Part shown: one piece after another, positions 1-44,495 of the stretch
How positions within the stretch are numbered: the first letter of the stretch is position 1
How the letters are laid out: the number at the start of each line of letters is the position of its first letter
Source of the DNA: an uncultured Gammaproteobacteria bacterium
GTDB lineage: Bacteria; Patescibacteriota; Patescibacteriia; UBA9934; GWF2-40-263
NCBI GenBank assembly: GCA_964359095.1
Contig: CAYHRJ010000002.1
Location: forward strand, 1-44,495
Length of the DNA stretch: 44,495 bases
Reading direction: 5' to 3'
The notes under the pieces: generated by a model
Seen by the model: only the letters and a program-made list of their open reading frames with translations
The model's database searches: none
Told to the model about the DNA's origin: nothing
Made by a program: the position numbers and the translations under genes

Positions 1-18
1 CACTTGCCCTGTGTTTTG
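1..18. repeat. 18-bp direct repeat, copy 1 (cacttgccctgtgttttg), left flank of the TA cassette
   Basis: The identical 18-mer recurs at 580-597; read directly from the sequence. Confidence 0.9.
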
Positions 19-70
19 ACGAAGACGATCAGGTGTGATACTTTCATGCTATAAGTTAGTCATTCACTTT

Positions 71-289
71 ATGTCTACTCTTTCTGTACCGCTTACACCG
101 ACCGTTGAACAGATGATCGAACATCTCGTTCAAAATGGCATTGCAGAATCCAAGGCCGCACTCGTGCGTAAGGCCATTATTAAATTTGCTGAAGACCAGG
201 CTGTGAATGAGGTGTTGGAGGCGGAACAGGAGGCGCGAGACGGCAAGATTTTGACGGGCGATCTTGACGTACTTGCCGCGGCGATCTAG
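71..289 (+). CDS. Ribbon-helix-helix type II antitoxin (CopG/RelB-like)
   Basis: ATG at 71 inside track ORF 35-289; 72 aa; the SKAALVRKAI helix is typical of RHH antitoxins; its stop lies 4 nt before the toxin ATG. Confidence 0.55.
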   Translation: MSTLSVPLTPTVEQMIEHLVQNGIAESKAALVRKAIIKFAEDQAVNEVLEAEQEARDGKILTGDLDVLAAAI

Positions 290-293
290 GTGT

Positions 294-554
294 ATGGTTC
301 AAGTGACGTACACACCGAAATTTATCCGTGCCTATAAAAAATTGGTTCCAGGATTACAAGCGGAAGTGAAACAAGCTATCGAACTCTTTACGGAAAAAGC
401 GAATCACGATCGGTTACACGTTCATAAATTATCAGGACGCATGGAAGGTCGATATAGTTTTTCGGTCAACTACAAAACTCGTGTCGTGTTCCGCTTTTTA
501 CCAGACGATCGTGCCTTGCTCCTCGTTGTAGGAGATCATTCCATCTATCACTAA
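294..554 (+). CDS. RelE/ParE-superfamily type II toxin
   Basis: ATG at 294 inside track ORF 264-554; 86 aa; the pattern HVHKLSG..YSFSVNYKTRVVF..LLLVVGDHSIY resembles RelE/ParE-fold toxins; small gene pair architecture. Confidence 0.6.
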   Translation: MVQVTYTPKFIRAYKKLVPGLQAEVKQAIELFTEKANHDRLHVHKLSGRMEGRYSFSVNYKTRVVFRFLPDDRALLLVVGDHSIYH

Positions 555-579
555 CGAGCTTTCCAACCAGAGGGTCAAT

Positions 580-597
580 CACTTGCCCTGTGTTTTG
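580..597. repeat. 18-bp direct repeat, copy 2, between the toxin stop and the uvrA start
   Basis: Exact match to 1-18. Confidence 0.9.
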
Positions 598-647
598 TTT
601 TGTGATAGCCTTGCCAGCGTGTTGATTTTTTGAAAGATTTTCCGATT

Positions 648-3539
648 ATGTCGAACTTTATTTCCATTCGCGGGGCGCGTGTTCACAATCTGAAAAACGT
701 GAACGTGGACATTCCTAAGAATAAGCTCGTGGTGATTACAGGACTTTCAGGATCAGGAAAATCTTCGCTCGCGTTTGATACGATTTACGCAGAAGGACAG
801 CGTCGGTACATGGAGTCGCTCTCCAGTTACGCGCGTCAATTTTTAGAACTACAAGATAAGCCAGACGTCGATGAGATCACGGGTCTTTCGCCCACGATCG
901 CCATCGATCAAAAATCTTCGTCGCATAATCCTCGCTCGACCGTGGGGACGGTGACGGAGATTTATGATTTTTTACGCGTGCTGTTTGCGCGCGCAGGTCG
1001 ACCGCATTGTCCAAAATGCGGACAAGGTGTTGGAGAACAAACGCTCGTAGAGATTGTCACGCGTGTCACGACGATGATCGGGAAACCCGGCCTGAAGGCC
1101 GGGTCCGGCTCCGCCGGAGACCGTACATTGTTGTTTGCTCCTGTCGTTCATCAACTAAAAGGCGAACACAAGCATGTCCTACAAGGAGCACTGAACGCCG
1201 GGTTCACGCAAGTCCGTTTTGATGGACTTCTCATCGACACCACAGAGGCGCTTGCGATGCGCAAGGACAAAAAGAAAGATCATGACATTGACGTGCTCGT
1301 TTTTGCGTTTGAGACAGGAACGACCTATTCATCTGAACACGTAACAAGTTTAGTGAGCAAGGCTCTCGAGTACGGCAACGGTTTCGTCCTGCTCGTGAAT
1401 GATGAAACGGGTGATGAATTCCCATTGTCGAAAAGTTTCATGTGTCCCAATTGCGGAATCAATCTTCCCAAGCCTGAGCCGCGTTTGTTTTCGTTTAACT
1501 CGCCTGCCGGTGCGTGTGAGGAATGCACAGGGCTCGGAGAGAAGTTAGTTTTGGAAGCAGAACTTGTGATTCCTAATCGTCGCCTCACATTTGAAGAAGG
1601 CGCGGTGCGACCATGGACGAAGATCGCCGGGAACCAGACGAGCTACTTGGACTTGCTCCAGATCGTCGGGAAAAAACACCGTATTCCCATGGACATGCCA
1701 GTTGCGAAAATTCCAAAAGCAAAAATGGAGTTGGTCTTAAACGGAACAGGTGACGACACGTACAGTTTCAAGGGCGAGACCGTGACATTTCCCGGTGTCC
1801 TCATGCAGCTTGAACAAAAATATCGTGAGACTGATTCCGAATATGTACGGGCAGAACTAGAAGGTTACATGCGCCGCATGATTTGTCCTTCGTGCAACGG
1901 ACGACGACTCAACAAAGCTGTGCTTGCCATTACGATTGATGGCAAGTCGATTTCCGACGTCGTGAATTTGCCGGTGGAGGACGTGAAAGCGTTTTTTACT
2001 TCTGTCATTGCGAGGAACCCAAGCTCCTCGAGGGTGACGAAGCAATCTCTTTCAGGTGGACTCACCTCCGACGAACTCCTCGTCACAGAGCGCGTGGCAA
2101 AAGAAGTTCACATCCGTTTGGATCAGCTCACACAAGTAGGACTTGGCTATCTCACACTTGATCGCTCTGCGATGACCCTCTCAGGGGGTGAGTCTCAGCG
2201 TGTGCGTCTAGCAACACAGCTTGGCAGTCAGCTTTCGGGTGTCATTTATATTTTGGACGAACCGTCCATTGGTTTGCACCCACGCGACAACGACTGTTTG
2301 ATCGAGACGATTCGTAACCTCAAAGCATTTGGCAACTCAGTGATCGTGGTCGAGCACGATGAGGCTATGATTCGAGCCGCTGATTATGTGTTTGATGTGG
2401 GACCAGGAGCTGGTGAGTACGGCGGCCAGATTGTCTCAGAAGGTACGGCCGCTCAAATTGAAAAAGACAAGGATTCTCTCACTGGACAATATCTCTCAGG
2501 CGCTAAATCCATTCCACTTCCAAAAAAATATCGCAAGGGCAGTGGAAAGAAGATAAGTGTCTTGGGCGCCACTGCATTTAATTTGAAAAATGTCGATGTG
2601 GATATTCCACTAGGCTGTCTTGTGTGCGTCACAGGAGTGTCGGGATCGGGAAAGTCCACGCTCGTGTTAGATATTCTTGGCAAAGCGCTCAGTCGAAAAT
2701 TTTATCGTGCGAAGCTGTATCCTGGTGAGCACAAGGAGATCAAGGGAATCGAACACATCGACAAAGTCGTTGCCGTGGACCAGTCTCCCATCGGCCGCAC
2801 TCCACGCTCAAATCCAGCCACGTACACCGGCGTCTTCACTGCGATTCGAGATTTATTTGCGGATTTGCCAGAAGCCAAGATGCGTAAGTACGATGCTGGC
2901 AAGTTTAGTTTTAACGTGAAAGGTGGTGGGAGATGTGAGGCTTGCGGTGGCGACGGAATGCGCAGAATAGAAATGCAGTTTTTGCCTGATGTCTATGTTG
3001 AATGTACGGAGTGTCGCGGCACGCGCTACAATCATGAGGCACTTGAAGTTCACTACAAACAGAAAACGATTTCAGACGTTCTCAACATGACGGTCGAAGA
3101 AGCACGTCGATTCTTCGCGGATCAAACGAGCATTTTTGATAAGCTGAACGTCCTTCACGAGGTGGGACTCGGCTACATCCGTTTGGGACAGAGTGCAACC
3201 ACGCTCTCGGGTGGGGAAGCACAGCGTGTAAAACTTTCGACTGAGCTTTCTCGTCGCGCCACAGGTCGCACGCTCTACATTTTGGATGAACCTACAACAG
3301 GACTTCACTTTGAAGACATCAAGCGCTTGCTTGGTGTGCTTCATCAGCTGGTCGATAAGGGAAACACCGTGGTCATCATCGAGCACAACTTGGATGTGAT
3401 CAAAGGTGCTGACTGGGTGATCGACATGGGACCAGACGGTGGAATCAAAGGCGGGGAGATCGTCGCCGTTGGAACGCCAAAGGATATTGTGAAGATGAAG
3501 AGAAGCGTCACAGGGCAGTATCTCAAAGCTCTGTTGTAG
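648..3539 (+). CDS. uvrA: Excinuclease ABC subunit A
   Basis: 963 aa from ATG 648 (the track ORF begins at an upstream TTG at 630). N-terminus [15 protein letters not shown], two Walker A motifs ([18 protein letters not shown]), two LSGGE signature motifs and Zn-finger CxxC pairs. Confidence 0.95.
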
Positions 3540-3658
3540 CGATTGGTTAAAGTTATCCACTGATTTTGATTGACAAGACCAAAAAAGTCTGGTGAAATAA
3601 TTCTAGACACATGAACTCCCCGACACGTGTTGACGGGGATTTTATTATTTTCAAACGT

Positions 3659-4174
3659 ATGCAATATCCAGAACCACTCGTGCCTTCAACGATCATTGAA
3701 GGAAAGATTTATTTTGTTCGTGGTAAAAAAGTGATGGTAGATCGAGACCTTGCTTTGTTGTATGGGGTTACCACAGCAGCATTGAATCAGGCGGTAAGGC
3801 GCAATCAAGAAAGGTTTCCAAACGATTTTATGTTCAAATTATCGCTGGTTGAAGCGAAGAACTTGATATCACAATTTGTGATATCAAGTTCACACGGAGG
3901 TTTTCGTAAGGAACCCATCGTCTTTACTGAGCTTGGAGTCGCCATGCTTTCAACTGTTCTTCGCAGTCCACGTGCTATTGCTGTAAACATTCAGATTATG
4001 AGAACCTTCACTCGTCTGAGGGAGATGCTGACAGAAAATGACGATCTTCGCCGTAAGGTTGAGGTGATGGAGAAACAATATGACGAGCAGTTCAAGATGG
4101 TATTTGATGCGATTCGAAGGATGTTGCTAGAGGATGAGCATGGCAAAATTGAGATTGGATTTCGCTCAAATTAG
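3659..4174 (+). CDS. ORF6N-domain (KilA-N-related) DNA-binding protein
   Basis: IYFVRGKKVMVDRDLALLYGV..LNQAVRRNQERFPNDFMFKLS..FTELGVAMLSTVLRSPRAIAVNIQIMRTF matches the ORF6N domain pattern; the ATG at 3659 is preferred over 3611. Confidence 0.7.
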   Translation: MQYPEPLVPSTIIEGKIYFVRGKKVMVDRDLALLYGVTTAALNQAVRRNQERFPNDFMFKLSLVEAKNLISQFVISSSHGGFRKEPIVFTELGVAMLSTVLRSPRAIAVNIQIMRTFTRLREMLTENDDLRRKVEVMEKQYDEQFKMVFDAIRRMLLEDEHGKIEIGFRSN

Positions 4175-4195
4175 CAAAATCAGGAGGATAAGCCA

Positions 4196-4224
4196 TTGAC
4201 AAAACGGCTGTTTTTTGCTAGATT
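4196..4224 (+). promoter_or_regulatory. Near-consensus sigma70-type promoter
   Basis: TTGACA (4196-4201), 17-nt spacer, TAGATT (4219-4224), 25 nt upstream of the ATG at 4250. Confidence 0.5.
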
Positions 4225-4249
4225 GCGCCCTTAAACTAACCAAAAAACT

Positions 4250-5962
4250 ATGTTGAAGAAAACACTTATTTTCGCGGTTGCTCTTGCAATCGCCATCTCT
4301 CCTTTGCTTCCGAGGGTCTTTGCGGACTCCGGCGAGTGGGGAACCCCGGTCGCCACAGCGGCTTGGGATTACGACTACTTCCGCGTTGAGCGCTTGTCGC
4401 TTGATTCGGACACTTCTGGCCCCTACACATTTAACGACGTTGTCTTCGTTGTGAAGACCGCTGAGTCTTGCGACGAGACATCCTTGTGCGATCAAGTCGA
4501 CCTGACCATCTTCAAAGATGGCGAGTCGCTTGAGATTGCCTCTGTGTCAGATGTTGTCACGGACGCATTTTCTCAGACCGCACAAGATGGTCGGTTCATC
4601 TACATGGTCCCATCGGATTCCGATGACTCATGGGGAACCATTTACGAATACGACACGGACAGTGGCACCATCGCCACCTTGTTCGATGTGGCGCGTGGTG
4701 ACAACAGTCTTTCATTTCTGTCATTTGCCACTGACGGCGACCGCATCTATACGACAACCTTGCAGTCTGATGAAGACACAGGCGACGTAGAAAGCGCGCT
4801 CTCGGTCTACGACTACGGTTCAGGCTACGAGCGTGAAGATTTTACCTATGCGCTCTCTGCACCGCTTCAAGAGATTGTGGATGTGCAAGATGGGCAGGCA
4901 CTTGTGAAGGCCACGTTTGACGGCGGCTATGAGCAGTTGTGGATTGTGAATCAAACCGCGCGTTCCGTTGAAGCGATTCCTGATACTTGGACGGAACTTG
5001 GTGCTGACATTGTCGGCGCGCATTATCTCTCTGACGGATCCATTGTGTACTTCCGTAACTTCCGTTTGTGGAGCTACATGCAGGGCGTTGATGAAACGCC
5101 TGAGGATGCAGGTGGCGCCTACCTCTCTTGGTTGGTAGATGTTGAGGACGCTGTCCAGATTGTCGGTGACCGCATGGCCTACATCGATGACGAAAACGGT
5201 TTGTATGTTGTTGATCTTGAAGGCGTCCACAAGTTGGGTGTTGCCATGGGCGGCATCTTCAATCTTACTGATGACACCATCTACTTCCAAAATGATGAGG
5301 ACGAGTACGTTGGTTATAACTTTGAAACTCTTGCCTGGGAGTCTCGAGCCTTTCATGTGACGGATAGCTACGAGGATATCGTTGTGGGTGTCGACGAAGA
5401 CGGCAACGTCTGGTACGAGAATACCACCAATGGTCGTCTGTTGAACGTAGGATTCGGCGAAGCGCCACTTCTCTCAGATCGTGAGCACGCCTACTGGCAG
5501 GGAACAGATGGTAACGTCTATGAAGTCACGTTCTCTCCACTGTTGGATCTCGTGCGTGATGAAGTCGAAGCGTTTAGCGCCTACGACTCAGAAGGCATCT
5601 ATCTCGTAAGTGGTGACCAGATGTGGCTCATCCCAAGCGAGCAGGTGTACTTCACTTGGTTTGATTCCTGGGATGAAGTTGTCGAGGTAAGCCAAGCCAC
5701 GATCAACGTGTACTTGGAAACTTCTGACTACGAGGGCGATCTCAAGTTTGCTCCTGGCACGCGCGTGAAAGCCGTAAGTTCAGAGCGAGTCTACGTGGTA
5801 GGATCAGATTATGATCTCCACTGGATCACTTCCGAGACCGTCGCCGATGAAATCTATGGCTCCGACTGGAACCAAGGTATCATCGAGGTAAATGACACGG
5901 CTCTGTGGAAGTACGGCAAAGGCGCAAACGTTGCATCGGGCGACGATGTGCGATCAATCTAA
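4250..5962 (+). CDS. Secreted acidic protein with recurring DGxxIY blade-like motifs (possible beta-propeller)
   Basis: Signal-peptide-like N-terminus MLKKTLIFAVALAIAISPLLPRVFA; repeated DG(R/D/S)xIY and GxxYxV motifs reminiscent of TolB/PD40 blades; 570-aa uninterrupted ORF. Confidence 0.6.
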   Translation: MLKKTLIFAVALAIAISPLLPRVFADSGEWGTPVATAAWDYDYFRVERLSLDSDTSGPYTFNDVVFVVKTAESCDETSLCDQVDLTIFKDGESLEIASVSDVVTDAFSQTAQDGRFIYMVPSDSDDSWGTIYEYDTDSGTIATLFDVARGDNSLSFLSFATDGDRIYTTTLQSDEDTGDVESALSVYDYGSGYEREDFTYALSAPLQEIVDVQDGQALVKATFDGGYEQLWIVNQTARSVEAIPDTWTELGADIVGAHYLSDGSIVYFRNFRLWSYMQGVDETPEDAGGAYLSWLVDVEDAVQIVGDRMAYIDDENGLYVVDLEGVHKLGVAMGGIFNLTDDTIYFQNDEDEYVGYNFETLAWESRAFHVTDSYEDIVVGVDEDGNVWYENTTNGRLLNVGFGEAPLLSDREHAYWQGTDGNVYEVTFSPLLDLVRDEVEAFSAYDSEGIYLVSGDQMWLIPSEQVYFTWFDSWDEVVEVSQATINVYLETSDYEGDLKFAPGTRVKAVSSERVYVVGSDYDLHWITSETVADEIYGSDWNQGIIEVNDTALWKYGKGANVASGDDVRSI

Positions 5963-5992
5963 CATTCAAACACAGCCTCTGGAGTTTCGGTC

Positions 5993-6013
5993 CCCCTCCT
6001 TTTCAAGGAGGGG
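5993..6013 (+). terminator. GC-rich hairpin downstream of the secreted-protein gene (no U tract)
   Basis: The 8-bp stem cccctcct/aggagggg with 5-nt loop is nested inside an outer 9-bp inverted repeat ctctggagt (about 5976) / actccagag (about 6041). Confidence 0.3.
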
Positions 6014-6036
6014 ATAGGGGTGGTTATCACTCTTGA

Positions 6037-6070
6037 CCAAGACTCCAGAGATCCGTGTTGGACATCCTGT
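6037..6070 (+). repeat. Upstream cassette motif, copy 1 (core agagatccgtgttggacatcc)
   Basis: The 21-bp identical core (6047-6067) recurs exactly 840 bp downstream; it ends 34 nt before the ATG at 6101. Confidence 0.85.
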
Positions 6071-6100
6071 CCCCACGTTCGTTCCGCCTATGAGTCCGTC

Positions 6101-6376
6101 ATGCTCGCTCTTCTTCTCAGTCTGGCCTGTTCTCCTCCTCCGGCGGCGGAGATGGTCAGCGTCACCAACGGCGTCTCAAGCGCCGAGGTGATCGACTACG
6201 GCAACGGCGTCTACTACCTCGATGCCAGTGGCATGCAGTTCGGCAACGCCTTGTCGGAGTTCATCAAGCAGCACCGCCGCACCCTCGAGGTCGTGGCGGT
6301 CGCTGGCGACGGGAGTTCTCGCTACGGCGACGCCGGCTACTTCATCGTCACCCGTCCTGTCATCGACTGCAACTAG
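6101..6376 (+). CDS. Small lipoprotein (91 aa), unknown function
   Basis: ATG 6101 gives MLALLLSLAC with a lipobox-like LSLAC; strongly GC-rich third codon positions; the track ORF starts at an upstream GTG at 6020. Confidence 0.5.
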   Translation: MLALLLSLACSPPPAAEMVSVTNGVSSAEVIDYGNGVYYLDASGMQFGNALSEFIKQHRRTLEVVAVAGDGSSRYGDAGYFIVTRPVIDCN

Positions 6377-6384
6377 GAGGAATC

Positions 6385-6699
6385 ATGTCTCGCATCAACT
6401 TCAGGACGGTCGGCTACAAGGTCGGCAGGGTTGTGAGGACGAGTCTGATGACCGTGTTCCTGCTGATCTTCGTGTCCGTGAGCCTTTTCATGGGCGTAAC
6501 GGCTGTCTATCTCGTGGTAGCGGCCTTCCATTCCATCGTCGCGATGAAACTGGTGATGGCGTTGTACGCGGCCGTCGGCTTCTTCATGACGGCGACCACT
6601 TCATACCTTTATGGGCTCCTCGTTCATGGGTTTTGGCAGGATCTTCGTCGTCCCAACATCGCTCCATCCGTTCCCACGTTTCCGTCGCGCAGCGACTGA
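6385..6699 (+). CDS. Small polytopic membrane protein (104 aa), unknown function
   Basis: AGGAGG sits 6 nt upstream of the ATG; three hydrophobic segments. Confidence 0.55.
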   Translation: MSRINFRTVGYKVGRVVRTSLMTVFLLIFVSVSLFMGVTAVYLVVAAFHSIVAMKLVMALYAAVGFFMTATTSYLYGLLVHGFWQDLRRPNIAPSVPTFPSRSD

Positions 6700-6705
6700 C
6701 TCGCG

Positions 6706-6799
6706 GTCCACGACCGCACGGCACGGCGTTCGCGAACGACGTGTCACGCGACCCCCGTCCGTCCGCAGATACGACATCTGTGAGACGGACGGGGCGTCT
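6706..6799 (+). repeat. Downstream cassette repeat, copy 1 (12-bp palindrome plus 14-bp-stem hairpin)
   Basis: Contains the perfect palindrome cgttcgcgaacg and the stem gacccccgtccgtc/gacggacggggcgtc (one bulge); a near-identical copy lies at 7282-7370; it starts 7 nt after the stop. Confidence 0.85.
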
Positions 6800-6876
6800 C
6801 ACAACTTTTTCCCACGACTAGAAAGGTCACATATGTGACAAAGTGGTTCAATCCGGCTTCTGTCGTTTTGCCACGA

Positions 6877-6910
6877 GCAAGACCGTAGAGATCCGTGTTG
6901 GACATCCCGT
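6877..6910 (+). repeat. Upstream cassette motif, copy 2
   Basis: Same 21-bp core at 6887-6907, ending 32 nt before the ATG at 6939. Confidence 0.85.
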
Positions 6911-6938
6911 ATTTCACAGAGTCCCTTCAGGAGATTCC

Positions 6939-7274
6939 ATGTCTTCCTACGTCGATCGTTTCTTCCGCCTGTACTGGATGCTCGCATTCGGCGCAATGCT
7001 CGGCATCGGACTCTACATGATGAGTCTCCCCGATACGGTCATGGTGACCGGTGTACGAGAGATCCACGTCGTCAACAGCGCGGGCGTCAACAATCTCGAC
7101 CGCCACTTCAACTTCGATGACGGCTGCGTCCTCGAGGTTGGGGGCAGGATCGAGCAAGCGGCGTTCACCGGCGACGTCCGACTGATGATGTACACCCCGC
7201 CGCGGGACTCTGCTTCCGGCAACTTCTGTCCATCGGGCACTCACTTCGTCGCCTTCGCCGACATGTACTTCTGA
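6939..7274 (+). CDS. Small N-terminally anchored protein (111 aa), unknown function
   Basis: AGGAG sits 6 nt upstream of the ATG at 6939; one TM segment (YWMLAFGAMLGIGLYMM); GC-rich codons. Confidence 0.5.
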   Translation: MSSYVDRFFRLYWMLAFGAMLGIGLYMMSLPDTVMVTGVREIHVVNSAGVNNLDRHFNFDDGCVLEVGGRIEQAAFTGDVRLMMYTPPRDSASGNFCPSGTHFVAFADMYF

Positions 7275-7281
7275 CCGTCAC

Positions 7282-7370
7282 GGTCCACGGCACGGCGTTC
7301 GCGAACGACGTATCACGCGACCCCCGTACGTCCTTGCAGACACGACATCTGTGAGACGGACGGGGCGTCT
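7282..7370 (+). repeat. Downstream cassette repeat, copy 2
   Basis: Aligns to 6706-6799 with an 8-nt deletion near the 5' end and a small indel plus a few substitutions near the hairpin loop; it starts 8 nt after the stop at 7274. Confidence 0.85.
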
Positions 7371-7452
7371 ATTCATCTCTCCGTTGCCTTTCGACACCTG
7401 CGAGCCTGGCTCTCAGATGTGGGAAGATAACCTCTTTGCTGTAGGAGCGTTC

Positions 7453-8097
7453 ATGTTACAGTTACTCTTAATCGCTTGTAGCACTCTCGATCTGGAAGAT
7501 TCCACTGTCGAGGATATCGAAACGGACATCTGTTCGGATCTCGGCTTGGGCGTTCCAGACGACACTGACTGGGACGAGGGAGAGAGCACCATCGACGTGG
7601 ATTGGATGACGGAGGAGCGCGCATACATCCGAGTCACTGCTGAGTGCCTCGTGATCCCACCCTTTCATATCTACACCACACAAGAGGAGGAGTTGCCCAT
7701 CACCTTCCTTACCTTCTCCCTCGCGAGCTACGACAACGGGGAGTGGATCGAGAAGTTCGGTAGCGAACTCACGGTCGAAAGCACACTGGGCGACCTGGGC
7801 TCCTACGAGTCCGTCGGCACCGCTTGTGAGCCGTTCTGCGGCCCGCACTGGGAGATGGACCTCACGGAGTACGGCCTCGTGGTCAGTCCGAAGGAGGACT
7901 TCTACATTGAGTTCGAGATTCCGGGTTTCAACGATCCGTCGGAAATCGACGAAGTGTGGGATGACGAGCGCGACAAGCTCGCCATCATGGTCTACGCCGG
8001 ACACAGTTGGACCGAGGAGACTTCTCCAGGTCAGTACGAGTTCGGGATGTACGAGGCCGGATCACTTCTGACCATCGACGTCGAGGTCATCGAATAG
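7453..8097 (+). CDS. Acidic lipoprotein (214 aa), unknown function
   Basis: ATG 7453 gives MLQLLLIACS (lipobox LIAC) preceded by TAGGAG; very Asp/Glu-rich mature part; the track ORF starts at an upstream GTG at 7351. Confidence 0.55.
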   Translation: MLQLLLIACSTLDLEDSTVEDIETDICSDLGLGVPDDTDWDEGESTIDVDWMTEERAYIRVTAECLVIPPFHIYTTQEEELPITFLTFSLASYDNGEWIEKFGSELTVESTLGDLGSYESVGTACEPFCGPHWEMDLTEYGLVVSPKEDFYIEFEIPGFNDPSEIDEVWDDERDKLAIMVYAGHSWTEETSPGQYEFGMYEAGSLLTIDVEVIE

Positions 8098-8173
8098 ATA
8101 TTTCGCGCGCCTGTACAACGACCCATCTCTCACGGTGGGTATTATTTTTAGGGACAGCCAGTTGCCAGAACCC

Positions 8174-8209
8174 GACGACGCTTTTTCTCATATGAGAACT
8201 TTTGTCGTC
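8174..8209. promoter_or_regulatory. Nested palindrome upstream of the DUF4258/DUF2283 pair (possible operator)
   Basis: Perfect 14-bp palindrome ttctcatatgagaa (8185-8198) flanked by gacgac/gtcgtc arms. Confidence 0.3.
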
Positions 8210-8337
8210 AGCTCTACATGAACAACTATGGGGACATCTTTTCGTATAGACGAAATTTTGTTCCCTCTTGTGAACCAGAAAATCCAATCTTGCTTTTTGT
8301 TGTCAGCTGCTTTATTCTTAAAAGAAGCAACGAACAT

Positions 8338-8592
8338 ATGGAACTTCGTTTCACAAAACACGCGGAGGATAAGTTCGAGATGTTGAAACGTCATGGAGTC
8401 GGTATCTTACGAGAAAAGGTCATCCAGACTCTGATCAACCCTGGTCACATTGATCGGTCACGTCTTCCACTTCTGATTGCGCAAAGTGTGCTGGATCGAG
8501 ATCATGTGCTGCGTGTTGTCTATCGCGTTGAAGGCCAAACAAAAGTTATCATCACTTTTTATCCAGGACGAAAAAATCAATATGAAACGTAA
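8338..8592 (+). CDS. DUF4258-like small protein (putative toxin component)
   Basis: 84 aa from ATG 8338; FTKHAEDKFEMLKRHGV resembles the H-A-x-x-R-M-x-x-R-G-I start of DUF4258; it overlaps the next gene by 11 nt. Confidence 0.5.
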   Translation: MELRFTKHAEDKFEMLKRHGVGILREKVIQTLINPGHIDRSRLPLLIAQSVLDRDHVLRVVYRVEGQTKVIITFYPGRKNQYET

Positions 8593-8803
8593 AATCAATA
8601 TCGCCTACGATCCAGATGCCGATGTGTTGAGCTGGGACGTAGCGTCACGTGCGCCTATTTCTCATGCAACAGAGATGGGGAATATCGTCGTCCACTTTTC
8701 AAAGAAAAATATGCCAGTGCTTATTGAAGTCTTAGAGGCATCAAAGATGGTAAAACAGTCAGCGCAAAAAATCGGATACAAGATGCAAGCAATTGCAGCA
8801 TAA
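8582..8803 (+). CDS. DUF2283-like small protein (putative antitoxin component)
   Basis: 73 aa from ATG 8582; the IAYDPDADVLSWDV motif is typical of DUF2283 (YDxEADxLY). Confidence 0.5.
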   Translation: MKRKINIAYDPDADVLSWDVASRAPISHATEMGNIVVHFSKKNMPVLIEVLEASKMVKQSAQKIGYKMQAIAA

Positions 8804-8834
8804 AAAATCGGTCCGATGTGGACCGATTTTTTTT
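8802..8834. terminator. Bidirectional intrinsic terminator between convergent genes
   Basis: 13-bp perfect stem aaaaaatcggtcc/ggaccgatttttt with loop gatgt; an A run on one side and a T run on the other. Confidence 0.8.
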
Positions 8835-9267
8835 ATTTCACGTACGTCTCTTCGAGCTTTCTCTTGAAACGTGTTTTCAGGTTGTTGAGGAAGCTGAGTT
8901 TGGCGCGGCGCACGCGAGCCGTTTTTACGAGTTCGATTTTGGCAATGAGTGGCGAGTGGACGGGATAGATTTTTTCTACACCGATGCCGTCGCTGACTTT
9001 GCGAATGGTGAGGGTGCGGGAAGGTCCGGCGCCTTTGACGCCCAGGATGATGCCTTCAAAAATTTGAACGCGCTCGCGGACTTCGCCTTTGGCTGAAACG
9101 TCCTTGATACGCTCGTGGAGTCGCACGGTTTGTCCGGCGCGCAGCTGATCGATTGTGAGCACGTTACTTGCCACGACCTTCTTGGCAGGCTCGGCAGGAG
9201 CTTCAACAGGCTCCACAGGAGTGACTGTTTCCTCTGCTGAGGCTGTTGTTTGTGTTTCTTCTTCCAT
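8833..9267 (-). CDS. rplS: 50S ribosomal protein L19 with an acidic N-terminal extension
   Basis: The core RVQIFEGIILGVKGAGPSRTLTIRK..GVEKIYPVHSPLIAKIELV is diagnostic of L19; 144 aa. Confidence 0.9.
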   Translation of the reverse strand: MEEETQTTASAEETVTPVEPVEAPAEPAKKVVASNVLTIDQLRAGQTVRLHERIKDVSAKGEVRERVQIFEGIILGVKGAGPSRTLTIRKVSDGIGVEKIYPVHSPLIAKIELVKTARVRRAKLSFLNNLKTRFKRKLEETYVK

Positions 9268-9301
9268 AGTGGCCAGACTATAATGAATTCAGCTTTTTTC
9301 G

Positions 9302-9886
9302 TCAAGTCACGTCACTCGCGAGTGACGTGACAAGAGAATCCATAATCCTCAGAACCTCTTCTACGGTATTTTCAAGATTCCCTTCTTGATTCACGACTCG
9401 ATATCGACAGGACGCTCCGTAATCACGCTCGTTTTTGATCGCCCGCATCCGTTCTTCAAGATTGACCGTCTTGCCTTGATCCCGAGCTGTCAGGTGCTTC
9501 ATGAGTGTTTCGTCTGATTCCGCATCGATGAAAATCACGATCGTTTCTGGATGTTCTTGTTGAATCGTCTTGGCGCCTTGGACATCGATGACAAACAAGA
9601 CGTCGTTGCCAGCTAGCAGGAGTTTTTCCACGTCTGATTTTTTGCTGCCATAGAGTGTGTCGTAGACGCGAGCAGATTCGAAAAGCTCACCAGCGTTTAG
9701 CAAGGAAGTGAGTGTTGCTTCATCGACAAAGTGATAGGAGATGCCGTCGGTTTCTCCAGGTCGGGATGGACGCGTTGTATAGGTCACGACTTTCTTGAGC
9801 TGTGGGCGTCGCTTGAGGAGTTCGTTCGCGATAGTTGTCTTGCCAACTCCACTTGGTCCGGTGATGATAAAGATTTTTCCTCTCAT
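9302..9886 (-). CDS. gmk: Guanylate kinase
   Basis: P-loop GPSGVGKTT, then TTRPSRPGE..G..YHFV, typical of Gmk; ATGA overlap with the upstream gene. Confidence 0.9.
   Translation of the reverse strand: MRGKIFIITGPSGVGKTTIANELLKRRPQLKKVVTYTTRPSRPGETDGISYHFVDEATLTSLLNAGELFESARVYDTLYGSKKSDVEKLLLAGNDVLFVIDVQGAKTIQQEHPETIVIFIDAESDETLMKHLTARDQGKTVNLEERMRAIKNERDYGASCRYRVVNQEGNLENTVEEVLRIMDSLVTSLASDVT
9306..9331. repeat. 26-bp perfect palindrome at the 3' end of the gmk coding sequence
   Basis: gtcacgtcactcg|cgagtgacgtgac read directly; it begins 2 nt inside the gmk stop codon. Confidence 0.9.
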
Positions 9887-10803
9887 ATTTTTTTCAGTGA
9901 GCGAAGCAGGCGTTCAAGCTCATCCGGCAGTCCTACCTCAAACGTTTTTTCTTTTCCGTTCATGAGTCTCACGGTCAGTCTGGTCGCATGAAGGAATAAT
10001 CGATCAAGTTCGATGGGACGAAATTTCATGCCTTTCACTTTGTAGATTTTGTCGCCTACGACCGGATAGCCTATGGCTTGGAAGTGCACGCGAATTTGAT
10101 GCGTGCGGCCTGTGAGAATTTTTACGCGAACATACGTCGTGGTGGGAAGTCGATCAAGTACATCATACTCTGTGTGTGCTTCTTTACCTTCTTGCGATTC
10201 AGGACGAGCGACCATACGGCCTTTGGCTTTGGAACGCGCGACCTTGAGTGTGATGATGTCGTGATCTTTTGGGAGCGAGCCGTATACTAGGGCGAGGTAT
10301 TCTTTTGTGAGCGTTCGTTCCTGGAACTGTCGTTTCAAATGTTCAAACGCTGTTTGGGTTTTGGCGATCACCATGAGACCAGAGACATCTTTGTCCAGCC
10401 GATGCACAATGCCTGGACGTTTTGGATCGTCACCAACCTCTGCAACCTCAGGGAAGGATTCAAGAAGAGCATCCACGACCGTTGCTCGCATTTCGTCTTT
10501 GAATGCTTCGTGGACAAGCAAGCCCGCAGGCTTATTGATGACCAATAGATCATCATCCTGATAGACGATTTCGAGCAGGGGAGCGACCTCGGTTTTTGTG
10601 TGCGTTGCTATTTCCGACGCTGGATAAAAAATCACATCGCCTGTTTCCAAGCGTCTATTGGATTTTGTGACATTTTTATTGACCAGCACACTTCCTGCTT
10701 CGATGAGCTTCTGAATCTGTGAGCGTGTCGATGTCATGTTCGACGTCAAAAAATGATCGAGTCGCTTGCCTTCTGCTTCCGCTGTTACATGAATTTCTGG
10801 CAT
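9883..10803 (-). CDS. rluD: RluA/RluD-family pseudouridine synthase with an S4 domain
   Basis: ATG at 10803 (MPEIHV); S4-like N-terminus and the catalytic HRLDKDVSGLMV motif; the track ORF extension to 10926 runs through a tRNA gene. Confidence 0.85.
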   Translation of the reverse strand: MPEIHVTAEAEGKRLDHFLTSNMTSTRSQIQKLIEAGSVLVNKNVTKSNRRLETGDVIFYPASEIATHTKTEVAPLLEIVYQDDDLLVINKPAGLLVHEAFKDEMRATVVDALLESFPEVAEVGDDPKRPGIVHRLDKDVSGLMVIAKTQTAFEHLKRQFQERTLTKEYLALVYGSLPKDHDIITLKVARSKAKGRMVARPESQEGKEAHTEYDVLDRLPTTTYVRVKILTGRTHQIRVHFQAIGYPVVGDKIYKVKGMKFRPIELDRLFLHATRLTVRLMNGKEKTFEVGLPDELERLLRSLKKI

Positions 10804-10899
10804 AGATGAGTCGCATAGTAGCAGACTAAACAAAAAACTCCAGGATCTGGAGTCTTTTGGCTTGTCGGCCCTAGCTCCGACTTCTGTCAGAGCGACGGC

Positions 10900-10976
10900 T
10901 GGTGGGCGCACGTGGATTCGAACCACGGACCTTCACAATGTCAATGTGACGCTCTAACCAACTGAGCTATGCGCCC
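10900..10976 (-). tRNA. tRNA-Val (anticodon GAC), CCA encoded
   Basis: Manual cloverleaf: acceptor GGGCGCA/TGCGCCC, D stem GCTC/GAGC, anticodon stem TCACA/TGTGA with loop TTGACAT, T arm CGTGG-TTCGAAT-CCACG, ACCA tail. Confidence 0.9.
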
Positions 10977-11022
10977 GTAGAGAGCGGAGGCATGATAGAA
11001 AAAAGTAGAGCGTGCGTCAACT

Positions 11023-11493
11023 TTAGAAAAATTTACTCGTGGATACAGGTGATTCTGTGATTGGATTTTCTGGTTGATTTTGAATTTGCGTGTCTTCATG
11101 AGGCTCTTCTAAAATAATCCACGGTTTGGTTTTACTTTTGGAAATGGTCATGATGAGAAATCCACCAAGTGTGAGAAATGCCGCGCCAATGAGGAAGATG
11201 CCGAAGATACTTGCGAACCCACATCCGAATACAGCCATGACCATCTCGGCGTTTGATTGTGCGTCTTCAAGACACGCGATGACATTCTGCTGTGAGCGCG
11301 CAATTCCGAAATAACTTGCGCTCACGCCAAGCAGCAGAGCCAAGATGGTAAACAAACAACTAAATCGCACCATGCGGATTTTCCCAAGACGCAGGATAGT
11401 GATCACTGCAAAAAAGACACCTCCCAAAACCCAATAAGCGAGAAACCAGAAGATCGAGAGTAAAATGACAAGAGAGATCAGTTGTGGGTCCAT
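11023..11493 (-). CDS. Polytopic membrane protein, unknown function
   Basis: 156-aa ORF with four hydrophobic segments and a polar C-terminal tail. Confidence 0.5.
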   Translation of the reverse strand: MDPQLISLVILLSIFWFLAYWVLGGVFFAVITILRLGKIRMVRFSCLFTILALLLGVSASYFGIARSQQNVIACLEDAQSNAEMVMAVFGCGFASIFGIFLIGAAFLTLGGFLIMTISKSKTKPWIILEEPHEDTQIQNQPENPITESPVSTSKFF

Positions 11494-11553
11494 AATAGTG
11501 AAAGTATAGCATGGTTGACGGAGCTCGGTGATATACTAAAGGGACAGTTAAAT

Positions 11554-11629
11554 GGGCGCGTAGCTCAACGGTTAGAGCACCGAGCTTATACCTCGGTGGT
11601 TCTTGGTTCGAATCCAAGCGCGCCTACCA
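11554..11629 (+). tRNA. tRNA-Ile with a genomically encoded UAU anticodon, CCA encoded
   Basis: Manual cloverleaf: acceptor GGGCGCG/CGCGCCT (G1-U72), D stem GCTC/GAGC, anticodon stem CCGAG/CTCGG with loop CTTATAC, T arm CTTGG-TTCGAAT-CCAAG, discriminator A, CCA. Confidence 0.85.
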
Positions 11630-11641
11630 ACAATAGTCACT

Positions 11642-11812
11642 ATGCCATTCCTATTCATCGGAATTAGCCTGCTACTCGTGAGCATTTTTTTCATGAGAAA
11701 AGCGGTTCAAAGACAAGACAGAGAAGGCATCATCGGACTCACAGCACTCATCATGGCGTCAGCCATTTTGATTCTTTTCTATGGATTGTTTTATTCGATT
11801 ACGATTCCGTAA
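11642..11812 (+). CDS. Small two-TM membrane protein (56 aa)
   Basis: ATG at 11642 just after the tRNA; MPFLFIGISLLLVSIFF and a second hydrophobic helix; the upstream part of the track ORF overlaps the tRNA. Confidence 0.35.
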   Translation: MPFLFIGISLLLVSIFFMRKAVQRQDREGIIGLTALIMASAILILFYGLFYSITIP

Positions 11813-11816
11813 ATCT

Positions 11817-13373
11817 ATGACAACACCTATCAAAATTTTTCTGTCAGCACTTGGACTCGGAATTATATTCGATTATTTATTTTTTGAGATGATGCGCGTT
11901 GGAATCAACTTGCCTTTAGCGCAGGTTCTTTTTTTGGCCGTGAGTTTTGGCTTGGCCAAGTGGACCAAGCACAAGCTGCCACGCCGTGCCTGGATCGCGG
12001 CTGGATTTGCCCTGGCCTACAGCGCTGTGTTCGCCGTGTGGACGGGCAGCTTCGGACTCACGATTGCGTTTTTGGGATTTTTTATTTCGAACCTTTTGTT
12101 CATTGCCTTTTCTCTGGGACATCACGGACAGTGGCGGCATCCATTTGATATTCTTGCAACCGGAACGATTGAACTTGGATGGAAGCTCTTGTCGCGCTTG
12201 TCAATTTTTCGCGAGCTACGTTCCAAGCGCTTCACTCTGCGTCAGAATGCGATTGTGAAGGGCGTCATCATCTTGCTACCGATCCTTCTTTTGTTTATCG
12301 CACTGTTTGCAAGTGCTGATCTTCTGTTCCGATCGTTCACCGATGAGGTTTTTTCAACGCTCAACGTGATCTTTGAGCCTGAGTACTGGCTGGGTCACGT
12401 TGTGTACGTCGGATTTTGGAGTGTGCTGTTCTCCACGATTTTTGCCGCAGCGTTTTGGCAACGTTTTACCCACTCAGCACTGGAGGAAATCAAACCCAGG
12501 TTCATTCTTGAGAGTCAGGTGATCGTCGGCGGCATTGCCGTTTTGTTCGCTGCGTTTCTCTTGGTTCAAGGCTATGCGTTGTTTGGTGGCGAGGCTGCGT
12601 TCGCTCAAATGACGGGCGTGACGTATGCAGAGTACGCCCGGCAGGGATTTTTTCAGCTCGTCATCTCTGCGATCCTGGTGATTGGAATCGTACTGACGCT
12701 CAGACTCATGCACAGTGAGCGCACACATAAACTCCTCACTGCGCTCCACGCGATTCTGATTGGAGAGACATTGCTCGTGCTTTTCTCTGCGTTCACTCGT
12801 CTCAATCTCTACGTTGAGGCCTACGGCTACACACCAGATCGACTGTTTGGTTATTTTGTGATGGACACGCTTGGGATTCTGCTTGTCTTGTTGTTTGTGA
12901 GTGTTGTACGCCAATCTTCGCAGTCCAGTTTGATGCGCCAGGGGTTGATCGTCTTGGGAATCTCGGGACTGTTGTTTGCTTGGACGCCATCAGATGAGCT
13001 CGCGGTGTTGCTCAACATAAAAAGACACGAGGTGTGTCTTGAAACTTTGAGCAACTGCAAAGTGGACGCGTTGTTGTTCTTGTCCCTGAGTGAGGAGGCG
13101 TATCCAAGGATCAAGACGTTTTTGGATGGAGCGTCAGAGGGTGAGGTTCAGAATTTTTATCCGACACAGGTCGCCGATACCGTGTGTGAAAGACTCTATC
13201 AGCGAGAGATGCTCAATTCTTTTTATCTGGGTAGTCTGTTCGTTCCCGATAGTTTTGCTGGGCCGGAATGGCAGGAATGGAATTGGGCACGAGCAAGACT
13301 TCCAGGTCGCTATCTTGATGATCCAACGTTGCCAGCGTGGCTAGAAATTACAGGCGAGGAAGATTGTCCTTGA
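11817..13373 (+). CDS. Large polytopic membrane protein (DUF4153/DUF4173-like, uncertain)
   Basis: 518 aa from ATG 11817; about 10-12 hydrophobic helices followed by a soluble Cys-containing tail. Confidence 0.55.
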   Translation: MTTPIKIFLSALGLGIIFDYLFFEMMRVGINLPLAQVLFLAVSFGLAKWTKHKLPRRAWIAAGFALAYSAVFAVWTGSFGLTIAFLGFFISNLLFIAFSLGHHGQWRHPFDILATGTIELGWKLLSRLSIFRELRSKRFTLRQNAIVKGVIILLPILLLFIALFASADLLFRSFTDEVFSTLNVIFEPEYWLGHVVYVGFWSVLFSTIFAAAFWQRFTHSALEEIKPRFILESQVIVGGIAVLFAAFLLVQGYALFGGEAAFAQMTGVTYAEYARQGFFQLVISAILVIGIVLTLRLMHSERTHKLLTALHAILIGETLLVLFSAFTRLNLYVEAYGYTPDRLFGYFVMDTLGILLVLLFVSVVRQSSQSSLMRQGLIVLGISGLLFAWTPSDELAVLLNIKRHEVCLETLSNCKVDALLFLSLSEEAYPRIKTFLDGASEGEVQNFYPTQVADTVCERLYQREMLNSFYLGSLFVPDSFAGPEWQEWNWARARLPGRYLDDPTLPAWLEITGEEDCP

Positions 13374-14706
13374 GCCAACTGAGCGCGGCTTCGCGGGTCA
13401 TGAGCCTGCCGTCGAGTTGGAGATCACGAATGCCGTCCAGCCAGAGACGAACCTTTGGGCCAGCAGGGATCCCAGCGGAGAGCACATCGTTACCAGAGAG
13501 CAGGGGAGCGATGGTTTCGTCGTGATCCACTAGCCATCGATCTTCCATTTCTTTCCGTCGTCGACGTGCTACGTCGGCGATTTTTTTTTGATCAAGTAAA
13601 TCTAGACAGCGAACAAGCGCGGCTCCACGACCGTTCATGAACCGACGTTCGAATTCAGATCCTGGAAGACCTTGCACTTCGTGGACAGACAGGTTTGTCT
13701 GGAGCGCTTTGGTGAGCCACAAGACATCTCCTGAATCGATTCGGATCTCTGAGTCTTTGGGGAGACGATCTAGTCCTGAAAGATGAATAGCGTTGCGTAC
13801 CTGTTCCTCACTTAGTCCGCGTATGAGAAGCGCAACGACGACCAGAAGTTCGTGCGGCTGTGTGCGTGTGAGCGGTTCGAGATAATCTTTTTGAGAGATG
13901 GATTCTTCAATACCGAGAAACAATTCTTTCAGAGTGCCTGAGTTGCGCAGGGCATCGATCGCTCTGTGAGGGTTGCGTGAGAGAGCCTTGGCTAATTCTT
14001 CGCCTACGATTTCGCGAGGAACGACGAATTCAAGCTTTCCCGTCGCTTCTCTCATCCGATTGATTTTAGGTATGAGCATTTTGATTGCGTCCATGGTCTG
14101 ATCCTCAATCGTAAACCCAAGCTCGGCAGCAAATCGGATGGCGCGGAGCATGCGTGTAAAGTCTTCGCGAAATCGATCTTCCGGATTTCCAACCGCGCGG
14201 ATGATCTTGTTTGCAAGGTCGGTTTGACCTTGGAATGGATCAACAAGTTGACGATCTCGGACATCAAACGCGATGGCATTCATCGTGAAGTCGCGCCGTG
14301 CCAAGTCGTCTTCGATCGGGAGGGAAGGATCTGATTGCACGTCAAAATCTTTGTAGCCGCCCAGGGATCCTTCTGCGACGGCTTCTGTACGTGGAAGAGC
14401 CAGGTCGATAAAGGGAATGCGATCAGACGAGAATCCACGTGGCATGAATTTGAACACACCAAAATGTTGTCCGACGAGATTCACTTCGCCTTGCGTACTA
14501 AACCATGTCTGAACATCCTCGGCGGATAATCCACGAATCACAAAATCAAAATCCATCTCCGCCATTTTTCTCCTAAGCAGTCTGTCGCGCACTGCACCAC
14601 CGACGAGATACAACTGAGCGTCTGAATGTGTTTGAAGAAACAGATCGACAAAGGCAAGTGCAGGTTCTTGTGCGATGAGTTTTTTAAGAACGTCCTCCTT
14701 CACCAT
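13348..14706 (-). CDS. CCA-adding enzyme / poly(A) polymerase family nucleotidyltransferase
   Basis: ATG at 14706 (MVKEDV); the LVGGAVRDRLL head-domain motif, then DFTMNA and RAIRFAAELGF motifs; the upstream 94 aa of the track ORF overlap the GT4 gene and an intergenic hairpin. Confidence 0.8.
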   Translation of the reverse strand: MVKEDVLKKLIAQEPALAFVDLFLQTHSDAQLYLVGGAVRDRLLRRKMAEMDFDFVIRGLSAEDVQTWFSTQGEVNLVGQHFGVFKFMPRGFSSDRIPFIDLALPRTEAVAEGSLGGYKDFDVQSDPSLPIEDDLARRDFTMNAIAFDVRDRQLVDPFQGQTDLANKIIRAVGNPEDRFREDFTRMLRAIRFAAELGFTIEDQTMDAIKMLIPKINRMREATGKLEFVVPREIVGEELAKALSRNPHRAIDALRNSGTLKELFLGIEESISQKDYLEPLTRTQPHELLVVVALLIRGLSEEQVRNAIHLSGLDRLPKDSEIRIDSGDVLWLTKALQTNLSVHEVQGLPGSEFERRFMNGRGAALVRCLDLLDQKKIADVARRRRKEMEDRWLVDHDETIAPLLSGNDVLSAGIPAGPKVRLWLDGIRDLQLDGRLMTREAALSWLKDNLPRL

Positions 14707-14717
14707 AAGTTTGGTAG

Positions 14718-14798
14718 CCCCAGGCTTTCCCCGCCCGCCGTAGCTTTCTTGTCCGCCATAGCCTTGGCGACGGCGGAAGCGACGGTGGGAGCCTGGGT
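14718..14798 (-). other. GC-rich nested imperfect hairpin in the GT4 to nucleotidyltransferase spacer
   Basis: Helices cccaggct/agcctggg (8 bp), cccgccgtagc/gcgacggtggg (9 of 11) and tccgcc/ggcgga (6 bp) stack around a 14-nt loop. Confidence 0.45.
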
Positions 14799-14815
14799 TC
14801 GATAGCCCTAGTATA

Positions 14816-15976
14816 TCAGATGAGACTCTGATAGACCTCGAGCGTTTTTTCGCACATGGTCTCGACGGAGAATTGATTTTGTGATTTTGTGCGTGCGTTT
14901 GCGCCCAGTCGTAGACGTTCAGCTGGATCCTGGATGATTCGCGTGAGAGCGTGGACAAGAGAGTCTTGATCATCAACGAGTTTACCAACGTTCGTGGTTA
15001 CAGCTTCCTTGATGCCACCGACATTGTTCGCGATCACAGGAATACCACGTGCCATCGCCTCCAAGATCGAATAGGGGAAACCTTCGAAGTGGGAGATGAG
15101 GACGAAGATGTCGGCTTCTTGTTCGAGTCGACGGAGAACCTCCACACGTGGGAGAGCACCGAGGAGACTCACGTGATTTTCTAGCTGTGACTCACGGATG
15201 AGATCTCGCAACGCTGGCATCTGTGGACCATTGCCGATGATGGTGACGCGAACGAGATCTCGGAGTGCGATAGGAAGCTGTGCCACAGCGCGGATCAACA
15301 AGAATGGATCTTTTGGCGGCGCGAGGCGACCGATGAAGAAGATGTTGATGTTGTTTCCCATTGTCATCCCGACTGAGGAGTCCGACGACGAGCGGAGGGA
15401 TCTCTGCGACTCTGAGGACGGAATTTCTACGCCATTGTAAATCTGGACGAGCTTGCACTCAGGCGCGATTCGATGCCGCCGCGCCAGCGCAAGATCATTT
15501 TGTGACACACAGATAATTCTTGAGCAGAATCTTGCAGCGACGCGCTCGAGGGTCGGGAGGATCAGCCGTCTCAGCAGAGGAGCGCCAGGCAGAAATCCCC
15601 AACCGTGGGCGGTGAAGACGGTCGGGATGCGGTTTCTCATCGTGAAGCGTCCCAGGAGTCCGGCGATCGTTGAGTGGCAGGCGAACAGGTCAGGTTGAAA
15701 GTCACGGATGGCGCAGGAGAGGGCGCGTGAGGCTCGCCAGAGTCGCAGAGGATTGGCGGAGTTTGAGAGTGAAGGATTGGGGAAAAATTTTGCACCTAGA
15801 TTATGTACCTCCTGTTCGAGCCATCCTCCTGGCCTGCCCTCCGAAGCCTCGGCGAAGGAGGGTGCACTCATGATCGCGACGTCATCACCACGCGCAACAA
15901 AAAACTTGGTGAGCTGCGCGACATGCGTCTGCGCGCCACCGGCTTCGGATTTGGTGATGAGAAAGAAGAGTTTCAT
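14816..15976 (-). CDS. Glycosyltransferase family 4
   Basis: GT-B pattern: N-terminal GGAQTHV, C-terminal EGFPYSILEAMARGIPVIANNVGG (E-x7-E-like motif). Confidence 0.8.
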   Translation of the reverse strand: MKLFFLITKSEAGGAQTHVAQLTKFFVARGDDVAIMSAPSFAEASEGRPGGWLEQEVHNLGAKFFPNPSLSNSANPLRLWRASRALSCAIRDFQPDLFACHSTIAGLLGRFTMRNRIPTVFTAHGWGFLPGAPLLRRLILPTLERVAARFCSRIICVSQNDLALARRHRIAPECKLVQIYNGVEIPSSESQRSLRSSSDSSVGMTMGNNINIFFIGRLAPPKDPFLLIRAVAQLPIALRDLVRVTIIGNGPQMPALRDLIRESQLENHVSLLGALPRVEVLRRLEQEADIFVLISHFEGFPYSILEAMARGIPVIANNVGGIKEAVTTNVGKLVDDQDSLVHALTRIIQDPAERLRLGANARTKSQNQFSVETMCEKTLEVYQSLI

Positions 15977-16794
15977 GAAGGTTTTTTGTACAGGTGTTGT
16001 TTGAATAGATGGATACGTACAAACCGTACGACCGAGGCAGGCAAGATGATCGCGAGAAATGGTTTCACGAGAAAGATCATGGACCAGATCCGATACTGTT
16101 TACGACGGATGGCAAGCAGACGCACACGCAGAGCCGATCGAATCTGTTCTCGCTCTTTTGCGTACGAGATCATTCCAATCGTGAATCGTTTTTGCATGAG
16201 TACCTCGGGGAGGTTTGCGAGTTTGGTGAGGGGAGCGGCGCGCATCCAGAGATCGTAGTCTTGTGCGCGGCGGTACGTCTCGTCCCAGCCATGGACGCGA
16301 TCAAGGAGAGTCTTGCGCACCATGACTGAGCTGTGGAGAAACGGATTGAAGCGGATGAGGGCGCGGCGAAGGGCATGATCTTGTGTCGGTGGATGTTTCT
16401 CACCGACAAGGTCACCCGCATCGTTGATAAATTGATACGCGGTTCCCACGATGCCGACGTCTGGATGTGCATCCAGAAACGCGACTTGTTTCTGAAGCCG
16501 TGTTGGGAGAGCGATGTCGTCTGCGTCCATGCGGGCGATGAAGTCACTCTGAGTCTCTTTCAGAGCGCGGTTGAGTGATTTTGTGAGCCCGAGGTTGATT
16601 GAGTTGGTGATGATTCGGATGCGAGGATCTTGCTGTGCGAATTGGCTCAAGATCGTGGGGGTCTGATCTGTTGATGCATCGTTCACGACAAGCAATTCAA
16701 AATCTCGATACGTCTGTGCGAGGAGACTCTCGACGGCCGTGCGCAGGTATCGCTCACCGTTCCAGACAGACATGAGGATCGAGAGCTTCGTCAT
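15973..16794 (-). CDS. Glycosyltransferase family 2
   Basis: ATG at 16794: LSILMSVWNGERYLRTAVESLLAQTY..ELLVVNDASTD and a DADD motif; ATGA overlaps on both sides. Confidence 0.85.
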   Translation of the reverse strand: MTKLSILMSVWNGERYLRTAVESLLAQTYRDFELLVVNDASTDQTPTILSQFAQQDPRIRIITNSINLGLTKSLNRALKETQSDFIARMDADDIALPTRLQKQVAFLDAHPDVGIVGTAYQFINDAGDLVGEKHPPTQDHALRRALIRFNPFLHSSVMVRKTLLDRVHGWDETYRRAQDYDLWMRAAPLTKLANLPEVLMQKRFTIGMISYAKEREQIRSALRVRLLAIRRKQYRIWSMIFLVKPFLAIILPASVVRFVRIHLFKQHLYKKPS

Positions 16795-17648
16795 ACGACA
16801 AACGGTTTTTTCCAGTTCGAGCAAATCACGAGCGCCCAAAAACTCGGATCGGTTGGCGCGATGTTTTTGTCTGCCTGGATCGCGTTCAAAACCTGTTGCT
16901 GATATTCCTCTGGTTTGGTTTTTCGATAATCGACTCCCTCTGTTGCAAGCGGCTTTGTCATGTAAGCATCATGCACCTCATTGCACGCAGGACCTCCCAA
17001 TCCAAAAAGAAAACACTGGGACGTTGGGAACAGGCGCGTGATTTTTGAGATCGTGCGTGGTGTGTACTGGCGGTAGCCGTGGCGGCCGTAGAGTTTCATG
17101 CATGCAACAGATGGAAAGAGGTGGACTTGAATGATGGGTTGAGAATGTGTTTGGACGAACTGATTGATCTCTTCAAAATAGTGTAGGTCGTTTGCAAAAT
17201 GTTCAATCGCCGACTGGCTCATGAAAAAATTTGTTTCTGGTGGGAGAGAGGAAGTGATATTTTTTCCGTCATATTTTTCAACAGTCCGTTTTGGATCCGT
17301 TCGCAATTTTTTCCAATTCGGATGTTCGTATATATCAACTCCTTTGTATTGAGTCACGCATCCTTGTGAGACTACGTTGAGATAGGAGCCATAACGACCA
17401 GAACCACATCCCGTATCGAAAGCAAAGAGGGAACCGAGCTCATCCACGATTCGATTCCACGGGAGTTCTTTCCAAAATAAATCAGAGAGAATTCGACTTG
17501 GAGATGATTGTGGATTTATTTCTAGTCCATTCAGCTTAGGCGTGAACTGTTTTCTGTGCAATTTTGGGTCGAGATTCGAATCAGGATTTCGATTTTGCAC
17601 GAAACACCACAGATAAAAAAGCTGGTTGATGATTTGTGAGTTTCGCAC
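16791..17648 (-). CDS. SAM-dependent methyltransferase (class I-like)
   Basis: FDTGCGSGRYG glycine-rich SAM motif; GTG start at 17648; AT-rich codon usage. Confidence 0.6.
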   Translation of the reverse strand: MRNSQIINQLFYLWCFVQNRNPDSNLDPKLHRKQFTPKLNGLEINPQSSPSRILSDLFWKELPWNRIVDELGSLFAFDTGCGSGRYGSYLNVVSQGCVTQYKGVDIYEHPNWKKLRTDPKRTVEKYDGKNITSSLPPETNFFMSQSAIEHFANDLHYFEEINQFVQTHSQPIIQVHLFPSVACMKLYGRHGYRQYTPRTISKITRLFPTSQCFLFGLGGPACNEVHDAYMTKPLATEGVDYRKTKPEEYQQQVLNAIQADKNIAPTDPSFWALVICSNWKKPFVV

Positions 17649-17668
17649 AGTGTTTGCATTTTACCATC

Positions 17669-18955
17669 TCAATATCTGTTCGCGATGGCTCGTATGAGAC
17701 TACTCTTTTCAAGAAATGTTTTAAAGGCTTCGCGTTTGACAGTTGTCAGATAATAAAACAAAAAGCTGATGAAACCAAATATCGTTATGGCAGAAGTCAT
17801 TCCGATGATTCCCCAAATCCAGCCCAATAAAGCAACAAGGATAATTTCTATGATATTTGGAATCACCGTTGCCGCTGCGATGGCTTTGTAGCGAAAATGA
17901 GCATCGAGGATCGTGTGCAGAAGAATGGTTGGTATTCCGATCGGGAAAGCGAGACTTAAAATGAGAAAGAGATTGAGCGACGCATGGAACGAGTCCGGCA
18001 AGAAGAAAAGAATATAAACGATGCCAAGACCAACACCTACGAGCGCCAGGAGCGAGCTTGCTACAATCATCTGAGGTAATCGTTTTCGAATACCTTCTGT
18101 CAGTTTTTCGATCGGTTGTTTAACAAAGTCCCCATACAACAGTGGACTGACCATTTTTAGAATGTTTGCAACCTGGTTTCTTAATTCGCGTGCGACCGAG
18201 AAGAATGCAAGACTGGAAAATCCAAAGAAAACTCCAATCAACACTTCAACCATTCGATTGGAAATCGCTCCCAAGAGGTCGATCGGCAGAAAACGCAGCC
18301 CGTATTTAACGCAAGCGACGTCATAGTTTTTTAAACGATATTGTTGCCAGAGCCCACTTTTGGAAATAAGAATACAAAGGGCAACCAGTGAGATACTCGA
18401 TGCGAAGATAATTTGAAACAGGACAAAAAAGACAACACTATGAGTCAAAAATGCGACGAGGCTGGAACCGATGCGCGCCACTGGGCTTGAGAGAATCTCC
18501 CAAAATCCCCATGCAGAGAATGCTTTTTTGGCAACAAAATATTCTGCGATGCATGTCTGAATCAGAATGTTTGAAAAGAGGTAGATGGCGCTAAGGCCAC
18601 TCAAAGAGGAGAGTGTCATCCGATCGGTTTTGTAGAAATAGAGAGCGAGTAGAATAAAAAGAAGGGAAGAAAGAAGAAGGAGTTTTCCACGTTTAAACAG
18701 TGCGTAAAAAAACGTTCCGTCTTGCCCAAGCGCTAAACCCCGCTTTGATCCGCCGGTGATTTGTTGGGCAGAGATGACAAGGCCCCAGGACTGCAATGCG
18801 AGAATGAATTGCCATTGTCCGTATTCTGAAATGGGAAGACTCGTTAGGATAATGGGCAGCGTTAAAACTGCAACGCCGATATTGATCAGATGTGTCGACG
18901 ACAGTGAAACGATTCCGTTTTGTTTGTCACGTAACCATGCTATCACTGTTTGCAT
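17669..18955 (-). CDS. Wzx-like polysaccharide/oligosaccharide flippase
   Basis: 428 aa with about 12 TM helices inside a glycan locus; typical MOP-superfamily size and topology. Confidence 0.7.
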   Translation of the reverse strand: MQTVIAWLRDKQNGIVSLSSTHLINIGVAVLTLPIILTSLPISEYGQWQFILALQSWGLVISAQQITGGSKRGLALGQDGTFFYALFKRGKLLLLSSLLFILLALYFYKTDRMTLSSLSGLSAIYLFSNILIQTCIAEYFVAKKAFSAWGFWEILSSPVARIGSSLVAFLTHSVVFFVLFQIIFASSISLVALCILISKSGLWQQYRLKNYDVACVKYGLRFLPIDLLGAISNRMVEVLIGVFFGFSSLAFFSVARELRNQVANILKMVSPLLYGDFVKQPIEKLTEGIRKRLPQMIVASSLLALVGVGLGIVYILFFLPDSFHASLNLFLILSLAFPIGIPTILLHTILDAHFRYKAIAAATVIPNIIEIILVALLGWIWGIIGMTSAITIFGFISFLFYYLTTVKREAFKTFLEKSSLIRAIANRY

Positions 18956-18956
18956 A

Positions 18957-20039
18957 TCAGCTTTTGATTTCGTGAAGGAAATTCAATTCATCGATTTGGA
19001 TAAGATGTTTCATCAGGCTGAGTCCCCAAACGAACATGGTTGTTCCGTGGATGTCTGGTTCATCCAAACTCAGACTGACTTTCGCACCGTAATAACGATC
19101 GTTTGCGTGATGTTTGTGGAAAGAGAAGCCTCCGAGTGATGGAAAATAGTATGCCTGCCATACATCAAGAGCGTCCAGACAAAATCGTTCGATGTCGCTG
19201 CGTCTGTATGAGTGCTGACATAACTCGTCGGCGTAGCGAAGAACGAGAATTTGATTGATCTGATCGCATGCGTCGGCCGTTTTTGTGGGTGATTGAGATA
19301 AACACAGATCAATAAGTCGTTCTGAATATTGAAATGGCAGATCATCAATCGCCAATCCAGTGATGACTTTCATAGCCCCATTTACTTTTTGTCTGTGTGA
19401 AGGATTCCCCGTGTACCACGCGCCATCAGTTTCCTGTTGGATTGAGCAGACAAACGTCAGTGCCGCATCGTGAGCTTCCAAAAAATTTTGATCGTGCAGT
19501 TGTCCAGTCCGTCGCAGGAGAGAGAAAAAAAACATCAAGTGACTGAAATGACTTCCAGCTCCCCACGGATGTGACCAATCAAGTGAACGCAAAAATTTTT
19601 CTACATCATTTGGTTTGATTGGGATCTGAAGAGTCATCTGTTGTGGAAGCACGTCATACAACATGAGCGCAGAATAGGCTTGTCGAGTTTCAGCTCGGAT
19701 GTACTGCTCATTGCCCATTTGCGTCAGTCGACCGTGCTTCAGGTTTGAAAGAATGTTTCTCAGAAGCCGTTTTCGACAAACGAGTGGATCTCGAAATGTC
19801 CCGTCCGCTTGTTGAAACGAAAGAACCCGATCGACAATCGGTTTGATGATTCTTTCATCTGATTCACCAATCAGGCGATAAAGTTTGAGCGCAAAGATAC
19901 TTCCGGCCAGATTTGAGGTTCGTTTTTTTTTATACAGATCTCCCGAAAAGGAATAAGAAAAATAGCCAGGAATGGTTCCATCCCGTTGGTGATCAAGAAA
20001 AAAAGGGAGGTTGTTTTTTAATCCAGAGAGCCAATCCAT
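18957..20039 (-). CDS. Hypothetical protein, possibly an alpha/alpha-toroid fold
   Basis: 360-aa soluble ORF; recurring aromatic/Gly motifs (DGTFRD, DGAWYTG, LGGFSFH) reminiscent of prenyltransferase/terpene-cyclase repeats; no firm family call. Confidence 0.45.
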   Translation of the reverse strand: MDWLSGLKNNLPFFLDHQRDGTIPGYFSYSFSGDLYKKKRTSNLAGSIFALKLYRLIGESDERIIKPIVDRVLSFQQADGTFRDPLVCRKRLLRNILSNLKHGRLTQMGNEQYIRAETRQAYSALMLYDVLPQQMTLQIPIKPNDVEKFLRSLDWSHPWGAGSHFSHLMFFFSLLRRTGQLHDQNFLEAHDAALTFVCSIQQETDGAWYTGNPSHRQKVNGAMKVITGLAIDDLPFQYSERLIDLCLSQSPTKTADACDQINQILVLRYADELCQHSYRRSDIERFCLDALDVWQAYYFPSLGGFSFHKHHANDRYYGAKVSLSLDEPDIHGTTMFVWGLSLMKHLIQIDELNFLHEIKS

Positions 20040-20053
20040 AATGGCATTCGGTG

Positions 20054-20779
20054 TTAGTTGGTTGTTTTGACCCCAATCCTCCCCGTGTTATCAATCCGAG
20101 AGAGCAAAATTTTTTCCGTTGAAAAATATTCGTCTACAGCGCGTTTTGCTCCAGCCCAATGTCCATAATCATCTATGATGAGCACTCCACTCATACACAG
20201 AAGTGGGAAGAGATGTGTCAGTTCATGCGCGGTTGATTCATACCAATCTGTGTCTAGACGCAAGAGGGCGATTTCTTTTGGTATCGTTGATGGGATCGTT
20301 TCTTTCACATCACCCATGATGTATTGGATATGCTCTTTGGGATAGTGAGTCGAAGCGAGATTGTTTTTTACCTCCTCGATGGAGGCATAGGCCCAGTCAT
20401 TATGATCGTCTTTTTTGTTCTGAATCCACTTTGTGAACGCATTTCTTTTTGGATCAGATACGTGAAAATCATTTTTTGTCGGTTCCGTCATGCCTTGATA
20501 TGTGTCATACAGATAGATTGTTCTTGTTGTGTCACCGAAGTGTTCAAGTGCGAGAGCGCAGAGCATCGCACTTCCTCCTTTCCAAACGCCACACTCTACA
20601 ATGTCTCCGGGAATAGCGTTTTTGTAGATGTATTCGACACTTTTAAACAGAGTGTACATTCGTTCGACAGAAGTCATCGTAAATTTACTACATTGATGAT
20701 AGAGATCAACAAAAACTGGATCCGAGCGTTCCAGATCCATCGGGATTTCCTTTTTTTGAAAACCAAAGATGTTTTTCAT
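20054..20779 (-). CDS. TylF/MycF-family O-methyltransferase
   Basis: GDIVECGVWKGGSAM, LYDTYQGM and LRLDTDWYEST..LIIDDYGHWAGAKRAVDEY match the macrocin O-methyltransferase family signature. Confidence 0.8.
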   Translation of the reverse strand: MKNIFGFQKKEIPMDLERSDPVFVDLYHQCSKFTMTSVERMYTLFKSVEYIYKNAIPGDIVECGVWKGGSAMLCALALEHFGDTTRTIYLYDTYQGMTEPTKNDFHVSDPKRNAFTKWIQNKKDDHNDWAYASIEEVKNNLASTHYPKEHIQYIMGDVKETIPSTIPKEIALLRLDTDWYESTAHELTHLFPLLCMSGVLIIDDYGHWAGAKRAVDEYFSTEKILLSRIDNTGRIGVKTTN

Positions 20780-20785
20780 AAATTT

Positions 20786-21463
20786 TTACGATGCCGATTT
20801 TGTCGCAATGATGAAGTATCCACCGTGTGCATTTCGCAGATTGGGTGATGACAAAACAATGGGGGTTCGATCAAGAAGGATGAGTACATCTATGAGAGGA
20901 AGAAACAAATAGAGAATCAACCGAATTGGCTCTGGCATTGCTTTTATGAATAATTTCAAGTGATCCGCCAGTACCGTAAAGTATCTTCCCATGATGGAAA
21001 AAACTTCAATTTGAAAATTTCTTTTTGATAACTCTTGTTTCCATTTCGTTTCTGTCCACCTTTGATAATCATGTGGATCGGAATGGACAAGGTAAAGAAA
21101 TGGGACAGAGATAATGAACCTTCCGCCTATTTTCAAAACCCGTGTGCATTCATCCAGACCAGCTTCAATTTTTTCTACATGCTCAAATAGTTCGCAAGCA
21201 CAGATGACATCGATGCTTTCAATTTCTATTGAGTCCATTTGTGCAACATCTAGAACAATGTCTGGATAATGTGCTGGATTGATATCAGCAAAAATCCATT
21301 TTTGAACCTGCGTTTTTGGTTTTACGAATCGTCCTCGGCCTCTTCCGCCTATATCTAAAACAACTCCAGAAAAAAGTGATCGATGTTTATCGAGATATTG
21401 ATCCAGGAGCTTTCGTCGATAGCTTTCGCAAAAATAATAGCGAATTTGCTTAAATATGTTCAT
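20786..21463 (-). CDS. Class I SAM-dependent methyltransferase
   Basis: VLDIGGRGRG motif I and the CELFEHV post-motif; 14-nt overlap with the upstream gene. Confidence 0.7.
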   Translation of the reverse strand: MNIFKQIRYYFCESYRRKLLDQYLDKHRSLFSGVVLDIGGRGRGRFVKPKTQVQKWIFADINPAHYPDIVLDVAQMDSIEIESIDVICACELFEHVEKIEAGLDECTRVLKIGGRFIISVPFLYLVHSDPHDYQRWTETKWKQELSKRNFQIEVFSIMGRYFTVLADHLKLFIKAMPEPIRLILYLFLPLIDVLILLDRTPIVLSSPNLRNAHGGYFIIATKSAS

Positions 21464-22247
21464 AACACACTTGGGATGCTTCTTCTTTTTTTGAAACAGC
21501 GATCATATAAGACATGGATCGTGAGTCGAGTGTTTTATTGGGTTCAAACAAATTTATCCCTAGATAAATGTGCAAGATGTTGATGACGTATTTGAAGAGA
21601 GGTATGTTTTTTCCGAAACAGGGAAAGGCTCGTTTGTAAAGAAGAGAGAAAAGCAGCGGATGGGTTTCAATCAGATGACAATTTCCAAAAGATCCTTTCA
21701 TGATTTCCGTAAATTCGTTTTGAAAAAATTCATGGGCATGATTTAGATCTATCGGATATTCTGTGAATCTAATCGGAGTTCCAATGCTCACAAAAGCATT
21801 TTTTTTTGTCACACGCTGGATTTCAGCTAACATTTTTTTTGGGTAGAGAACATGTTCAATCACATCGGATGAGACAACGATATCAAAATGGTTTTCAGGA
21901 AATTTTATTTGATACACATCACCACAAATAAAATGAGCTTCCGGGATTTGTTTTCTCGCGATCATAATGGCCTCTTCGGACGAATCGATCCCGAACAGTT
22001 CAATGTTTTGACCGAAGGTTTTTTTCAGTAAATACAATAATACACCATCACCACAACCAACATCCAACAGTTTTAAACCCCCATCCCCCCCGGGTTTTTT
22101 TTTAAGATAATCTTTAACGACATTGACATGTTGTGTATACCTTGAAAAAACAAACGAATTGAACCGAAACACATTTTTTTCGATTTGTCGATAATGGTAA
22201 TCTGAGCCCATTGTTTCGTATTTTGTAAATTTTTTTTCTTTTTCCAT
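21450..22247 (-). CDS. Class I SAM-dependent methyltransferase
   Basis: LLDVGCGDGVL motif I, FGIDSSEEAI motif II, the acidic motif SSDVIEHV. Confidence 0.75.
   Translation of the reverse strand: MEKEKKFTKYETMGSDYHYRQIEKNVFRFNSFVFSRYTQHVNVVKDYLKKKPGGDGGLKLLDVGCGDGVLLYLLKKTFGQNIELFGIDSSEEAIMIARKQIPEAHFICGDVYQIKFPENHFDIVVSSDVIEHVLYPKKMLAEIQRVTKKNAFVSIGTPIRFTEYPIDLNHAHEFFQNEFTEIMKGSFGNCHLIETHPLLFSLLYKRAFPCFGKNIPLFKYVINILHIYLGINLFEPNKTLDSRSMSYMIAVSKKEEASQVCYEHI
22078..22103. repeat. Compound homopolymer tract C5-AT-C7-G3-T9 inside the methyltransferase gene
   Basis: Read directly; on the coding strand it encodes KKKPGGDGG just upstream of SAM motif I. Confidence 0.9.
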
Positions 22248-22264
22248 AATTCACCAAAACTCTT

Positions 22265-23311
22265 TTATCTAGTCAATAGATTGATAGCGAAACGAACTTT
22301 GTTTTTCATTTTCCATATGAGGATTTGACTTTTTAGTCGTGTCAATCCGATCAGATGACATTGTTTGGGCATATATCTTTTTTTCTGTGTCTCCCGCCAG
22401 ACCTGTTCAATAAACGAAAGATAATCTTTAGCTGCGGTTCGTATATCATATTTTGGGAGGTGCGATTGATAGAGATTTAGATTGTTTGCGACAACGTCGA
22501 TTTTTTTCAATGCTTCTTCTTGTGTGGCAAACAACTCTCCTCCTGTTTGAACAAGTTCTTGGTGGCCACCATCGTTTAGGGCAACGGCTGGGAGTCCGCA
22601 AGAGAGGGCTTCGACGAGTGCATTTGAACAAGGGTCTTTTTGGGAGGCTGTGATAAAGATATCATGTTCTTTCAAAAGTTTTGCCAGTTCAATCGAACCA
22701 ACAGCAGGAATTGTGTGTATGTGTTTGAATGGAATATTCGTGTTTCCAACAAAAGTCATCTCGTATTTGTTGAAATTCAGTTTTTCGTCCAAATATTGGT
22801 AGAGATCGAATCCTTTGCGTGGGTTTGATGACCAACTGACTACGATGAGTTTTGTTTTCGTACGATTTGCATTTGGGTCGCGTCCTTTTTGGTTAAAGAT
22901 CTCCATGTCCGGTGCATTATAAATAACTGTTTCATATACTGAGGAGATCCCGAACTGTTTTTTGTTTTCGTTTTGGCACCATTTTGATTGGAAGATGATT
23001 CCGTCGCACAGGAGCTGATTAAACATTGCGATGACTTGATCAACCTCTTTATCCGTATTTCGAATGGTTGAAATGGGTCCATTTAAGCGATAAATGAAAA
23101 GCTTTTGAGGGAATTGTTTTTTGATTTTGAAAGCCTGATCAAACAAGTATTCGGCTCCAAACGGGTAACTATTGAACAGAATCGCATCAGCCTCATCTGT
23201 GCGCTCTGTGTAGACACCTTGTCGCTGCCACTCTTTTTTGAGTGCATTTAAAAATTGATTTCCACCACCCCAAGGCTCCTCTCGCAGATTGTGGAGGATA
23301 GACATTTTCAT
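22265..23311 (-). CDS. Glycosyltransferase family 4
   Basis: ATG at 23311 (MKMSILHNL); C-terminal DPCSNALVEALSCGLPAVALNDGGHQELV GT-B motif; ATGA overlap with the upstream gene; the Arg-rich track extension is rejected. Confidence 0.75.
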   Translation of the reverse strand: MKMSILHNLREEPWGGGNQFLNALKKEWQRQGVYTERTDEADAILFNSYPFGAEYLFDQAFKIKKQFPQKLFIYRLNGPISTIRNTDKEVDQVIAMFNQLLCDGIIFQSKWCQNENKKQFGISSVYETVIYNAPDMEIFNQKGRDPNANRTKTKLIVVSWSSNPRKGFDLYQYLDEKLNFNKYEMTFVGNTNIPFKHIHTIPAVGSIELAKLLKEHDIFITASQKDPCSNALVEALSCGLPAVALNDGGHQELVQTGGELFATQEEALKKIDVVANNLNLYQSHLPKYDIRTAAKDYLSFIEQVWRETQKKRYMPKQCHLIGLTRLKSQILIWKMKNKVRFAINLLTR

Positions 23312-24375
23312 ACAAGTGGTTGGTACAGCTCCTCGAAATAATGACGTGCGATATTGTCCCACGAGGAGTTCCCAACCTCCTTGAGCGCCTGGTCGGCGAG
23401 CTTTTTTTTGAGATTCGGATCGCCATGCAGTCGCCTGACGTTGTGGGCGAGTGCGTTTACATCTTCGACCTCTGCGAGCAGAACGGTTTCCCCGTCTCGC
23501 GCGATGTCTGGCACCATACCGACTCGAGTCGAGACAAGAGGGATCCCGCTTGCCCAAGCTTCCAGAAGGGATTTCGGTCCTCCTTCAAGTCGCGACGTGA
23601 TCAAGTAAACGTCCAGCGCATGGTACATCGATGGGAGCTCGTTGATGTGGTGAAGGTATGTGTGCACATACTCAATTCCGTATTCCTTGAGTCGGTGCTT
23701 CACGTAGCCGCGGGAAGGTCCGGTGAGCAGAACAAGAGGATTAAAGGCTTTGAGCCTGGCCAACGTCTCCACTAGAAGATCCGGTCCTTTGTTTAGCTTG
23801 GGCTCAAGACCCTCGCCCCAGCCAACACCATCTTTTTGAAAGGAGCCGATGACCAGCCGATCAGGTGCTATGCCGAGCCTTTCACGCACCGCGCGTTTTT
23901 GCTCCGGTGTCGCTGGAGTGAAGAGTGTTGTATCAACCCCAAGAGGGATCACGACGATTTTTTGTTCATCGATTCCAGCCTCAACGAGCGTGCGTTTGGT
24001 GGACTCACAGGACGTATGGATCGCGTGGAGTTCTTGCTGGATTTGAACAAGCCGTTTCACGCGCGGGTCGTCGTCTAGGATATGAAACCACGTGAGGATG
24101 ACGCGGTTGGATGGGTGTGGTTTGTTCCATCCGGTTTTCGTAAAGAAGGTATTCACGCTACCGAAATGGATAATTTGATTGTGTAGGAGACAAGGGCAGT
24201 AGGTGATGCGTGTTTTCACGAGATGTTGTTGGTTCAACGCTCGCGTGATTGATTCGCCGTCATGCTTGATTGACCAGTCATAGGTTTCGACGATATAAGC
24301 AAGTTTAAAACCACGCAGACCTGCGGTGAGGTTGCCGACGATGCCTTTGAGTCGAAGGAGGATGCGTTTCATCAT
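23308..24375 (-). CDS. Glycosyltransferase family 4
   Basis: ATG at 24375 (MMKRILL); EGGPKSLLEAWASGIPLVSTRVGMVPD motif. Confidence 0.8.
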   Translation of the reverse strand: MMKRILLRLKGIVGNLTAGLRGFKLAYIVETYDWSIKHDGESITRALNQQHLVKTRITYCPCLLHNQIIHFGSVNTFFTKTGWNKPHPSNRVILTWFHILDDDPRVKRLVQIQQELHAIHTSCESTKRTLVEAGIDEQKIVVIPLGVDTTLFTPATPEQKRAVRERLGIAPDRLVIGSFQKDGVGWGEGLEPKLNKGPDLLVETLARLKAFNPLVLLTGPSRGYVKHRLKEYGIEYVHTYLHHINELPSMYHALDVYLITSRLEGGPKSLLEAWASGIPLVSTRVGMVPDIARDGETVLLAEVEDVNALAHNVRRLHGDPNLKKKLADQALKEVGNSSWDNIARHYFEELYQPLV

Positions 24376-24431
24376 GAGAGAAGGCTGACGACCACCCAGA
24401 TTTCGCCAAGAAGTACGTCGTGGTGTGGAGT

Positions 24432-24599
24432 CTAAAACAGTGTGTAAATAAACGGCGCGAGTGCCGAACCTTCGACGAACACCAAGACAATGCCCAACAG
24501 AATCAAGAAAACCATCACGGGTCCAATCCACCACTTTTTGTAGTGTCGCATGAAACCCCAAAGTTCATGAAAGATGGAAAGCTTGCTGTTTTTGAACAT
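24432..24599 (-). CDS. DUF5989-family small membrane protein (55 aa), absent from the ORF track
   Basis: Hand translation of the minus strand gives MFKNSKLSIFHELWGFMRHYKKWWIGPVMVFLILLGIVLVFVEGSALAPFIYTLF*. The KKWW..P....L.LLG......GSA.APFIYTLF pattern is characteristic of the small protein found with polysaccharide carbamoyltransferases. Confidence 0.7.
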   Translation of the reverse strand: MFKNSKLSIFHELWGFMRHYKKWWIGPVMVFLILLGIVLVFVEGSALAPFIYTLF

Positions 24600-24601
24600 A
24601 G

Positions 24602-25651
24602 TCATTGCACGAGGTTATTTTGCTTCAAGAAGTGTAGCAGGTTTTGAGCCGTCAAGTAGTATCCGGTCGTGGATGGGTGGCCGTTCCAAGGGAGCAGATA
24701 GGTGAGGCGGGAATCGGCGTCGCGCAGGAAGGTCGAGGCGTCGAGCAAAGGGGTGTCGTATTTCTCGCCGAGTTCCACAACAAACGAAGCCATCTTTGTT
24801 TTCTCACCTTCGACAGGATCCAGGCTTACCATTCTCGCTTCAGGATAGAACAGGACAACGATCGGAATGCTGTGCTCCCTGGCAAGTGAAACGAACTGGG
24901 CGAACGCTCCCTCGTACGCTCCCTCGTACTCGCGGTTATCGCCGTAGAGGATTGACTCGTAGAGGGCGTCGTCTCCCTGTGCACGCGAGTCGAGTATATC
25001 CTGCGCTACACGAGCATTCTTCAATTTCACTAGCGCCGCCACGAAGTACGAATGGTCGTACAGGAAGTTTTTGACGACCCACTTCGCCTCCACCTTCCAG
25101 TCTCCCGTCTTTGGTCGCTTGAACAACCCGCGCTGAACCTTGCGTATGTCCGCAATGTCATTGAAGGTCACTTCAAGGATGATGAGGTCTGGATTCAATG
25201 TGATGCCTTTGTCTGTCAGATACGCAAGCTCGTCGGCAATCGTGTAGGACGCGATGCCAGCGTTCAGTACCTCAACCAGTTGTTCAGGGTTTTCTGATCG
25301 CAAGAGCTGTTCCAAGCGCGCTGGCCAGGTTTCATCATTCGCGACATACGGTCCAAACGTAAACGAATCACCGATGGCGAGGATCCGCAGAGTATCATCG
25401 TCAGTGACTGACGCGTCCTCATTGTTGCGTAACCCGAGATTGTTGGTGGAGACGACGTAAGGATGTTCCTCGGCTATCAACGAGAGGATCTCCTTGTTAG
25501 GCCGTAGGTCGCCACAACATTCAAACGAGTGGCCCCAGCCTTTGGTTCGCCTGATATCGACAAGTCCGCTGACTCGAACCAACAGTTCTAAAAGAATCAG
25601 GAGCACCATGCCCAATGCGAGGGAGAGGAGGATGTACCTACATCGAGTCAT
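24602..25651 (-). CDS. Membrane-anchored SGNH/GDSL-family hydrolase or acyl-esterase
   Basis: N-terminal TM helix, then the ILAIGDSFTFG block I (GDS motif); 2-nt gap to the DUF5989 gene. Confidence 0.7.
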   Translation of the reverse strand: MTRCRYILLSLALGMVLLILLELLVRVSGLVDIRRTKGWGHSFECCGDLRPNKEILSLIAEEHPYVVSTNNLGLRNNEDASVTDDDTLRILAIGDSFTFGPYVANDETWPARLEQLLRSENPEQLVEVLNAGIASYTIADELAYLTDKGITLNPDLIILEVTFNDIADIRKVQRGLFKRPKTGDWKVEAKWVVKNFLYDHSYFVAALVKLKNARVAQDILDSRAQGDDALYESILYGDNREYEGAYEGAFAQFVSLAREHSIPIVVLFYPEARMVSLDPVEGEKTKMASFVVELGEKYDTPLLDASTFLRDADSRLTYLLPWNGHPSTTGYYLTAQNLLHFLKQNNLVQ

Positions 25652-25653
25652 GG

Positions 25654-27423
25654 CTAGTCAAGATTAAAGGTTTTGAGATAGCGTTCGCGATCTTCTGGAC
25701 GGATCAGATGAATATTCTCCGACTTGCTGACGCGATACGATCCAATGAAGAGATCATCCATGTCCGTGTTTAGGAAACACTGGATAGCATCTTGCGGACT
25801 GCAAACAATCGGCTCGCCGCGCACGTTGAAGGACGTATTGATGAGCAAAGGACAGCCTGTGATATCACCAAATGTCTGAATAAGGTTATAATACATCGGA
25901 TTTTGTTCTCTGTTGATGGTTTGAAGTCGCGCGGAGTTATCGACATGTGTTACTGCCGGGATGTCCTTCGTCTTTGTTTGAGCCGTGAGTAACATAAATG
26001 GGCTCGGACAGACGTTATCAAAGTAGTCTGAGCTCTTGTCTTCCAGTACAGATGGGGCAAATGGTCGGAAACTCTCTCGGAATTTGATTTTGAGGTTCAC
26101 GCGTTGCCAGTTTTCCTTTTTACGCGGGTCCGCGAGGATCGAGCGGTTGCCAAGAGCTCGGGGTCCGAATTCCATTCGTCCATGAAACCAGCCGACGACA
26201 TGATTGTTCGCGATAAGGCGCGCGGCCGTTTTTATGAGAGCGTCTCGATCTTGCTTGTGGCAGACAATTTTCTGTGACTCCAGTGCCTCCTTAATTTCAT
26301 GGTCGCTGAATGCCGGTCCCAAGTAGGTGTGCTTCATTTCAAATGAACGAGGATTATTAAAGACGGTATGAGACATATAAAGCGCCGCACCAAGCGCACC
26401 ACCAGCATCTCCAGCCGCTGGTTGGATGAAGATGCGTTTGAACGGTGATTGTTTGAGAATTTTTTCGTTCACAACACAATTCAGAGCTACGCCACCGGCC
26501 AAACAGAGGTTTTCCGATGGGTGAAGTTCGTAGGCATGCTTCACGATCCCAAGCACGGCTTCCTCTGTGATGCGTTGCAAGGAGGCAGCGATGTCTTTTT
26601 CGCGTTGGGTGAGTGGAGATTCAGGTTGTCTTGGAGGAGCACCAAACAACCGATCGAATTTTTTATTGGTCATGGTCAGCCCATAGGTGTAGGCGAAATA
26701 CCTTTGATCGAGTTGGTAACTTCCGTCTGGATTCAGCTGGATTAGCTTACGCATAGCTGAGTCATATGGTTCAGGATCACCGTAGGGTGCTAATCCCATG
26801 ACTTTATACTCAGCGCTGTTTACTTTGAAACCGAGATAATACGTCAGTGCCGAATAGAGCAATCCCAATGAGTCAGGGAAGTGGATCGATTCGGTGATGG
26901 TGAGATCGTCGCCTTTCCCATATCCGATCGTGGTCGTTTCCCACTCGCCGACACCGTCGATGGTCACGACGACGGCTTCCTCAAATCCCGAAGGGTAAAA
27001 CGCGCTAGCGGCGTGTGAGAGATGGTGTTCGCTAAAAAGGATTGGTCCTGAGTAGCCGAGTGTTTTTTGAATTGTCTGTTTCACCCAGAGCTTCGATTTC
27101 ATCCAAACAGGAATCGCTTTGAGGAATGTCTTGAGTCCGTGCGGCCATGTGTACACGAATGTTTCCAGAAGACGGTCGAATTTCAAAATAGGCTTTTCGT
27201 AAAAGACGACGTAGTCGATATCTTGGATTGTCAGACCTGCTTCTTTTAGACAGTAATCGATCGCATTTGTCGGAAAGTGTTCGTCGTGTTTTTTTCGTGT
27301 AAATCGTTCCTCTTGCGCGGCAGCGACGAGCTCACCGTCTTTCAGGATAGCTACGGCGGCATCATGATAGTCAAAGGAAAGGCCGAGAATTGTTTTGGAT
27401 GTTGAGGCGGCGATATTCCCCAT
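25654..27423 (-). CDS. NodU/CmcH-family carbamoyltransferase
   Basis: ATG at 27423; ILGLSFDYHDAAVAILKDGELVAAAQEERFTRKKHD, the HHLSHAASAF motif and C-terminal VDNSARLQTI..NTSFNVRGEPIVCSP are hallmark carbamoyltransferase motifs. Confidence 0.9.
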   Translation of the reverse strand: MGNIAASTSKTILGLSFDYHDAAVAILKDGELVAAAQEERFTRKKHDEHFPTNAIDYCLKEAGLTIQDIDYVVFYEKPILKFDRLLETFVYTWPHGLKTFLKAIPVWMKSKLWVKQTIQKTLGYSGPILFSEHHLSHAASAFYPSGFEEAVVVTIDGVGEWETTTIGYGKGDDLTITESIHFPDSLGLLYSALTYYLGFKVNSAEYKVMGLAPYGDPEPYDSAMRKLIQLNPDGSYQLDQRYFAYTYGLTMTNKKFDRLFGAPPRQPESPLTQREKDIAASLQRITEEAVLGIVKHAYELHPSENLCLAGGVALNCVVNEKILKQSPFKRIFIQPAAGDAGGALGAALYMSHTVFNNPRSFEMKHTYLGPAFSDHEIKEALESQKIVCHKQDRDALIKTAARLIANNHVVGWFHGRMEFGPRALGNRSILADPRKKENWQRVNLKIKFRESFRPFAPSVLEDKSSDYFDNVCPSPFMLLTAQTKTKDIPAVTHVDNSARLQTINREQNPMYYNLIQTFGDITGCPLLINTSFNVRGEPIVCSPQDAIQCFLNTDMDDLFIGSYRVSKSENIHLIRPEDRERYLKTFNLD

Positions 27424-27425
27424 AC

Positions 27426-27644
27426 TTAATACTGATGCGACGCCCAGTCCATGGTCGGATCTAAAGACTCTTTTTTTATCCAACCCTTATGATGTGGTTG
27501 AAACATTGACACGCTTCGTTTGGCCAAAGCGATGACCCCAATGATTACAAGATAAAAAACAGTAAGCAATATAACAGCGTTAATTTTGCCAATCGTGTGT
27601 GCAAAACGCATCCAAAGTTTTTTTGCTTGTTGGAGGATTTTCAT
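27426..27644 (-). CDS. Small membrane protein, SxtJ C-terminal-half-like (uncertain)
   Basis: 72 aa with one or two TM segments, immediately upstream of and abutting the carbamoyltransferase; its position matches the SxtJ/DUF5989/carbamoyltransferase trio seen in glycan loci. Confidence 0.45.
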   Translation of the reverse strand: MKILQQAKKLWMRFAHTIGKINAVILLTVFYLVIIGVIALAKRSVSMFQPHHKGWIKKESLDPTMDWASHQY

Positions 27645-28267
27645 ACTACAGAGACGACCACCCAGATTTCGCCGAATTGAATTGACTGGGATTGTATCAC
27701 GAGCCCAGCACGCGCAAGTTCCTGGGTGAAATTTTCGAGGGTGTATTCAGTGAAGTGTGTCTTGTCGAGTCGGAACTCGAGTCCGAGTTCTTTTTTGTAC
27801 AGCGTGATCCAATCGCGGTCGATCATTGGGACGCGGATGAGAAATGTGGGAGCGAGGGGGGTGATGTGTGTGAGAAATTCAACGCGATGTTCGATGTGTT
27901 CCAGGACGTTGGAGAGGACAACGACGTCAAAGGTCTGTTCAGGGGAGAGAGTTATTGCGTCTGCGATTTTGTAGGTAAGGTTTGGCGCAGCGAATTGTCC
28001 TTGCCACGCTGATTGATGTTTTGGATTGAGATCGATTCCCAGGACTCGCTTCGCTTTTTTGGCGAGATCAAATGCGAGCGCCCCGTTGCCGCAGCCGATG
28101 TCGAGCACGCGGTTGCTTTCACGAATGTGGTCGAGAAAAAACTGGTGGTAGTTCATGAGCCGATGCTTGGGATGCAAACCACCCTCAGCCTTGATGGCGA
28201 ATGTGCTTGCAAGTTTGTAGCTCAGGTTGTGCAATCCTAGGGACAGTCGGACAAGGAGTGTGTACAT
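27641..28267 (-). CDS. Class I SAM-dependent methyltransferase
   Basis: ATG at 28267; VLDIGCGNGALAFDLA motif I, LGIDLN, VVLSNVLEHI. Confidence 0.75.
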   Translation of the reverse strand: MYTLLVRLSLGLHNLSYKLASTFAIKAEGGLHPKHRLMNYHQFFLDHIRESNRVLDIGCGNGALAFDLAKKAKRVLGIDLNPKHQSAWQGQFAAPNLTYKIADAITLSPEQTFDVVVLSNVLEHIEHRVEFLTHITPLAPTFLIRVPMIDRDWITLYKKELGLEFRLDKTHFTEYTLENFTQELARAGLVIQSQSIQFGEIWVVVSVV

Positions 28268-28269
28268 AA

Positions 28270-29064
28270 TCAAGCGGTTTTTCTCAGAACGAGAACGGTC
28301 ATGTGGCCAGTCCATCGACCCAAGCATACGGTGAGTAGAAGACGAAATCCGCGGGCGAGGAAGTTTTTGCTCTTGTAGAGTTTTTGGAGCACGAGATGCA
28401 GGAAAGGAAGTTCATCTTTTAATCCTTTGAGCGCATCGTACAAGTAGATTCTCTCAAGCTCAAATCCTTGGCCGGCGAGTTCGCGAGTGACGATGTCTTG
28501 ATCGAGCATGAATTCGTAAAAGTCGTTTGTGTTTGTTGATGGGGAGAGGAGTGGATAGCGGTTCAATCGTGCTTTGAGTTTTCGCAGAGGTGACATCACA
28601 GGAAACGAAAGAAAAAAAATACCACCAGGCTTGAGAATACGATGCGCTTCTTTTACGATCTCTTCGTAGCCATTCCAAAAGTGTTCGATCACACCCAAGG
28701 ACCAGTACGCGTCAAAATAGGCGTCAGCGAAGTTTGTGTGCTTTACATCTTGAACGGACAACTTGAGATTGGGGAGCATTTCCCGGACAGCTTGGATTGT
28801 CTCAGCGGCGTAATCGATTCCGTACGCATCATATCCCCATTTCTGTAAGCAGGAGACAACCTCTCCCGTCCCGCATCCTCCGTCCAGAATCCGACCACCT
28901 TTGGGCGCATACTGTTTGGTGAACCGTTCAATGAAGTGATGTGTTTTTCCAGAGCTCACCCGTTCCTTGATGTTTTCTTTTTTCCATTGAGTATCCCAAA
29001 AGTCTGAGGTTGCTGCCTTTTCAAAGACGGCTAGGCGTTTGTTTGTGGCGTCGTAGAGAGTCAT
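28270..29064 (-). CDS. Class I SAM-dependent methyltransferase
   Basis: ILDGGCGTGEV motif I, YGIDYAAE motif II, SLGVIEHF. Confidence 0.75.
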   Translation of the reverse strand: MTLYDATNKRLAVFEKAATSDFWDTQWKKENIKERVSSGKTHHFIERFTKQYAPKGGRILDGGCGTGEVVSCLQKWGYDAYGIDYAAETIQAVREMLPNLKLSVQDVKHTNFADAYFDAYWSLGVIEHFWNGYEEIVKEAHRILKPGGIFFLSFPVMSPLRKLKARLNRYPLLSPSTNTNDFYEFMLDQDIVTRELAGQGFELERIYLYDALKGLKDELPFLHLVLQKLYKSKNFLARGFRLLLTVCLGRWTGHMTVLVLRKTA

Positions 29065-30179
29065 AGTCTCATGGAGTGCAGAAGGTTGCCCTCTGTCTGG
29101 ACCATGTTGGATAAGGAGACTGTTTCAAGAATGGTTTGACGCGCAGATCCTCCGAGTCGTTGTTGTGTGACTGGATCGTTCATGAGTCGTTTGATGGCTT
29201 CACGAATCGATTCAGAACTCGGTTCACACAAGATGCCATTCTTACCATCCTCGATGATCGACCGGATTCCTTCCACGTTTGTTCCAATCACGGGAAGTCC
29301 ACACGCCATGGCTTCAAGCAAGACTTTTGGATTGCCTTCGTACAAAGAGGGAAGGATGAATAGTTCGCACGCGTTCAGCGCAGCGGGGAGTTCGTCGTTG
29401 GCGATCTTGCCGCGGAAATTTGCACGGACGTTGAGTTCTTGAGCGTGCTGTTCAAGCTCGTCACGCAGAGATCCTTCACCGTAGAATACCAGATGTGCGT
29501 TAGTCCCTTGCACGGCTGCCACAAGATTCATCAGATTTTTTTGTGGCTCAAGACGACCGACAAAACAAATCGATCTTGGTTTTTTTTCGATCACGAGTGG
29601 CTTGAATAGATTGGTGTCAACGTAGTTTGGGATGACGTGGATTTTTTGTGGCGGGATTCTGTATCTCCACGCAACAGATTCAGCATCCGCGTGAGTTGCG
29701 ACGATGATCGTTGTGGCTGTGTCATATGTGACTTTCTCGATCACGTTCACCATCCATTGTTTGATGGCAGGAGCCTGCTGGTGCTTGAGAAACGTTGACC
29801 ATTGGTATCCGCAGCGCACGATCAGTGGTTTTCTTGAGATCCAGTGTGCGATGAGTGCCGGAATCGCTCCAGCCATTTGGTGGATGCGGATCGCGTCTGT
29901 GTGCTTGATCTGTTTCCAGTAGATGAGTGGCAAGAGGAAGCTGTAGAGGAGGTTTGGAAGTGGGAGTCGTTTCGGAAAGACGCGGATGTTGAGACCGAGT
30001 TGTTCTCGATAGCGATCATCATGGGCGCCGTAAGTGAAGAACCAGACCTCACCGACATGGCTTGCGAGTTCCTGATAGAAATGAACCTCACGCGAAAACA
30101 TTCCGCGCTTATCCCAGAGTTCTAAAGAAACGCCATGTGTGAAAAAGACAGCGATGGTTTTTTTACCTTCACGCTCCAT
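29061..30179 (-). CDS. Glycosyltransferase family 4
   Basis: ATG at 30179 (MEREGKK); EGNPKVLLEAMACGLPVIGTNVEGIRSII motif. Confidence 0.8.
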   Translation of the reverse strand: MEREGKKTIAVFFTHGVSLELWDKRGMFSREVHFYQELASHVGEVWFFTYGAHDDRYREQLGLNIRVFPKRLPLPNLLYSFLLPLIYWKQIKHTDAIRIHQMAGAIPALIAHWISRKPLIVRCGYQWSTFLKHQQAPAIKQWMVNVIEKVTYDTATTIIVATHADAESVAWRYRIPPQKIHVIPNYVDTNLFKPLVIEKKPRSICFVGRLEPQKNLMNLVAAVQGTNAHLVFYGEGSLRDELEQHAQELNVRANFRGKIANDELPAALNACELFILPSLYEGNPKVLLEAMACGLPVIGTNVEGIRSIIEDGKNGILCEPSSESIREAIKRLMNDPVTQQRLGGSARQTILETVSLSNMVQTEGNLLHSMRL

Positions 30180-31131
30180 AGTAACTCCTGTACCACGCGA
30201 CAAAAGCAGGAACGCCTTCCTCCAAAGAGACCAGTGGCTTCCATTCAAGCAGTGTCTTGGCTTGGGAAATGTCTGCCCATGTTTGTTTTACATCGCCTGG
30301 TTGCATGTCGAGGAAGCGTTTTTCGATCGTCTTGCCCGCGGCATGCTCGATGAGCTCGATCATGTGCATCAGAGGCTCGGATACCCCTCGACCTAGGTTG
30401 AGTATGGCCCACGGCAGGTTTTTTTCCAAGGCTTTCACAATGCCGTCCGCGATATCGTCGATGTAGGTGAAGTCTCGTGACATTTCTCCTTGGCCGTAGA
30501 CATCGATTGATTTCCCTTCGAGTGCGGCTTTTGTAAAAGCGAAAAACGCCATGTCTGGGCGCCCCCACGGTCCGTACACGGTAAAGAAACGCAGGCAAGT
30601 GATGGGGAGATTGTACAGATGATGATACGAGTACGCCATCAGTTCACAGGCTCGCTTGGTAGCGGCGTAGAGGGAGATCGGTTGGTCAGCAACGTCTGTT
30701 TCTTTGACCGGATAGTGTGCGGCGTCGCCATAGACAGAGGAGCTTGAGGCCATGACGATGCCTTTCACCTGAAACTCGCGAGCGAGTTCGAGAATCGTGA
30801 GTGTGCCCATCAAGTTTGACTGGCCGTACACGAATGGATCTTGTGCGGCATAGCGCACGCCAGCCTGAGCCCCCAGGTGGCAAATGAGATCTGGTTTGTG
30901 CTTCTTAAAAATTTCGCGCATGATCGTCGCGTCCTGGATGTCGTTTCTGTAGAGTGTAAATGGCAGATCTTTGAGGAGTGTGGCGATTCTGGCTTCTTTG
31001 AGCGATTGGTCGTAATAAGCATTAAAATTGTCAACGATGATGACTTCACAGTCTTCTTCAATCAATCGTTTGGCCACCGTCGAGCCAATAAACCCCGCGC
31101 CGCCTGTGATAAGAATGGTTAGGTTCTGCAT
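30169..31131 (-). CDS. NAD-dependent sugar-nucleotide epimerase (UDP-glucuronate 4-epimerase-like SDR)
   Basis: ILITGGAGFIGS Rossmann motif, SSSSVYG and YAATK catalytic motifs of extended SDR epimerases. Confidence 0.85.
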   Translation of the reverse strand: MQNLTILITGGAGFIGSTVAKRLIEEDCEVIIVDNFNAYYDQSLKEARIATLLKDLPFTLYRNDIQDATIMREIFKKHKPDLICHLGAQAGVRYAAQDPFVYGQSNLMGTLTILELAREFQVKGIVMASSSSVYGDAAHYPVKETDVADQPISLYAATKRACELMAYSYHHLYNLPITCLRFFTVYGPWGRPDMAFFAFTKAALEGKSIDVYGQGEMSRDFTYIDDIADGIVKALEKNLPWAILNLGRGVSEPLMHMIELIEHAAGKTIEKRFLDMQPGDVKQTWADISQAKTLLEWKPLVSLEEGVPAFVAWYRSYYGA

Positions 31132-31169
31132 AACAACGGCATTTTACATGCTTTAAAAAAAAGGACACA

Positions 31170-33230
31170 ATGCTAGATGCAGAGAAGGTCGCGTTGGTTA
31201 CTATGGAAAAAACAATTCAGGAGACAAAAAAAATTTCACAGCTTCTTTTACTGATTCGATTCGGAGTGTATTTGTTGTTGTTAACCCCGCTTGTTTTTTG
31301 GAAACCGCTCGATTTTTTTTTTGATTCGACTAAGGGATTCTTCATAATCGGTATAATCGAACTCATCTTCGTCGCGTATCTTTGGTTGATATACCTTCGT
31401 CCAGAGTTTCGTCCCAGAACTGGTCGCGTTGGAGTCGTTTTTTTTCTTTACGTTTTTATTCTTATCTTGGCATCTGTTTTTGGTGTTGATCCGTTTGTGA
31501 GTTTTTGGTCAAATACGGATCGCGTGGGAGGAGTGTTGCTCTGGTTGCATCTCGCCGCGCTTTTTCTTATCGTAACTTCCGTTCTGCGGACAACACACGA
31601 CTGGCAACATGTATTTTTTCTCTCAAGTTTGGTCGGAATTACTGTGTCAGTCATCTTTCTCCTCACGCGCCTATCTTCGACGTTTTTTGACTATTCGCGA
31701 AACGGTTCAACATTTGGGAACTCTACGTTTCTTGGCATCTATCTGCTTTTTTGTCTGATGTTTAGCTCTATTTTGGCCTTCACAGGCGAGACGAAACGTC
31801 TTCGACAGTTTGGGAGAGCATGCATACTTTTTTTCTTGATCGTGCTTTGGTTTACAGGAGCTCTTGCGGCCAAGTATGCCATGGTTGGTGGACTGATTCT
31901 GTTTGTGGCCATGTGGTTGATTGTTCAAGGTCGATCAACCATCAAAAAAATGGCTGGAAGGTTCGTCGTCGTCTTACTTTGCTTCCTGTTTTTCTTTGCC
32001 CTCTTCCAATTGACACAAAAAGATTCATATTTGCATCAAGCATTTATTGAGAAATCATCCGGTTCGCGTTTCGCGGTATGGTCCGTAGCGTTTGAAGCAT
32101 GGAAAGAGCGTCCTTTTTTAGGATGGGGATTGGAGAATTTTCCCGTTGCGTTCTTGAGTCACTACGATCCCTGTTTTGGTTCTCCTGAGTGCGGTGGGGA
32201 GGGATATTGGTTTGATCGCGCTCATAATAAGGTTTTGGATACGCTTGTGGAGGCTGGTGTGGTTGGGTTACTGAGTTACTTTGTCCTTCTCATAGCTTCT
32301 GTTTTGGGAGTTTGGGACGCCTATCGTCGATCAAAAATTTCCGTTTCCATTCCAATTTTGTTCACTACGTTTTTTGCTGTTTATTTCGTGCAGAGCCTCG
32401 CTGAATTTGACCTCGCGTTTTCGTTGTTTTTTTTAGTTATATTTATCGCGTATATTCACGTGCTGACTCAGTCACCGATTCGATCTCATACTCCAGGTCA
32501 TTTATCTAAGTCGTTTGGCATCGTCGCAGGTTTAGTCTCGTTTGCGTTTCCGTTCGTATTTTTTTACGTCGTTATCTTTTCTGTGATGACCAATCAAACC
32601 CAGCTCGTTGTCAATGCACGCACAGTAGGGGAGCGACGTGAAGCGTATGAGACCCAGGTTTTCGGTTCGCCAATCGGACAAGATTATCGTAGAGTATTTT
32701 TGGCCGCTGAAACCGTGAAGTGGATTTTACGTACCTCCCAACAGGAACGTCAGGTCTTTAGCCAGCCATTTCAAGATGAACTCGCTGTTGGGATCCAAGG
32801 TCTCTCCGACACGGTCGCCAGGGCGCCCAATAATCTTAAAGCGGCGAACCTTCTTGGGATCTTGTATCAGTTGGATGCTCATTATTTTGACAAAACACAG
32901 TTTGTTCAAGCCGAGCGAGTGTTGAGTGAATCGCTTGCCAAGAATCCTCGCAATCAACACACCTATGCCGCTTTAAGCGCGGTTTATCTGGAACAAGGGC
33001 GTGTCGCGGAGGCGTTGGCTCTACTCCAGGAAGCAATCGGACTCTATCCTTCAGCTCCCCAATCATCTCTGCGTCTTCTAGCGGCCATCCGGCTTACAGC
33101 CGATCAAACTACGTACGAACAAAAGAAAGCGGAAATTTTACAAAGATTTCCTGATCTGGAGGATGAAGTAACGATCCTCGCGCAGATGTGGGAACAAAAC
33201 CCTGACCAGTTGTATGGCATCTTCTATTAA
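31170..33230 (+). CDS. O-antigen ligase/polymerase-family (Wzy_C) membrane protein with a C-terminal TPR domain, paralog 1
   Basis: About 12 TM helices; GSRFAVWSVAFEAWKERPFLGWGLENF and AHNKVLDTLVEAGVVGL motifs; TPR-like C-terminus. An AGGA lies 4 nt before ATG 31170; ATG 31203 is an alternative start. Confidence 0.75.
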   Translation: MLDAEKVALVTMEKTIQETKKISQLLLLIRFGVYLLLLTPLVFWKPLDFFFDSTKGFFIIGIIELIFVAYLWLIYLRPEFRPRTGRVGVVFFLYVFILILASVFGVDPFVSFWSNTDRVGGVLLWLHLAALFLIVTSVLRTTHDWQHVFFLSSLVGITVSVIFLLTRLSSTFFDYSRNGSTFGNSTFLGIYLLFCLMFSSILAFTGETKRLRQFGRACILFFLIVLWFTGALAAKYAMVGGLILFVAMWLIVQGRSTIKKMAGRFVVVLLCFLFFFALFQLTQKDSYLHQAFIEKSSGSRFAVWSVAFEAWKERPFLGWGLENFPVAFLSHYDPCFGSPECGGEGYWFDRAHNKVLDTLVEAGVVGLLSYFVLLIASVLGVWDAYRRSKISVSIPILFTTFFAVYFVQSLAEFDLAFSLFFLVIFIAYIHVLTQSPIRSHTPGHLSKSFGIVAGLVSFAFPFVFFYVVIFSVMTNQTQLVVNARTVGERREAYETQVFGSPIGQDYRRVFLAAETVKWILRTSQQERQVFSQPFQDELAVGIQGLSDTVARAPNNLKAANLLGILYQLDAHYFDKTQFVQAERVLSESLAKNPRNQHTYAALSAVYLEQGRVAEALALLQEAIGLYPSAPQSSLRLLAAIRLTADQTTYEQKKAEILQRFPDLEDEVTILAQMWEQNPDQLYGIFY

Positions 33231-35256
33231 GGCACAGAACCGTCTTAGCCTTTCCCATTTGCTGTGCCTCTTTGTGTTGTTGACACCCGTTGTGTTGTGG
33301 CCTTACCTCTATTTTTATTCCAACAACTCTAAGCTTTATTTTTTTCTTGCCGTCACCCAGCTTACCGTCGTGAGCTATTGTTGGTTCACGTACCGGCACG
33401 CGAGTCAAAAGCCGCGCGCGGATCTCTTGTCGGTACTCGTCGTAGCGTACATTGGCGTTTTATTACTCACGAGTTTTTTTGGAACAAATCCGTCTTTCAG
33501 TTTTTGGGGGTCGATCGACCGCTCGGGCTCTGGGCTCGCGTGGCTTCACCTCGCCTTGGCGTTTGTCGTGCTTGTGTCGGTGTTTCGCGAGGCAAAAGAC
33601 TGGCGGCGTGTTTTTGAGGTGTCGACGGTCTGTGCGCTCATCGTCGCGGCCATCTTCTTTCTCTCCCTTCTGTTCCCGGACGGCCCCGCACTGTTGTCAC
33701 GATCCAAAGGCGGATCGACGTTTGGCAACTCGTCGTTTCTTGGGACGTATCTTCTGCTTCAAATCGGCATGGCGGCCTATCTCGCTTTGACGTACACAAA
33801 GACTCGCAGGCTGATGGCGACCGCCGCCACCGTGATTCTCGTCATTGCCCTTTTGCTCACAACCGCCAAAGCCGCCAAGCTCTCCATGCTGGGCGGTGGA
33901 GGGCTGTTTGTGATCCTCCTGCTTGTGTGGAGCCAAGCGAGCGCCTTGCGGCGGAAAGCCGGGGCATTCTTGCTCTCGGCGCTTACGATCCTGTTCCTAG
34001 TTGCCTCTTTCTTGCTCGTTCAACCTAACAGCACGGTGCATCGATGGTTCGTGCAAGAATCCGGGGAAACACGGTTCGTCCTTTGGGGCATTGCGTGGCA
34101 GGGAATTCTCGAGCGACCGCTCTTGGGATGGGGGCTTGAGAGTTATCCCGACGTTTTTCAAACGTACTACGATCCCTGTCTTGGCTCGCAGGCCTGTGGC
34201 GGTGAGCTCTGGTTTGACCGGGCGCATAATAAATTTTTGGACGTAGGACTCGAGTCGGGGATTTTCGGACTTGGTTTGTACGTGAGTCTCTTTGTCGTCG
34301 CCGTGCTCAAGCTCTGGCGCGCGACCAAGCGGGGCGCCATTTCGCCGGCGGTTTTCGCCTTATTCACCTCTGTTCTCGCGGCGTACGTTGTGCAGGGTCT
34401 GACCGTTTTTGACACGTTGTCGAGCACGCTGTCGTGGCTGGTTTTGCTGGGATTCATCGCCACGATCGACGTCCGGCCGGTTCAGAGTATTTCAGATGGG
34501 CATCGCGGACGCCGGCTCGCTATCGCGATTGTTGCGACTATCCTCTTGCCGTTTACGTTTTACTGGTTCGTGGTAACGCCGGCGCTTGGCAACAAGGCGA
34601 CGTGGGACGTGAAAGCCGCGACGCTTCTCTCGCAACGTTTGACAGCCTACGAGAAAGCAGTGAGCGTGTCTCGGCAGGGGATCGACCTCCGTCGTTCATT
34701 TCTTGCCGCGCAGACCGCCACGTTTATCCTTGACCTCACAGATGAACAAATATCACTTTCTCAAAATCTGTTACAAAAAGAAATTATTCTTTCAGAGCAA
34801 GGATTATTGCATACGATTGAACAGCATCCGTTTTTTTTGCGAGCATATTTGGATTTGGGGTTCTTGTATCAGGTATGGGCACGCAGTTTTGATATAGAAA
34901 AAATTATCAACGCCGAAGAGATTCTCCTTCGCGCCGTTGAACGTTTTCCAAGGAATCAACTTCCATATTGGGCGCTTACTGGTATCTATATTGATCAAGG
35001 CAAACAACAAGATGCACTCGGTCTTGCGGCTCAAGCACTCAATCTTGACCCTAACGTTAGGATGTCTATCCTTCGATACTTACTTACGTTAAAGCTTACC
35101 AATCAAGTTGACCTTGCGTATGAACAACTGGAAGAATACTCGAAAAAGGACAGCTCCCTCGTTGACATCATTACACCGTATCTTGAGGCTGACCTTCGCA
35201 ATGAGAAAGAAGAAATGGGACTACTCTTCAGGTTTTATTATGATGCGGCATTTTAG
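33214..35256 (+). CDS. O-antigen ligase/polymerase-family membrane protein with a C-terminal TPR domain, paralog 2
   Basis: Collinear with paralog 1 (ETRFVLWGIAWQGILERPLLGWGLESY, AHNKFLDVGLESGIFGL); overlaps paralog 1 by 17 nt. Confidence 0.75.
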   Translation: MASSIKAQNRLSLSHLLCLFVLLTPVVLWPYLYFYSNNSKLYFFLAVTQLTVVSYCWFTYRHASQKPRADLLSVLVVAYIGVLLLTSFFGTNPSFSFWGSIDRSGSGLAWLHLALAFVVLVSVFREAKDWRRVFEVSTVCALIVAAIFFLSLLFPDGPALLSRSKGGSTFGNSSFLGTYLLLQIGMAAYLALTYTKTRRLMATAATVILVIALLLTTAKAAKLSMLGGGGLFVILLLVWSQASALRRKAGAFLLSALTILFLVASFLLVQPNSTVHRWFVQESGETRFVLWGIAWQGILERPLLGWGLESYPDVFQTYYDPCLGSQACGGELWFDRAHNKFLDVGLESGIFGLGLYVSLFVVAVLKLWRATKRGAISPAVFALFTSVLAAYVVQGLTVFDTLSSTLSWLVLLGFIATIDVRPVQSISDGHRGRRLAIAIVATILLPFTFYWFVVTPALGNKATWDVKAATLLSQRLTAYEKAVSVSRQGIDLRRSFLAAQTATFILDLTDEQISLSQNLLQKEIILSEQGLLHTIEQHPFFLRAYLDLGFLYQVWARSFDIEKIINAEEILLRAVERFPRNQLPYWALTGIYIDQGKQQDALGLAAQALNLDPNVRMSILRYLLTLKLTNQVDLAYEQLEEYSKKDSSLVDIITPYLEADLRNEKEEMGLLFRFYYDAAF

Positions 35257-35271
35257 TTTTTAACACAGATT

Positions 35272-36582
35272 ATGGGCTTCATTTTTCGAAAAATAACTTT
35301 GTTAGTTGGAGACTTTGTCTTGCTCTATTTTTCTCTGTGGCTGGCTCTCTTGATTGGCTTCTGGGGCAATGTTGACATCGCGCTTTTTCTTGAGCACGCC
35401 ATTCCTTTCTCTTTTCTCTATTTCGTTTGGCTTGTTATTTTTTACGTGATGGATCTCTATGACCTGTCTCTGCCGCCATCTTCTCCGTCGTTTCTCACGC
35501 GGTATGTTATTGCCTTAACCCTCTTGTTTCTCACAGGTGTCCTCTTTTTTTACTCGACCACGCTCACGGAGATCACTCCCAAGACCAACCTTCTCACACA
35601 CGTTGCCCTCTTTGGTTTTCTTGCCTATGTGTGGCGTGTGCTTTTTTTTGCGAGGATTTCCTCTCTCGTTCCTTGGCACATTGGTCTTCTGGAATTGGGA
35701 GAACATGGGATTGAGCTGCAGGAGTCTATTGGCTTGCTGAAACAGCATGGGTATGAGTGTGTCGTGTTGCTGTCTCAGGACAACTTATCTGACCAGATCA
35801 AACAACATGGTCTTCAAGTCGTAGTTCTTCCTCCGATGTTTCTTGTCAGTGGCGATCATCTACAAGGTCTGTACGCGTGCCTTGGAACAGGCGTAACGTT
35901 TCTCGATCTCTCTCAAGCCTATGAACTTTTTGCTCGCAGGATTCCGCTTACCACGATCGATCAGCAGTGGTTCATCAGGAATGTACAAGAACGAGATTCT
36001 GGGATTTCTCGTCGTATCAAACGACTGTTTGATATCGTTGTTGCCTCGCTTGTCCTCCTACTCACATTTCCTCTGTTGTTACTCGTGGCGCTAGCAATCA
36101 AGATTGATGGCGGAGAAGATATTTTTTATACGCAAGAGCGAATAGGAAAAAATCGTGTTCCATTTTTGATCAAGAAGTTTCGCACAATGCGAGTCGACGC
36201 GGAGGCTCACGGCGCTCAATGGGCGACGAAGGATGATCCTCGTGTCACGCGTGTTGGAAATTTTCTTCGCCGTTCGCATTTTGACGAGCTTCCGCAAATG
36301 ATCAACGTCTTGAAAGGGGAGTTGAGTCTTGTTGGTCCACGTCCTGAACGACCGATGTTTGTCGAAACGCTTGAGCGAGAAGTTCCACACTACCACGTGC
36401 GTCATTTTGTGAAGCCAGGTTTTACCGGTTGGGCACAAATAAAATTTCGCTATGCGCGTTCTGTGACAGACTCTCGGCGGAAATTTGAGTACGATCTTTA
36501 CTACATAAAAAATCGATCTTTGATTTTTGATTTTCTTATTCTCCTTAAAACAGCACAGCTTTTATTCAGGAGAGAGCAGTAA
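35272..36582 (+). CDS. Polyprenyl-phosphate glycosyl-1-phosphate transferase (WbaP/EPS priming sugar transferase family)
   Basis: Four N-terminal TM helices plus the bacterial sugar transferase domain [52 protein letters not shown]. Confidence 0.85.
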
Positions 36583-36628
36583 AAATTAGGCTGTGGATTA
36601 CTTTTTTTGGCAATGCTGGTGTGGTCAA

Positions 36629-36745
36629 AGAAGAAGTAGGAAGCAGGAATTTGGAAGTAGGAATGTGAGTTGAAATTCGAACTTCTAATTTTTTTGTATT
36701 CCTACTTCCTACTTCCTACTTCCAAATTCCTAATTCCATTTTTTT
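36629..36745 (+). terminator. Long hairpin built from inverted 7-nt tandem units, followed by a T run
   Basis: Left units are aagtagg/aagcagg/aatttgg/aagtagg; right units are cctactt x3/ccaaatt/cctaatt. There is a 19-bp perfect pairing of 36646-36664 with 36713-36731, then ccatttttttatttt. Confidence 0.6.
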
Positions 36746-36801
36746 ATTTTGAATTACGAACGATTTATACACAGGCACTTGTTTTTTCTCACAGCACTTA
36801 A

Positions 36802-36810
36802 TGTTATAAT
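36802..36810 (+). promoter_or_regulatory. Extended -10 promoter element TGtTATAAT
   Basis: Perfect TGnTATAAT at 36802-36810, 74 nt upstream of the ATG at 36884; no good -35. Confidence 0.4.
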
Positions 36811-36883
36811 TTTCTCGAACTTTTTTGATGGCATTGAGCGCCATCGATTTACTTTTACATTTAACCGCCCTAATTTTTTTCTT

Positions 36884-38635
36884 ATGAAGAAGATTGTCGT
36901 CCTCTTCCTCGGACTCTTGATGGGAATCGCGAACGTTGGTGTTTCACCGGCGCATGCTGGTACCACAGCCACGCTTTCGCTTTCTCCAACTAATACATCC
37001 GTGGAGACAGGGGACTCTTTTAGTTTAAGTGTGCTCGTCGACGCTAACGACGAATCGCTCGACACCGTGCGCGTCGATCTCAGTTTTGATCCAGATCTCG
37101 TCGAGATCACCTCGTTTGATCTTGGAAGCTTGTTTCCAAACTTGTCTCCATCGAACGACACAGACAACGATGCAGGGACTCTCAGCTACGGCGCGTACAA
37201 GTTCGGCACACCCGTGACGAGCTCTGGCACGCTTGCCACCGTTACGTTCCACGCTCTCTCAGAGGGGACAGCCACTATCGAAGTGGAAAGCACATCACGA
37301 TTGATTTCAGATGGTGAAGAAACCCTCGACACAGGTGACCTGGGTTCAGCCACGATTACTATTTCAGGTGAGGATGTTGCGTCTGAAGCGGTCGAAGAAG
37401 AAGAGGAAGAATCCGATGACTCAAGTAGTGGTGCAACCGAGAGTGACGAAGCAGCAGCTCTTGTCTACTTCGGTGCACTGTTTGGACGTCTTCCATCCAG
37501 TGATGACGATTGGGAAACCAATGACTGTATTGCTAATGATGGTTGCTATGACTCGGACAACCGCAATCTGACCTACGAAGTTGCTGCGCTTGCAAAGTTC
37601 AACAGCAAGTATGGAGCAAATCCATCCTCGTCCATGGACTGGCAGGCTGTACACGCTCTTGCCTATACCGCGGCTGGACAAGAATTGTTGGGTCTTGATG
37701 TGATTGCGGAAGCAGATGATGAGGAAGAGGTGGCGGAGGTGGATGAGGTAGAAGAGGTGGTTGAGGAAGAATCAGAAGCAAGTCTTGAGCAGCAAGCTCT
37801 CGTCTACTTTGGTGCGTTCTATGCCCGTATGCCTTCCTCAGATGACGACTGGTCGGCTCTGCACTGCATTGCCTACGGCGGATGCCAGGGAGATCCACGC
37901 GATGTCGCAGCTGAACAAGCAGCGCTCGTGATCTTCGGCGCCAAGTACGCAAAAATGCCTTCCACAGATATGGAATGGAACGTCATTCACACGCTTGCTT
38001 ACACAGACTTTTTAGATGAAGGCGATGAAGGAGAAGAGGTGGCGGAGGTGGAAGAGGTAGATGAGGTGGTTGAGGAAGAATCAGAAGCAAGTCTTGAGCA
38101 GCAAGCTCTCGTCTACTTCGGTGCGTTCTATGCTCGTATGCCTTCCTCAGATGATGACTGGTCCGCTCTGCACTGCATCGCTTACGGCGGATGCAAGGAA
38201 GATCCACAAGATGTCGCCGCAGAACAAGCCGCACTCGTGATATTCGGTGCCAAGTACGCAAAGATGCCATCGACCGACATGGAGTGGAACGTGATTCACA
38301 CACTTGCCTATACAGATTTCTTGGATGAGGGCGGCGAGGAAGAAGTTGTAGAAGAGGAGGTCGTTGAGGAAGAAGCGGCAGAAGAGACAGAGCTCACACT
38401 CGAGCAGCAGGCCATTGGCTGGTTTGGAACAATCACAGGACGCCTTCCATCTGAGGACGCTGACTGGGTCGCCATTGATTACATGGTGAACGGATACACC
38501 CCAAGCGAGGACGAGCGCGATCTAGAAGCAGAGTCCGCAGCCATCACGACGTACGTTGATGCATTCGGTGCTCTCCCAAGCTCTGATCAAGACTGGAATA
38601 TTGTTGCCGCGATTGCTTACTCAGGAGCCTTTTAA
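36884..38635 (+). CDS. Secreted cohesin-like domain protein carrying eight copies of an FG..P..DW repeat with poly-acidic linkers
   Basis: ATG at 36884 (MKKIVVLFLGLLMGIANVGVSPAHA signal peptide). The N-terminal module LSLSP..V..GDSFSLSVLVDANDESLDTVRVDLSFDPDLVEI is cohesin-like. It is followed by 4 pairs of 40-50-aa repeats. Confidence 0.6.
   Translation: MKKIVVLFLGLLMGIANVGVSPAHAGTTATLSLSPTNTSVETGDSFSLSVLVDANDESLDTVRVDLSFDPDLVEITSFDLGSLFPNLSPSNDTDNDAGTLSYGAYKFGTPVTSSGTLATVTFHALSEGTATIEVESTSRLISDGEETLDTGDLGSATITISGEDVASEAVEEEEEESDDSSSGATESDEAAALVYFGALFGRLPSSDDDWETNDCIANDGCYDSDNRNLTYEVAALAKFNSKYGANPSSSMDWQAVHALAYTAAGQELLGLDVIAEADDEEEVAEVDEVEEVVEEESEASLEQQALVYFGAFYARMPSSDDDWSALHCIAYGGCQGDPRDVAAEQAALVIFGAKYAKMPSTDMEWNVIHTLAYTDFLDEGDEGEEVAEVEEVDEVVEEESEASLEQQALVYFGAFYARMPSSDDDWSALHCIAYGGCKEDPQDVAAEQAALVIFGAKYAKMPSTDMEWNVIHTLAYTDFLDEGGEEEVVEEEVVEEEAAEETELTLEQQAIGWFGTITGRLPSEDADWVAIDYMVNGYTPSEDERDLEAESAAITTYVDAFGALPSSDQDWNIVAAIAYSGAF
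37715..38332 (+). repeat. Tandem duplication, 2 x 309 bp (103 aa), inside the cohesin-like gene
   Basis: gaagaggtggcggaggtgga.. at 37724 recurs at 38033. The two copies have the same length and differ mostly by synonymous changes plus a few replacements (QGDPRD vs KEDPQD and several acidic-linker residues). Confidence 0.85.
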
Positions 38636-38729
38636 GTAGGTAGATAAGGTAGAAGAGGTAGATATGGTGGATAAGGTAAGAAAACCACCTAATCCACCTA
38701 ATCCACCTACGCCACCTAATCCACCTATC
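38636..38729 (+). other. Intercistronic periodic inverted repeat: 5 x 9-nt purine-rich units abutting 5 x 9-nt pyrimidine-rich units
   Basis: ggtagataa ggtagaaga ggtagatat ggtggataa ggtaagaaa | accacctaa tccacctaa tccacctac gccacctaa tccacctat. It fills nearly the whole spacer between the stop (38635) and the next ATG (38734). Pairing is periodic (AGGT/ACCT blocks) and imperfect. Confidence 0.6.
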
Positions 38730-38733
38730 ACTT

Positions 38734-39609
38734 ATGCCATATAAAAAATTACCAGTCCTGCTCGTGGCGCTGAGTCTCGTGGCACTTCCATGGAGTGCGG
38801 GCGCGACGGTGTCCTCCACGAGTTATCAGATCAATCCTGAGCAAGGGTTCCTCTCACCATCGGCAGACGGAGGCGCCAACGCTGACGGCATGCTGAACTC
38901 CACAACCTACCAGCTTCAAGGAGCGATTGAACCTTATGCTGGTCGCGTTTCCAGCACCTCATATCAGGAAGACGGCGGAGGAGCGTTCCAGTTCTATTGT
39001 GGTGATGGATTTCGAGATTCTTCTGAAACGTGTGACGGCGCAGATTTGAACAGCGCGACCTGTGCCAGCCAAGGATTTGATACAGGAACTCTCACCTGTA
39101 GCTCAGCCTGTGCCTATGTGACCACTGCTTGTTCAACAGCGTCAGGTGGCGGCGGAGGAGGTGGCGGCGGTGGAGGTGGCGGAAGTGCGCCAGATGAACC
39201 AGAGGTTTCAGACGAGATCGCAACACTTGAATACTCTTACTCCACATCGTTCCTGCTTTACGGAAGCATGGATAGCGACACAGATGCGATCACCGTGAAC
39301 GATTCAGAAGATGACGTAGAACTCGTCGATGACGAAACATGGAATGCCCTCGTGTCACTTTCCTACGGGTTGAACAGTTTCGCGATCGTTGCAAGTGATG
39401 GCTCTAACGACTCAGACGAAACCGTCTACGAACTCTACCGAAGACTCATTGGCGACATCACAGGAAACGACACCGTTGATGACTACGACCTTTCCAAGCT
39501 CGTCGGAATCTGGGGTGATGATGATCGTTCAGGAGACTTCAACGAGGATGACATCGTGGACGACTACGACTTCTCCATGATGGTCGCACGTTGGGGAACA
39601 AGCGTTTAG
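38734..39609 (+). CDS. Secreted Cys-rich protein with a poly-Gly linker and a C-terminal dockerin-like domain
   Basis: Signal peptide; three S-T-S-Y-Q motifs; a CGDG..ETCDG..TC..C..C..C cysteine-rich repeat; a 13-Gly run. The C-terminal duplicated Ca-binding segments are DITGNDTVDDYDLSKLVGIWG and DFNEDDIVDDYDFSMMVARWG. Confidence 0.65.
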   Translation: MPYKKLPVLLVALSLVALPWSAGATVSSTSYQINPEQGFLSPSADGGANADGMLNSTTYQLQGAIEPYAGRVSSTSYQEDGGGAFQFYCGDGFRDSSETCDGADLNSATCASQGFDTGTLTCSSACAYVTTACSTASGGGGGGGGGGGGGSAPDEPEVSDEIATLEYSYSTSFLLYGSMDSDTDAITVNDSEDDVELVDDETWNALVSLSYGLNSFAIVASDGSNDSDETVYELYRRLIGDITGNDTVDDYDLSKLVGIWGDDDRSGDFNEDDIVDDYDFSMMVARWGTSV

Positions 39610-39618
39610 ATATTTTAA

Positions 39619-39689
39619 AGGTAGCCGTAGCCTTTAGGCTGCGTCCGGCGCGATTGCGTTGAATGCGCAGGCTGAAGCCTGCGGCTACC
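39619..39689 (+). other. GC-rich long imperfect hairpin between the dockerin gene and the second cohesin-like gene
   Basis: 39620-39643 pairs with 39666-39689 (20 Watson-Crick pairs, 2 G-U pairs and 2 mismatches by hand), including the perfect 8-bp stem ggtagccg/cggctacc. Confidence 0.6.
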
Positions 39690-39718
39690 GATTATTCTGG
39701 AGGGATTTGCCGCATCTT

Positions 39719-40948
39719 ATGAAACAATTCCTTTCTGTTGTCGTGATCGGGATGATGCTCTTCTTGCCTGGTATCTCTCAGGCCGCCGGAGCCGCATCGA
39801 TGAGTCTGGACCAAGCAAGTTACTCGGTTGAACGTGGAGAACAATTCGACGTCACGGTGAGCGTAAACCCAAACGGGGAAGCACTCGACACGGTACGTGC
39901 GGTTGTCACGTTTGATCCAACGCGTGTGCAAGTACGAAACGTCTCTCTTGTCGGAGCGTTTGATCGTGTGGCGCCAGGCAACTATTGGGACAACGAAACA
40001 GGAAAAGTTTCATGGGGAGCTTTCACTCTTGAGGGTCCCGTGGCCGCTGAATCCTCATTTATCACCATCACCTTTCTTGGCCTTCAAGAGGGAAGTGGTG
40101 AGATCGAGATTTCAGGCGACTCACGAGCGATCGCAAATGGTGAAGAGAAGATCGACACAGGGAACCTCGGCGCTGCCGAGGTGAATGTGACCGCATCGAG
40201 CACAGCAGAAGCTGGGACAGCACTTATCGTCATTGAGAGTGCGACCCACACAAACGATGTTGACTGGTACGCGGTCAACGACGTGGAGTTCACCTGGACA
40301 GCCTTACAAGGAGATAATGACATCACGGCTTACTACTACTCATTCGATGAGACTTCTGACAGTGAGCCTGCGTCGTATCTCGCCGCGACAACGACAGAAC
40401 TGTCCTTCAGTGATGTCGGTGATGGCGTGCACTATCTCCGAATAAAGGGAGTGCAAGCAAATGGAAAGCAGACCAGCGTTGTAAGCCGACGAGTGAATAT
40501 CGATACCACTGCCCCGCACGAAATCGAGCTTCTGGTGCAGGACAACAAAATCCTAGAAGGCGAATCAGCCTGGTTCACCTTTGCCACACTCGATGATGTA
40601 TCAGGTGTGCTCCAGTACCAGATCGCGATTAACGATAGTGGCTATCAAGTCCAGGAAAGCCCACTGGAAATGAGCGATCTGCCTGTGGGAACGTACTTCT
40701 TTCGAGTGGCCGCGATTGATCGAGCAGGGAACGCTTCGTACGGAAGCACCTCAGTTCGCGTGTACCCAGAAGGAACGGACTTGAGTCGCCCAGATGGATA
40801 CGATGAGGACGCAGAGATGACTGCTATCACACAGTCGGTCAGTGACGAGACGAACAATACAAAGAAGCTGTTGATAACTTTCATCTTGGGAGTGATCATC
40901 ATTCTTGGTATAATTTCCGCGAAGAAAAAAAGAAAAATTAAATCATAG
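39719..40948 (+). CDS. Membrane-anchored cohesin-like surface protein with Ig/FN3-like middle region
   Basis: ATG at 39719 (MKQFLSVVVIGMMLFLPGISQAAG signal peptide). The module SLDQASYSVERGEQFDVTVSVNPNGEALDTVRAVVTFDPTRVQV is collinear with the 36884 protein. The C-terminal TM helix LLITFILGVIIILGIISA is followed by KKKRKIKS. Confidence 0.6.
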   Translation: MKQFLSVVVIGMMLFLPGISQAAGAASMSLDQASYSVERGEQFDVTVSVNPNGEALDTVRAVVTFDPTRVQVRNVSLVGAFDRVAPGNYWDNETGKVSWGAFTLEGPVAAESSFITITFLGLQEGSGEIEISGDSRAIANGEEKIDTGNLGAAEVNVTASSTAEAGTALIVIESATHTNDVDWYAVNDVEFTWTALQGDNDITAYYYSFDETSDSEPASYLAATTTELSFSDVGDGVHYLRIKGVQANGKQTSVVSRRVNIDTTAPHEIELLVQDNKILEGESAWFTFATLDDVSGVLQYQIAINDSGYQVQESPLEMSDLPVGTYFFRVAAIDRAGNASYGSTSVRVYPEGTDLSRPDGYDEDAEMTAITQSVSDETNNTKKLLITFILGVIIILGIISAKKKRKIKS

Positions 40949-41118
40949 CATCCACATGGACTCAGGGATAGGCTCAGTGATTTGGTGGCGACGCGACAAT
41001 GCATAACTCTTGCATTGCGTTTCTGCATTTGAGAAACCGTGTGGTTTCGTCTCCAGAATCACTAAACAATTTTTGACCCATTTCATAAATTAAGTGCTTT
41101 TCTAAGCGCGACAAAAGT

Positions 41119-44100
41119 ATGCGAACCGCCAAACTCATACTGCACTCGATTGTCATGATCTCGATGGTGTTCTCCACCCTCGCGATCGCCCTCGTTGCAG
41201 CAACGTCCACTGCCCAAGCGCAGGTCCCGACATCGATCGGGTACAACGGACGCCTCTTTAATGCATCAGGTACAGCCCTCACGGGTACGTATTTTTTCTG
41301 GGTTGACCTGGAGAATACACTCACAGGCGGCACCGTCGTTACGGGAAACATCCAGGCACTGAACTTTCTTGCGACGCCTACCGCGTCGATTACCGTGACC
41401 AACGGTTTCTTCTCAGTGCAGATTCCACTGGGAGCAAGTCTTTCTGATTTTTCGGATAACCTTTTTCTCGAGTTGAAGGTGCACACGGCTGACGTGGTTG
41501 GAAGTGCTGAGACACTCTCTCCTCGCGTGGAGATCACCAAGACGCCTTACTCTATTTTCACCCAAGCGATTGAAGCAGCCGCAACAGCACCAACCGATGA
41601 CACATTTGACGGTCGCTTGTTCTACGATACAGCTGCTGACAAGATTCGATTTTACGATGGTGACACATGGAATTTTGTCGAAGGCATCACAGACACAGCA
41701 ACTCTCACTTTGGACAACGCAGCAGCCACAGCCGTGAATATCGGTGCTGGCGCGGTTGCGAAGACCGTTACGATCGGTAACGGCACAGGCGCAACATCTG
41801 TCGTGTTGAACGCTGGTACTGGTGCCTTGAACATTGGTACCAACGCCATTGCTCACACCGTAACGCTCGGTAACACAACAGGTGCAACAGCTGTTCAAGT
41901 AAACACCGGATCCGGTGGATTTGGCGTTGACGGTCCTGAATTTGATATCACCCCTGGCACAGGAGCCATCACGATTAACGATAGCGCCGATGCTGGTGCG
42001 CTGTTGGTTGAAGGATCCAATTTCGATATTAACTCCCTCGACTTCGTGGGAACTGGTGCTATTACCTCAGCAGCCACAACGGCACTGAGTCTCACCTCCG
42101 GTACAACCGGAGCAGTGTCAGTCGACTCAGGATCAACCGGCGCGGTGAACCTGGGAACTGGCGCAGCAGCAAAAACCATCACTCTCGGTAACGCAGCTTC
42201 CACAGAAGCCGAGGTGAACGCACTTCTCGTCGACATCAATGGCGGTACTGGCGGTGTCCTCATTGACGGCGGAGCAGCGTCAAACTTTACAACTTCCGTA
42301 GGAGCCCTCACGCTCTCAACGACTGCTGGCGGCACGTCCTCGAGTGTGATTTTGCGCTCAGTCGATACTTCTTCGGATGCGATTTTCTTGGATGCAGATG
42401 GAGCTGCTGGTGCGGGTATTACACTGGATGCATACGACGCCACATCCAACACGACGGGAGCCATCTTGATGGAGGGCGCTTATGTTCAGATTGATACCTT
42501 CAATTCCAATGGATTAAACTCTTCCGGATTTGATGTAAACGTTGGAGATTCCGGAACAATTTCATTGACTACTACCTCTGGAGCGGTCTCCTTAACCGCT
42601 GGTGGAGGTTCCAACGTTACACTTACAAGTGCTTCTGGAGGAGTCAGCTTTGACACACAAACCGCCGATCAAACGATCAGAGTTGGTACATCAAACGTTG
42701 ATAGAAACATTAACATTGGTACAACAACAGGTGCTGATACCATAACACTTGGAGATGCAACAGGTGCTGACACATTTAATTTTTTGAGTGGCGTAAGCAC
42801 AAGTGGCGATGTCGTCGATGTCACCTTTGCATCTTTGACTACAAACGACGCCTTTGACATCGATACAGCCGCGATCACAACCGGAGATGTATTTGACATC
42901 ACCTCAGGTACGGTTCGAACAAGTGGATCAGCCCTTCATATCACAGATGATTCTCTTGCCGCCGCGGTTACTGGGGATTTGATTCAGATTGATGTCGCAG
43001 GGTCAAAAGACACCAACACACTGGACATTGACGTATCCCATGCAACTCTCGTTGCTACAGGCAACGAACTTGACATCACCTACTCTGGCGCCGCTCACAC
43101 TGGCAACGCTGTGGACCTCAACATGGGAACCAACGTGGCTGGAGATGCGATCAATATCACCACGGCTACTACGAGCGGTCAGGCAATTCAGGTTGATGCT
43201 TCAGCAGCGCTCACAGCCGATCTGATTACGATTGCTTCGCTGCTTACGGGTGATACCGTTGGTGTTGATGCACTTTCAATTACCATGACAGCGAGCGATC
43301 AGACAAATCGAGTAAATGCATTGATAAATGGAACTATGACTGCGGCTGGAACAGCTGCCGGAGACATCGTAATCGGTTTGCTTCTTGATCACGCTGGGAC
43401 AACTGCGGGTACAGATGCCGCGATTGATATTGAGGGAACAACAGCTTGGGACGCAGATTTGAACCTTCAGAATGACCTGACGATGACTAATAGTGATGAC
43501 AATGACCTAACTCTTACAGAAAACTCTCTCTCTTTGAATCTTGATTTCGGTGAAGCGACAGCGAGCACCATCGAGGGATCTACGGCAAGCTCGCTCACGT
43601 TAACGTCCAGCAATGCCGCAGCCGACGCTCTACTCCTGCGTGCAACAGGTGGCACCTTAGCAACCGCTCACTTGACCTCAAACGGAACAGGAACCGCCTC
43701 TGTGGATATTGATGCCACAGGTGTAGGTGGAGACATCGACATTGATTCCGCTGATGCCATCACCATCGATGCCACGACATCCTTCTCCATTGACGGAACG
43801 GGTACTTCCTCAAACCTCACCCTGACTTCCAATGGCGCAGCTGACGATCTCACCATTGCTCTTGCAGGCGTCTTCAACTCCTCACTCATCCTCTCTTCCG
43901 CTGGTACTGATGCAGATGCCATGCAGATTACAACCACCGCTGGTGGTATGGATATCTCCGTCACAGGTGATCTCGCTGGTGAAGACTTGGACATCACAAC
44001 CGTTGGTGCAACAACAGAGATGCGACTCACGTCAGCCTCTACAACCGCTGACTCTATCGCCATCCAGGCAGTAACAACCACCGCTGGAATTGACATTGAC

Positions 44101-44495
44101 TCAGGCACAGGTGGTATCGACATCCTCTCAGGTGGAGTCTTCTCCATCGACGGAGTCTCTGCTTCAAACCTCTCTGTCACCTCTAACCTTGCTGCGGAAG
44201 ATCTCACCATCTCTCAGATTGGCGCAGTCAATGCCAGCCTGATTCTCTCTGCTGCTGGTACAGCCGAGGACGCCATGCAGATCACCACAACGGCTGGCGG
44301 TCTCAACATCTCCGTCACAGGTGATCTCGCTGGTGAAGACTTGGACATCACAGCTATTGGTACAGCAACCGAGATTCGTGTGACTGGAGCTTCCACAGAA
44401 GCCGACGCCATCATCGTGGACGCCACAGCTGGAGGAGTCATCATCGACTCTGGCTTAGCTGCAGCTGACTCGCTCTTGCTTCGTGCAACAGGTGG
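41119..44495 (+). CDS. Giant secreted Thr/Ala/Gly/Asp-rich repeat protein (adhesin or fibre-like), 3' end beyond the window
   Basis: Hand translation of all 1125 codons from ATG 41119 shows no stop. There is a signal peptide (MRTAKLILHSIVMISMVFSTLAIALVAATSTAQA), then low-complexity T/A/G/D repeats. It is missing from the ORF track because no stop lies in the window. All long minus-strand ORFs here are antisense shadows. Confidence 0.8.
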   Translation, partial: MRTAKLILHSIVMISMVFSTLAIALVAATSTAQAQVPTSIGYNGRLFNASGTALTGTYFFWVDLENTLTGGTVVTGNIQALNFLATPTASITVTNGFFSVQIPLGASLSDFSDNLFLELKVHTADVVGSAETLSPRVEITKTPYSIFTQAIEAAATAPTDDTFDGRLFYDTAADKIRFYDGDTWNFVEGITDTATLTLDNAAATAVNIGAGAVAKTVTIGNGTGATSVVLNAGTGALNIGTNAIAHTVTLGNTTGATAVQVNTGSGGFGVDGPEFDITPGTGAITINDSADAGALLVEGSNFDINSLDFVGTGAITSAATTALSLTSGTTGAVSVDSGSTGAVNLGTGAAAKTITLGNAASTEAEVNALLVDINGGTGGVLIDGGAASNFTTSVGALTLSTTAGGTSSSVILRSVDTSSDAIFLDADGAAGAGITLDAYDATSNTTGAILMEGAYVQIDTFNSNGLNSSGFDVNVGDSGTISLTTTSGAVSLTAGGGSNVTLTSASGGVSFDTQTADQTIRVGTSNVDRNINIGTTTGADTITLGDATGADTFNFLSGVSTSGDVVDVTFASLTTNDAFDIDTAAITTGDVFDITSGTVRTSGSALHITDDSLAAAVTGDLIQIDVAGSKDTNTLDIDVSHATLVATGNELDITYSGAAHTGNAVDLNMGTNVAGDAINITTATTSGQAIQVDASAALTADLITIASLLTGDTVGVDALSITMTASDQTNRVNALINGTMTAAGTAAGDIVIGLLLDHAGTTAGTDAAIDIEGTTAWDADLNLQNDLTMTNSDDNDLTLTENSLSLNLDFGEATASTIEGSTASSLTLTSSNAAADALLLRATGGTLATAHLTSNGTGTASVDIDATGVGGDIDIDSADAITIDATTSFSIDGTGTSSNLTLTSNGAADDLTIALAGVFNSSLILSSAGTDADAMQITTTAGGMDISVTGDLAGEDLDITTVGATTEMRLTSASTTADSIAIQAVTTTAGIDIDSGTGGIDILSGGVFSIDGVSASNLSVTSNLAAEDLTISQIGAVNASLILSAAGTAEDAMQITTTAGGLNISVTGDLAGEDLDITAIGTATEIRVTGASTEADAIIVDATAGGVIIDSGLAAADSLLLRATG
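43783..44495 (+). repeat. Tandem coding repeats of about 354-357 bp, within a higher-order repeat of about 843 bp
   Basis: atgcagat..tccgtcacaggtgatctcgctggtgaagacttggacatcaca at 43921 recurs at 44275 (a 42-nt identical stretch). The ALLLRATGG-coding segment at about 43621 recurs at about 44464. Confidence 0.75.

Follow-up and report, generated by a model that had tools for sequence, protein, structure and literature searches.

The GC-rich island lying between the conserved gene of a 570-aa secreted protein (p570) and rplS, in the 44,495-nucleotide stretch of DNA analyzed here (the window), is one copy of a strain-variable, lineage-specific hypervariable array of small-gene cassettes with hairpin connectors. 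The same chromosomal spot hosts such arrays in many groundwater Candidatus Uhrbacteria, the group of Patescibacteria/CPR to which the host of the window, also of groundwater origin, belongs. The array is integron-like but does not pass the tests for an integron. There is roughly an even chance that the connectors are standard mRNA punctuation which also provides portable homology for cassette exchange.

CPR/Patescibacteria genomes are tiny and streamlined, and very small genomes have been reported to be free of integrons (PMC4889954). As the slot shows, one CPR lineage at least maintains a dedicated site for swapping small genes among strains and species by means of standardized structured connectors; the swapped genes encode mostly surface lipoproteins and membrane peptides, plus an RNA ligase. 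The covariance model of the junction modules (R1) and the invariant 26-mer GTGAGACGGACGGGGCGTCTCACAAC together form a sequence handle for tracking the flow of accessory genes in groundwater episymbionts, and also pick out surface proteins under diversifying exchange.

The p570-rplS slot

Across 15 related lineages the slot held zero to three cassettes. The gene order is uvrA, x, p570, cassettes (0-3), an optional toxin-antitoxin-like (TA) module, rplS, gmk, and rluD, and the synteny from uvrA to rluD was kept in the window, in L027 and L028, and in 11 of the 12 genome loci, the exception being L042, whose sequence stops at p570. L025 is a contig fragment with two modules. The p570 gene was found in all 12 genome loci and in L027 and L028 (51-86% aa identity), always followed on its 3' side by the slot and then rplS; a Pfam search with p570 gave only a weak match to DUF5050. 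In the window the array begins 2 nt past the p570 stop codon. Three loci were empty sites, and one (L039) had a module without a cassette. The coordinates of the features in the window are listed in Table 1.

Table 1. Features of the p570-rplS slot in the window
Feature	Positions	Strand	Basis
p570, 570-aa secreted acidic protein, left anchor of slot	4250..5962	+	synteny
First junction module	5965..6063	+	R1 58.2 bits, fold, inverted repeat
High-copy ~40-nt repeat ccccctccttttcaaggaggggataggggtggtta, in loop of first module	5985..6029	+	read depth
Cassette 1: specific leader, F1 (6101-6376), coupling joint caacTAGgaggaatcATG, F2 (6385-6699)	6064..6699	+	homologs
3' connector of cassette 1	6700..6845	+	repeats, hairpin conservation
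Second junction module: lower stem GTTCAAT / GTTGGAC, internal loop, upper stem	6846..6903	+	R1 63.5 bits, fold, covariation
Cassette 2: leader and 111-aa N-anchored protein F3 (6939-7274)	6904..7274	+	homologs
3' connector of cassette 2: palindromic insert (7286-7317), invariant hairpin (7319-7370)	7275..7370	+	strain comparison
Type-2 junction hairpin, before cassette 3: GTTG.CTTTC.ACA.CTG - tip - CAG.TGT.GGAAG.TAAC	7383..7431	+	L035 counterpart
Cassette 3: 214-aa very acidic lipoprotein F4	7453..8097	+	homologs
Terminator-like hairpin with T-run, closing the array in the window haplotype	8121..8150	+	sequence scan
DUF4258-like / DUF2283 two-gene module, toxin-antitoxin-like, in the array-rplS interval	8338..8803	+	Pfam DUF2283 3.7e-7; DUF4258 weak
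rplS, right anchor of slot	8833..9267	-	synteny

Composition and repeats of the island

The GC content was 0.579 in the island vs 0.489 for the whole window. GC3 of the four island ORFs was, in order, 0.83, 0.75, 0.80, and 0.75, against a mean of 0.50 (sd 0.077, range 0.33-0.65) in 36 other ORFs of the window, which corresponds to z values of 3.2-4.2. The G/C-rich third codon positions described in an earlier note on this DNA are thus real, with 0.75-0.83 compared with a maximum of 0.65 elsewhere in the window.

The 21-nt core AGAGATCCGTGTTGGACATCC reported in the same note occurs in two exact copies, at 6047 and 6887, 840 bp apart, and no further copy was found in the window with up to three mismatches allowed, while shuffles expect none. 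However, this upstream motif makes up just the 3' half of a hairpin that extends over 5965-6063 and 6846-6903 in the two copies. The downstream element (6717-6799 and 7286-7370) was likewise found in both places, the copies being 95-97% identical and including the palindrome cgttcgcgaacg and a 14-bp-stem hairpin. The fourth gene, too, is preceded by a hairpin module, which belongs to a second type (7383-7431). The window itself has just two copies of each repeat, as a chance similarity or a local tandem duplication without function could give. Such an origin is practically out of the question: the units between the repeats are unrelated genes, and chance similarity is ruled out by the absence of matches in shuffles and by connectors with compensatory changes in 12 lineages.

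Cassette genes and proteins

Downstream of its hairpin module, each cassette has a leader with a Shine-Dalgarno (SD) site followed by one to three small ORFs. The protein descriptions given earlier were borne out: F1 (91 aa) and F4 are lipoproteins, the island lipoproteins having the lipobox-like motifs LSLAC and LIAC, F2 is a 104-aa multi-TM protein with a hydrophobic stretch at residues 13-70, and F4 has a pI of 4.05 with 52 D+E residues. As had also been stated, none of the four could be assigned to a family, neither in Pfam nor in PHROG.

F1 has 47 homologs, of which the named ones are all from Patescibacteria. Its cassette is the first in the window and the last in L028, and its dS between these two loci was 0.84, as compared with 2.0-2.2 for flanking genes. 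Distant homologs of F1 (L030 and L031) were located in ordinary operons without modules. The confident F1 structure model (pLDDT 84) has a beta-beta-alpha-beta-beta arrangement, with no significant match in the PDB (best E 0.17). Homologs of F2 were found in L033 and L034. The exact F3 protein is encoded on six Hainich contigs, with homologs in L033 (64% aa) and L025 (36%) and a dN/dS of 0.30. The seven homologs of F4 are all from Uhrbacteria/Patescibacteria; dN/dS was 0.15, a 77% homolog in RIFOXYB12_FULL_58_10 is a stand-alone gene, and no modules were present at the F4 homolog loci L077-L081. The structure of F4, predicted without an alignment, had a pLDDT of 54.7.

Conservation of the ORFs in relatives had been set beforehand as a point on which the earlier reading could fail, and the island ORFs were found to be conserved elsewhere under purifying selection (dN/dS 0.15-0.57). 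On the other hand, the proposal that the four genes form one coherent envelope system was not upheld, because the content of the slot is interchangeable and relatives carry an RNA ligase (PF09414, in L027) and other cytoplasmic proteins. The shared pool of cassettes includes lipoproteins, TM peptides, the RNA ligase, and uncharacterized cytoplasmic proteins.

Hairpin modules at the 5' junctions

The module is a two-helix hairpin of 51-65 nt (~100 nt with an insert) located 5' of each cassette. In the first module the lower stem TTCAAACAC / GTGTTGGAC is followed by an internal loop and the upper stem CTCTGGAGT..GGTC / GACC..ACTCCAGAG; the two motif copies (6047-6067 and 6887-6907) are the 3' halves of the first and second modules. 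R1 gave 25 matches (50-67 bits), including the first module, which was absent from the training set; every one lies in an array and on the coding strand, and ~250 kb of Uhrbacteria flanks had none. All of the 22 modules that were folded share the same architecture, i.e., a lower stem of 7-9 bp, 3-5 unpaired nt per side, and a co-varying upper stem. The lower stem (GTCAAAC or GTTCAAC with GTTGGAC) and the internal loop are conserved in sequence. The type-2 hairpin was not detected by R1; L035 has a counterpart (10198-10266) with the same lower stem and another tip (z = -4.3).

The upper stem of the module evolves by compensatory changes. Paired cells made up 82.9% of the alignment, compared with 72.6% after shuffling and 33-51% with slid partners, and double changes were present at 12 pairs (upper helix 11/13). 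The upper helix had 49 G:T cells vs 9 A:C cells. In 20 modules, 64 G:T cells were counted on the sense strand vs 17 on the other (~3.2 vs 0.85 per site), an asymmetry traceable to about five columns of the alignment that related copies have inherited. By minimum free energy there was no clear strand bias, the top strand being the better one in 14 of the 22 modules under RNA parameters and in 11 of the 22 under DNA parameters.

The base of the module keeps 5'-AAC / GTT-3', with GTT retained in 24 of 25 modules and AAC in about 20 of 25; many fit RYYYAAC / GTTRRRY, and GTTGGAC fits GTTRRRY. The same variant, ATCTGGGTTGGA, was present in all copies of L033, L034, L035, and L043, a distribution at odds with the p570 tree. 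From the base after GTTGGAN onward each leader is specific to its cassette, and the sequence upstream of this point is position-specific.

A promoter role of the motif was rejected: in L001 it abuts the SD site, with TTGGA 15 nt from the ATG, the TA is not conserved, and no sigma-70-like site was found by scanning the + strand from 5800 to 8400. Rfam (gathering threshold or E<=1) gave nothing in the island except a chance snoRNA match. The 25-nt 5' pattern had no match in the viral and genome collections and matched five metagenome loci; in two of these, L023 and L026, it falls by chance within coding genes that are unrelated. Degenerate 16-mers gave 32 single matches in viral contigs. These were also rejected, since R1 reached at most 21.6 bits on the 32 viral loci picked for containing the motif, vs at least 50 bits for true modules.

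Connectors and repeats on the 3' side

Each nonterminal cassette of the multi-cassette arrays is followed by a 3' connector, and the terminal cassette by a homologous terminator. The connector starts at the stop codon, which is usually TGA (TAG once, in L034) and usually followed by a CCGCGGTC-like sequence. In the connector of cassette 1, CGCGGTCCACGACC (6701-6716) is followed by a palindromic insert with cgttcgcgaacg (6717-6748), by the invariant, GC-rich hairpin GACCCCCGTCCGTC..GACGGACGGGGCGTCTCAC (6750-6803), and by the palindrome GTCACATATGTGAC (6826-6839). The hairpin stems are identical in 13 copies from eight lineages, though the dS of host genes is about 2. In the first copy of the 3' hairpin only an alternative 9-bp stem (6779-6803) leads into ACTTTTT, and no T-run is present in the second copy. 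Terminal cassettes of relatives have a related hairpin with GTGTTTCTTTT.

The inserts at 5985-6029 and 6717-6748 behave as dispersed repeats. The former (ccccctccttttcaaggaggggataggggtggtta) had a 10- to 20-fold excess of read depth and many unrelated flanks in eight groundwater runs; the same insertion is found in L043, and copies lie close to the arrays in L035 and L027, and in L044 outside the array. The 6717-6748 unit was also found elsewhere between unrelated flanks. The modules themselves could not be classed as REP- or MITE-type dispersed repeats, as those matched by R1 are confined to arrays. Matches of the palindrome 17-mer in viral contigs were attributed to chance, because merely 17-19 nt matched. 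An ORF6N (KilA-N-like) gene was detected by Pfam 2 kb upstream.

It is very improbable that the island is a phage or plasmid remnant integrated beside p570, for example units of the moron type or an early operon carrying RNase III sites, with repeats acting as its promoters and terminators. The foreign GC content, the self-contained gene units, the ORF6N gene, and the RNA ligase cassette of L027 would suit such an origin. However, no cassette protein had a PHROG match, the connector patterns were absent from 2.9 million viral contigs or present by chance only, and phage structural, replication, or integration genes were found at none of the loci. Moreover, at least 12 lineages fill the slot with different genes, a pattern not expected of a single decaying insertion. 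Membership in a prophage or among morons was rejected on the same PHROG and viral scans (0 or chance-level). Phage morons are similar in being autonomous small units of deviating GC with flanking expression signals in a conserved backbone, but the island has no prophage context, no recognizable junction promoter, and identical connectors for all units. A diversity-generating retroelement was also excluded, as no reverse transcriptase was found in the window and the repeats are intergenic and noncoding.

Exchange of cassettes among strains and species

A set of 12 lineages vary in both the content and the order of their cassettes, as do two haplotypes sharing the same wells, and the modules and connectors recur across lineages. 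The exchange of cassettes and the shared 5' and 3' structured elements proposed earlier were thus corroborated, as was the foreign composition of the cassettes: array GC was 0.57-0.62 in hosts of GC 0.49-0.57, the array of L038 (GC 0.45 in a host of 0.43) being the exception. Cassettes are drawn from a shared GC-rich pool of ~58-60% GC.

The two co-occurring Hainich haplotypes differ by one cassette, F4 being replaced in the alternative haplotype by a 29-aa TM peptide and a 242-aa secreted protein. L001, L002, L003, and L005 match the window at 99.9% identity as far as 7370 exactly, the last base of an invariant 26-nt block, and differ thereafter. Between the window and L001, ~1.1 kb past 7370 is unrelated, and the sequences are again 96% identical from 8452, the right breakpoint, which lies inside the DUF4258-like / DUF2283 module. 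Judging from these sequences, this one mappable swap carries the signature of homologous recombination. Run X6 also showed a loose end at 7370; in X3 and X4 the same junction sequence formed a loose end at 6808, and 7417-8325 had no contig coverage. A contig of X6 diverges directly after 6064 and a contig of X7 joins another small gene at 6370; these breakpoints also fall at connector edges.

On the reading of the connectors as mRNA punctuation with portable homology, the array would be transcribed by read-through from p570, as a promoter would fit neither ahead of the first module, which begins 2-12 nt past the p570 stop codon, nor in the short junctions, with 10-30 nt between hairpins. The connectors would act on the sense-strand RNA, the 5' hairpin as a processing or stability element and the 3' hairpin as a 3'-end protector or leaky terminator. 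RNA runs with this sequence were looked for, and none was found. The invariant connector sequences would lend any cassette portable homology, and cassettes would be replaced, added, or lost through ordinary homologous recombination with DNA of related strains and no dedicated recombinase. If so, this would be a simple enzyme-free route to integron-like plasticity. Homologous recombination accounts for the swapping of existing cassettes, but not for the first placement of unrelated genes between identical connectors. The AAC/GTT base, the attC-like layout, the lone module of L039, and the array-wide variant ATCTGGGTTGGA would be features expected of a recombination site recognized by a protein.

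Comparison with integrons and other recombination systems

Neither the 44.5-kb window nor 16 related loci yielded a recombinase. The window search was by Pfam on likely genes among ORFs of at least 100 aa, in which no serine recombinase was found either, and phmmer with an IntI1 query 100% identical to plasmid copies gave nothing at E<=10 against all ORFs of at least 120 aa in the window and the 16 loci. A second covariance model (R2), built from seven recombination-proficient attC sites (PMC9668308 Data S9/S10), found three of four held-out class 1 attC sites (16.8-23.2 bits) and none of the 25 modules at E<=10, even unfiltered on the window, R2 being a small proxy and not the model of IntegronFinder. 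The one marginal R2 match in an array (L027 5108-5184, 14.2 bits, E 0.85) corresponds to another inverted repeat, AACAATTATGTCCGA..TCGGACACAATTGTT.

The architecture of attC sites as defined in PMC5027507 (R box, spacer, L box, and terminal structure) was recovered in the modules, with an AAC/GTT R box, an unpaired spacer, an L box, and a variable tip, at 51-65 nt compared with 57-141 bp for attC sites. Their placement is not that of attC sites, which lie 3' of each ORF, the last included: in all 11 cassette-holding arrays every cassette, even the first, has a module on its 5' side, and the last one is closed by a terminator with no module. Real attC sites have 0.39 G:T on the top strand vs 1.24 on the bottom strand (PMC5027507), whereas in the modules G:T pairs are commoner on the sense strand.

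A canonical integron remnant (CALIN), in which the modules are attC sites, the integrase is lost or located elsewhere, and insertion occurred at a secondary site, is very improbable. R'' and R' boxes fitting RYYYAAC / GTTRRRY in many copies, the size of the modules, the adjoining TA-like module, and the mostly small ORFs without known function would agree with it, and CALINs without a nearby intI are common (PMC4889954). However, R2 detected none of the modules, their 5' position is the reverse of that of attC, the G:T bias is on the opposite strand, intI was found in none of the 17 loci, and very small genomes were without integrons in surveys (PMC4889954). Vibrio VCR arrays and CALINs resemble the island in their tandem short uncharacterized ORFs, homogeneous array-specific imperfect palindromes with an AAC/GTT base, spacer, and variable tip, strain-variable content, TA-like module, and cassette composition unlike that of the host. 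The island differs in having no nearby integrase, 5' hairpins with none after the last cassette, sense-strand G:T, no match to the bona fide attC model, and an ultra-small CPR host, and adds the invariant 3' hairpin and the fixed sequence at the stop codon. The literature searches found no full-text paper linking integrons or attC sites with Uhrbacteria, and no title or abstract describing cassette arrays in Patescibacteria.

It is possible, if rather doubtful, that the array is a new, integron-like but noncanonical site-specific cassette platform of CPR, with a recombinase supplied in trans acting on the hairpins of the 5' modules. The modules would then act either folded as single strands or as duplexes, with cassettes excised and inserted at the GTG|TTGGA core. 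The attC-like layout with its AAC/GTT base, unpaired spacer, and co-varying terminal stem (features in PMC5027507) would favor this, as would the cassette-specific leaders right after GTTGGAN, the F1 cassette being first in the window and last in L028, the X6 contig diverging after 6064, the single module left in the empty L039 array, the concerted variant of L033, L034, L035, and L043, which does not follow the p570 tree, and the restriction of modules to one locus. However, no tyrosine recombinase gene was found in the window and the 16 related loci, the mapped polymorphism breaks after the 3' hairpin and in the neighboring gene, outside the module, and the sense-strand G:T bias fits RNA equally. 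Moreover, the breakpoints cannot be placed to the nucleotide, because the conserved core is 13 nt in all copies. If the modules are recombination sites, they would represent a new site class and the first dedicated gene-cassette platform in ultra-small genomes; if the slot is a cassette-capture system, its cassettes have the look of complete mRNA units, a point relevant to how cassettes form.

Resemblance to RNA hairpins and gene-conversion loci

Intercistronic processing or stability hairpins are known from the RNase III sites of the phage T7 early region and from REP-stabilized polycistronic mRNAs. The modules are structurally consistent with RNase III-type intercistronic hairpins (sense strand, about two helical turns, internal loop), and the island shares with RNase III and REP hairpins the lower stem, loop, and upper stem of ~21-25 bp in total, the tolerance of G:U, and the 3' hairpins after stop codons. 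Such RNA hairpins are not known to delimit exchangeable cassettes or to persist across species while the intervening genes are swapped.

The pdif modules of Acinetobacter are plasmid-borne, XerC/D-dependent, and bounded by 28-bp duplex sites in inverted pairs. The likeness lies in modules bounded by short conserved sites, which in pdif are moved by enzymes encoded elsewhere; no dif-like (11-6-11) site was evident by eye in the junction sequences. The pilE/pilS system of Neisseria and the lipoprotein families of Mycoplasma are gene-conversion loci with conserved flanks. As in the island, conserved noncoding flanks, and sometimes signal-peptide DNA, permit the replacement of variable surface proteins there, but the cargo of the island consists of unrelated families including cytoplasmic enzymes, not of variants of one antigen, and we know of no silent donor loci for it. 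The signal-peptide DNA ATGCTCGCTCTTCT was common to two unrelated cassettes.

A variable slot between p570 and rplS

The GC-rich island that the earlier note had described, with four envelope genes, a 5' motif and a 3' element, is real and larger than was first seen: it is an array of cassettes that varies actively, is found across the clade, and has structured connectors of a class of its own. The observation as a whole was confirmed. GC content is 57.9% across 6015-8140 vs 48.9% for the window, and the GC3 of the four ORFs (0.83, 0.75, 0.80, and 0.75) lies 3.2-4.2 sd above that of the 36 other ORFs (mean 0.50, sd 0.077, maximum 0.65), in agreement with the GC-rich third codon positions reported. 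The twin 5' motif was likewise recovered; its 21-nt core, AGAGATCCGTGTTGGACATCC, is exact at 6047 and 6887, and no further copy with up to 3 mismatches was found in the window, where shuffles predict none. The two copies of the repeated downstream element (6717-6799 and 7286-7370) share 95-97% identity. Re-computation reproduced the descriptions of the four proteins, and Pfam and PHROG searches gave no family for any of them, as had been stated. GC skew is negative in 6001-7500 (-0.06 to -0.08) despite the + strand genes and positive in the flanks. Further compositional patches are a low-GC stretch (0.36-0.39; 20500-23000) within the glycosyltransferase/methyltransferase cluster and a GC-rich one (0.58; 33500-34500) in a Wzy_C (O-antigen ligase-like) gene.

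The exact 111-aa protein F3 is encoded on six contigs from the Hainich groundwater wells H41 and H43. Scanning species-representative genomes with p570, the conserved 570-aa secreted protein encoded left of the island, returned 12 syntenic loci (7 labelled Candidatus Uhrbacteria, 2 Patescibacteria group bacterium, and 3 with another or no taxon label). The order uvrA - one variable gene - p570 - variable slot - (small two-gene module) - rplS - gmk - rluD is kept in the window, in the related loci L027 and L028, and in 11 of the 12 p570 loci; L042 stops at p570. The slot contains 1-3 cassettes in the window, L027, L028, L033, L034, L035, L038, L040, L043, and L044, and at least two in the 1.07-kb contig fragment L025. 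After the p570 stop codon, L036, L037, and L041 have nothing but a bidirectional terminator and rplS, and L039 has a lone hairpin module with no gene behind it. The small two-gene module also varies: in L027 only a 16-aa remnant of its first gene is left, and in L040 and L043 a different pair takes the module's place. Outside the island the window holds housekeeping genes and a large glycosyltransferase/methyltransferase/O-antigen-ligase cluster, and no recombinase, transposase, or phage gene was found there; that a slot so variable is the remnant of a phage or plasmid is unlikely.

Variation was also found among close strains. Hainich contigs L004 and L006 have the window form of the slot, and L001, L002, L003, and L005 share 99.9% identity with the window up to exactly position 7370, past which genes for a 29-aa TM peptide and a 242-aa secreted protein replace the 214-aa gene. 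In this haplotype homology returns, at 96% identity, at window 8452 within the DUF4258-like gene, and the 5' part of the two-gene module is replaced. Both haplotypes and further junction variants are present among assembled contigs of eight groundwater runs; one variant diverges directly after 6064 (...GTTGGACA), one (runs X7/X8) has another small gene fused to the ribosome-binding site at 6370, and two more have other short junctions. Different ORF pairs (F1 to F2, 29-aa to 242-aa, 29-aa to F2, and TM peptide to 242-like) are linked by a coupling joint, (C)AAC-TAGGAGGnnTC-ATG, whose stop codon overlaps the SD. This joint seems to be a second kind of connector, lying within cassettes, where modules are reshuffled.

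The cassette gene pool

The gene families of the cassettes form a common pool (see table). Cassettes keep no fixed order: the F1 cassette, together with its own leader, opens the array in the window and closes it in L028. The dN/dS values of cassette genes (0.15-0.57) indicate that the ORFs are real genes, and these diverge far more between lineages than the flanks do (window vs L034, 45% identity for F2 and 84% for p570). Array GC is 0.57-0.62 irrespective of host GC (0.49-0.57), the exception being L038, whose cassette genes are host-like in GC. The closest F4 homolog (77% identity) stands alone as a gene in the 58%-GC genome of Ca. Uhrbacteria RIFOXYB12_FULL_58_10, with a promoter-like site (TTGACA-17-TATTAT), small unknown genes around it, and a PF00239 resolvase 2 kb away; no R1 module is present at that locus (L077, 9860-10663 and 12744-13637). 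For F1, dS between the window and L028 is 0.84, compared with 2.0-2.2 for flanking genes, a gap to which the strong GC3 bias could contribute. Taken together, array GC, the stand-alone F4 homolog, and the low F1 dS lend support to the view that cassettes are exchanged horizontally inside the clade, with its GC-richer members as the probable source.

The F1 family has 47 members, which are small Patescibacteria lipoproteins or anchored proteins and carry the motif YGNGVYYF...FGNALS; the predicted structure of F1 is confident (pLDDT 84; beta-beta-alpha-beta-beta), and structure search found no solved structure matching the model. F4 has seven homologs, all from the clade, and the model made from its sequence alone was of too low a quality for use. 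The four window genes all encode envelope proteins, as the envelope-associated system proposed earlier would have it, but the slot itself is not an envelope system, since the pool includes an RNA ligase and a cytoplasmic protein.

Positions of the features discussed and distribution of the cassette families
Feature	Window	Other loci	Remark
F1 lipoprotein family	6101-6376	L027 (x2), L028, L035	91 aa in window
F2 membrane protein family	6385-6699	L033, L034	104 aa in window
F3 family	6939-7274	L025, L033	111 aa in window
F4 acidic lipoprotein	7453-8097		214 aa
142-aa cytoplasmic protein family		L028, L034, L044	
242-aa secreted protein family		L001, L043, distantly L038	
33-46-aa protein family		L027 (x2), L044	
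TM peptides			further cassette pool members
PF09414 RNA ligase cassette		L027	
Coupling joint	6371-6387	L001 1796-1811; L040 ~9900-9916; contig of runs X7/X8 that ends at 6370	
Signal-peptide DNA ATGCTCGCTCTTCT	6101-6114	L001 1809-1822; L040 ~9915	common to unrelated F1 and 242-aa cassette genes
~40-nt repeat ccccctccttttcaaggaggggataggggtggtta	5985-6029	L043 ~9795-9835; L035 ~9735-9770; L027 ~5839-5855; L044 12141-12157	
~32-nt palindromic unit, core cgttcgcgaacg	6717-6748, 7286-7317	L027 5750-5775	
Extra perfect palindromes GTCACATATGTGAC; CACATGTGATCCGATCGGATCACATG; AATTATGTCCGATCGGACAnAATT	6826-6839	L027 5196-5209; L044 5710-5723, 6159-6172; L028 ~7250-7275	
Variable gene between uvrA and p570	3611-4174	L028 4521-4940	ORF6N (KilA-N-like) in window; unrelated 139-aa protein in L028
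DUF4258-like/DUF2283 two-gene module	8338-8803		TA-like; between array and rplS
tRNA-Ile, anticodon TAT (UAU)	11554-11629

Structured connectors

The 5' motif of the earlier note exists, but it is only the 3' half of a two-helix hairpin module. All 22 folded modules (12 lineages) have the same architecture: a lower stem of 7-9 bp in which GTCAAAC(AC) or GTTCAAC pairs with (GT)GTTGGAC, an internal loop with 3-5 unpaired bases on each side, and an upper stem, 12-15 bp long, that varies in sequence among copies. Paired cells make up 82.9% of a 20-sequence alignment, vs 72.6% when shuffled and 33-51% with slid partners, and both partners have changed in twelve base pairs (11 of 13 in the upper helix). 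R1, the covariance model built on this alignment, detected 25 copies (50-67 bits; three outside the training set), all within arrays and on the coding strand; the rest of the Uhrbacteria flanks (~250 kb) and two class 1 integrons gave no match. Every copy in L033, L034, L035, and L043 has ATCTGGGTTGGA in place of ATCCGTGTTGGA, in one case with a compensating change on the opposite arm. A second hairpin type, whose lower stem is conserved and punctuated by mismatches and whose tip varies, precedes the third cassette of the window and the second of L035.

In arrays with more than one cassette, each non-terminal cassette ends in a stop codon (usually TGA). In most cases a sequence resembling CCGCGGTC(C/A)ACGACC comes next, and the hairpin GACCCCCGTCCGTC - loop - GACGGACGGGGCGTCTCAC then completes the connector. 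Thirteen copies from eight lineages share identical stems, and the 26-nt block GTGAGACGGACGGGGCGTCTCACAAC is invariant in 9 of them. As an explanation of the finding as a whole, chance is exceedingly unlikely. The last cassette has a related terminator with a T-run instead.

Comparison with integrons

The module looks like an attC site by the definition in PMC5027507: AAC and GTT stand at the helix base, where GTTGGAC fits GTTRRRY, the spacer is unpaired, and there is a second helix as well as a tip that varies. Also, as in sedentary chromosomal integrons, the Uhrbacteria arrays have homogeneous species-specific sites and a TA-like neighbour. However, modules stand before every cassette with none after the last, which is the reverse of canonical attC placement, and their G:T pairs favour the sense strand (64 cells vs 17 on the other), whereas in real attC sites it is the bottom strand that has them (PMC5027507). 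No sign appeared of the tyrosine recombinase or integron integrase that the earlier note suggested looking for on the contig; a search with a verified IntI1 query found no tyrosine recombinase in the window or in 16 related loci. A proxy model of seven recombination-proficient attC sites (PMC9668308) recovered 3 of 4 held-out class 1 attC sites (17-23 bits) and 0 of 25 modules, which, the proxy being small, lowers the attC claim without ending it. Integron surveys describe very small genomes as being without integrons (PMC4889954), and no paper linking integrons or attC sites with Uhrbacteria arrays was found in full-text searches. The array is integron-like in outline and outside the integron family by the tests applied, and a canonical CALIN is an improbable explanation for it.

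Expression and exchange

The first module begins 2-12 nt past the p570 stop, the inter-hairpin space in short junctions is only 10-30 nt, and no sigma-70-like site was found on the coding strand of the array region; the array is therefore most simply regarded as read through from p570. It is on the sense strand that the modules fold; they tolerate G:U pairs, and their stems add up to about two helical turns, with an internal loop between them. Intercistronic processing or stability hairpins have this form, and the RNase III sites of phage T7 may serve as the comparison. To protect or define mRNA 3' ends would be the role of the invariant hairpin that follows the stop codon.

The sole mappable swap has one end at the last base of GTGAGACGGACGGGGCGTCTCACAAC and the other inside the neighbouring conserved gene, the signature of homologous recombination with a double crossover and not of a site-specific joint. 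Together with the connector features, this favours the connectors being standard mRNA punctuation and portable homology arms, a reading to which we give roughly even chances; RNA function is what we infer from structure, and the general mechanism from one mapped swap. A dedicated, non-canonical site-specific system is a serious rival, possible if not probable; homologous recombination explains neither the origin of identical connectors on unrelated genes, nor the lone module persisting in an empty slot, nor the concerted core change across an array.

Repeats inserted into the connectors

In the lineage of the window, two short dispersed repeats are inserted into connector hairpins. The ccccctccttttcaaggaggggataggggtggtta repeat has 10-20x excess depth and many unrelated flanks in groundwater runs; the first junction hairpin of the window and that of L043 carry it in their loop. 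The cgttcgcgaacg unit has unrelated flanks in other contigs and forms the tip of the first module of L027, whereas the 3' connectors of L028 and L034 lack it. It resembles a very small mobile palindrome that lands in hairpins. The extra palindromes sit between 3' hairpin and module in long junctions, short junctions being without them, and may be protein-binding sites. One of these (L027 5108-5184) was the sole marginal match of the attC proxy model, at 14.2 bits.

What the first reader, a model, noticed from the sequence alone, without database searches (positions are those of the whole stretch)
36629..39689. Three consecutive intergenic spacers are long hairpins, two of them built from inverted arrays of 7-nt and 9-nt tandem units with SD-like / anti-SD-like arms
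Seen in sequence: spacer 1 (36629-36745) has about five purine-rich 7-mers (aagtagg-type) facing about five cctactt-type 7-mers, with a 19-bp perfect stem. Spacer 2 (38636-38729) has exactly five 9-mers ggtRgaWaa followed immediately by five 9-mers (t/g/a)ccacctaN. It fills almost the entire 98-nt gap from stop codon to next start codon. Spacer 3 (39619-39689) is a different, GC-rich 24-position stem. The purine arms are strings of AGGA/AAGG/GAGG motifs that look like Shine-Dalgarno sequences. The pyrimidine arms (UUCCU, CCACCU) resemble the 3' end of 16S rRNA. Inference: these may be more than terminators. Options include intercistronic RNA stabilisers or processing sites that set the stoichiometry of the three surface proteins, translational occlusion of the dockerin gene start (the right arm ends 5 nt before its ATG and there is no free SD), or slippage-prone repeat arrays that vary stem length.
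Basis: partly seen in the sequence, partly recalled or inferred. Interest (0 to 1): 0.65.

Follow-up and report, generated by a model that had tools for sequence, protein, structure and literature searches.

The report
Unit-built hairpins between surface-protein genes
The three spacers are real, very stable hairpins built from 7- and 9-base tandem units; they look like a repeat-derived kind of gene-end hairpin (terminator or RNA-end protector) that turns over fast between strains of an uncultivated groundwater bacterium, not a ribosome-binding-site device.

Summary
All three spacers fold far better than dinucleotide shuffles (z -6.5, -5.6, -6.1; 0 of 200 shuffles as good). S1 has inverted 7-nt arrays and S2 has inverted 9-nt arrays.

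The organism is a Candidatus Uhrbacteria (CPR). The genes are sugar transferase | S1 | cohesin-1 | S2 | dockerin-like | S3 | cohesin-2 | S4.

- **S1** sits where relatives have ordinary terminators and shares their T7AT4 tail. Heptamer hairpins also occupy this site in L003 and L020, with both arms changing together. Its array lies on at least 4-5 other contigs in the same metagenomes.
- **S2** is an insertion into a junction that is 3-30 nt and SD-less in about 30 of 39 relatives. It is conserved in one lineage, replaced by a different unit-built hairpin in a near-identical strain, and exactly deleted in another.
- **S3's site** holds unrelated hairpins in different relatives.
- **S4**, a fourth hairpin, is conserved in 15 loci with compensatory changes.

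Best reading: repeat-derived gene-end RNA hairpins, with S1 a terminator, S3/S4 intercistronic 3' hairpins and S2 dispensable. The SD/anti-SD idea is not supported. No transcript data could be obtained. This is a new variant of known kinds (REP, heptamer repeats, the H. influenzae hmw hairpin).

The parts
35272..36582 (+). Bacterial sugar transferase gene, last gene of the upstream glycan/O-antigen-ligase-like block; S1 follows it
   Evidence: Pfam Bac_transf E 3e-67; the two upstream genes hit Wzy_C
36629..36750 (+). S1: hairpin of inverted heptamer arrays. Left array 36633-36664 (GTAGGAA type), loop 36665-36697 with a T7 run, right array 36698-36737 (TTCCTAC x5.6), then T7AT4 tail 36739-36750. 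Read as the intrinsic terminator of the upstream block
   Evidence: Fold z -6.45 with a 19-bp perfect run. TRF. The same TTTTTTTATTTTGAA tail follows a conventional terminator hairpin at this site in L004, and L006 has a conventional hairpin plus T7 here. Heptamer hairpins occupy the same site in L003 and L020. The array is multi-copy in the metagenomes
36802..36810 (+). Putative extended -10 (TGTTATAAT) of the cohesin-1 promoter, downstream of S1
   Evidence: Read from the sequence. The block is conserved in L002/L003 (TGTATAAT). Not listed by the promoter scan, so this is inferred
36825..36847 (+). Small hairpin in the cohesin-1 leader, conserved in relatives
   Evidence: Terminator-like scan hit. 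Same palindrome in L002/L003
36884..38635 (+). Cohesin-1 gene (583 aa) with a 309-nt tandem module duplication (37724-38333) and acidic EEV linker repeats (37728-37762, 38046-38080) that resemble both arms of S2
   Evidence: Pfam Cohesin. TRF. 20/23 match of the S2 arm, 0.00 expected. Local alignment scores 40 and 45 against shuffle maxima of 31 and 33
38636..38733 (+). S2: hairpin of inverted 9-nt arrays (GGTRGAWAA x4.6 at 38638-38678; CCACCTAAT x4.8 at 38685-38727) filling the stop-to-start gap. A dispensable, hypervariable insertion
   Evidence: Fold z -5.56. Homolog in L044-46 about 88-90% identical while 4-fold sites are 46-55%. Different hairpins in L047 and in the near-identical strain L170. 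Exact 99-nt deletion in run X6. Absent in about 30 of 39 relatives
38734..39609 (+). Dockerin-like gene (291 aa), SD-less in all relatives
   Evidence: 75 homologs, several carrying PF00404 Dockerin_1. Invariant duplicated DYD motifs. Upstream sequences
39619..39689 (+). S3: GC-rich hairpin (about 29 pairs, 5 of them G-U on the + strand), no clear U-tract. Read as an intercistronic 3' hairpin
   Evidence: Fold z -6.12 on +, only -2.3 on -. 14.6 kcal/mol better on +. Identical in other Hainich assemblies. Unrelated hairpins at the same site in L002/L003, L009, L018, L026, L040 and L048, none in L004-7, L044 and L049
39699..39704 (+). GGAGGG Shine-Dalgarno of cohesin-2, free of S3
   Evidence: Read from the sequence. 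Relatives also have GGAGG here
39719..40948 (+). Cohesin-2 gene (409 aa)
   Evidence: Pfam Cohesin
40976..41063 (+). Invariant outer stem AGTGATTTGG/CCAGAATCACT, covarying inner stems
   Evidence: 15 loci aligned (A3). 23 pairs, 10 with compensatory changes. Mostly more stable on the sense strand. No Rfam match

Best explanation
S1, S2 and S3, together with a fourth conserved hairpin S4, are gene-end hairpins in one co-directional surface-protein cluster of a Candidatus Uhrbacteria genome. S1 and S2 belong to a lineage-wide habit of building intergenic palindromes from inverted arrays of short tandem units, mostly heptamers.

Transcribed with the upstream gene, they fold into long 3' stem-loops.
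- S1 is the intrinsic terminator of the upstream glycan block. It is a stem followed by U7AU4, and that tail is shared with the ordinary terminator at this site in L004.
- S3 and S4 have no U-tract. They most likely act as intercistronic 3' hairpins: partial terminators, exonuclease barriers or RNase III sites, as in selective RNA processing and stabilisation.
- S2 is a recent, dispensable insertion into an ancestrally very short, SD-less junction that is probably translationally coupled. Because the hairpin spans stop to start, it would keep the two codons close together.

The periodic arms arise and change by unit slippage, with both arms kept complementary either by selection or by intrastrand template switching. 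They are not there to mimic SD/anti-SD.

Shown: fold, periodicity, positions, presence/absence, sequence constraint, multi-copy status, tail homology, and covariation in S4.
Inferred: transcription through the hairpins, termination, stabilisation and coupling.
For: - Folding and periodicity.
- Terminator position of S1: it lies between the stop of the sugar transferase gene and the putative promoter. L004 has a short GC hairpin followed by the identical TTTTTTTATTTTGAA tail at the same site, and L006 has a canonical hairpin plus T7. The organism also uses canonical terminators elsewhere, e.g. 8800-8832.
- Age and arm co-evolution of S1: heptamer hairpins sit at the same site, with conserved flanks, in L003 and L020. 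The unit changes from TTCCTAC/GTAGGAA to TTCCGAC/GTC(A/G)GAG.
- Constraint: the S1 and S2 arms are about 88-100% identical to L003 and L044, while 4-fold codon positions are only 38-55% identical.
- S4: 10 of 23 pairs have compensatory changes across 15 loci, with a sense-strand G-U bias. S3 is 14.6 kcal/mol better on the sense strand.
- Many unrelated hairpins occupy the S3 site in relatives.
- Class-level support: in 459 kb of Uhrbacteria/Parcubacteria loci, period 7 dominates the non-coding tandem arrays (23 arrays, 12 with an inverted partner).
- A worked precedent exists: the H. influenzae hmw1A leader is a heptamer-repeat RNA hairpin cut by RNase III that controls a surface adhesin (PMC12721329). 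Gene-end stem-loops set cellulosome stoichiometry in clostridia (PMC4423207, PMC10311766).
Against: - There is no transcript evidence at all. Only one 150-nt metatranscriptome contig matches, inside cohesin-1.
- The S2 family (window, L044, L047) and S1 of L003 fold 7-15 kcal/mol better as the antisense strand. L020's S1 shows the same A-for-G pattern by eye. These are A.C mismatches in the sense RNA, which is not what selection on a sense-strand hairpin predicts.
- S3-type hairpins in relatives show no consistent strand bias.
- S2, S3 and S4 lack U-tracts, and L003 and L020 lack the T-tail after S1.
- S2 is absent, replaced or deleted in close relatives and strains, so at least that one may have no function.
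- Co-evolution of the arms is equally expected for inverted protein-binding sites.
Confidence: 0.5

Rival explanations
1. Selfish or neutral dispersed palindromic repeats (REP/REPIN- or MITE-like). They insert, expand, get replaced and get deleted in intergenic DNA, with no role for the neighbouring genes. Their hairpin potential is just the signature of the element, or of slippage plus template-switch mutation.
For: - The S1 array lies on at least 4-5 other contigs per run with unrelated flanks. Their depth (5.4-7.2) is similar to this genome's, and summed depth is 42-58 against 4-9 in the unique flanks.
- S2-like and S3-like pieces occur with other flanks.
- One heptamer family occurs at two sites in L034.
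- The S2 site has three alleles in one population.
- Distribution among relatives is patchy.
- Heptamer arrays of arbitrary sequence, often in inverted pairs, are common in IMG/VR contigs.
Against: - S1 has stayed at one site, with its flanks, in relatives down to about 50% protein identity, and its arms are far better conserved than synonymous sites.
- S1 replaces a terminator and keeps that terminator's tail.
- S4 is conserved with covariation.
- No target-site duplication at the S2 joint (no letters shared by both sides).
- No transposase among the 26 window ORFs scanned.
Confidence: 0.25
2. DNA-level iteron arrays. The 7- and 9-bp units, in direct then inverted orientation, would be binding sites for a DNA-binding protein (as the omega repressor binds heptads and ParR binds parC, both recalled from memory), regulating the cohesin promoter or acting on the chromosome.
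For: - Unit sequences, not only pairing, are conserved between lineages.
- The two arms differ systematically (GGTAGAT versus GGTGGAT), so pairing is imperfect on the sense RNA.
- Unrelated contigs L091 and L108 carry TAATCCACC / GGTGGCGCA units scattered in both orientations, like iteron fields.
- S1 lies about 60-170 nt upstream of the putative -10.
Against: - S2 sits between a stop and a start codon, with no promoter needed there.
- S1 carries a terminator tail.
- Units differ between sites and between strains, so no single binding specificity fits.
- Loops are short (6-33 nt), as in hairpins.
- No DNA-binding gene is linked in the cluster.
- S2 can be deleted.
Confidence: 0.1
3. The purine arms are strings of SD-like sites and the pyrimidine arms are anti-SD mimics. 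The hairpins would occlude or tune translation initiation (S2 masking the dockerin start) or act as ribosome-sensing switches.
For: - The S2 right arm ends 5 nt before the ATG. In L044 and L047 the stem reaches the ATG.
- ATCCACCT is one indel away from the usual 16S 3' end ATCACCT (from memory).
- In some phage contigs the same architecture carries perfect AGGAGG / CCTCCT units and abuts a real RBS (L179, L186, L269).
- The purine arm comes first in 21 of 21 inverted pairs found in IMG/VR.
Against: - The dockerin-like gene is SD-less whether or not a hairpin is present.
- S2 is dispensable.
- S1 has no GGAGG and lies upstream of a promoter, far from any start codon.
- Real SDs in this cluster are GGAGG and lie outside the hairpins.
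- Shuffled control heptamers are as frequent as TTCCTAC or CTCCTAC (23 and 14 hits versus 26 and 13).
Confidence: 0.07
4. The functional molecule is an antisense transcript, or single-stranded DNA of the minus strand, that folds across S2 and some S1 versions.
For: S2 in the window, L044 and L047, and S1 in L003, are 7-15 kcal/mol more stable on the minus strand, because the mismatches become G-U pairs there.
Against: - No minus-strand gene or promoter is evident.
- S3 and S4 favour the plus strand.
- Homogenisation of one A/G difference through an array counts as about one event, so the bias may be chance.
Confidence: 0.05

Closest known systems
H. influenzae hmw1A 5'-UTR heptamer-repeat hairpin processed by RNase III (PMC12721329)
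   Same: A tandem heptamer array forms one arm of a long RNA hairpin next to a surface-protein gene. Repeat number varies between strains. The hairpin, not just the repeat, is the functional unit.
   Different: - There, only one arm is a repeat array; the other is a G-rich region. The pyrimidine arm comes first.
- It lies in a mapped 5' UTR, and cleavage and phenotype are shown by experiment.
- Here both arms are arrays, the purine arm comes first, S1 lies upstream of the putative promoter, and nothing has been tested.
Repetitive extragenic palindromes (REP/BIME, GTAG- and CGTC-tagged; PMC3733652, PMC2817692)
   Same: Dispersed extragenic palindromes, mostly downstream of genes between co-directional or convergent ORFs. 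Several families can coexist in one genome. They are proposed to act as RNA hairpins (termination, mRNA stabilisation). GTAG occurs in the S1, S2 and S3 units.
   Different: - REPs are 20-40 bp with an unpaired GTAG/CGTC tag, occur in hundreds of copies and are linked to RAYT transposases.
- These hairpins are 70-120 nt and internally periodic. GTAG lies inside paired units.
- Copy number appears low (single digits seen), and no RAYT is known here.
Intergenic contiguous heptamer repeats (cyanobacterial STRR recalled from memory; TAACTGA repeats of Beggiatoaceae, cyanobacteria and Bacteroidetes, PMC4679880; Nostoc heptamers, bioRxiv 10.1101/2022.06.06.494920)
   Same: Contiguous 7-nt units in intergenic DNA, many sets per genome, often ending at or next to a start codon. 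Close relatives have shorter spacers without the repeats. Function is unresolved.
   Different: Those are direct arrays (169 direct sets versus one indirect in the Beggiatoa genome). Here about half of the heptamer arrays come as inverted pairs that form hairpins.
Selective RNA processing and stabilisation stem-loops of the clostridial cip-cel cellulosome operon (PMC4423207, PMC8219983, PMC10311766)
   Same: Stem-loops at the 3' ends of successive genes in an operon encoding cohesin/dockerin proteins. Proposed to set subunit stoichiometry.
   Different: In clostridia the processing sites and transcript ratios were mapped. Here it is only an analogy of position. The hairpins are much longer, repeat-built and not conserved between relatives (except S4).
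Intrinsic (Rho-independent) terminators
   Same: S1: a stable stem-loop directly followed by U7AU4 at the end of a gene block. It replaces conventional terminators at the same site in relatives.
   Different: - The S1 stem is about 40 pairs, AT-rich and periodic, with a 33-nt loop.
- S2, S3 and S4 lack a U-tract.
TIGR arrays of TIGR-Tas systems (PMC12045711), found among others in CPR bacteria
   Same: Short-period repeat arrays with 9-nt elements in CPR and phage genomes. Some variants carry palindromes.
   Different: TIGR arrays alternate two 8-12-nt repeats with variable 9-nt spacers and sit next to a Tas (Nop-domain) gene. S1 and S2 are contiguous units without spacers, and no such gene was found.

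Membership tests
Intrinsic terminator | Stable stem-loop in the transcript | tested here: met
   S1 -48, S2 -38.3, S3 -53.7 kcal/mol; z -5.6 to -6.5
Intrinsic terminator | U-tract immediately 3' of the stem | tested here: inconclusive
   Met for S1 (T7AT4, 36739-36750). Not met for S2 (CACTTATG). Weak for S3 (GATTATTCT) and S4. The consensus scan listed none of them, because its loop limit is 3-8 nt
Intrinsic terminator | Lies at the end of a transcription unit | tested here: inconclusive
   S1 lies between the last glycan gene and a putative promoter. Relatives have ordinary terminators there with the same tail. Transcription units themselves were not mapped
REP (GTAG/CGTC-tagged) | Palindrome of 20-40 bp | tested here: not met
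   The hairpins span 70-120 nt
REP (GTAG/CGTC-tagged) | Unpaired GTAG or CGTC tag at one end | tested here: not met
   GTAG occurs, but inside the paired units (GTAGGAA, GGTAGAT, GGTAGCC)
REP (GTAG/CGTC-tagged) | High copy number, dispersed, extragenic, downstream of genes | tested here: inconclusive
   Extragenic and downstream: yes. The S1 array is on at least 4-5 other contigs per metagenome run, but only one copy occurs in the 44.5-kb window. The whole genome is not available
REP (GTAG/CGTC-tagged) | Associated RAYT (Y1) transposase in the genome | not testable with these tools
   None among 26 window ORFs scanned against Pfam. The rest of the genome is unseen
Intergenic heptamer direct repeats (STRR / TAACTGA type) | Contiguous 7-nt units in intergenic DNA | tested here: met
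   S1: TTCCTAC x5.6 and its complement x4.6. Period 7 dominates the non-coding arrays in related loci. S2 has 9-nt units
Intergenic heptamer direct repeats (STRR / TAACTGA type) | Direct orientation, one heptamer family in many sets per genome | tested here: not met
   S1 and 12 of 23 heptamer arrays in related loci are inverted pairs. Units differ between sites
SRPS stem-loops | Stem-loop at the 3' end of genes inside one operon | tested here: inconclusive
   The positions fit (S2, S3, S4 between co-directional genes). Operon structure has not been shown
SRPS stem-loops | Processing sites and unequal transcript abundance across the stem-loops | not testable with these tools
   Only one RNA run holds any of the region: a single 150-nt contig
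hmw-type SSR hairpin | Heptamer SSR forms an arm of a long hairpin in the mRNA of a surface-protein gene | tested here: inconclusive
   The architecture is met on the DNA sequence. Whether S1 is part of the cohesin-1 mRNA is unknown, since a putative promoter lies downstream of it
hmw-type SSR hairpin | Repeat-number variation between strains; RNase III cleavage | tested here: inconclusive
   S1 is identical in three other assemblies. One contig (L173) has one unit fewer plus a loop variant, but it ends inside the array. RNase III cleavage cannot be tested here
TIGR array | Two alternating 8-12-nt repeats separated by variable 9-nt spacers | tested here: not met
   The units are contiguous with no variable spacers. 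Definition taken from PMC12045711
TIGR array | Adjacent Tas (Nop-domain) gene | tested here: not met
   No such domain in 26 window ORFs. ORFs at 21450-29064 were not scanned
Any Rfam family | Match at the gathering score | tested here: not met
   Only two tRNAs in the window. Permissive searches give only sub-threshold miRNA-precursor hits, i.e. generic long hairpins
MITE | Terminal inverted repeats plus target-site duplication | tested here: inconclusive
   The whole element is an inverted repeat. The S2 deletion joint shows no shared letters. The S2 alleles of L044 and L170 share end motifs (CCTACTACCTA)

The most novel reading that the evidence does not exclude
Purine-arm-first hairpins built from inverted arrays of 7-9-nt units may be a widespread, so far undescribed class of intergenic element in CPR bacteria and many phage genomes. 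They would be modular gene-end or leader hairpins whose length and strength are tuned by unit slippage and swapped between strains. In this cluster they would give strain-level tuning of the ratios of cohesin and dockerin surface proteins, perhaps through RNase III as in the H. influenzae hmw leader.
Probability: 0.25. Interest if true: 0.65.

Novelty: new variant of a known kind. Interest (0 to 1): 0.48.

Why it matters
CPR/Patescibacteria are uncultivated, and almost nothing is known about how they end transcripts or balance operon products. This locus shows three things:

- Terminator positions there can be taken over by repeat-built hairpins.
- Such hairpins are swapped, expanded or lost between near-identical strains next to surface-protein genes, which are the genes most likely to mediate attachment to hosts.
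- The same architecture recurs in phage contigs, with a strict purine-arm-first polarity.

If functional, it would be a simple, evolvable dial for gene-end strength. It would also extend the one worked example (H. influenzae hmw) to a very different branch of life. If not functional, it documents a mutational process (slippage plus palindrome maintenance) that shapes small genomes and breaks metagenome assemblies at these sites.

Tried and rejected
- **Known RNA families.** Rfam at gathering and permissive thresholds gave nothing but tRNAs and generic miRNA-like hits.
- **TIGR arrays.** The architecture and the associated gene are both absent.
- **S2 as coding sequence or a small ORF.** In one frame it reads VDKVEEVDMVDKVRKPPNPPNPPTPPNPPITYAI*, and both arms resemble the upstream EEV linker repeat. 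That frame is closed in the L044 homolog (read), so it is not coding. The linker resemblance stays an unexplained lead.
- **Transcript ends.** One RNA run, one 150-nt contig, no information.
- **Metagenome-wide search for the S2 unit.** Over 120 hits, mostly coding or high-GC unrelated DNA. Seven have inverted partners, none in Uhrbacteria synteny. Two look like iteron fields.
- **Is TTCCTAC special?** No. Two shuffled control heptamer arrays and the true anti-SD-like CTCCTAC are about as frequent in IMG/VR (23 versus 26, 13 and 14 hits).
- **DnaA-box likeness of TAATCCACC** (7 of 9 to TTATCCACA, from memory). Judged a weak lead given the position and dispensability of S2.
- **Strand bias as a test of RNA-level selection.** It supports S3 and S4 on the sense strand, but S2 goes the other way.
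- **Cluster look-up** of the dockerin-like protein found nothing.

Full report
**What is there.** The region holds six co-directional genes (homologs with PF00404):
- two Wzy_C (O-antigen-ligase-like) genes;
- a sugar transferase (35272-36582);
- a cohesin protein (36884-38635);
- a 291-aa dockerin-like protein (38734-39609);
- a second cohesin protein (39719-40948).

Homologs are annotated as Candidatus Uhrbacteria, and the same sequence occurs in Hainich groundwater assemblies.

| Spacer | MFE (kcal/mol) | z vs 200 dinucleotide shuffles |
|---|---|---|
| S1 | -48 | -6.45 |
| S2 | -38.3 | -5.56 |
| S3 | -53.7 | -6.12 |

No shuffle did as well, and the three are among the strongest folds in the window. 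TRF and autocorrelation confirm period 7 in both S1 arms and period 9 in both S2 arms. S3 has only a weak 6-7 nt signal. Rfam has no family for any of them.

**S1 is at a terminator position and is old.** S1 lies between the stop of the sugar transferase gene and a conserved leader that carries a TGTTATAAT box. It is followed by T7AT4.
- At the same site, bounded by the same flank (TTATACACAG), L004 has a short GC hairpin followed by the identical TTTTTTTATTTTGAA. L006 has a canonical hairpin plus T7.
- L003 (79% protein identity) has a heptamer hairpin with the same GTAGGAA/TTCCTAC units in different number and order.
- L020 (about 50% identity) has one with the units changed to GTCAGAG / TTCCGAC, so both arms changed together.
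- L018 has an 8-nt array there. L002 and L049 have unrelated sequence.
- The arms of the window and L003 are nearly identical, although 4-fold codon positions of the flanking genes are only 38-39% identical.
- Three other Hainich assemblies carry an identical S1. A fourth (L173) shows a loop variant and one unit fewer, but that contig ends inside the array.

**S1 belongs to a multi-copy family.** I laid the Logan contigs of four groundwater runs on S1. The right-arm array lies on six further contigs in run X1. Three have the array internal and three have it at a contig end, so there are at least 4-5 other loci. Their flanks are unrelated, and their depth (5.4-7.2) is close to that of this genome. 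Summed depth over the array is 42-58, against 4-9 on the unique flanks. I could not fetch those contigs, so their gene context is unknown.

**S2 is a hypervariable insertion.**
- In about 30 of 39 relatives the cohesin-1 stop and the dockerin start are 3-30 nt apart, with no hairpin and no SD.
- The window's S2 has a clear homolog in L044-L046. These are three independent samples at 82% protein identity. The units are the same, including the minority unit CCACCTACG, but the unit order and the loop differ. The arms are about 88-90% identical, while 4-fold sites are 46-55% identical.
- The closest relative (L047, 87%) has a different periodic hairpin that ends at the ATG.
- L170 is a strain whose flanking genes are about 100% identical, apart from an 85-87% tract in the last 400 nt of cohesin-1. 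It has a different 130-nt unit-built hairpin with GTAGG-type units.
- A contig in run X6 joins 38633 to 38733, an exact 99-nt loss of S2.
- Two more S2-like arrays with other flanks occur in the same runs.
- Both arms of S2 resemble the EEV linker repeat inside cohesin-1: 20/23 with 0.00 matches expected, and local alignment scores of 40 and 45 against shuffle maxima of 31 and 33. This may reflect a common origin, or it may be convergence of purine-rich 9-mers.

**S3 and S4.**
- S3 is identical in the other Hainich assemblies. It is 14.6 kcal/mol more stable on the sense strand, with five G-U pairs.
- Relatives carry at least six unrelated hairpins at this site (L002/L003, L009, L018, L026, L040, L048). 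Others have none, only a 20-nt spacer with GGAGG.
It is present in 15 loci with an invariant outer stem. Ten of its 23 pairs show compensatory changes, and it is mostly more stable on the sense strand.
- S4 is the best evidence that gene-end RNA structure matters in this cluster.

**A wider habit.**
- In 459 kb of related loci, period 7 dominates the tandem arrays whose period is not a multiple of three: 23 arrays, against 10 of period 8, 6 of period 5 and 1 of period 10. Twelve of the 23 have an inverted partner within 130 nt.
- L034 carries (GTGTAGC)n/(GCTACAC)n as a hairpin and the same unit again 2 kb away.
- Exact TTCCTAC arrays also occur in 23 IMG/VR contigs, 3-4 of them as inverted-array hairpins.
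- Two shuffled control heptamers and CTCCTAC are about as common (26, 13 and 14 hits), so the particular heptamer is not special.
- In all 21 distinct inverted pairs found with these four pyrimidine-rich probes, the purine arm is 5'. This polarity is independent of strand, and I cannot explain it.

**How it most likely works.**
- Most likely, S1 is the intrinsic terminator of the glycan block.
- S3 and S4 are intercistronic 3' hairpins acting as attenuators, exonuclease barriers or RNase III sites.
- S2 is a tolerated insertion in a translationally coupled junction.
- The nearest worked precedents are the H. influenzae hmw1A leader, where a heptamer array forms a long RNA hairpin cut by RNase III and controls an adhesin (PMC12721329), and the gene-end stem-loops of the clostridial cip-cel operon (PMC4423207, PMC10311766).
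- REPs (PMC3733652) and intergenic heptamer repeats (PMC4679880) are the nearest repeat families, but their defining features are not met.

**What speaks against this reading.**
- There is no RNA evidence.
- The S2 family folds better on the antisense strand.
- S3-type hairpins in relatives show no consistent strand bias.
- S2 is dispensable.

**Rivals.** I rate the selfish-repeat rival at 0.25, DNA-binding iterons at 0.10, the SD/anti-SD reading at 0.07 and an antisense role at 0.05.

**Verdict.** This is a new variant of known kinds of element, of moderate interest.

Noticed in passing
window 40976-41063: S4: a conserved hairpin after cohesin-2, present in 15 related loci. The outer stem AGTGATTTGG/CCAGAATCACT is invariant, and 10 of 23 pairs show compensatory changes. 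No Rfam family matches. It is a candidate new structured RNA element.
   Followed up: partly
window 5975-6053; L025 4895-4935: A long hairpin after ORF 4250-5962 has the core CCCCTCCTTTTCAAGGAGGGGATAGGGGTGGTT (an anti-SD/SD-like palindrome). Nearly the same core occurs in a distant Patescibacteria contig.
   Followed up: partly
window about 6035-8100: A GC-rich (58%) island of small ORFs with no Pfam hits. It has modular direct repeats between the ORFs (6035-6070 / 6875-6910 at 86%; 6717-6799 / 7286-7370 at 96-97%) and strong folds at 6681-6800. It looks like a cassette array or a mobile insert.
   Followed up: partly
window 11554-11629: tRNA-Ile with anticodon UAU, which is uncommon in bacteria.
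   Followed up: no
window 37724-38333: A 309-nt tandem duplication of a module inside cohesin-1 (89% between copies). It is single-copy in assembly L001, and contigs of runs X5/X6 skip 296 nt. This is either module-number polymorphism or assembly collapse.
   Followed up: partly
window about 38230-38530 vs L170: Strain L170 is about 100% identical across cohesin-1 except for a tract of 85-87% identity just before S2. That suggests a recombination import that also brought a different S2 allele.
   Followed up: partly
window 38715-38736 and related loci: The dockerin-like gene has no Shine-Dalgarno sequence in any relative, and usually sits 3-30 nt after the cohesin-1 stop. Cohesin-2 always has GGAGG. 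This suggests translational coupling of cohesin-1 and the dockerin-like gene.
   Followed up: partly
IMG/VR loci L179, L185-L187, L228, L264, L269 and others: Inverted heptamer-array hairpins of many different unit sequences occur in phage contigs, sometimes several per genome. In 21 of 21 distinct cases the purine-rich arm is the 5' arm.
   Followed up: partly
window 8800-8832: A canonical bidirectional terminator (A6-13 bp stem-T6) between convergent genes. It shows the organism also uses ordinary terminators.
   Followed up: no
L091 700-1040; L108 120-470: Unrelated metagenome contigs have dense fields of GGTGGCGCA or TAATCCACC units in both orientations around AT-rich DNA, plus an (ACGCAAAA)12 array in L108. 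They look like replication-origin or partition iterons.
   Followed up: no
window 3611-4174: An ORF6N-domain protein (phage antirepressor-like family) next to uvrA, with a strong internal palindrome at about 3850-3890.
   Followed up: no
L048 2500-2690: At the S4 position this relative has a -116 kcal/mol hairpin containing (CGCCGGCCTT) x4-6. This is another unit-built palindrome at a gene end of the same cluster.
   Followed up: no

Follow-up and report, generated by a model that had tools for sequence, protein, structure and literature searches.

Here we describe a non-cellulosomal type of cohesin–dockerin gene cluster in the genome of a Candidatus Uhrbacteria (CPR/Patescibacteria) member, a tiny groundwater bacterium, the products of which probably dock with one another. 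CPR bacteria presumably live attached to other cells, and the molecules of their attachment surfaces are largely undescribed; the cluster offers a conserved and experimentally tractable putative docking pair beside a giant fibre gene. The predicted docking would add to cohesin–dockerin biology a membrane-anchored format free of enzymes, from a major uncultivated lineage. The window, by which we mean the whole stretch of 44,495 nucleotides analysed, contains four consecutive genes, and all features given below lie on its + strand: g1 (36884..38635; a secreted cohesin protein of 583 aa), g2 (38734..39609; a secreted dockerin protein of 291 aa), g3 (39719..40948; a predicted type-I membrane cohesin protein of 409 aa) and g4 (41119..44495; a giant T/A/G/D/S-rich secreted protein of fibre or adhesin-like type, the gene for which is cut by the end of the window). 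The mechanical open reading frames of g1 and g3 open earlier, at TTG codons (36749 and 39659, respectively); we placed both starts at ATG because homologues begin MKK... or MKQ.... Each of the four proteins has a hydrophobic, signal-peptide-like segment at its N-terminus (36884-36958 in g1, 38734-38805 in g2 and 39719-39784 in g3), and the g1, g2 and g3 families are each conserved in dozens of species.

On the basis of sequence and structural modelling, the N-terminal modules of g1 (36959-37378) and g3 (39785-40198) are paralogous cohesins with putative dockerin-binding activity. They are collinear over 167 residues at 35% identity (BLASTP E=4e-31), and their alignment displays a LDTVR...FDP...GEE..DTG.LG pattern, as a preliminary description of this DNA had proposed for the modules that follow the two signal peptides. 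Its reading of these modules as cohesins also held. The g1 module matches Pfam PF00963 (Cohesin) with 38.9 bits (E=1.2e-9; gathering cutoff 24.1) and that of g3 matches marginally, with 24.3 bits; we infer the cohesin fold of g3 from its homology to g1, its own score being at the threshold. The AF2 model of g1, with pLDDT>90 across aa 29-161, adopts the nine-stranded beta-sandwich (jelly-roll) fold of cohesins, and a Foldseek search of the PDB returned cohesins only at ranks 1-45 (TM 0.6-0.79), including those of types I, II and III as well as non-cellulosomal ones. PF00963 is present in most of the 87 g1 homologues, and NCBI calls some of these, and some of the 91 g3 homologues, 'cohesin domain-containing protein'. 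Beyond its cohesin, g3 has an Ig-like domain (40220-40504), an FN3-like domain (40505-40771; match to chitinase 6bt9_A, E=9.5e-5) and, alone among the cluster proteins, another hydrophobic segment, at roughly aa 383-401, with KKKRKIKS after it. Hydropathy agrees with the earlier claim that, of the two cohesin proteins, only g3 ends in a transmembrane (TM) helix (about 40865-40921) and a KKKRK tail, and g3 is predicted to be a type-I membrane protein that carries its N-terminal cohesin on two Ig/FN3-like spacer domains. No LPXTG motif was found in the C-terminus of g3 or in the aligned homologue sequences. One JGI homologue is labelled 'LPXTG-motif'; the motif is not visible in the sequences.

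The presumed partner of these cohesins, g2, ends in a dockerin (39442-39606), which was assigned from the Pfam matches of homologues, AF2 and Foldseek. Two 22-residue segments make up most of this domain (39451..39597): GDITGNDTVDDYDLSKLVGIWG (aa 240-261) and GDFNEDDIVDDYDFSMMVARWG (aa 267-288), which have 12/22 residues in common. In each, a motif of 12 residues resembling a Ca loop (DITGNDTVDDYD, aa 241-252; DFNEDDIVDDYD, aa 268-279) precedes a helix. The loops are EF-hand-like, with D, N or T at positions 1, 3, 5, 9 and 12, which type I dockerins fill with acidic or amide residues. The C-terminus of g2 itself scores 15.1 bits against PF00404, below the cutoff of 22.9 and with one segment alone aligned, and the dockerin proposed in the preliminary description is borne out by its family: 24 of the 27 aligned homologues match PF00404 at E<=0.01 (best E=4.9e-7), and the best PDB matches of the family profile are the dockerins 4fl4_A, 2jnk_A and 1daq_A. 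Consistent with this, the AF2 model (pLDDT>90 for aa 150-291; helices at 250-258 and 277-285) superimposes on dockerin 2y3n_B with TM 0.81 and an rmsd of 1.3 A over 54 columns (Foldseek). As judged from sequence and model, the g2 C-terminus is a compact dockerin of two near-symmetrical segments with putative calcium and cohesin binding. It shares with type I dockerins (PF00404; C. thermocellum CelS 1daq and the GH9 dockerin 4fl4) the duplicated 22-residue segments, the C-terminal site and the internal symmetry, but the linker between its segments has a mere 5 residues (D262-S266), which is very short, and D-Y takes the place of S-T or A-L as the putative recognition pair. All members of the g2 family retain DYD(L/F)S in each of the two segments. 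The remainder of the secreted protein consists of an S-T-S-Y beta-repeat head (38806-38985), a six-Cys module (38986-39138) and a poly-Gly hinge (39145-39183), all delimited by family alignment, and an Ig-like domain (39196-39441) similar to glucodextranase domain B and FN3. The head is modelled at low confidence (pLDDT<50, aa 17-64), and aa 85-135 resemble TIGR02232 (myxo Cys-rich repeat) weakly (E=0.028; 14.2 bits, cutoff 20.8). PF13948 is matched in 1/27 homologues (E=0.0038). A CGDGxxDxxExCD pattern is visible in the Cys module, a weak likeness to TIGR02232/DUF4215.

We then compared gene order across 44 species-level loci, mostly from Ca. Uhrbacteria. The order g1-g2-g3 proposed for the cluster is kept in these relatives, with the giant fibre gene added: g1 to g4 share one orientation, short gaps and synteny throughout Uhrbacteria. 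A cohesin gene lies directly 3' of g2 in 42/43 assessable loci, g1 lies upstream of g2 in 35/42, and a giant gene is found downstream in at least 36/39 assessable loci. In 28 of these 39, g4 homologues of 1900-2900 aa directly 3' of g3 were recognised by an N-terminal match; 8 further loci have a large downstream open reading frame with the same YQGRLK N-terminus, the complete ones of which encode 1890-2877 aa. Each species-level locus encodes exactly one dockerin, always at the g2 C-terminus. The core of the cluster is a pair, a secreted dockerin gene followed by a membrane-anchored cohesin gene, and the exception is locus L029, in which the giant gene comes directly after g2 with no cohesin gene in between. 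Where contigs extend far enough in relatives, the giant gene is followed by genes for a small membrane protein and then a Wzy-like membrane protein, and the term 'self-contained triad' used earlier for g1 to g3 proved too narrow. The cluster had also been placed between a glycan locus and the giant gene; the latter neighbour is conserved, but the glycan locus is lineage-specific, adjoining the cluster only in the subclade of the window, outside which PolyA_pol lies directly upstream of g1 in other lineages.

Dockerin and membrane-cohesin genes are also paired elsewhere in the Patescibacteria, with different cargo. We found one such pair in a Saccharibacteria MAG (L047) and two in a Parcubacteria MAG (L048), the dockerins of the latter being distant g2 homologues (31.7 and 27.7 bits against PF00404). 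The recognition residues of these dockerins are AL/IL, compared with DY in g2, and their partner cohesin proteins all carry a TM helix at the C-terminus; the independent occurrence of these pairs with differing recognition residues and TM-bearing partners matches the prediction of cognate pairing. In the mechanism we favour, the g2 dockerin would engage the membrane-held g3 cohesin, the g1 cohesin or both in a calcium-dependent manner, and its two invariant DYD(L/F)S faces might permit docking in either orientation or to two partners. Recognition of two different cohesin partners by one dockerin has been documented (PMC12484212). Such a complex would present the head of g2 on the cell surface and work with the giant fibre, possibly tethering or organising it, so that the cell could attach to a host or a substrate; polysaccharide degradation would not be its purpose. 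A physical link between g4 and the docking complex is conjecture. By description, g2 can be likened to SEML1_0315, a dockerin-domain envelope protein of the epibiotic Saccharibacterium Southlakia epibionticum that is essential in Tn-seq and for which a role in host interaction was proposed (PMC10633639); both are dockerin-bearing and Patescibacterial, and g2 would likewise be envelope-associated.

An alternative is that the cohesins form a general display platform, the main clients of which are other dockerin-bearing proteins (proteases, hydrolases or adhesins) encoded elsewhere in the genome, with g2 being one client, a regulator or a competitor. Two cohesins face one local dockerin, the window shows no more than 44 kb of the genome, so that other dockerin proteins may exist elsewhere, and our genome scan returned 84 further pattern matches beyond the relatives of g2. 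Moreover, cargo can vary, as the 974-aa dockerin protein in L048 illustrates. However, each dockerin gene in that MAG adjoins its own cohesin gene, and both the adjacency of g2 and g3 in nearly all assessable loci and the invariance of the two recognition faces argue for a dedicated pair; we consider a general platform unlikely.

It is also conceivable that no pairing takes place, and that the cohesin folds serve as glycan- or ligand-binding adhesin domains, with the dockerin as a Ca-stabilised cap, in an operon for fibre biogenesis or glycosylation. Non-docking domains do share the fold, because ranks 46-49 of the Foldseek search with the g1 model include a CLIPPER adhesin domain (9ifr) and a pilin (8gsy), and a glycan island and genes for Wzy-like membrane proteins are among the neighbours. 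Yet the best 45 structural matches are bona fide cohesins, the dockerin retains both canonical Ca loops and both helices, and PF00963 and PF00404 occur in neighbouring genes in at least four independent arrangements, which makes the absence of pairing distinctly improbable.

The C-terminal part of g1 (37433..38632) bears on how this protein is held. Its eight repeat copies, noted in the preliminary description, are present as half-repeats of four double modules (37433-37681, 37772-38023, 38081-38332 and 38387-38632; aa 184-266, 297-380, 400-483 and 502-583), which were delimited by alignment and AF2, are each predicted to form four helices and are divided by acidic E/V linkers. The module has no sequence match in Pfam, NCBIfam or the PDB, and its profile matched 1070 representative proteins at E<=1e-3. 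It ends no more than 8 aa from the C-terminus in 121/138 proteins and is C-terminal in 110/121 non-cohesin representatives. Secreted Patescibacterial proteins of more than 100 unrelated families have it at their extreme C-terminus, and the passenger domains are as diverse as S8 protease, CARDB, fn3 and polysaccharide deacetylase. The helical module is a previously unannotated, widespread C-terminal appendage of secreted Patescibacterial proteins and, being common to hundreds of them, provides a handle on surface assembly and anchoring. Its portability and its place at the very end of many unrelated secreted proteins make it look like an envelope-anchoring module, a candidate role deduced from position within proteins; g1 would then be held in the envelope through its helical modules.

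This distribution weighs against the earlier proposal that g3 holds g2 while g1, freely soluble, is a competitor of g3 or a bridge to other cells. Although g1 is without a TM helix, LPXTG motif or SLH domain, and its very acidic linkers would suit an extended soluble protein, the repeat is nearly confined to the extreme C-termini of secreted proteins that differ widely in architecture, a pattern characteristic of domains for targeting or anchoring; P0252, an S8 peptidase from Uhrbacteria, terminates in the same helical module. A soluble g1 is improbable, and the proposal as a whole appears very unlikely. More tentatively, our favoured docking mechanism could be extended to a Patescibacterial toolkit in which the helical module is the counterpart of SLH or wall-binding domains, g2 bridges g3 and a wall-anchored g1, and the resulting tether holds the fibre; we regard this as possible though far from probable. 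The same extension would have the tether span the envelope and position the giant fibre for episymbiotic host attachment, a suggestion that we put forward with equal reserve.

Cohesin and dockerin are the signature modules of cellulosomes, but a minimal cellulosome-like system for polysaccharide degradation is so improbable here that it can be set aside, given that no glycoside hydrolase (GH) or CBM domain was found in g1 to g4 or in the 29 further large open reading frames of the visible 44 kb, that g1 and g3 have one cohesin each, that g2 has no enzyme domain and that the host, a CPR bacterium, has a reduced genome. A Pfam scan of these 29 frames (non-overlapping, at least 150 aa; E<=1e-4) confirmed the earlier statement that the window contains no glycoside hydrolase, sortase or SLH domain, and SLH repeats had no Pfam match in the cluster proteins. 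The cluster is non-cellulosomal: the 44-kb window holds neither dockerin-bearing glycoside hydrolases nor a multi-cohesin scaffoldin with a CBM, and g1 and g3 do not have the SLH or sortase (LPXTG) anchoring of scaffoldins.

The closest architectural parallels are OlpA and OlpC of C. thermocellum (cohesin and SLH) and ScaE of R. flavefaciens (cohesin and sortase signal), which combine a single N-terminal cohesin with a C-terminal anchor and keep a dockerin-tagged partner on the cell surface, as g1 and g3 would. The g1 cohesin fold matches such anchoring-type cohesins with TM 0.5-0.7, and 4dh2 and 2zf9 are among its Foldseek matches. By contrast, the anchor is a predicted TM helix with a basic tail in g3 and, as a candidate, the four-helix module in g1, with no SLH or LPXTG; the putative client is Cys-rich and non-enzymatic, and the CPR host has no cellulolytic genes in view. 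Use outside cellulose degradation links the cluster to the cohesin of Archaeoglobus fulgidus (2xdh) and to the toxin/glycosidase cohesins (2vo8, 2jh2 and 2w1n) and dockerin (2jnk/2ozn) of Clostridium perfringens. Among the best matches were 2xdh (TM 0.77) and 2vo8 (TM 0.79), and 2jnk_A, from a dockerin as compact as that of g2, aligned with one single-residue gap. Whereas the C. perfringens modules ride on large secreted glycosidases and build toxin complexes, those described here belong to small dedicated proteins, one of them membrane-anchored, whose genes share a conserved operon with a giant fibre gene.

Within the window, g4 encodes the N-terminal 1125 aa of its product, as an open frame with a signal peptide, and this part has no recognisable dockerin, cohesin or anchor. 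Close to its C-terminus, the g4 homologue in locus L003 matches H_lectin below threshold; neither a dockerin nor a cohesin was found in that protein. Finally, an inverted-repeat search combined with RNA folding and z scores identified three hairpins around the genes. Upstream of g1, a long hairpin with 37 nt arms followed by a U-run (36627..36749; -48 kcal/mol, z=-6.45) probably acts as terminator for the sugar-transferase gene that precedes it and would therefore mark the 5' boundary of the cluster. An intercistronic hairpin between g1 and g2 (38637..38727; 41-nt arms, -37.7 kcal/mol, z=-5.9) is missing from relatives, in which the g1-g2 gap is about 20 nt, and a third lies between g2 and g3 (39620..39689; 24-nt arms with 83% complementarity, -51.4 kcal/mol, z=-4.4).

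The cluster comprises four co-oriented genes on the + strand: g1, encoding a secreted cohesin protein (36884–38635, 583 aa); g2, a secreted dockerin protein (38734–39609, 291 aa); g3, a membrane cohesin protein (39719–40948, 409 aa); and g4, a giant fibre- or adhesin-like protein that starts at 41119 and continues past the window end (1125 aa or more). Mechanical ORF calls place the starts of g1 and g3 further upstream, at TTG codons; because their homologues begin at ATG-encoded MKK.../MKQ... signal peptides, the starts in the preliminary description are correct. Each of the four proteins opens with a hydrophobic segment resembling a signal peptide; a second hydrophobic stretch is confined to g3 (around residues 383–401) and is followed by KKKRKIKS. 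The features previously described in the sequence were confirmed.

Profile and structural searches agree that the N-terminal modules of g1 and g3 are cohesins, as had been proposed. PF00963 scored above its Pfam gathering score of 24.1 in both g1 (38.9 bits, E=1.2e-9) and g3 (24.3 bits), and the two modules are paralogous (35% identity across 167 aa, E=4e-31). Single-sequence PDB searches with g1 and with g3 gave no useful match. An AF2 model of g1, with 30 homologues in the alignment, reached pLDDT>90 at residues 29–161, and when the whole model was compared with the PDB by Foldseek, matches 1–45 were exclusively cohesins, including type I (6kgc, 1g1k, 2vn5), type II (3l8q, 1qzn), type III (5lxv, 2zf9) and non-cellulosomal representatives (A. 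fulgidus 2xdh, TM 0.77; C. perfringens 2vo8, TM 0.79). Several g1 and g3 homologues already carry the NCBI name "cohesin domain-containing protein". Downstream of its cohesin, g3 continues with an Ig-like domain, an FN3-like domain that matches chitinase 6bt9_A (E=9.5e-5), a linker, the TM helix and a basic tail. Sortase anchoring of g3 was ruled out, because the protein lacks an LPXTG motif.

The final 55 residues of g2 hold two 22-residue segments, GDITGNDTVDDYDLSKLVGIWG and GDFNEDDIVDDYDFSMMVARWG, which are identical at 12 of 22 residues. Each opens with a 12-residue loop that has D/T/N/D/D or D/N/D/D/D at positions 1, 3, 5, 9 and 12. The dockerin identity of this C-terminus rests on family-level evidence and not on the window sequence alone: Pfam missed the dockerin in full-length g2, and the isolated C-terminus scored 15.1 bits against PF00404, under the gathering score of 22.9, whereas 24 of the 27 aligned g2 homologues match the family at E<=0.01 (best 4.9e-7) and distant relatives exceed the gathering score (31.7 and 27.7 bits). 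A single-sequence phmmer search of the PDB with g2 returned scFv/linker artefacts alone, driven by a run of 13 Gly. With a family profile substituted as the query, the best matches were dockerins (4fl4_A, 2jnk_A, 1daq_A and 2mte_A). The AF2 model of g2 has pLDDT>90 at residues 150–291, with helices at 250–258 and 277–285, and aligns structurally with the dockerin 2y3n_B of B. cellulosolvens (TM score 0.81, rmsd 1.3 Å, 54 columns). Taken together, these results bear out the earlier dockerin assignment. Because DYDLS and DYDFS, like the two Trp residues, do not vary in either segment across the family alignment, both potential cohesin-binding faces appear to be under selection; the recognition residues are also invariant across 39 dockerin/cohesin pairs. 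The remainder of g2 is modular: a head composed of three S-T-S-Y beta-repeats (low model confidence), a six-Cys module (CGDGFxDxxExCDG...) with weak likeness to TIGR02232/DUF4215, a hinge formed by the 13 Gly residues, and an Ig-like sandwich at residues 155–236 that resembles glucodextranase domain B and FN3.

Scanning a single genome for each species revealed 44 loci that encode g2 relatives. Those with informative titles are mostly Candidatus Uhrbacteria, and 13 records bear the title "uncultured Gammaproteobacteria"; the closest relative, 84% identical, comes from a groundwater metagenome-assembled genome (MAG). By HMM-based counts, a cohesin gene lies directly downstream of g2 in 42 of 43 assessable loci and g1 lies upstream of g2 in 35 of 42, with exactly one dockerin per locus, always at the g2 C-terminus. 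A giant gene sharing the YQGRLK N-terminus follows g3 in at least 36 of the 39 loci in which this could be assessed, and so the cluster is not the self-contained triad of the preliminary description. In one Patescibacteria MAG (locus L029, 7487–10450), the giant gene comes straight after a g2 homologue and the intervening cohesin gene is missing, an arrangement that hints that the link between g2 and the fibre may be as fundamental as that between g2 and cohesin. On longer contigs, g4 is followed by a gene for a bitopic protein of about 155 aa (13 loci) and then, in 10 of those, by one for a large polytopic Wzy-like protein (the pair spans 19583–20877 in L005, 18814–20888 in L014 and 18838–20843 in L023). 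The bitopic protein, conserved after the giant gene in relatives, has the pattern MAIESKM.RGPIG...YQAVFLDNGQVYFG. In locus L028, a Wzy_C-like gene occupies the position expected for the polytopic protein. With a Wzy-like enzyme encoded beside a Ser/Thr-rich giant protein, the fibre might be O-glycosylated.

Upstream, the related loci take two forms. In the first, a PseudoU synthase gene and PolyA_pol precede g1; in the second, which includes the window, g1 is preceded by an epimerase gene, two or three Wzy_C genes and a sugar transferase gene. The glycan island of the window extends over about 22 kb (14816–36582) between PolyA_pol and g1, and encodes GT4 and GT2 transferases, five methyltransferases, a carbamoyltransferase, a GDSL esterase, an epimerase, two Wzy_C+TPR proteins and a Bac_transf protein. 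Given the two upstream forms, the island is a lineage-specific neighbour that lies outside the conserved unit, and the link to the glycan locus drawn previously does not hold across the family. Many relatives have PolyA_pol directly before g1, which suggests that the island was inserted in one lineage. In keeping with the preliminary description, the 29 other large ORFs scanned in the window contain neither a glycoside hydrolase nor a sortase or SLH domain. A cellulosome reading was dropped, as no GH or CBM domain was seen.

Whether g1 acts as a soluble competitor or bridge, as previously suggested, or is held in the envelope turns on its C-terminal repeats. The eight half-repeats pair up into four double modules with acidic E/V linkers between them (37433–38632). 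Each is a four-helix double repeat of about 80 aa, with four helices predicted by AF2 and a broader consensus ending in ...W.IVRAIAYSGA. Sequence searches of Pfam, NCBIfam and the PDB gave no family match for the module, and cohesin matches dominate the Foldseek search with the whole g1 model. An Uhrbacteria S8 peptidase (P0252) also ends in this module. Searched with a profile built from the window's four copies, a set of 1.84 billion representative proteins yielded 1070 matches at E<=1e-3, 222 of them at E<=1e-10. When the best 138 were re-scanned, no more than 8 residues separated the module from the C-terminus in 121, and it was C-terminal in 110 of the 121 re-scanned proteins without a cohesin. 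Tandem copies number 1–5 in host proteins of 100–3258 aa, and the N-terminal passengers of 46 module proteins are diverse (fn3, CARDB, CHB_HEX_C_1, Peptidase_S8, polysaccharide deacetylase, beta-helix and LRR). The module ends more than 100 unrelated secreted protein families that are apparently Patescibacterial, among them S8 proteases, CARDB/fn3 proteins and giants of 2–3 thousand aa; a Patescibacteria MAG is the named source of one module protein. An extreme C-terminal position across diverse passengers is typical of a portable targeting or anchoring domain, and from this position we infer that g1 is probably a cohesin anchored in the envelope and not a soluble one.

Outside Uhrbacteria, the two-gene cassette recurs: a secreted protein with a C-terminal dockerin is encoded ahead of one whose cohesin is N-terminal and whose TM helix is C-terminal. 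A Saccharibacteria MAG carries the cassette once (L047, 9491–11168) and a Parcubacteria MAG twice (L048, 3407–4871 and 7247–11019); in the latter, the cargo proteins differ (211 and 974 aa) and the dockerin recognition residues are AL/IL, compared with DY in g2. Side-by-side orthogonal pairs are what cognate cohesin–dockerin recognition predicts, and their adjacency provides circumstantial support for cognate pairing. By eye, the dockerin protein of L047 seems to carry a cohesin-like domain at its own N-terminus, in the manner of an adaptor.

With the domain identities, topology signals and synteny of the cluster in hand, we propose a model in which the g3 cohesin would be presented outside the membrane on its Ig/FN3 stalk, while the helical modules would hold g1 in the envelope. 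The g2 dockerin would dock in a Ca-dependent manner to the cohesin of g3, of g1 or of both; dockerins with two faces for different cohesins are documented (PMC12484212). The complex would display the Cys-rich/beta-repeat head of g2 on its flexible Gly hinge and work with the giant fibre g4, probably in attachment. The g4 homologue of locus L003 lacks an anchor and shows an H-type lectin match below threshold. In an epibiotic Saccharibacterium, an envelope protein with a dockerin domain is essential (PMC10633639). Of the earlier interpretation, the domain identities and the non-cellulosomal surface role are retained.

The cluster is not a categorically new system, because cohesin proteins of this kind are already annotated publicly and non-cellulosomal cohesin–dockerin pairs are known. 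Functionally, it is closest to the single-cohesin anchoring proteins OlpA/OlpC and ScaE and to the non-cellulosomal cohesin–dockerin modules of C. perfringens and A. fulgidus. Unlike these, it has a non-enzymatic client and a compact dockerin with D-Y recognition residues; its anchors are a TM helix and the new helical module (a putative anchor), in place of SLH or sortase. It is further set apart by its conserved arrangement as an operon that includes a giant fibre gene, in a Patescibacteria lineage. Neither the cluster architecture nor the helical C-terminal module was found in literature or domain-library searches, and our literature search found nothing linking dockerin or cohesin with Parcubacteria or Uhrbacteria.

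Several further features of the window were observed. A long stable hairpin lies in each spacer before g1, g2 and g3 (36627–36749, 38637–38727 and 39620–39689; −48, −38 and −51 kcal/mol, z from −4.4 to −6.5), and those before g1 and g2 are built of short purine-rich/pyrimidine-rich tandem units (GGAAGTA..., CCACCTAAT...). Because relatives have gaps of about 20–35 nt at these positions, the hairpins appear to be insertions specific to the window and may represent terminators, attenuators or small palindromic elements. GC content reaches 0.58 at 6001–8100, compared with about 0.48 elsewhere in the window, and the ORFs at 6222–6821 and 7351–8097 gave no Pfam match. A protein with an ORF6N (phage antirepressor-type) domain is encoded at 3611–4174, and foreign or mobile DNA could account for these features. 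Finally, a tRNA-Ile gene with anticodon TAT (UAU; 11554–11629, +), an uncommon bacterial isoacceptor, adjoins a tRNA-Val(GAC) gene (10900–10976, −).

What the first reader, a model, noticed from the sequence alone, without database searches (positions are those of the whole stretch)
41119..44495. Giant open-ended adhesin-like ORF that the six-frame track does not list
Seen in sequence: frame 1 from ATG 41119 stays open for all 1125 codons to the window edge. I translated every 60-nt line by hand and found no stop. The product starts with a signal peptide. An N-terminal segment follows (IGYNGRLFNASGTALTGTYFFWVDL..., DGRLFYDTAADKIRFYDGDTWNF) that recalls the heads of tail-fibre-like or collagen-triple-helix-adjacent surface proteins. 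The rest is T/A/G/D/S/I/L low-complexity sequence with units such as TLGN..GA and DIDSA.AITIDA, typical of beta-helical or fibrous adhesins. Repeats of 354-357 bp, and a higher-order 843-bp repeat that restarts at the window end, show the gene continues well beyond 44495. Seven minus-strand ORFs of 62-189 aa in the track are antisense artefacts of this composition.
Basis: seen in the sequence. Interest (0 to 1): 0.7.

Follow-up and report, generated by a model that had tools for sequence, protein, structure and literature searches.

The report
Truncated tail-fibre-like surface protein gene
This is the first 1125 codons of a real gene for a large secreted fibre protein of an uncultured Patescibacteria (Uhrbacteria-like) bacterium. 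It resembles phage tail fibres and probably helps the cell stick to a partner, but it is one more member of a large, unnamed family rather than something new in kind.

Summary
Frame +1 from ATG 41119 is open for 1125 codons to the window edge, whereas shuffled sequence gives a longest open stretch of about 104 codons. The ORF list omits it only because it does not list ORFs that run off the window. Comparison with a syntenic ortholog (P0001, 1419 aa, 69% identity) shows mostly third-position changes, so this frame is under selection. The product has a conserved Sec signal peptide, a confident N-terminal beta-sandwich domain, and about 930 aa of acidic, Cys-free T/A/G/S/D-rich repeats of 31 aa and 118 aa. 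Relatives are hypothetical proteins of Uhrbacteria and other Patescibacteria (1149 clusters). Twelve complete ones are 1419-2785 aa. All twelve end in a C-terminal module whose model matches phage tail-fibre and tailspike tips and H-type lectins. The 31-aa repeat also occurs in metagenomic phage-like proteins. The gene lies in a conserved chromosomal cassette with cohesin-domain proteins, not in a prophage. The best reading is a cell-surface, probably trimeric, tail-fibre-like adhesin. The beta-helix fold, trimer state and adhesin role remain inferred. The autotransporter reading is rejected. Novelty: a new member of a known kind. Interest is modest.

The parts
41119..44495 (+). 5' part (1125 codons) of a large surface-fibre gene. 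The stop codon lies beyond the window.
   Evidence: There are no stops in frame 1. Differences from ortholog P0001/L001 fall 255/157/550 on codon positions 1/2/3 over 1070 aligned codons. A full search of the representative protein library found 1149 homologous clusters.
41119..41223 (+). Sec-type signal peptide (aa 1-35): MRTAK, a 22-aa hydrophobic core, and A-Q-A followed by Q.
   Evidence: Read directly from the sequence. The basic n-region, hydrophobic core and A-x-A motif followed by Q are conserved in most of the 13 relatives examined (two of them, P0243 and P0262, lack the basic n-region). No other hydrophobic 19-mer occurs in the ORF. Cleavage was not tested.
41224..41703 (+). Conserved N-terminal beta-sandwich domain (aa 36-195). 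It includes the hairpin motif DGRLFYDTAADKIRFYDGDTWNF.
   Evidence: This is the only confident part of the AlphaFold2 model, with pLDDT of about 70-88 in most 10-residue blocks. It is 93% identical to P0001, with 9/4/57 differences at codon positions 1/2/3. It is found in 34 retrieved relatives. It has no Pfam hit, and the Foldseek matches against PDB are only non-significant Ig-like ones.
41704..42798 (+). Gly/Thr/Ala-rich shaft region (aa 196-560). It carries copies of the 31-aa unit NIGxGAxAKTxTxGNxTGATxxxxNxGTGA at about aa 207, 238, 344 and 531.
   Evidence: Direct repeats D2 and D3 and protein self-diagonals define the unit. The unit is shared at 45-76% identity with many 650-800 aa proteins, some with K1-lyase_C or Peptidase_S74 ends. 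One of these proteins lies on a phage-like contig.
42799..43608 (+). Asp/Thr-rich shaft region (aa 561-830) with short irregular units of the type xDxDxxxxTTGDxFDIT.
   Evidence: Composition and self-diagonals. It is 80% identical to P0001. The model has low confidence here.
43609..44495 (+). Distal repeat region (aa 831-1125). It holds two copies of a 118-aa unit (354 nt) and the start of a further unit 281 aa (843 nt) downstream of its first occurrence.
   Evidence: It is only 42% identical to P0001, with indels. Partial relatives P0124, P0125 and P0246 start inside the same units. The model shows regular 4-6 residue strands every 11-12 residues at pLDDT 51-57.
39659..40948 (+). Conserved upstream neighbour (context only). 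It is a secreted protein with a cohesin domain, an OmpL47/PKD-like domain, and a C-terminal membrane helix with a KKKRKIKS tail. The probable start is ATG 39719.
   Evidence: Pfam Cohesin E=4.5e-5, at the cut-off. NCBIfam OmpL47-type barrel E=4.2e-7. Translation. Conserved in L001 and L003. The link to the fibre rests on synteny only.
38734..39609 (+). Conserved upstream neighbour (context only). It is a secreted 291-aa protein with a poly-Gly tract and a C-terminal dockerin-like duplicated segment.
   Evidence: Translation. The C-terminal 52 aa are almost identical in L001 and closely conserved in L003. Pfam Dockerin_1 scores only E=0.022, below the cut-off.
36749..38635 (+). Conserved upstream neighbour (context only). 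It is a secreted cohesin-domain protein with four to five acidic-linker-separated repeats. The probable start is ATG 36884.
   Evidence: Pfam Cohesin E=1.4e-9. Translation. A 481-aa gene holds the same position in L003.

Best explanation
The ORF is the N-terminal two-thirds or less of a Sec-exported, cell-surface fibre protein of an Uhrbacteria-like member of the Patescibacteria (candidate phyla radiation).

Proposed mechanism, with each step marked as shown or inferred:
1. The signal peptide directs export. The motif is shown; cleavage is inferred.
2. The highly conserved N-terminal beta-sandwich domain sits next to the cell and holds the fibre on a conserved surface partner. This is inferred. 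The membrane-anchored cohesin protein encoded two genes upstream is a candidate partner.
3. The roughly 930 aa or more of acidic, Cys-free T/A/G/S/D-rich repeats form an extended beta-rich shaft, probably an intertwined trimer as in phage tail fibres. Repeat number varies between relatives and would set the length. The repeats and their variation are shown. The fold and the oligomeric state are inferred.
4. Beyond the window the protein most likely ends in the family's C-terminal module. That module has an invariant D-x-A-E segment resembling the phi29 gp12 (Peptidase_G2) self-cleaving assembly chaperone, then a domain like phage decoration proteins, then an H-type-lectin-like beta-sandwich like those at tailspike and pyocin-fibre tips, then an acidic/proline-rich tail. 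This is shown for close relatives and inferred for this gene.
5. The tip binds a surface glycan of a partner or host cell, so the fibre acts as an attachment and recognition device. This is inferred.

Overall, it is a cellular counterpart of a phage receptor-binding fibre.
For: Coding status: the frame is open, substitutions concentrate at third codon positions, and there are 1149 homologous clusters.

Host lineage: the named relatives are all Candidatus Uhrbacteria or Patescibacteria hypothetical proteins.

Export: the signal peptide is conserved.

Domain map: the N-terminal domain is confident and the shaft is low-confidence in the monomer model. This pattern is what one would expect, from general experience, when an intertwined trimer is modelled as a single chain.

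Kinship with phage fibres: the 31-aa repeat is shared with proteins ending in K1-lyase_C or Peptidase_S74, and with a 793-aa protein on a 40-kb phage-like contig. Relatives P0023 and P0112 combine this N-terminal domain with a Peptidase_S74 end.

C-terminal module: all 12 complete proteins that carry the N-terminal domain end in the same module. H_lectin matches 6 of 7 members, best E=4.7e-5. The AlphaFold2 model of P0125 has two domains with pLDDT of 85 or more. It matches Pam1 tailspike, R2 pyocin fibre, Sf6 tailspike and Helix pomatia agglutinin at E 4e-3 to 4e-2. It also has 47 viral matches at E<=1e-3, best 1.6e-9, including a preneck appendage protein and tail fibre proteins. Peptidase_G2 matches 5 of 21 diverse members, best E=1.1e-7.

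Chromosomal setting, not a prophage: the window also holds uvrA, a pseudouridine synthase, a PolyA_pol-family nucleotidyltransferase (probably the CCA-adding enzyme) and a glycan cluster. The cassette is syntenic in L001, L003 and L004.

Precedent: Bdellovibrio MAT fibres have a conserved N-terminal domain, a trimeric beta-helix fibre and swappable S74 or lectin tips (PMC10769870). Proteins longer than 1,500 aa in cultured Patescibacteria epibionts preferentially carry signal peptides or transmembrane domains (16 of 31) and often adhesion domains (PMC13059738).
Against: No fold assignment exists for about 80% of the window's protein: pLDDT is 35-68, and there are no Pfam, PHROG, NCBIfam or PDB sequence hits.

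The trimer state could not be modelled.

The C-terminal module lies outside the window. Its PDB fold matches are marginal (E>=1.5e-3).

The Peptidase_G2 link is transitive. It is absent from close relatives, and the phi29 gp12 alignment has E=0.21.

If the module is cleaved at D-x-A-E as in gp12, the lectin-like domain would be released rather than displayed.

No anchoring motif was found in the fibre: no SLH, LPXTG, dockerin or second membrane helix.

There are no expression or localisation data.

No GenBank phage record matches the shaft.
Confidence: 0.6

Rival explanations
1. It is a structural envelope protein (an S-layer or sheath subunit) rather than an adhesin. It would be an abundant, O-glycosylated Thr/Ser-rich surface protein decorated by the neighbouring glycan-synthesis cluster.
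For: The composition is acidic, Cys-free and rich in T/A/S/G, which is typical of S-layer proteins (general knowledge). A 22-kb cluster lies directly upstream of the cassette. It encodes a Bac_transf initiating transferase, two Wzy_C/O-antigen-ligase-like proteins, glycosyltransferases, TylF-type methyltransferases, a carbamoyltransferase and a flippase-like protein. This resembles the S-layer glycosylation clusters that lie next to S-layer genes in Geobacillus and Paenibacillus (general knowledge).
Against: The adjacency is not conserved. In L003 and L004 the cassette follows PolyA_pol directly, with no glycan cluster. No SLH or other S-layer anchoring domain was found. The family's modular tips (S74, K1-lyase_C, lectin-like) and variable repeat number fit fibres better than lattice-forming subunits.
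Confidence: 0.15
2. It is a surface-displayed, tailspike-like enzyme. The shaft would be a beta-helix with glycan-depolymerase activity that degrades a partner's capsule or cell wall, rather than a passive adhesin.
For: Relative P0004 has a Phage_depo_C hit, E=7.4e-6. Other relatives end in K1-lyase_C. The C-terminal module matches Sf6, Pam1 and Klebsiella K1-lyase tailspikes.
Against: All these matches are to C-terminal beta-sandwich domains, not to catalytic beta-helices. No pectate-lyase or glycosidase family hit was found anywhere in the window ORF, even at E<=10. No catalytic residues could be identified.
Confidence: 0.12
3. It is a prophage or tailocin tail-fibre gene, and not a cellular surface protein.
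For: The 31-aa repeat and the C-terminal module are shared with phage-type proteins.
Against: A conserved signal peptide is present. No phage structural, integrase or lysis genes occur in the 44-kb window. The gene lies in a conserved chromosomal cassette next to housekeeping genes in three independent contigs. There are no PHROG hits.
Confidence: 0.04
4. It is the passenger of an autotransporter or trimeric autotransporter adhesin.
For: Automated source names for two distant hits call them 'trimeric autotransporter adhesin' and 'fibronectin-binding autotransporter adhesin'. The composition is repeat-rich.
Against: Complete relatives end in the lectin-like module and an acidic tail. They have no beta-barrel translocator or YadA anchor in Pfam at E<=0.1. 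Patescibacteria are not known to possess an outer membrane (general knowledge).
Confidence: 0.02
5. It is not a functional gene: either a chance open frame or pseudogene, or the minus-strand ORFs are the real genes.
For: No expression data exist. No clear Shine-Dalgarno sequence lies upstream. The antisense frames hold open stretches of up to 217 codons.
Against: There are 0 stops in 1125 codons here and 0 in 1419 codons in the ortholog, against 19-104 stops in the antisense frames. Third-position changes dominate, and there are 350 synonymous codon changes. Hundreds of homologs exist.
Confidence: 0.01

Closest known systems
Unnamed family of Patescibacteria (Uhrbacteria) 'hypothetical proteins', e.g. 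P0001 (WC654_03325, 1419 aa), P0003 + P0125 (HZA87_05665 / HZA87_03990), P0006 (1909 aa)
   Same: The signal peptide, N-terminal domain (84-93% identity for P0001 and P0003, about 62% for P0006), shaft repeats and gene neighbourhood are the same.
   Different: The number and order of the distal 118-aa units differ (42% identity with indels). The window copy is incomplete. In the window a 22-kb glycan cluster is inserted upstream of the cassette.
Bdellovibrio bacteriovorus mosaic adhesive trimer (MAT) fibres (Caulton et al. 2024, PMC10769870)
   Same: Both are cell-encoded, surface-displayed, phage-tail-fibre-like proteins. Both have an invariant N-terminal domain, a long repetitive fibre, and family members that end either in a Peptidase_S74 chaperone or in lectin-type tips. 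In both cases the bacterium lives on other bacteria (for MAT; here).
   Different: No sequence similarity to solved MAT tips was detected. The N-terminal domain, repeat units and C-terminal module (G2-like plus H-lectin-like) differ. The trimeric state and surface location are not shown here. The host lineage is Patescibacteria, not Bdellovibrionota.
Phage tail fibres and tailspikes with C-terminal assembly chaperones (phi29 gp12 preneck appendage / Peptidase_G2; endosialidase-type Peptidase_S74; K1-lyase_C)
   Same: The 31-aa shaft repeat is shared with S74- and K1-lyase_C-ended proteins. The D-x-A-E segment and the following residues resemble the start of the released gp12 chaperone. The tip beta-sandwich resembles those of the Pam1 and Sf6 tailspikes and the R2 pyocin fibre. 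There are 47 viral structure matches.
   Different: This protein has a signal peptide, lies in a chromosomal non-phage locus, and has no PHROG hit and no match in GenBank phages for the shaft. The G2 similarity is weak for close relatives.
Very large surface-targeted proteins of cultured or enriched Patescibacteria epibionts (Absconditicoccaceae; PMC13059738)
   Same: They are long (>1,500 aa) proteins, about half of which carry a signal peptide or transmembrane domain, proposed to mediate host recognition.
   Different: Those proteins carry recognisable adhesion domains (FN3, Ca-stabilised adhesin repeats, ConA, integrin). This one has no Pfam domain at all in the window.

Membership tests
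Uhrbacteria/Patescibacteria N-domain fibre family (unnamed; P0001-like) | Signal peptide followed by the conserved N-terminal beta-sandwich domain of about 160 aa | tested here: met
   93% identity to P0001 and 84% to P0003 over aa 36-195. The signal peptide is conserved.
Uhrbacteria/Patescibacteria N-domain fibre family (unnamed; P0001-like) | T/A/G/D-rich shaft with the 31-aa and 118-aa units | tested here: met
Uhrbacteria/Patescibacteria N-domain fibre family (unnamed; P0001-like) | C-terminal D-x-A-E / GRVPVKV / H-lectin-like module of about 300 aa | not testable with these tools
   The module lies beyond the window edge. It is present in all 12 complete relatives. Exact-match scans could not extend the contig.
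Uhrbacteria/Patescibacteria N-domain fibre family (unnamed; P0001-like) | Conserved cassette: cohesin protein, dockerin-like protein, membrane-anchored cohesin protein, then the fibre | tested here: met
   The order is the same in the window, L001, L003 and L004.
Phage tail fibre / tailspike | Encoded in a phage or prophage structural module | tested here: not met
   No phage genes occur in the window, and the chromosomal synteny is conserved.
Phage tail fibre / tailspike | C-terminal intramolecular chaperone (Peptidase_S74 or Peptidase_G2) | tested here: inconclusive
   This region is not in the window. Close relatives have no Pfam hit. Peptidase_G2 matches 5 of 21 diverse members. The alignment to phi29 gp12 has E=0.21.
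Phage tail fibre / tailspike | Homotrimeric beta-helical or triple-beta-helix shaft | not testable with these tools
   Only monomer prediction was available. The shaft has pLDDT 35-68.
Bdellovibrio MAT superfamily | Sequence or structural homology to the MAT N-terminal domain and fibre | tested here: not met
   There are no PDB sequence hits with the protein or with the family profile. Foldseek on the window model gave only non-significant Ig-like matches. The MAT N-terminal domain itself is not in the PDB.
Bdellovibrio MAT superfamily | Mosaic architecture: an invariant N-terminal domain with swappable S74 or non-S74 tips | tested here: met
   This was tested at family level only. The N-terminal domain occurs with the G2/lectin-like module (12 proteins) or with a Peptidase_S74 end (P0023, P0112).
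Autotransporter / trimeric autotransporter adhesin | C-terminal outer-membrane beta-barrel translocator or YadA anchor | tested here: not met
   Complete relatives P0001, P0004 and P0006 show no such Pfam domain at E<=0.1.
S-layer protein | Cell-wall anchoring domain (SLH or equivalent) and lattice formation | tested here: not met
   No SLH or other anchoring domain appears in Pfam or NCBIfam. Lattice formation is not testable.
Cellulosome-type dockerin-bearing protein | Dockerin module in the fibre itself | tested here: not met
   There is no Dockerin hit in the window ORF tiles at E<=10 or in complete relatives. The dockerin-like segment is in the neighbouring 291-aa protein.

The most novel reading that the evidence does not exclude
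The conserved four-gene cassette may encode a previously undescribed host-recognition apparatus of Uhrbacteria. In this reading a Sec-exported, phage-derived trimeric fibre has a self-processing (gp12/G2-like) assembly module and an H-type-lectin tip. It is mounted on the cell through a membrane-anchored cohesin-dockerin scaffold. Its repeat number and tip are exchanged with phages of the same community. This would be a Patescibacteria counterpart of the Bdellovibrio MAT fibres, and the first proposed molecular handle on how uncultured Parcubacteria-group cells select partners.
Probability: 0.15. Interest if true: 0.7.

Novelty: new member of a known kind. Interest (0 to 1): 0.35.

Why it matters
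Patescibacteria make up a large share of bacterial diversity. The cultured ones live attached to other microbes, and apart from type IV pili little is known about how they recognise and hold their partners. This gene belongs to a widespread family (over 1000 clusters) that remains unnamed and has no Pfam model. Its architecture points to receptor-binding fibres borrowed from, or shared with, phages. It lies next to a conserved cohesin/dockerin-like set of genes. The family would therefore be a reasonable target for structural work and binding studies. As a single genome feature, however, it is one more truncated copy of a 'hypothetical protein' type already common in metagenome-assembled genomes. 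Its practical lesson is that these genes routinely break short-read assemblies in their repeat region.

Tried and rejected
- Pfam, PHROGs and NCBIfam searches on the full ORF and on four tiles, down to E<=10, gave nothing usable.
- PDB sequence searches with the protein, with the family profile A1 and with profile A3 gave no hits. Profile A2 gave one chance-level hit. Profile A4 gave only weak hits, including Aureispira GhpA at E=0.032, which I judge not significant.
- The AlphaFold2 monomer model of the 1125 aa had mean pLDDT 52.8. Only the N-terminal domain is usable, and Foldseek against PDB gave only non-significant Ig-like matches.
- I tried to extend the contig by exact-match scans of the last 62 nt. 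There were no matches in genome contigs or metagenome contigs.
- The search for related loci failed with alignment A1 because it has no conserved stretch. With the single protein it returned only a distant Sedimentisphaerales locus.
- The word-indexed homolog search with the N-terminal domain alone returned just two fragments and was uninformative.
- tblastn of the shaft against GenBank phages found no match. The C-terminal module gave one weak hit, at E=8e-4, to a hypothetical protein of a Pseudomonas jumbo phage.
- Looking up P0126 as a possible missing half of the gene failed because it is not on record.
- A collagen-like reading is rejected: there are no G-x-y runs.
- Tandem Repeats Finder does not detect the repeats.

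Full report
**1. Observation**

Frame 1 from ATG 41119 translates without a stop for 1125 codons to the last base of the window. The other five frames of the same span contain 19-81 stops. In 500 shuffles of the sequence the longest open stretch in frame 1 averaged 104 codons, with a maximum of 256.

ATG 41119 is the first start codon after an in-frame stop at 41086-41088. It follows a 170-nt intergenic spacer.

The ORF is missing from the ORF list because that tool, by its own rule, omits ORFs that run off the source.

- A pair spaced 354 nt apart (43805-44058 and 44159-44412) at 72% identity.
- A 38-nt match at 79% identity between 43615 and 44458, which are 843 nt apart.
- 93-nt units near 41737, 41830 and 42712.

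At protein level the strongest self-diagonals are at offsets of 118, 31 and 281 aa. The 843-nt 'restart' rests on about a dozen residues, because the window ends there. I count eight rather than seven minus-strand ORFs of at least 60 aa over the gene.

**2. It is a gene under selection**

The closest complete relative, P0001 (1419 aa), is 69% identical over 95% of the query. It lies in a syntenic contig, L001.

Over 1070 aligned codons the two genes differ at 255, 157 and 550 sites in codon positions 1, 2 and 3. There are 350 synonymous codon changes. In the N-terminal domain the counts are 9, 4 and 57.

The ortholog's frame is also open for all 1419 codons, while its antisense frames carry 32-104 stops. 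The antisense ORFs are therefore by-products of the composition.

**3. Anatomy of the window product**

- **Signal peptide.** Residues 1-35 form a Sec-type signal: MRTAK, a 22-residue hydrophobic core, and A-Q-A followed by Q. Most of the 13 relatives examined keep the same layout, with A-x-A followed by Q.
- **N-terminal domain.** Residues 36-195 are the only part that AlphaFold2 models with confidence (pLDDT of about 70-88 in most 10-residue blocks). The fold is a beta-sandwich. It has no significant PDB fold match and no Pfam hit.
- **Shaft.** The remaining 930 residues are 16% Thr, 14% Ala, 12% Gly, 9% Ser and 9% Asp. They have no Cys, and 11% acidic against 1.8% basic residues. They hold 31-aa units (NIGxGAxAKTxTxGNxTGAT...) at about aa 207, 238, 344 and 531, short D/T-rich units in aa 561-830, and two 118-aa units in aa 896-1125.
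- **Model quality for the shaft.** pLDDT is 35-68. Strands recur regularly every 11-12 residues in the distal part.
- **Negative results.** The window ORF and its four tiles have no significant hit in Pfam, PHROGs or NCBIfam, and the ORF and the family profile A1 have no PDB sequence hit at all. There are no collagen-like runs and no second hydrophobic segment.

**4. Relatives and what lies beyond the window**

The word-indexed search found 219 relatives. The named ones are hypothetical proteins of Candidatus Uhrbacteria or the Patescibacteria group. The exhaustive search of 1.84 billion representatives found 1149 clusters at E<=1e-3 and 55 at E<=1e-30.

Twelve retrieved proteins carry both the N-terminal domain and a common C-terminal module. 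They are 1419-2785 aa long.

Several partial proteins begin inside the same 118-aa units as the window's tail and run on to that module:
- P0125 comes from the same assembly as the N-terminal fragment P0003.
- P0124 is another such fragment.
- P0246 is 1138 aa and 75% identical to the window's tail.

Two conclusions follow. First, this gene repeatedly breaks assemblies in its repeat region, which is probably why the window ends here. Second, the complete protein is probably about 1,600-2,800 aa. That is large, but not giant by current standards.

Exact-match scans with the last 62 nt found no longer copy of the contig.

**5. The C-terminal module (in relatives, not in the window)**

H_lectin matches 6 of 7 close members, best E=4.7e-5. 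Gp53-like_C matches 5 of 7.

An AlphaFold2 model of P0125, built on 44 sequences, has two confident domains: aa 160-310 with pLDDT above 90, and aa 340-430 with pLDDT 85-97.

Against the PDB:
- The first domain resembles phage capsid decoration proteins (Borrelia phage BB1, the phi29 gp8.5 base, TW1).
- The second resembles the C-terminal beta-sandwiches of the Pam1 and Sf6 tailspikes and the R2 pyocin fibre, and Helix pomatia agglutinin.
- All these matches have E between 1.5e-3 and 4e-2, with probability about 1.

Against predicted viral structures there are 47 matches at E<=1e-3, best 1.6e-9. They include a preneck appendage protein and several tail fibre proteins.

The module starts with an invariant D-x-A-E motif. 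Diverse members reach Pfam Peptidase_G2, the self-cleaving assembly chaperone of the phi29 gp12 family, at or above its cut-off.

In a non-significant alignment (E=0.21) of one such member, the A-E of its D-x-A-E motif aligns with residues 3-4 of the released gp12 chaperone chain 3gqh. That chain is 163 residues long, which fits residues 692-854 of gp12. This numbering is my inference from the chain length and from recall of Xiang et al. 2009.

The link is suggestive and transitive. It is not established for the close relatives.

**6. Kinship with phage fibres**

The 31-aa unit is shared at 45-76% identity with many 650-800 aa proteins on 35-45 kb contigs. One such contig, L002, carries HNH endonucleases, a YqaJ-type exonuclease and a sigma-factor fragment, and looks like a phage genome.

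Some of these proteins end in K1-lyase_C or Peptidase_S74. P0013's C-terminus hits the PHROG for the 'long tail fiber protein distal subunit'.

Two long relatives, P0023 and P0112, combine the window's type of N-terminal domain with a Peptidase_S74 end. The family is therefore mosaic: one N-terminal domain, variable shafts and alternative tips.

No GenBank phage record matches the shaft.

**7. Genomic setting**

The window is chromosomal. It holds uvrA, a pseudouridine synthase and a PolyA_pol-family nucleotidyltransferase, probably the CCA-adding enzyme. It also holds a 22-kb glycan-synthesis cluster.

Directly upstream of the fibre gene are three secreted proteins:
- A cohesin-domain protein with acidic-linker repeats.
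- A 291-aa protein whose highly conserved C-terminus looks like a duplicated dockerin segment. Pfam gives only E=0.022.
- A cohesin plus OmpL47/PKD-like protein with a C-terminal membrane helix.

The same order recurs in L001, L003 and L004. It is followed there by a protein of about 150 aa and a TPR protein of about 820 aa. In L003 the cassette directly follows the PolyA_pol gene, so the glycan cluster is an insertion specific to the window's lineage.

There are no phage genes nearby.

**8. Interpretation**

The best-supported reading is a Sec-exported, cell-surface fibre built like a phage receptor-binding protein. It would have:
- a conserved cell-proximal N-terminal domain;
- a long repeat shaft, probably trimeric, whose length varies between strains;
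- beyond the window, an assembly and tip module with a lectin-like domain.

The protein would serve attachment or recognition of partner cells.

The closest functional analogue is the mosaic adhesive trimer family of Bdellovibrio (PMC10769870). That family shares the architecture, but I detected no sequence homology to it. Very large surface-targeted proteins are already recognised as a feature of Patescibacteria epibionts (PMC13059738).

Shown here:
- the gene is real and under selection;
- the signal-peptide motif is conserved;
- the domain map;
- family membership and synteny;
- repeats shared with phage-type proteins;
- the fold similarities of the relatives' C-terminal module.

Inferred:
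- the trimeric beta-helical shaft;
- surface retention, and by what means;
- presence of the C-terminal module in this copy;
- self-cleavage;
- glycan binding and a role in partner attachment.

**9. Rivals**

- An S-layer-type structural protein glycosylated by the adjacent cluster is possible (0.15). It is weakened by the non-conserved adjacency and the absence of anchoring domains.
- A surface depolymerase is possible (0.12). No catalytic family was detected.
- A prophage fibre (0.04), an autotransporter passenger (0.02) and a non-gene (0.01) are each contradicted by tested features.

**10. Verdict**

It is right about a real, secreted, fibre-type, tail-fibre-related gene that continues beyond the window. 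The beta-helix fold and the adhesin role remain unproven, and the autotransporter idea is wrong.

The gene is a new member of a known kind: a widespread but unnamed family of Patescibacteria surface fibres. Interest is 0.35. The most novel reading still open is a cohesin-dockerin-mounted, phage-derived host-recognition fibre system. I give it a probability of about 0.15, and it would merit about 0.7 if true.

Noticed in passing
window 38734-39609 (+), with 36749-38635 (+) and 39659-40948 (+): A conserved trio of secreted proteins lies upstream of the fibre gene. Two carry cohesin domains, and one of these has a C-terminal membrane helix. The third, 291 aa, ends in two 22-aa segments (GDITGNDTVDDYDLSKLVGIWG and GDFNEDDIVDDYDFSMMVARWG) that look like a dockerin. 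This segment is almost identical in L001 and closely conserved in L003. It may be a non-cellulosomal cohesin-dockerin surface system in a Patescibacteria genome. Pfam Dockerin_1 gives only E=0.022.
   Followed up: partly
window 36749-38635 (+), aa ~230-628: The 628-aa cohesin protein contains four to five copies of a roughly 60-75 aa unit (…ALVYFGAFYARMPSSDDDWSALHCIAYGGC…AALVIFGAKYAKMPSTDMEWNVIHTLAYTD) separated by poly-Glu/Val linkers. No family hit was found for the unit.
   Followed up: no
window ~14800-36600: A 22-kb glycan-synthesis cluster lies between the PolyA_pol gene and the cassette. It encodes GT1, GT2 and GT4 transferases, a carbamoyltransferase, a TylF-type and a class-I SAM methyltransferase, a GDSL hydrolase, an epimerase/dehydratase, a Polysacc_synt flippase-like protein, two 680-aa Wzy_C proteins (one with TPR repeats) and a Bac_transf initiating transferase. 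It is absent at this position in L003 and L004. GC content drops to 37% at 21-23 kb against about 50% elsewhere, which suggests acquired DNA.
   Followed up: partly
locus L002 10001-12382 (P0029) and similar 35-45 kb contigs: Metagenomic phage-like contigs carrying HNH endonucleases, a YqaJ exonuclease and a sigma70 region-4 protein encode 650-800 aa proteins that share the fibre's 31-aa repeat. They may be tail fibres of phages infecting Patescibacteria or their partners. No PHROG hit was found for P0029.
   Followed up: partly
window 3611-4174 (+) and 4250-8097: An ORF6N-domain protein (a phage antirepressor-type domain, E=1e-31) lies just after uvrA. It is followed by ORFs with no Pfam hit (570, 199 and 248 aa among those scanned) in a stretch where GC rises to 58% at 6-8 kb. 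This may be a small mobile or foreign insert.
   Followed up: no
profile A4 (C-terminal module, domain 1) vs PDB 9flp: The GRVPVKV…GD.LT.SS segment gives a weak, repeated match (E=0.032) to the 5898-aa grappling-hook protein GhpA of the predatory bacterium Aureispira. This is probably chance, but GhpA is another contact-dependent surface fibre.
   Followed up: no
relatives' C-termini (P0001, P0004, P0006, P0016, P0021, P0243 etc.): All complete family members end in a low-complexity acidic or proline-rich tail (PEPT or (V/E)EE repeats) of 30-150 aa, with no membrane anchor. Similar poly-Glu/Val linkers occur in the neighbouring 628-aa cohesin protein.
   Followed up: no
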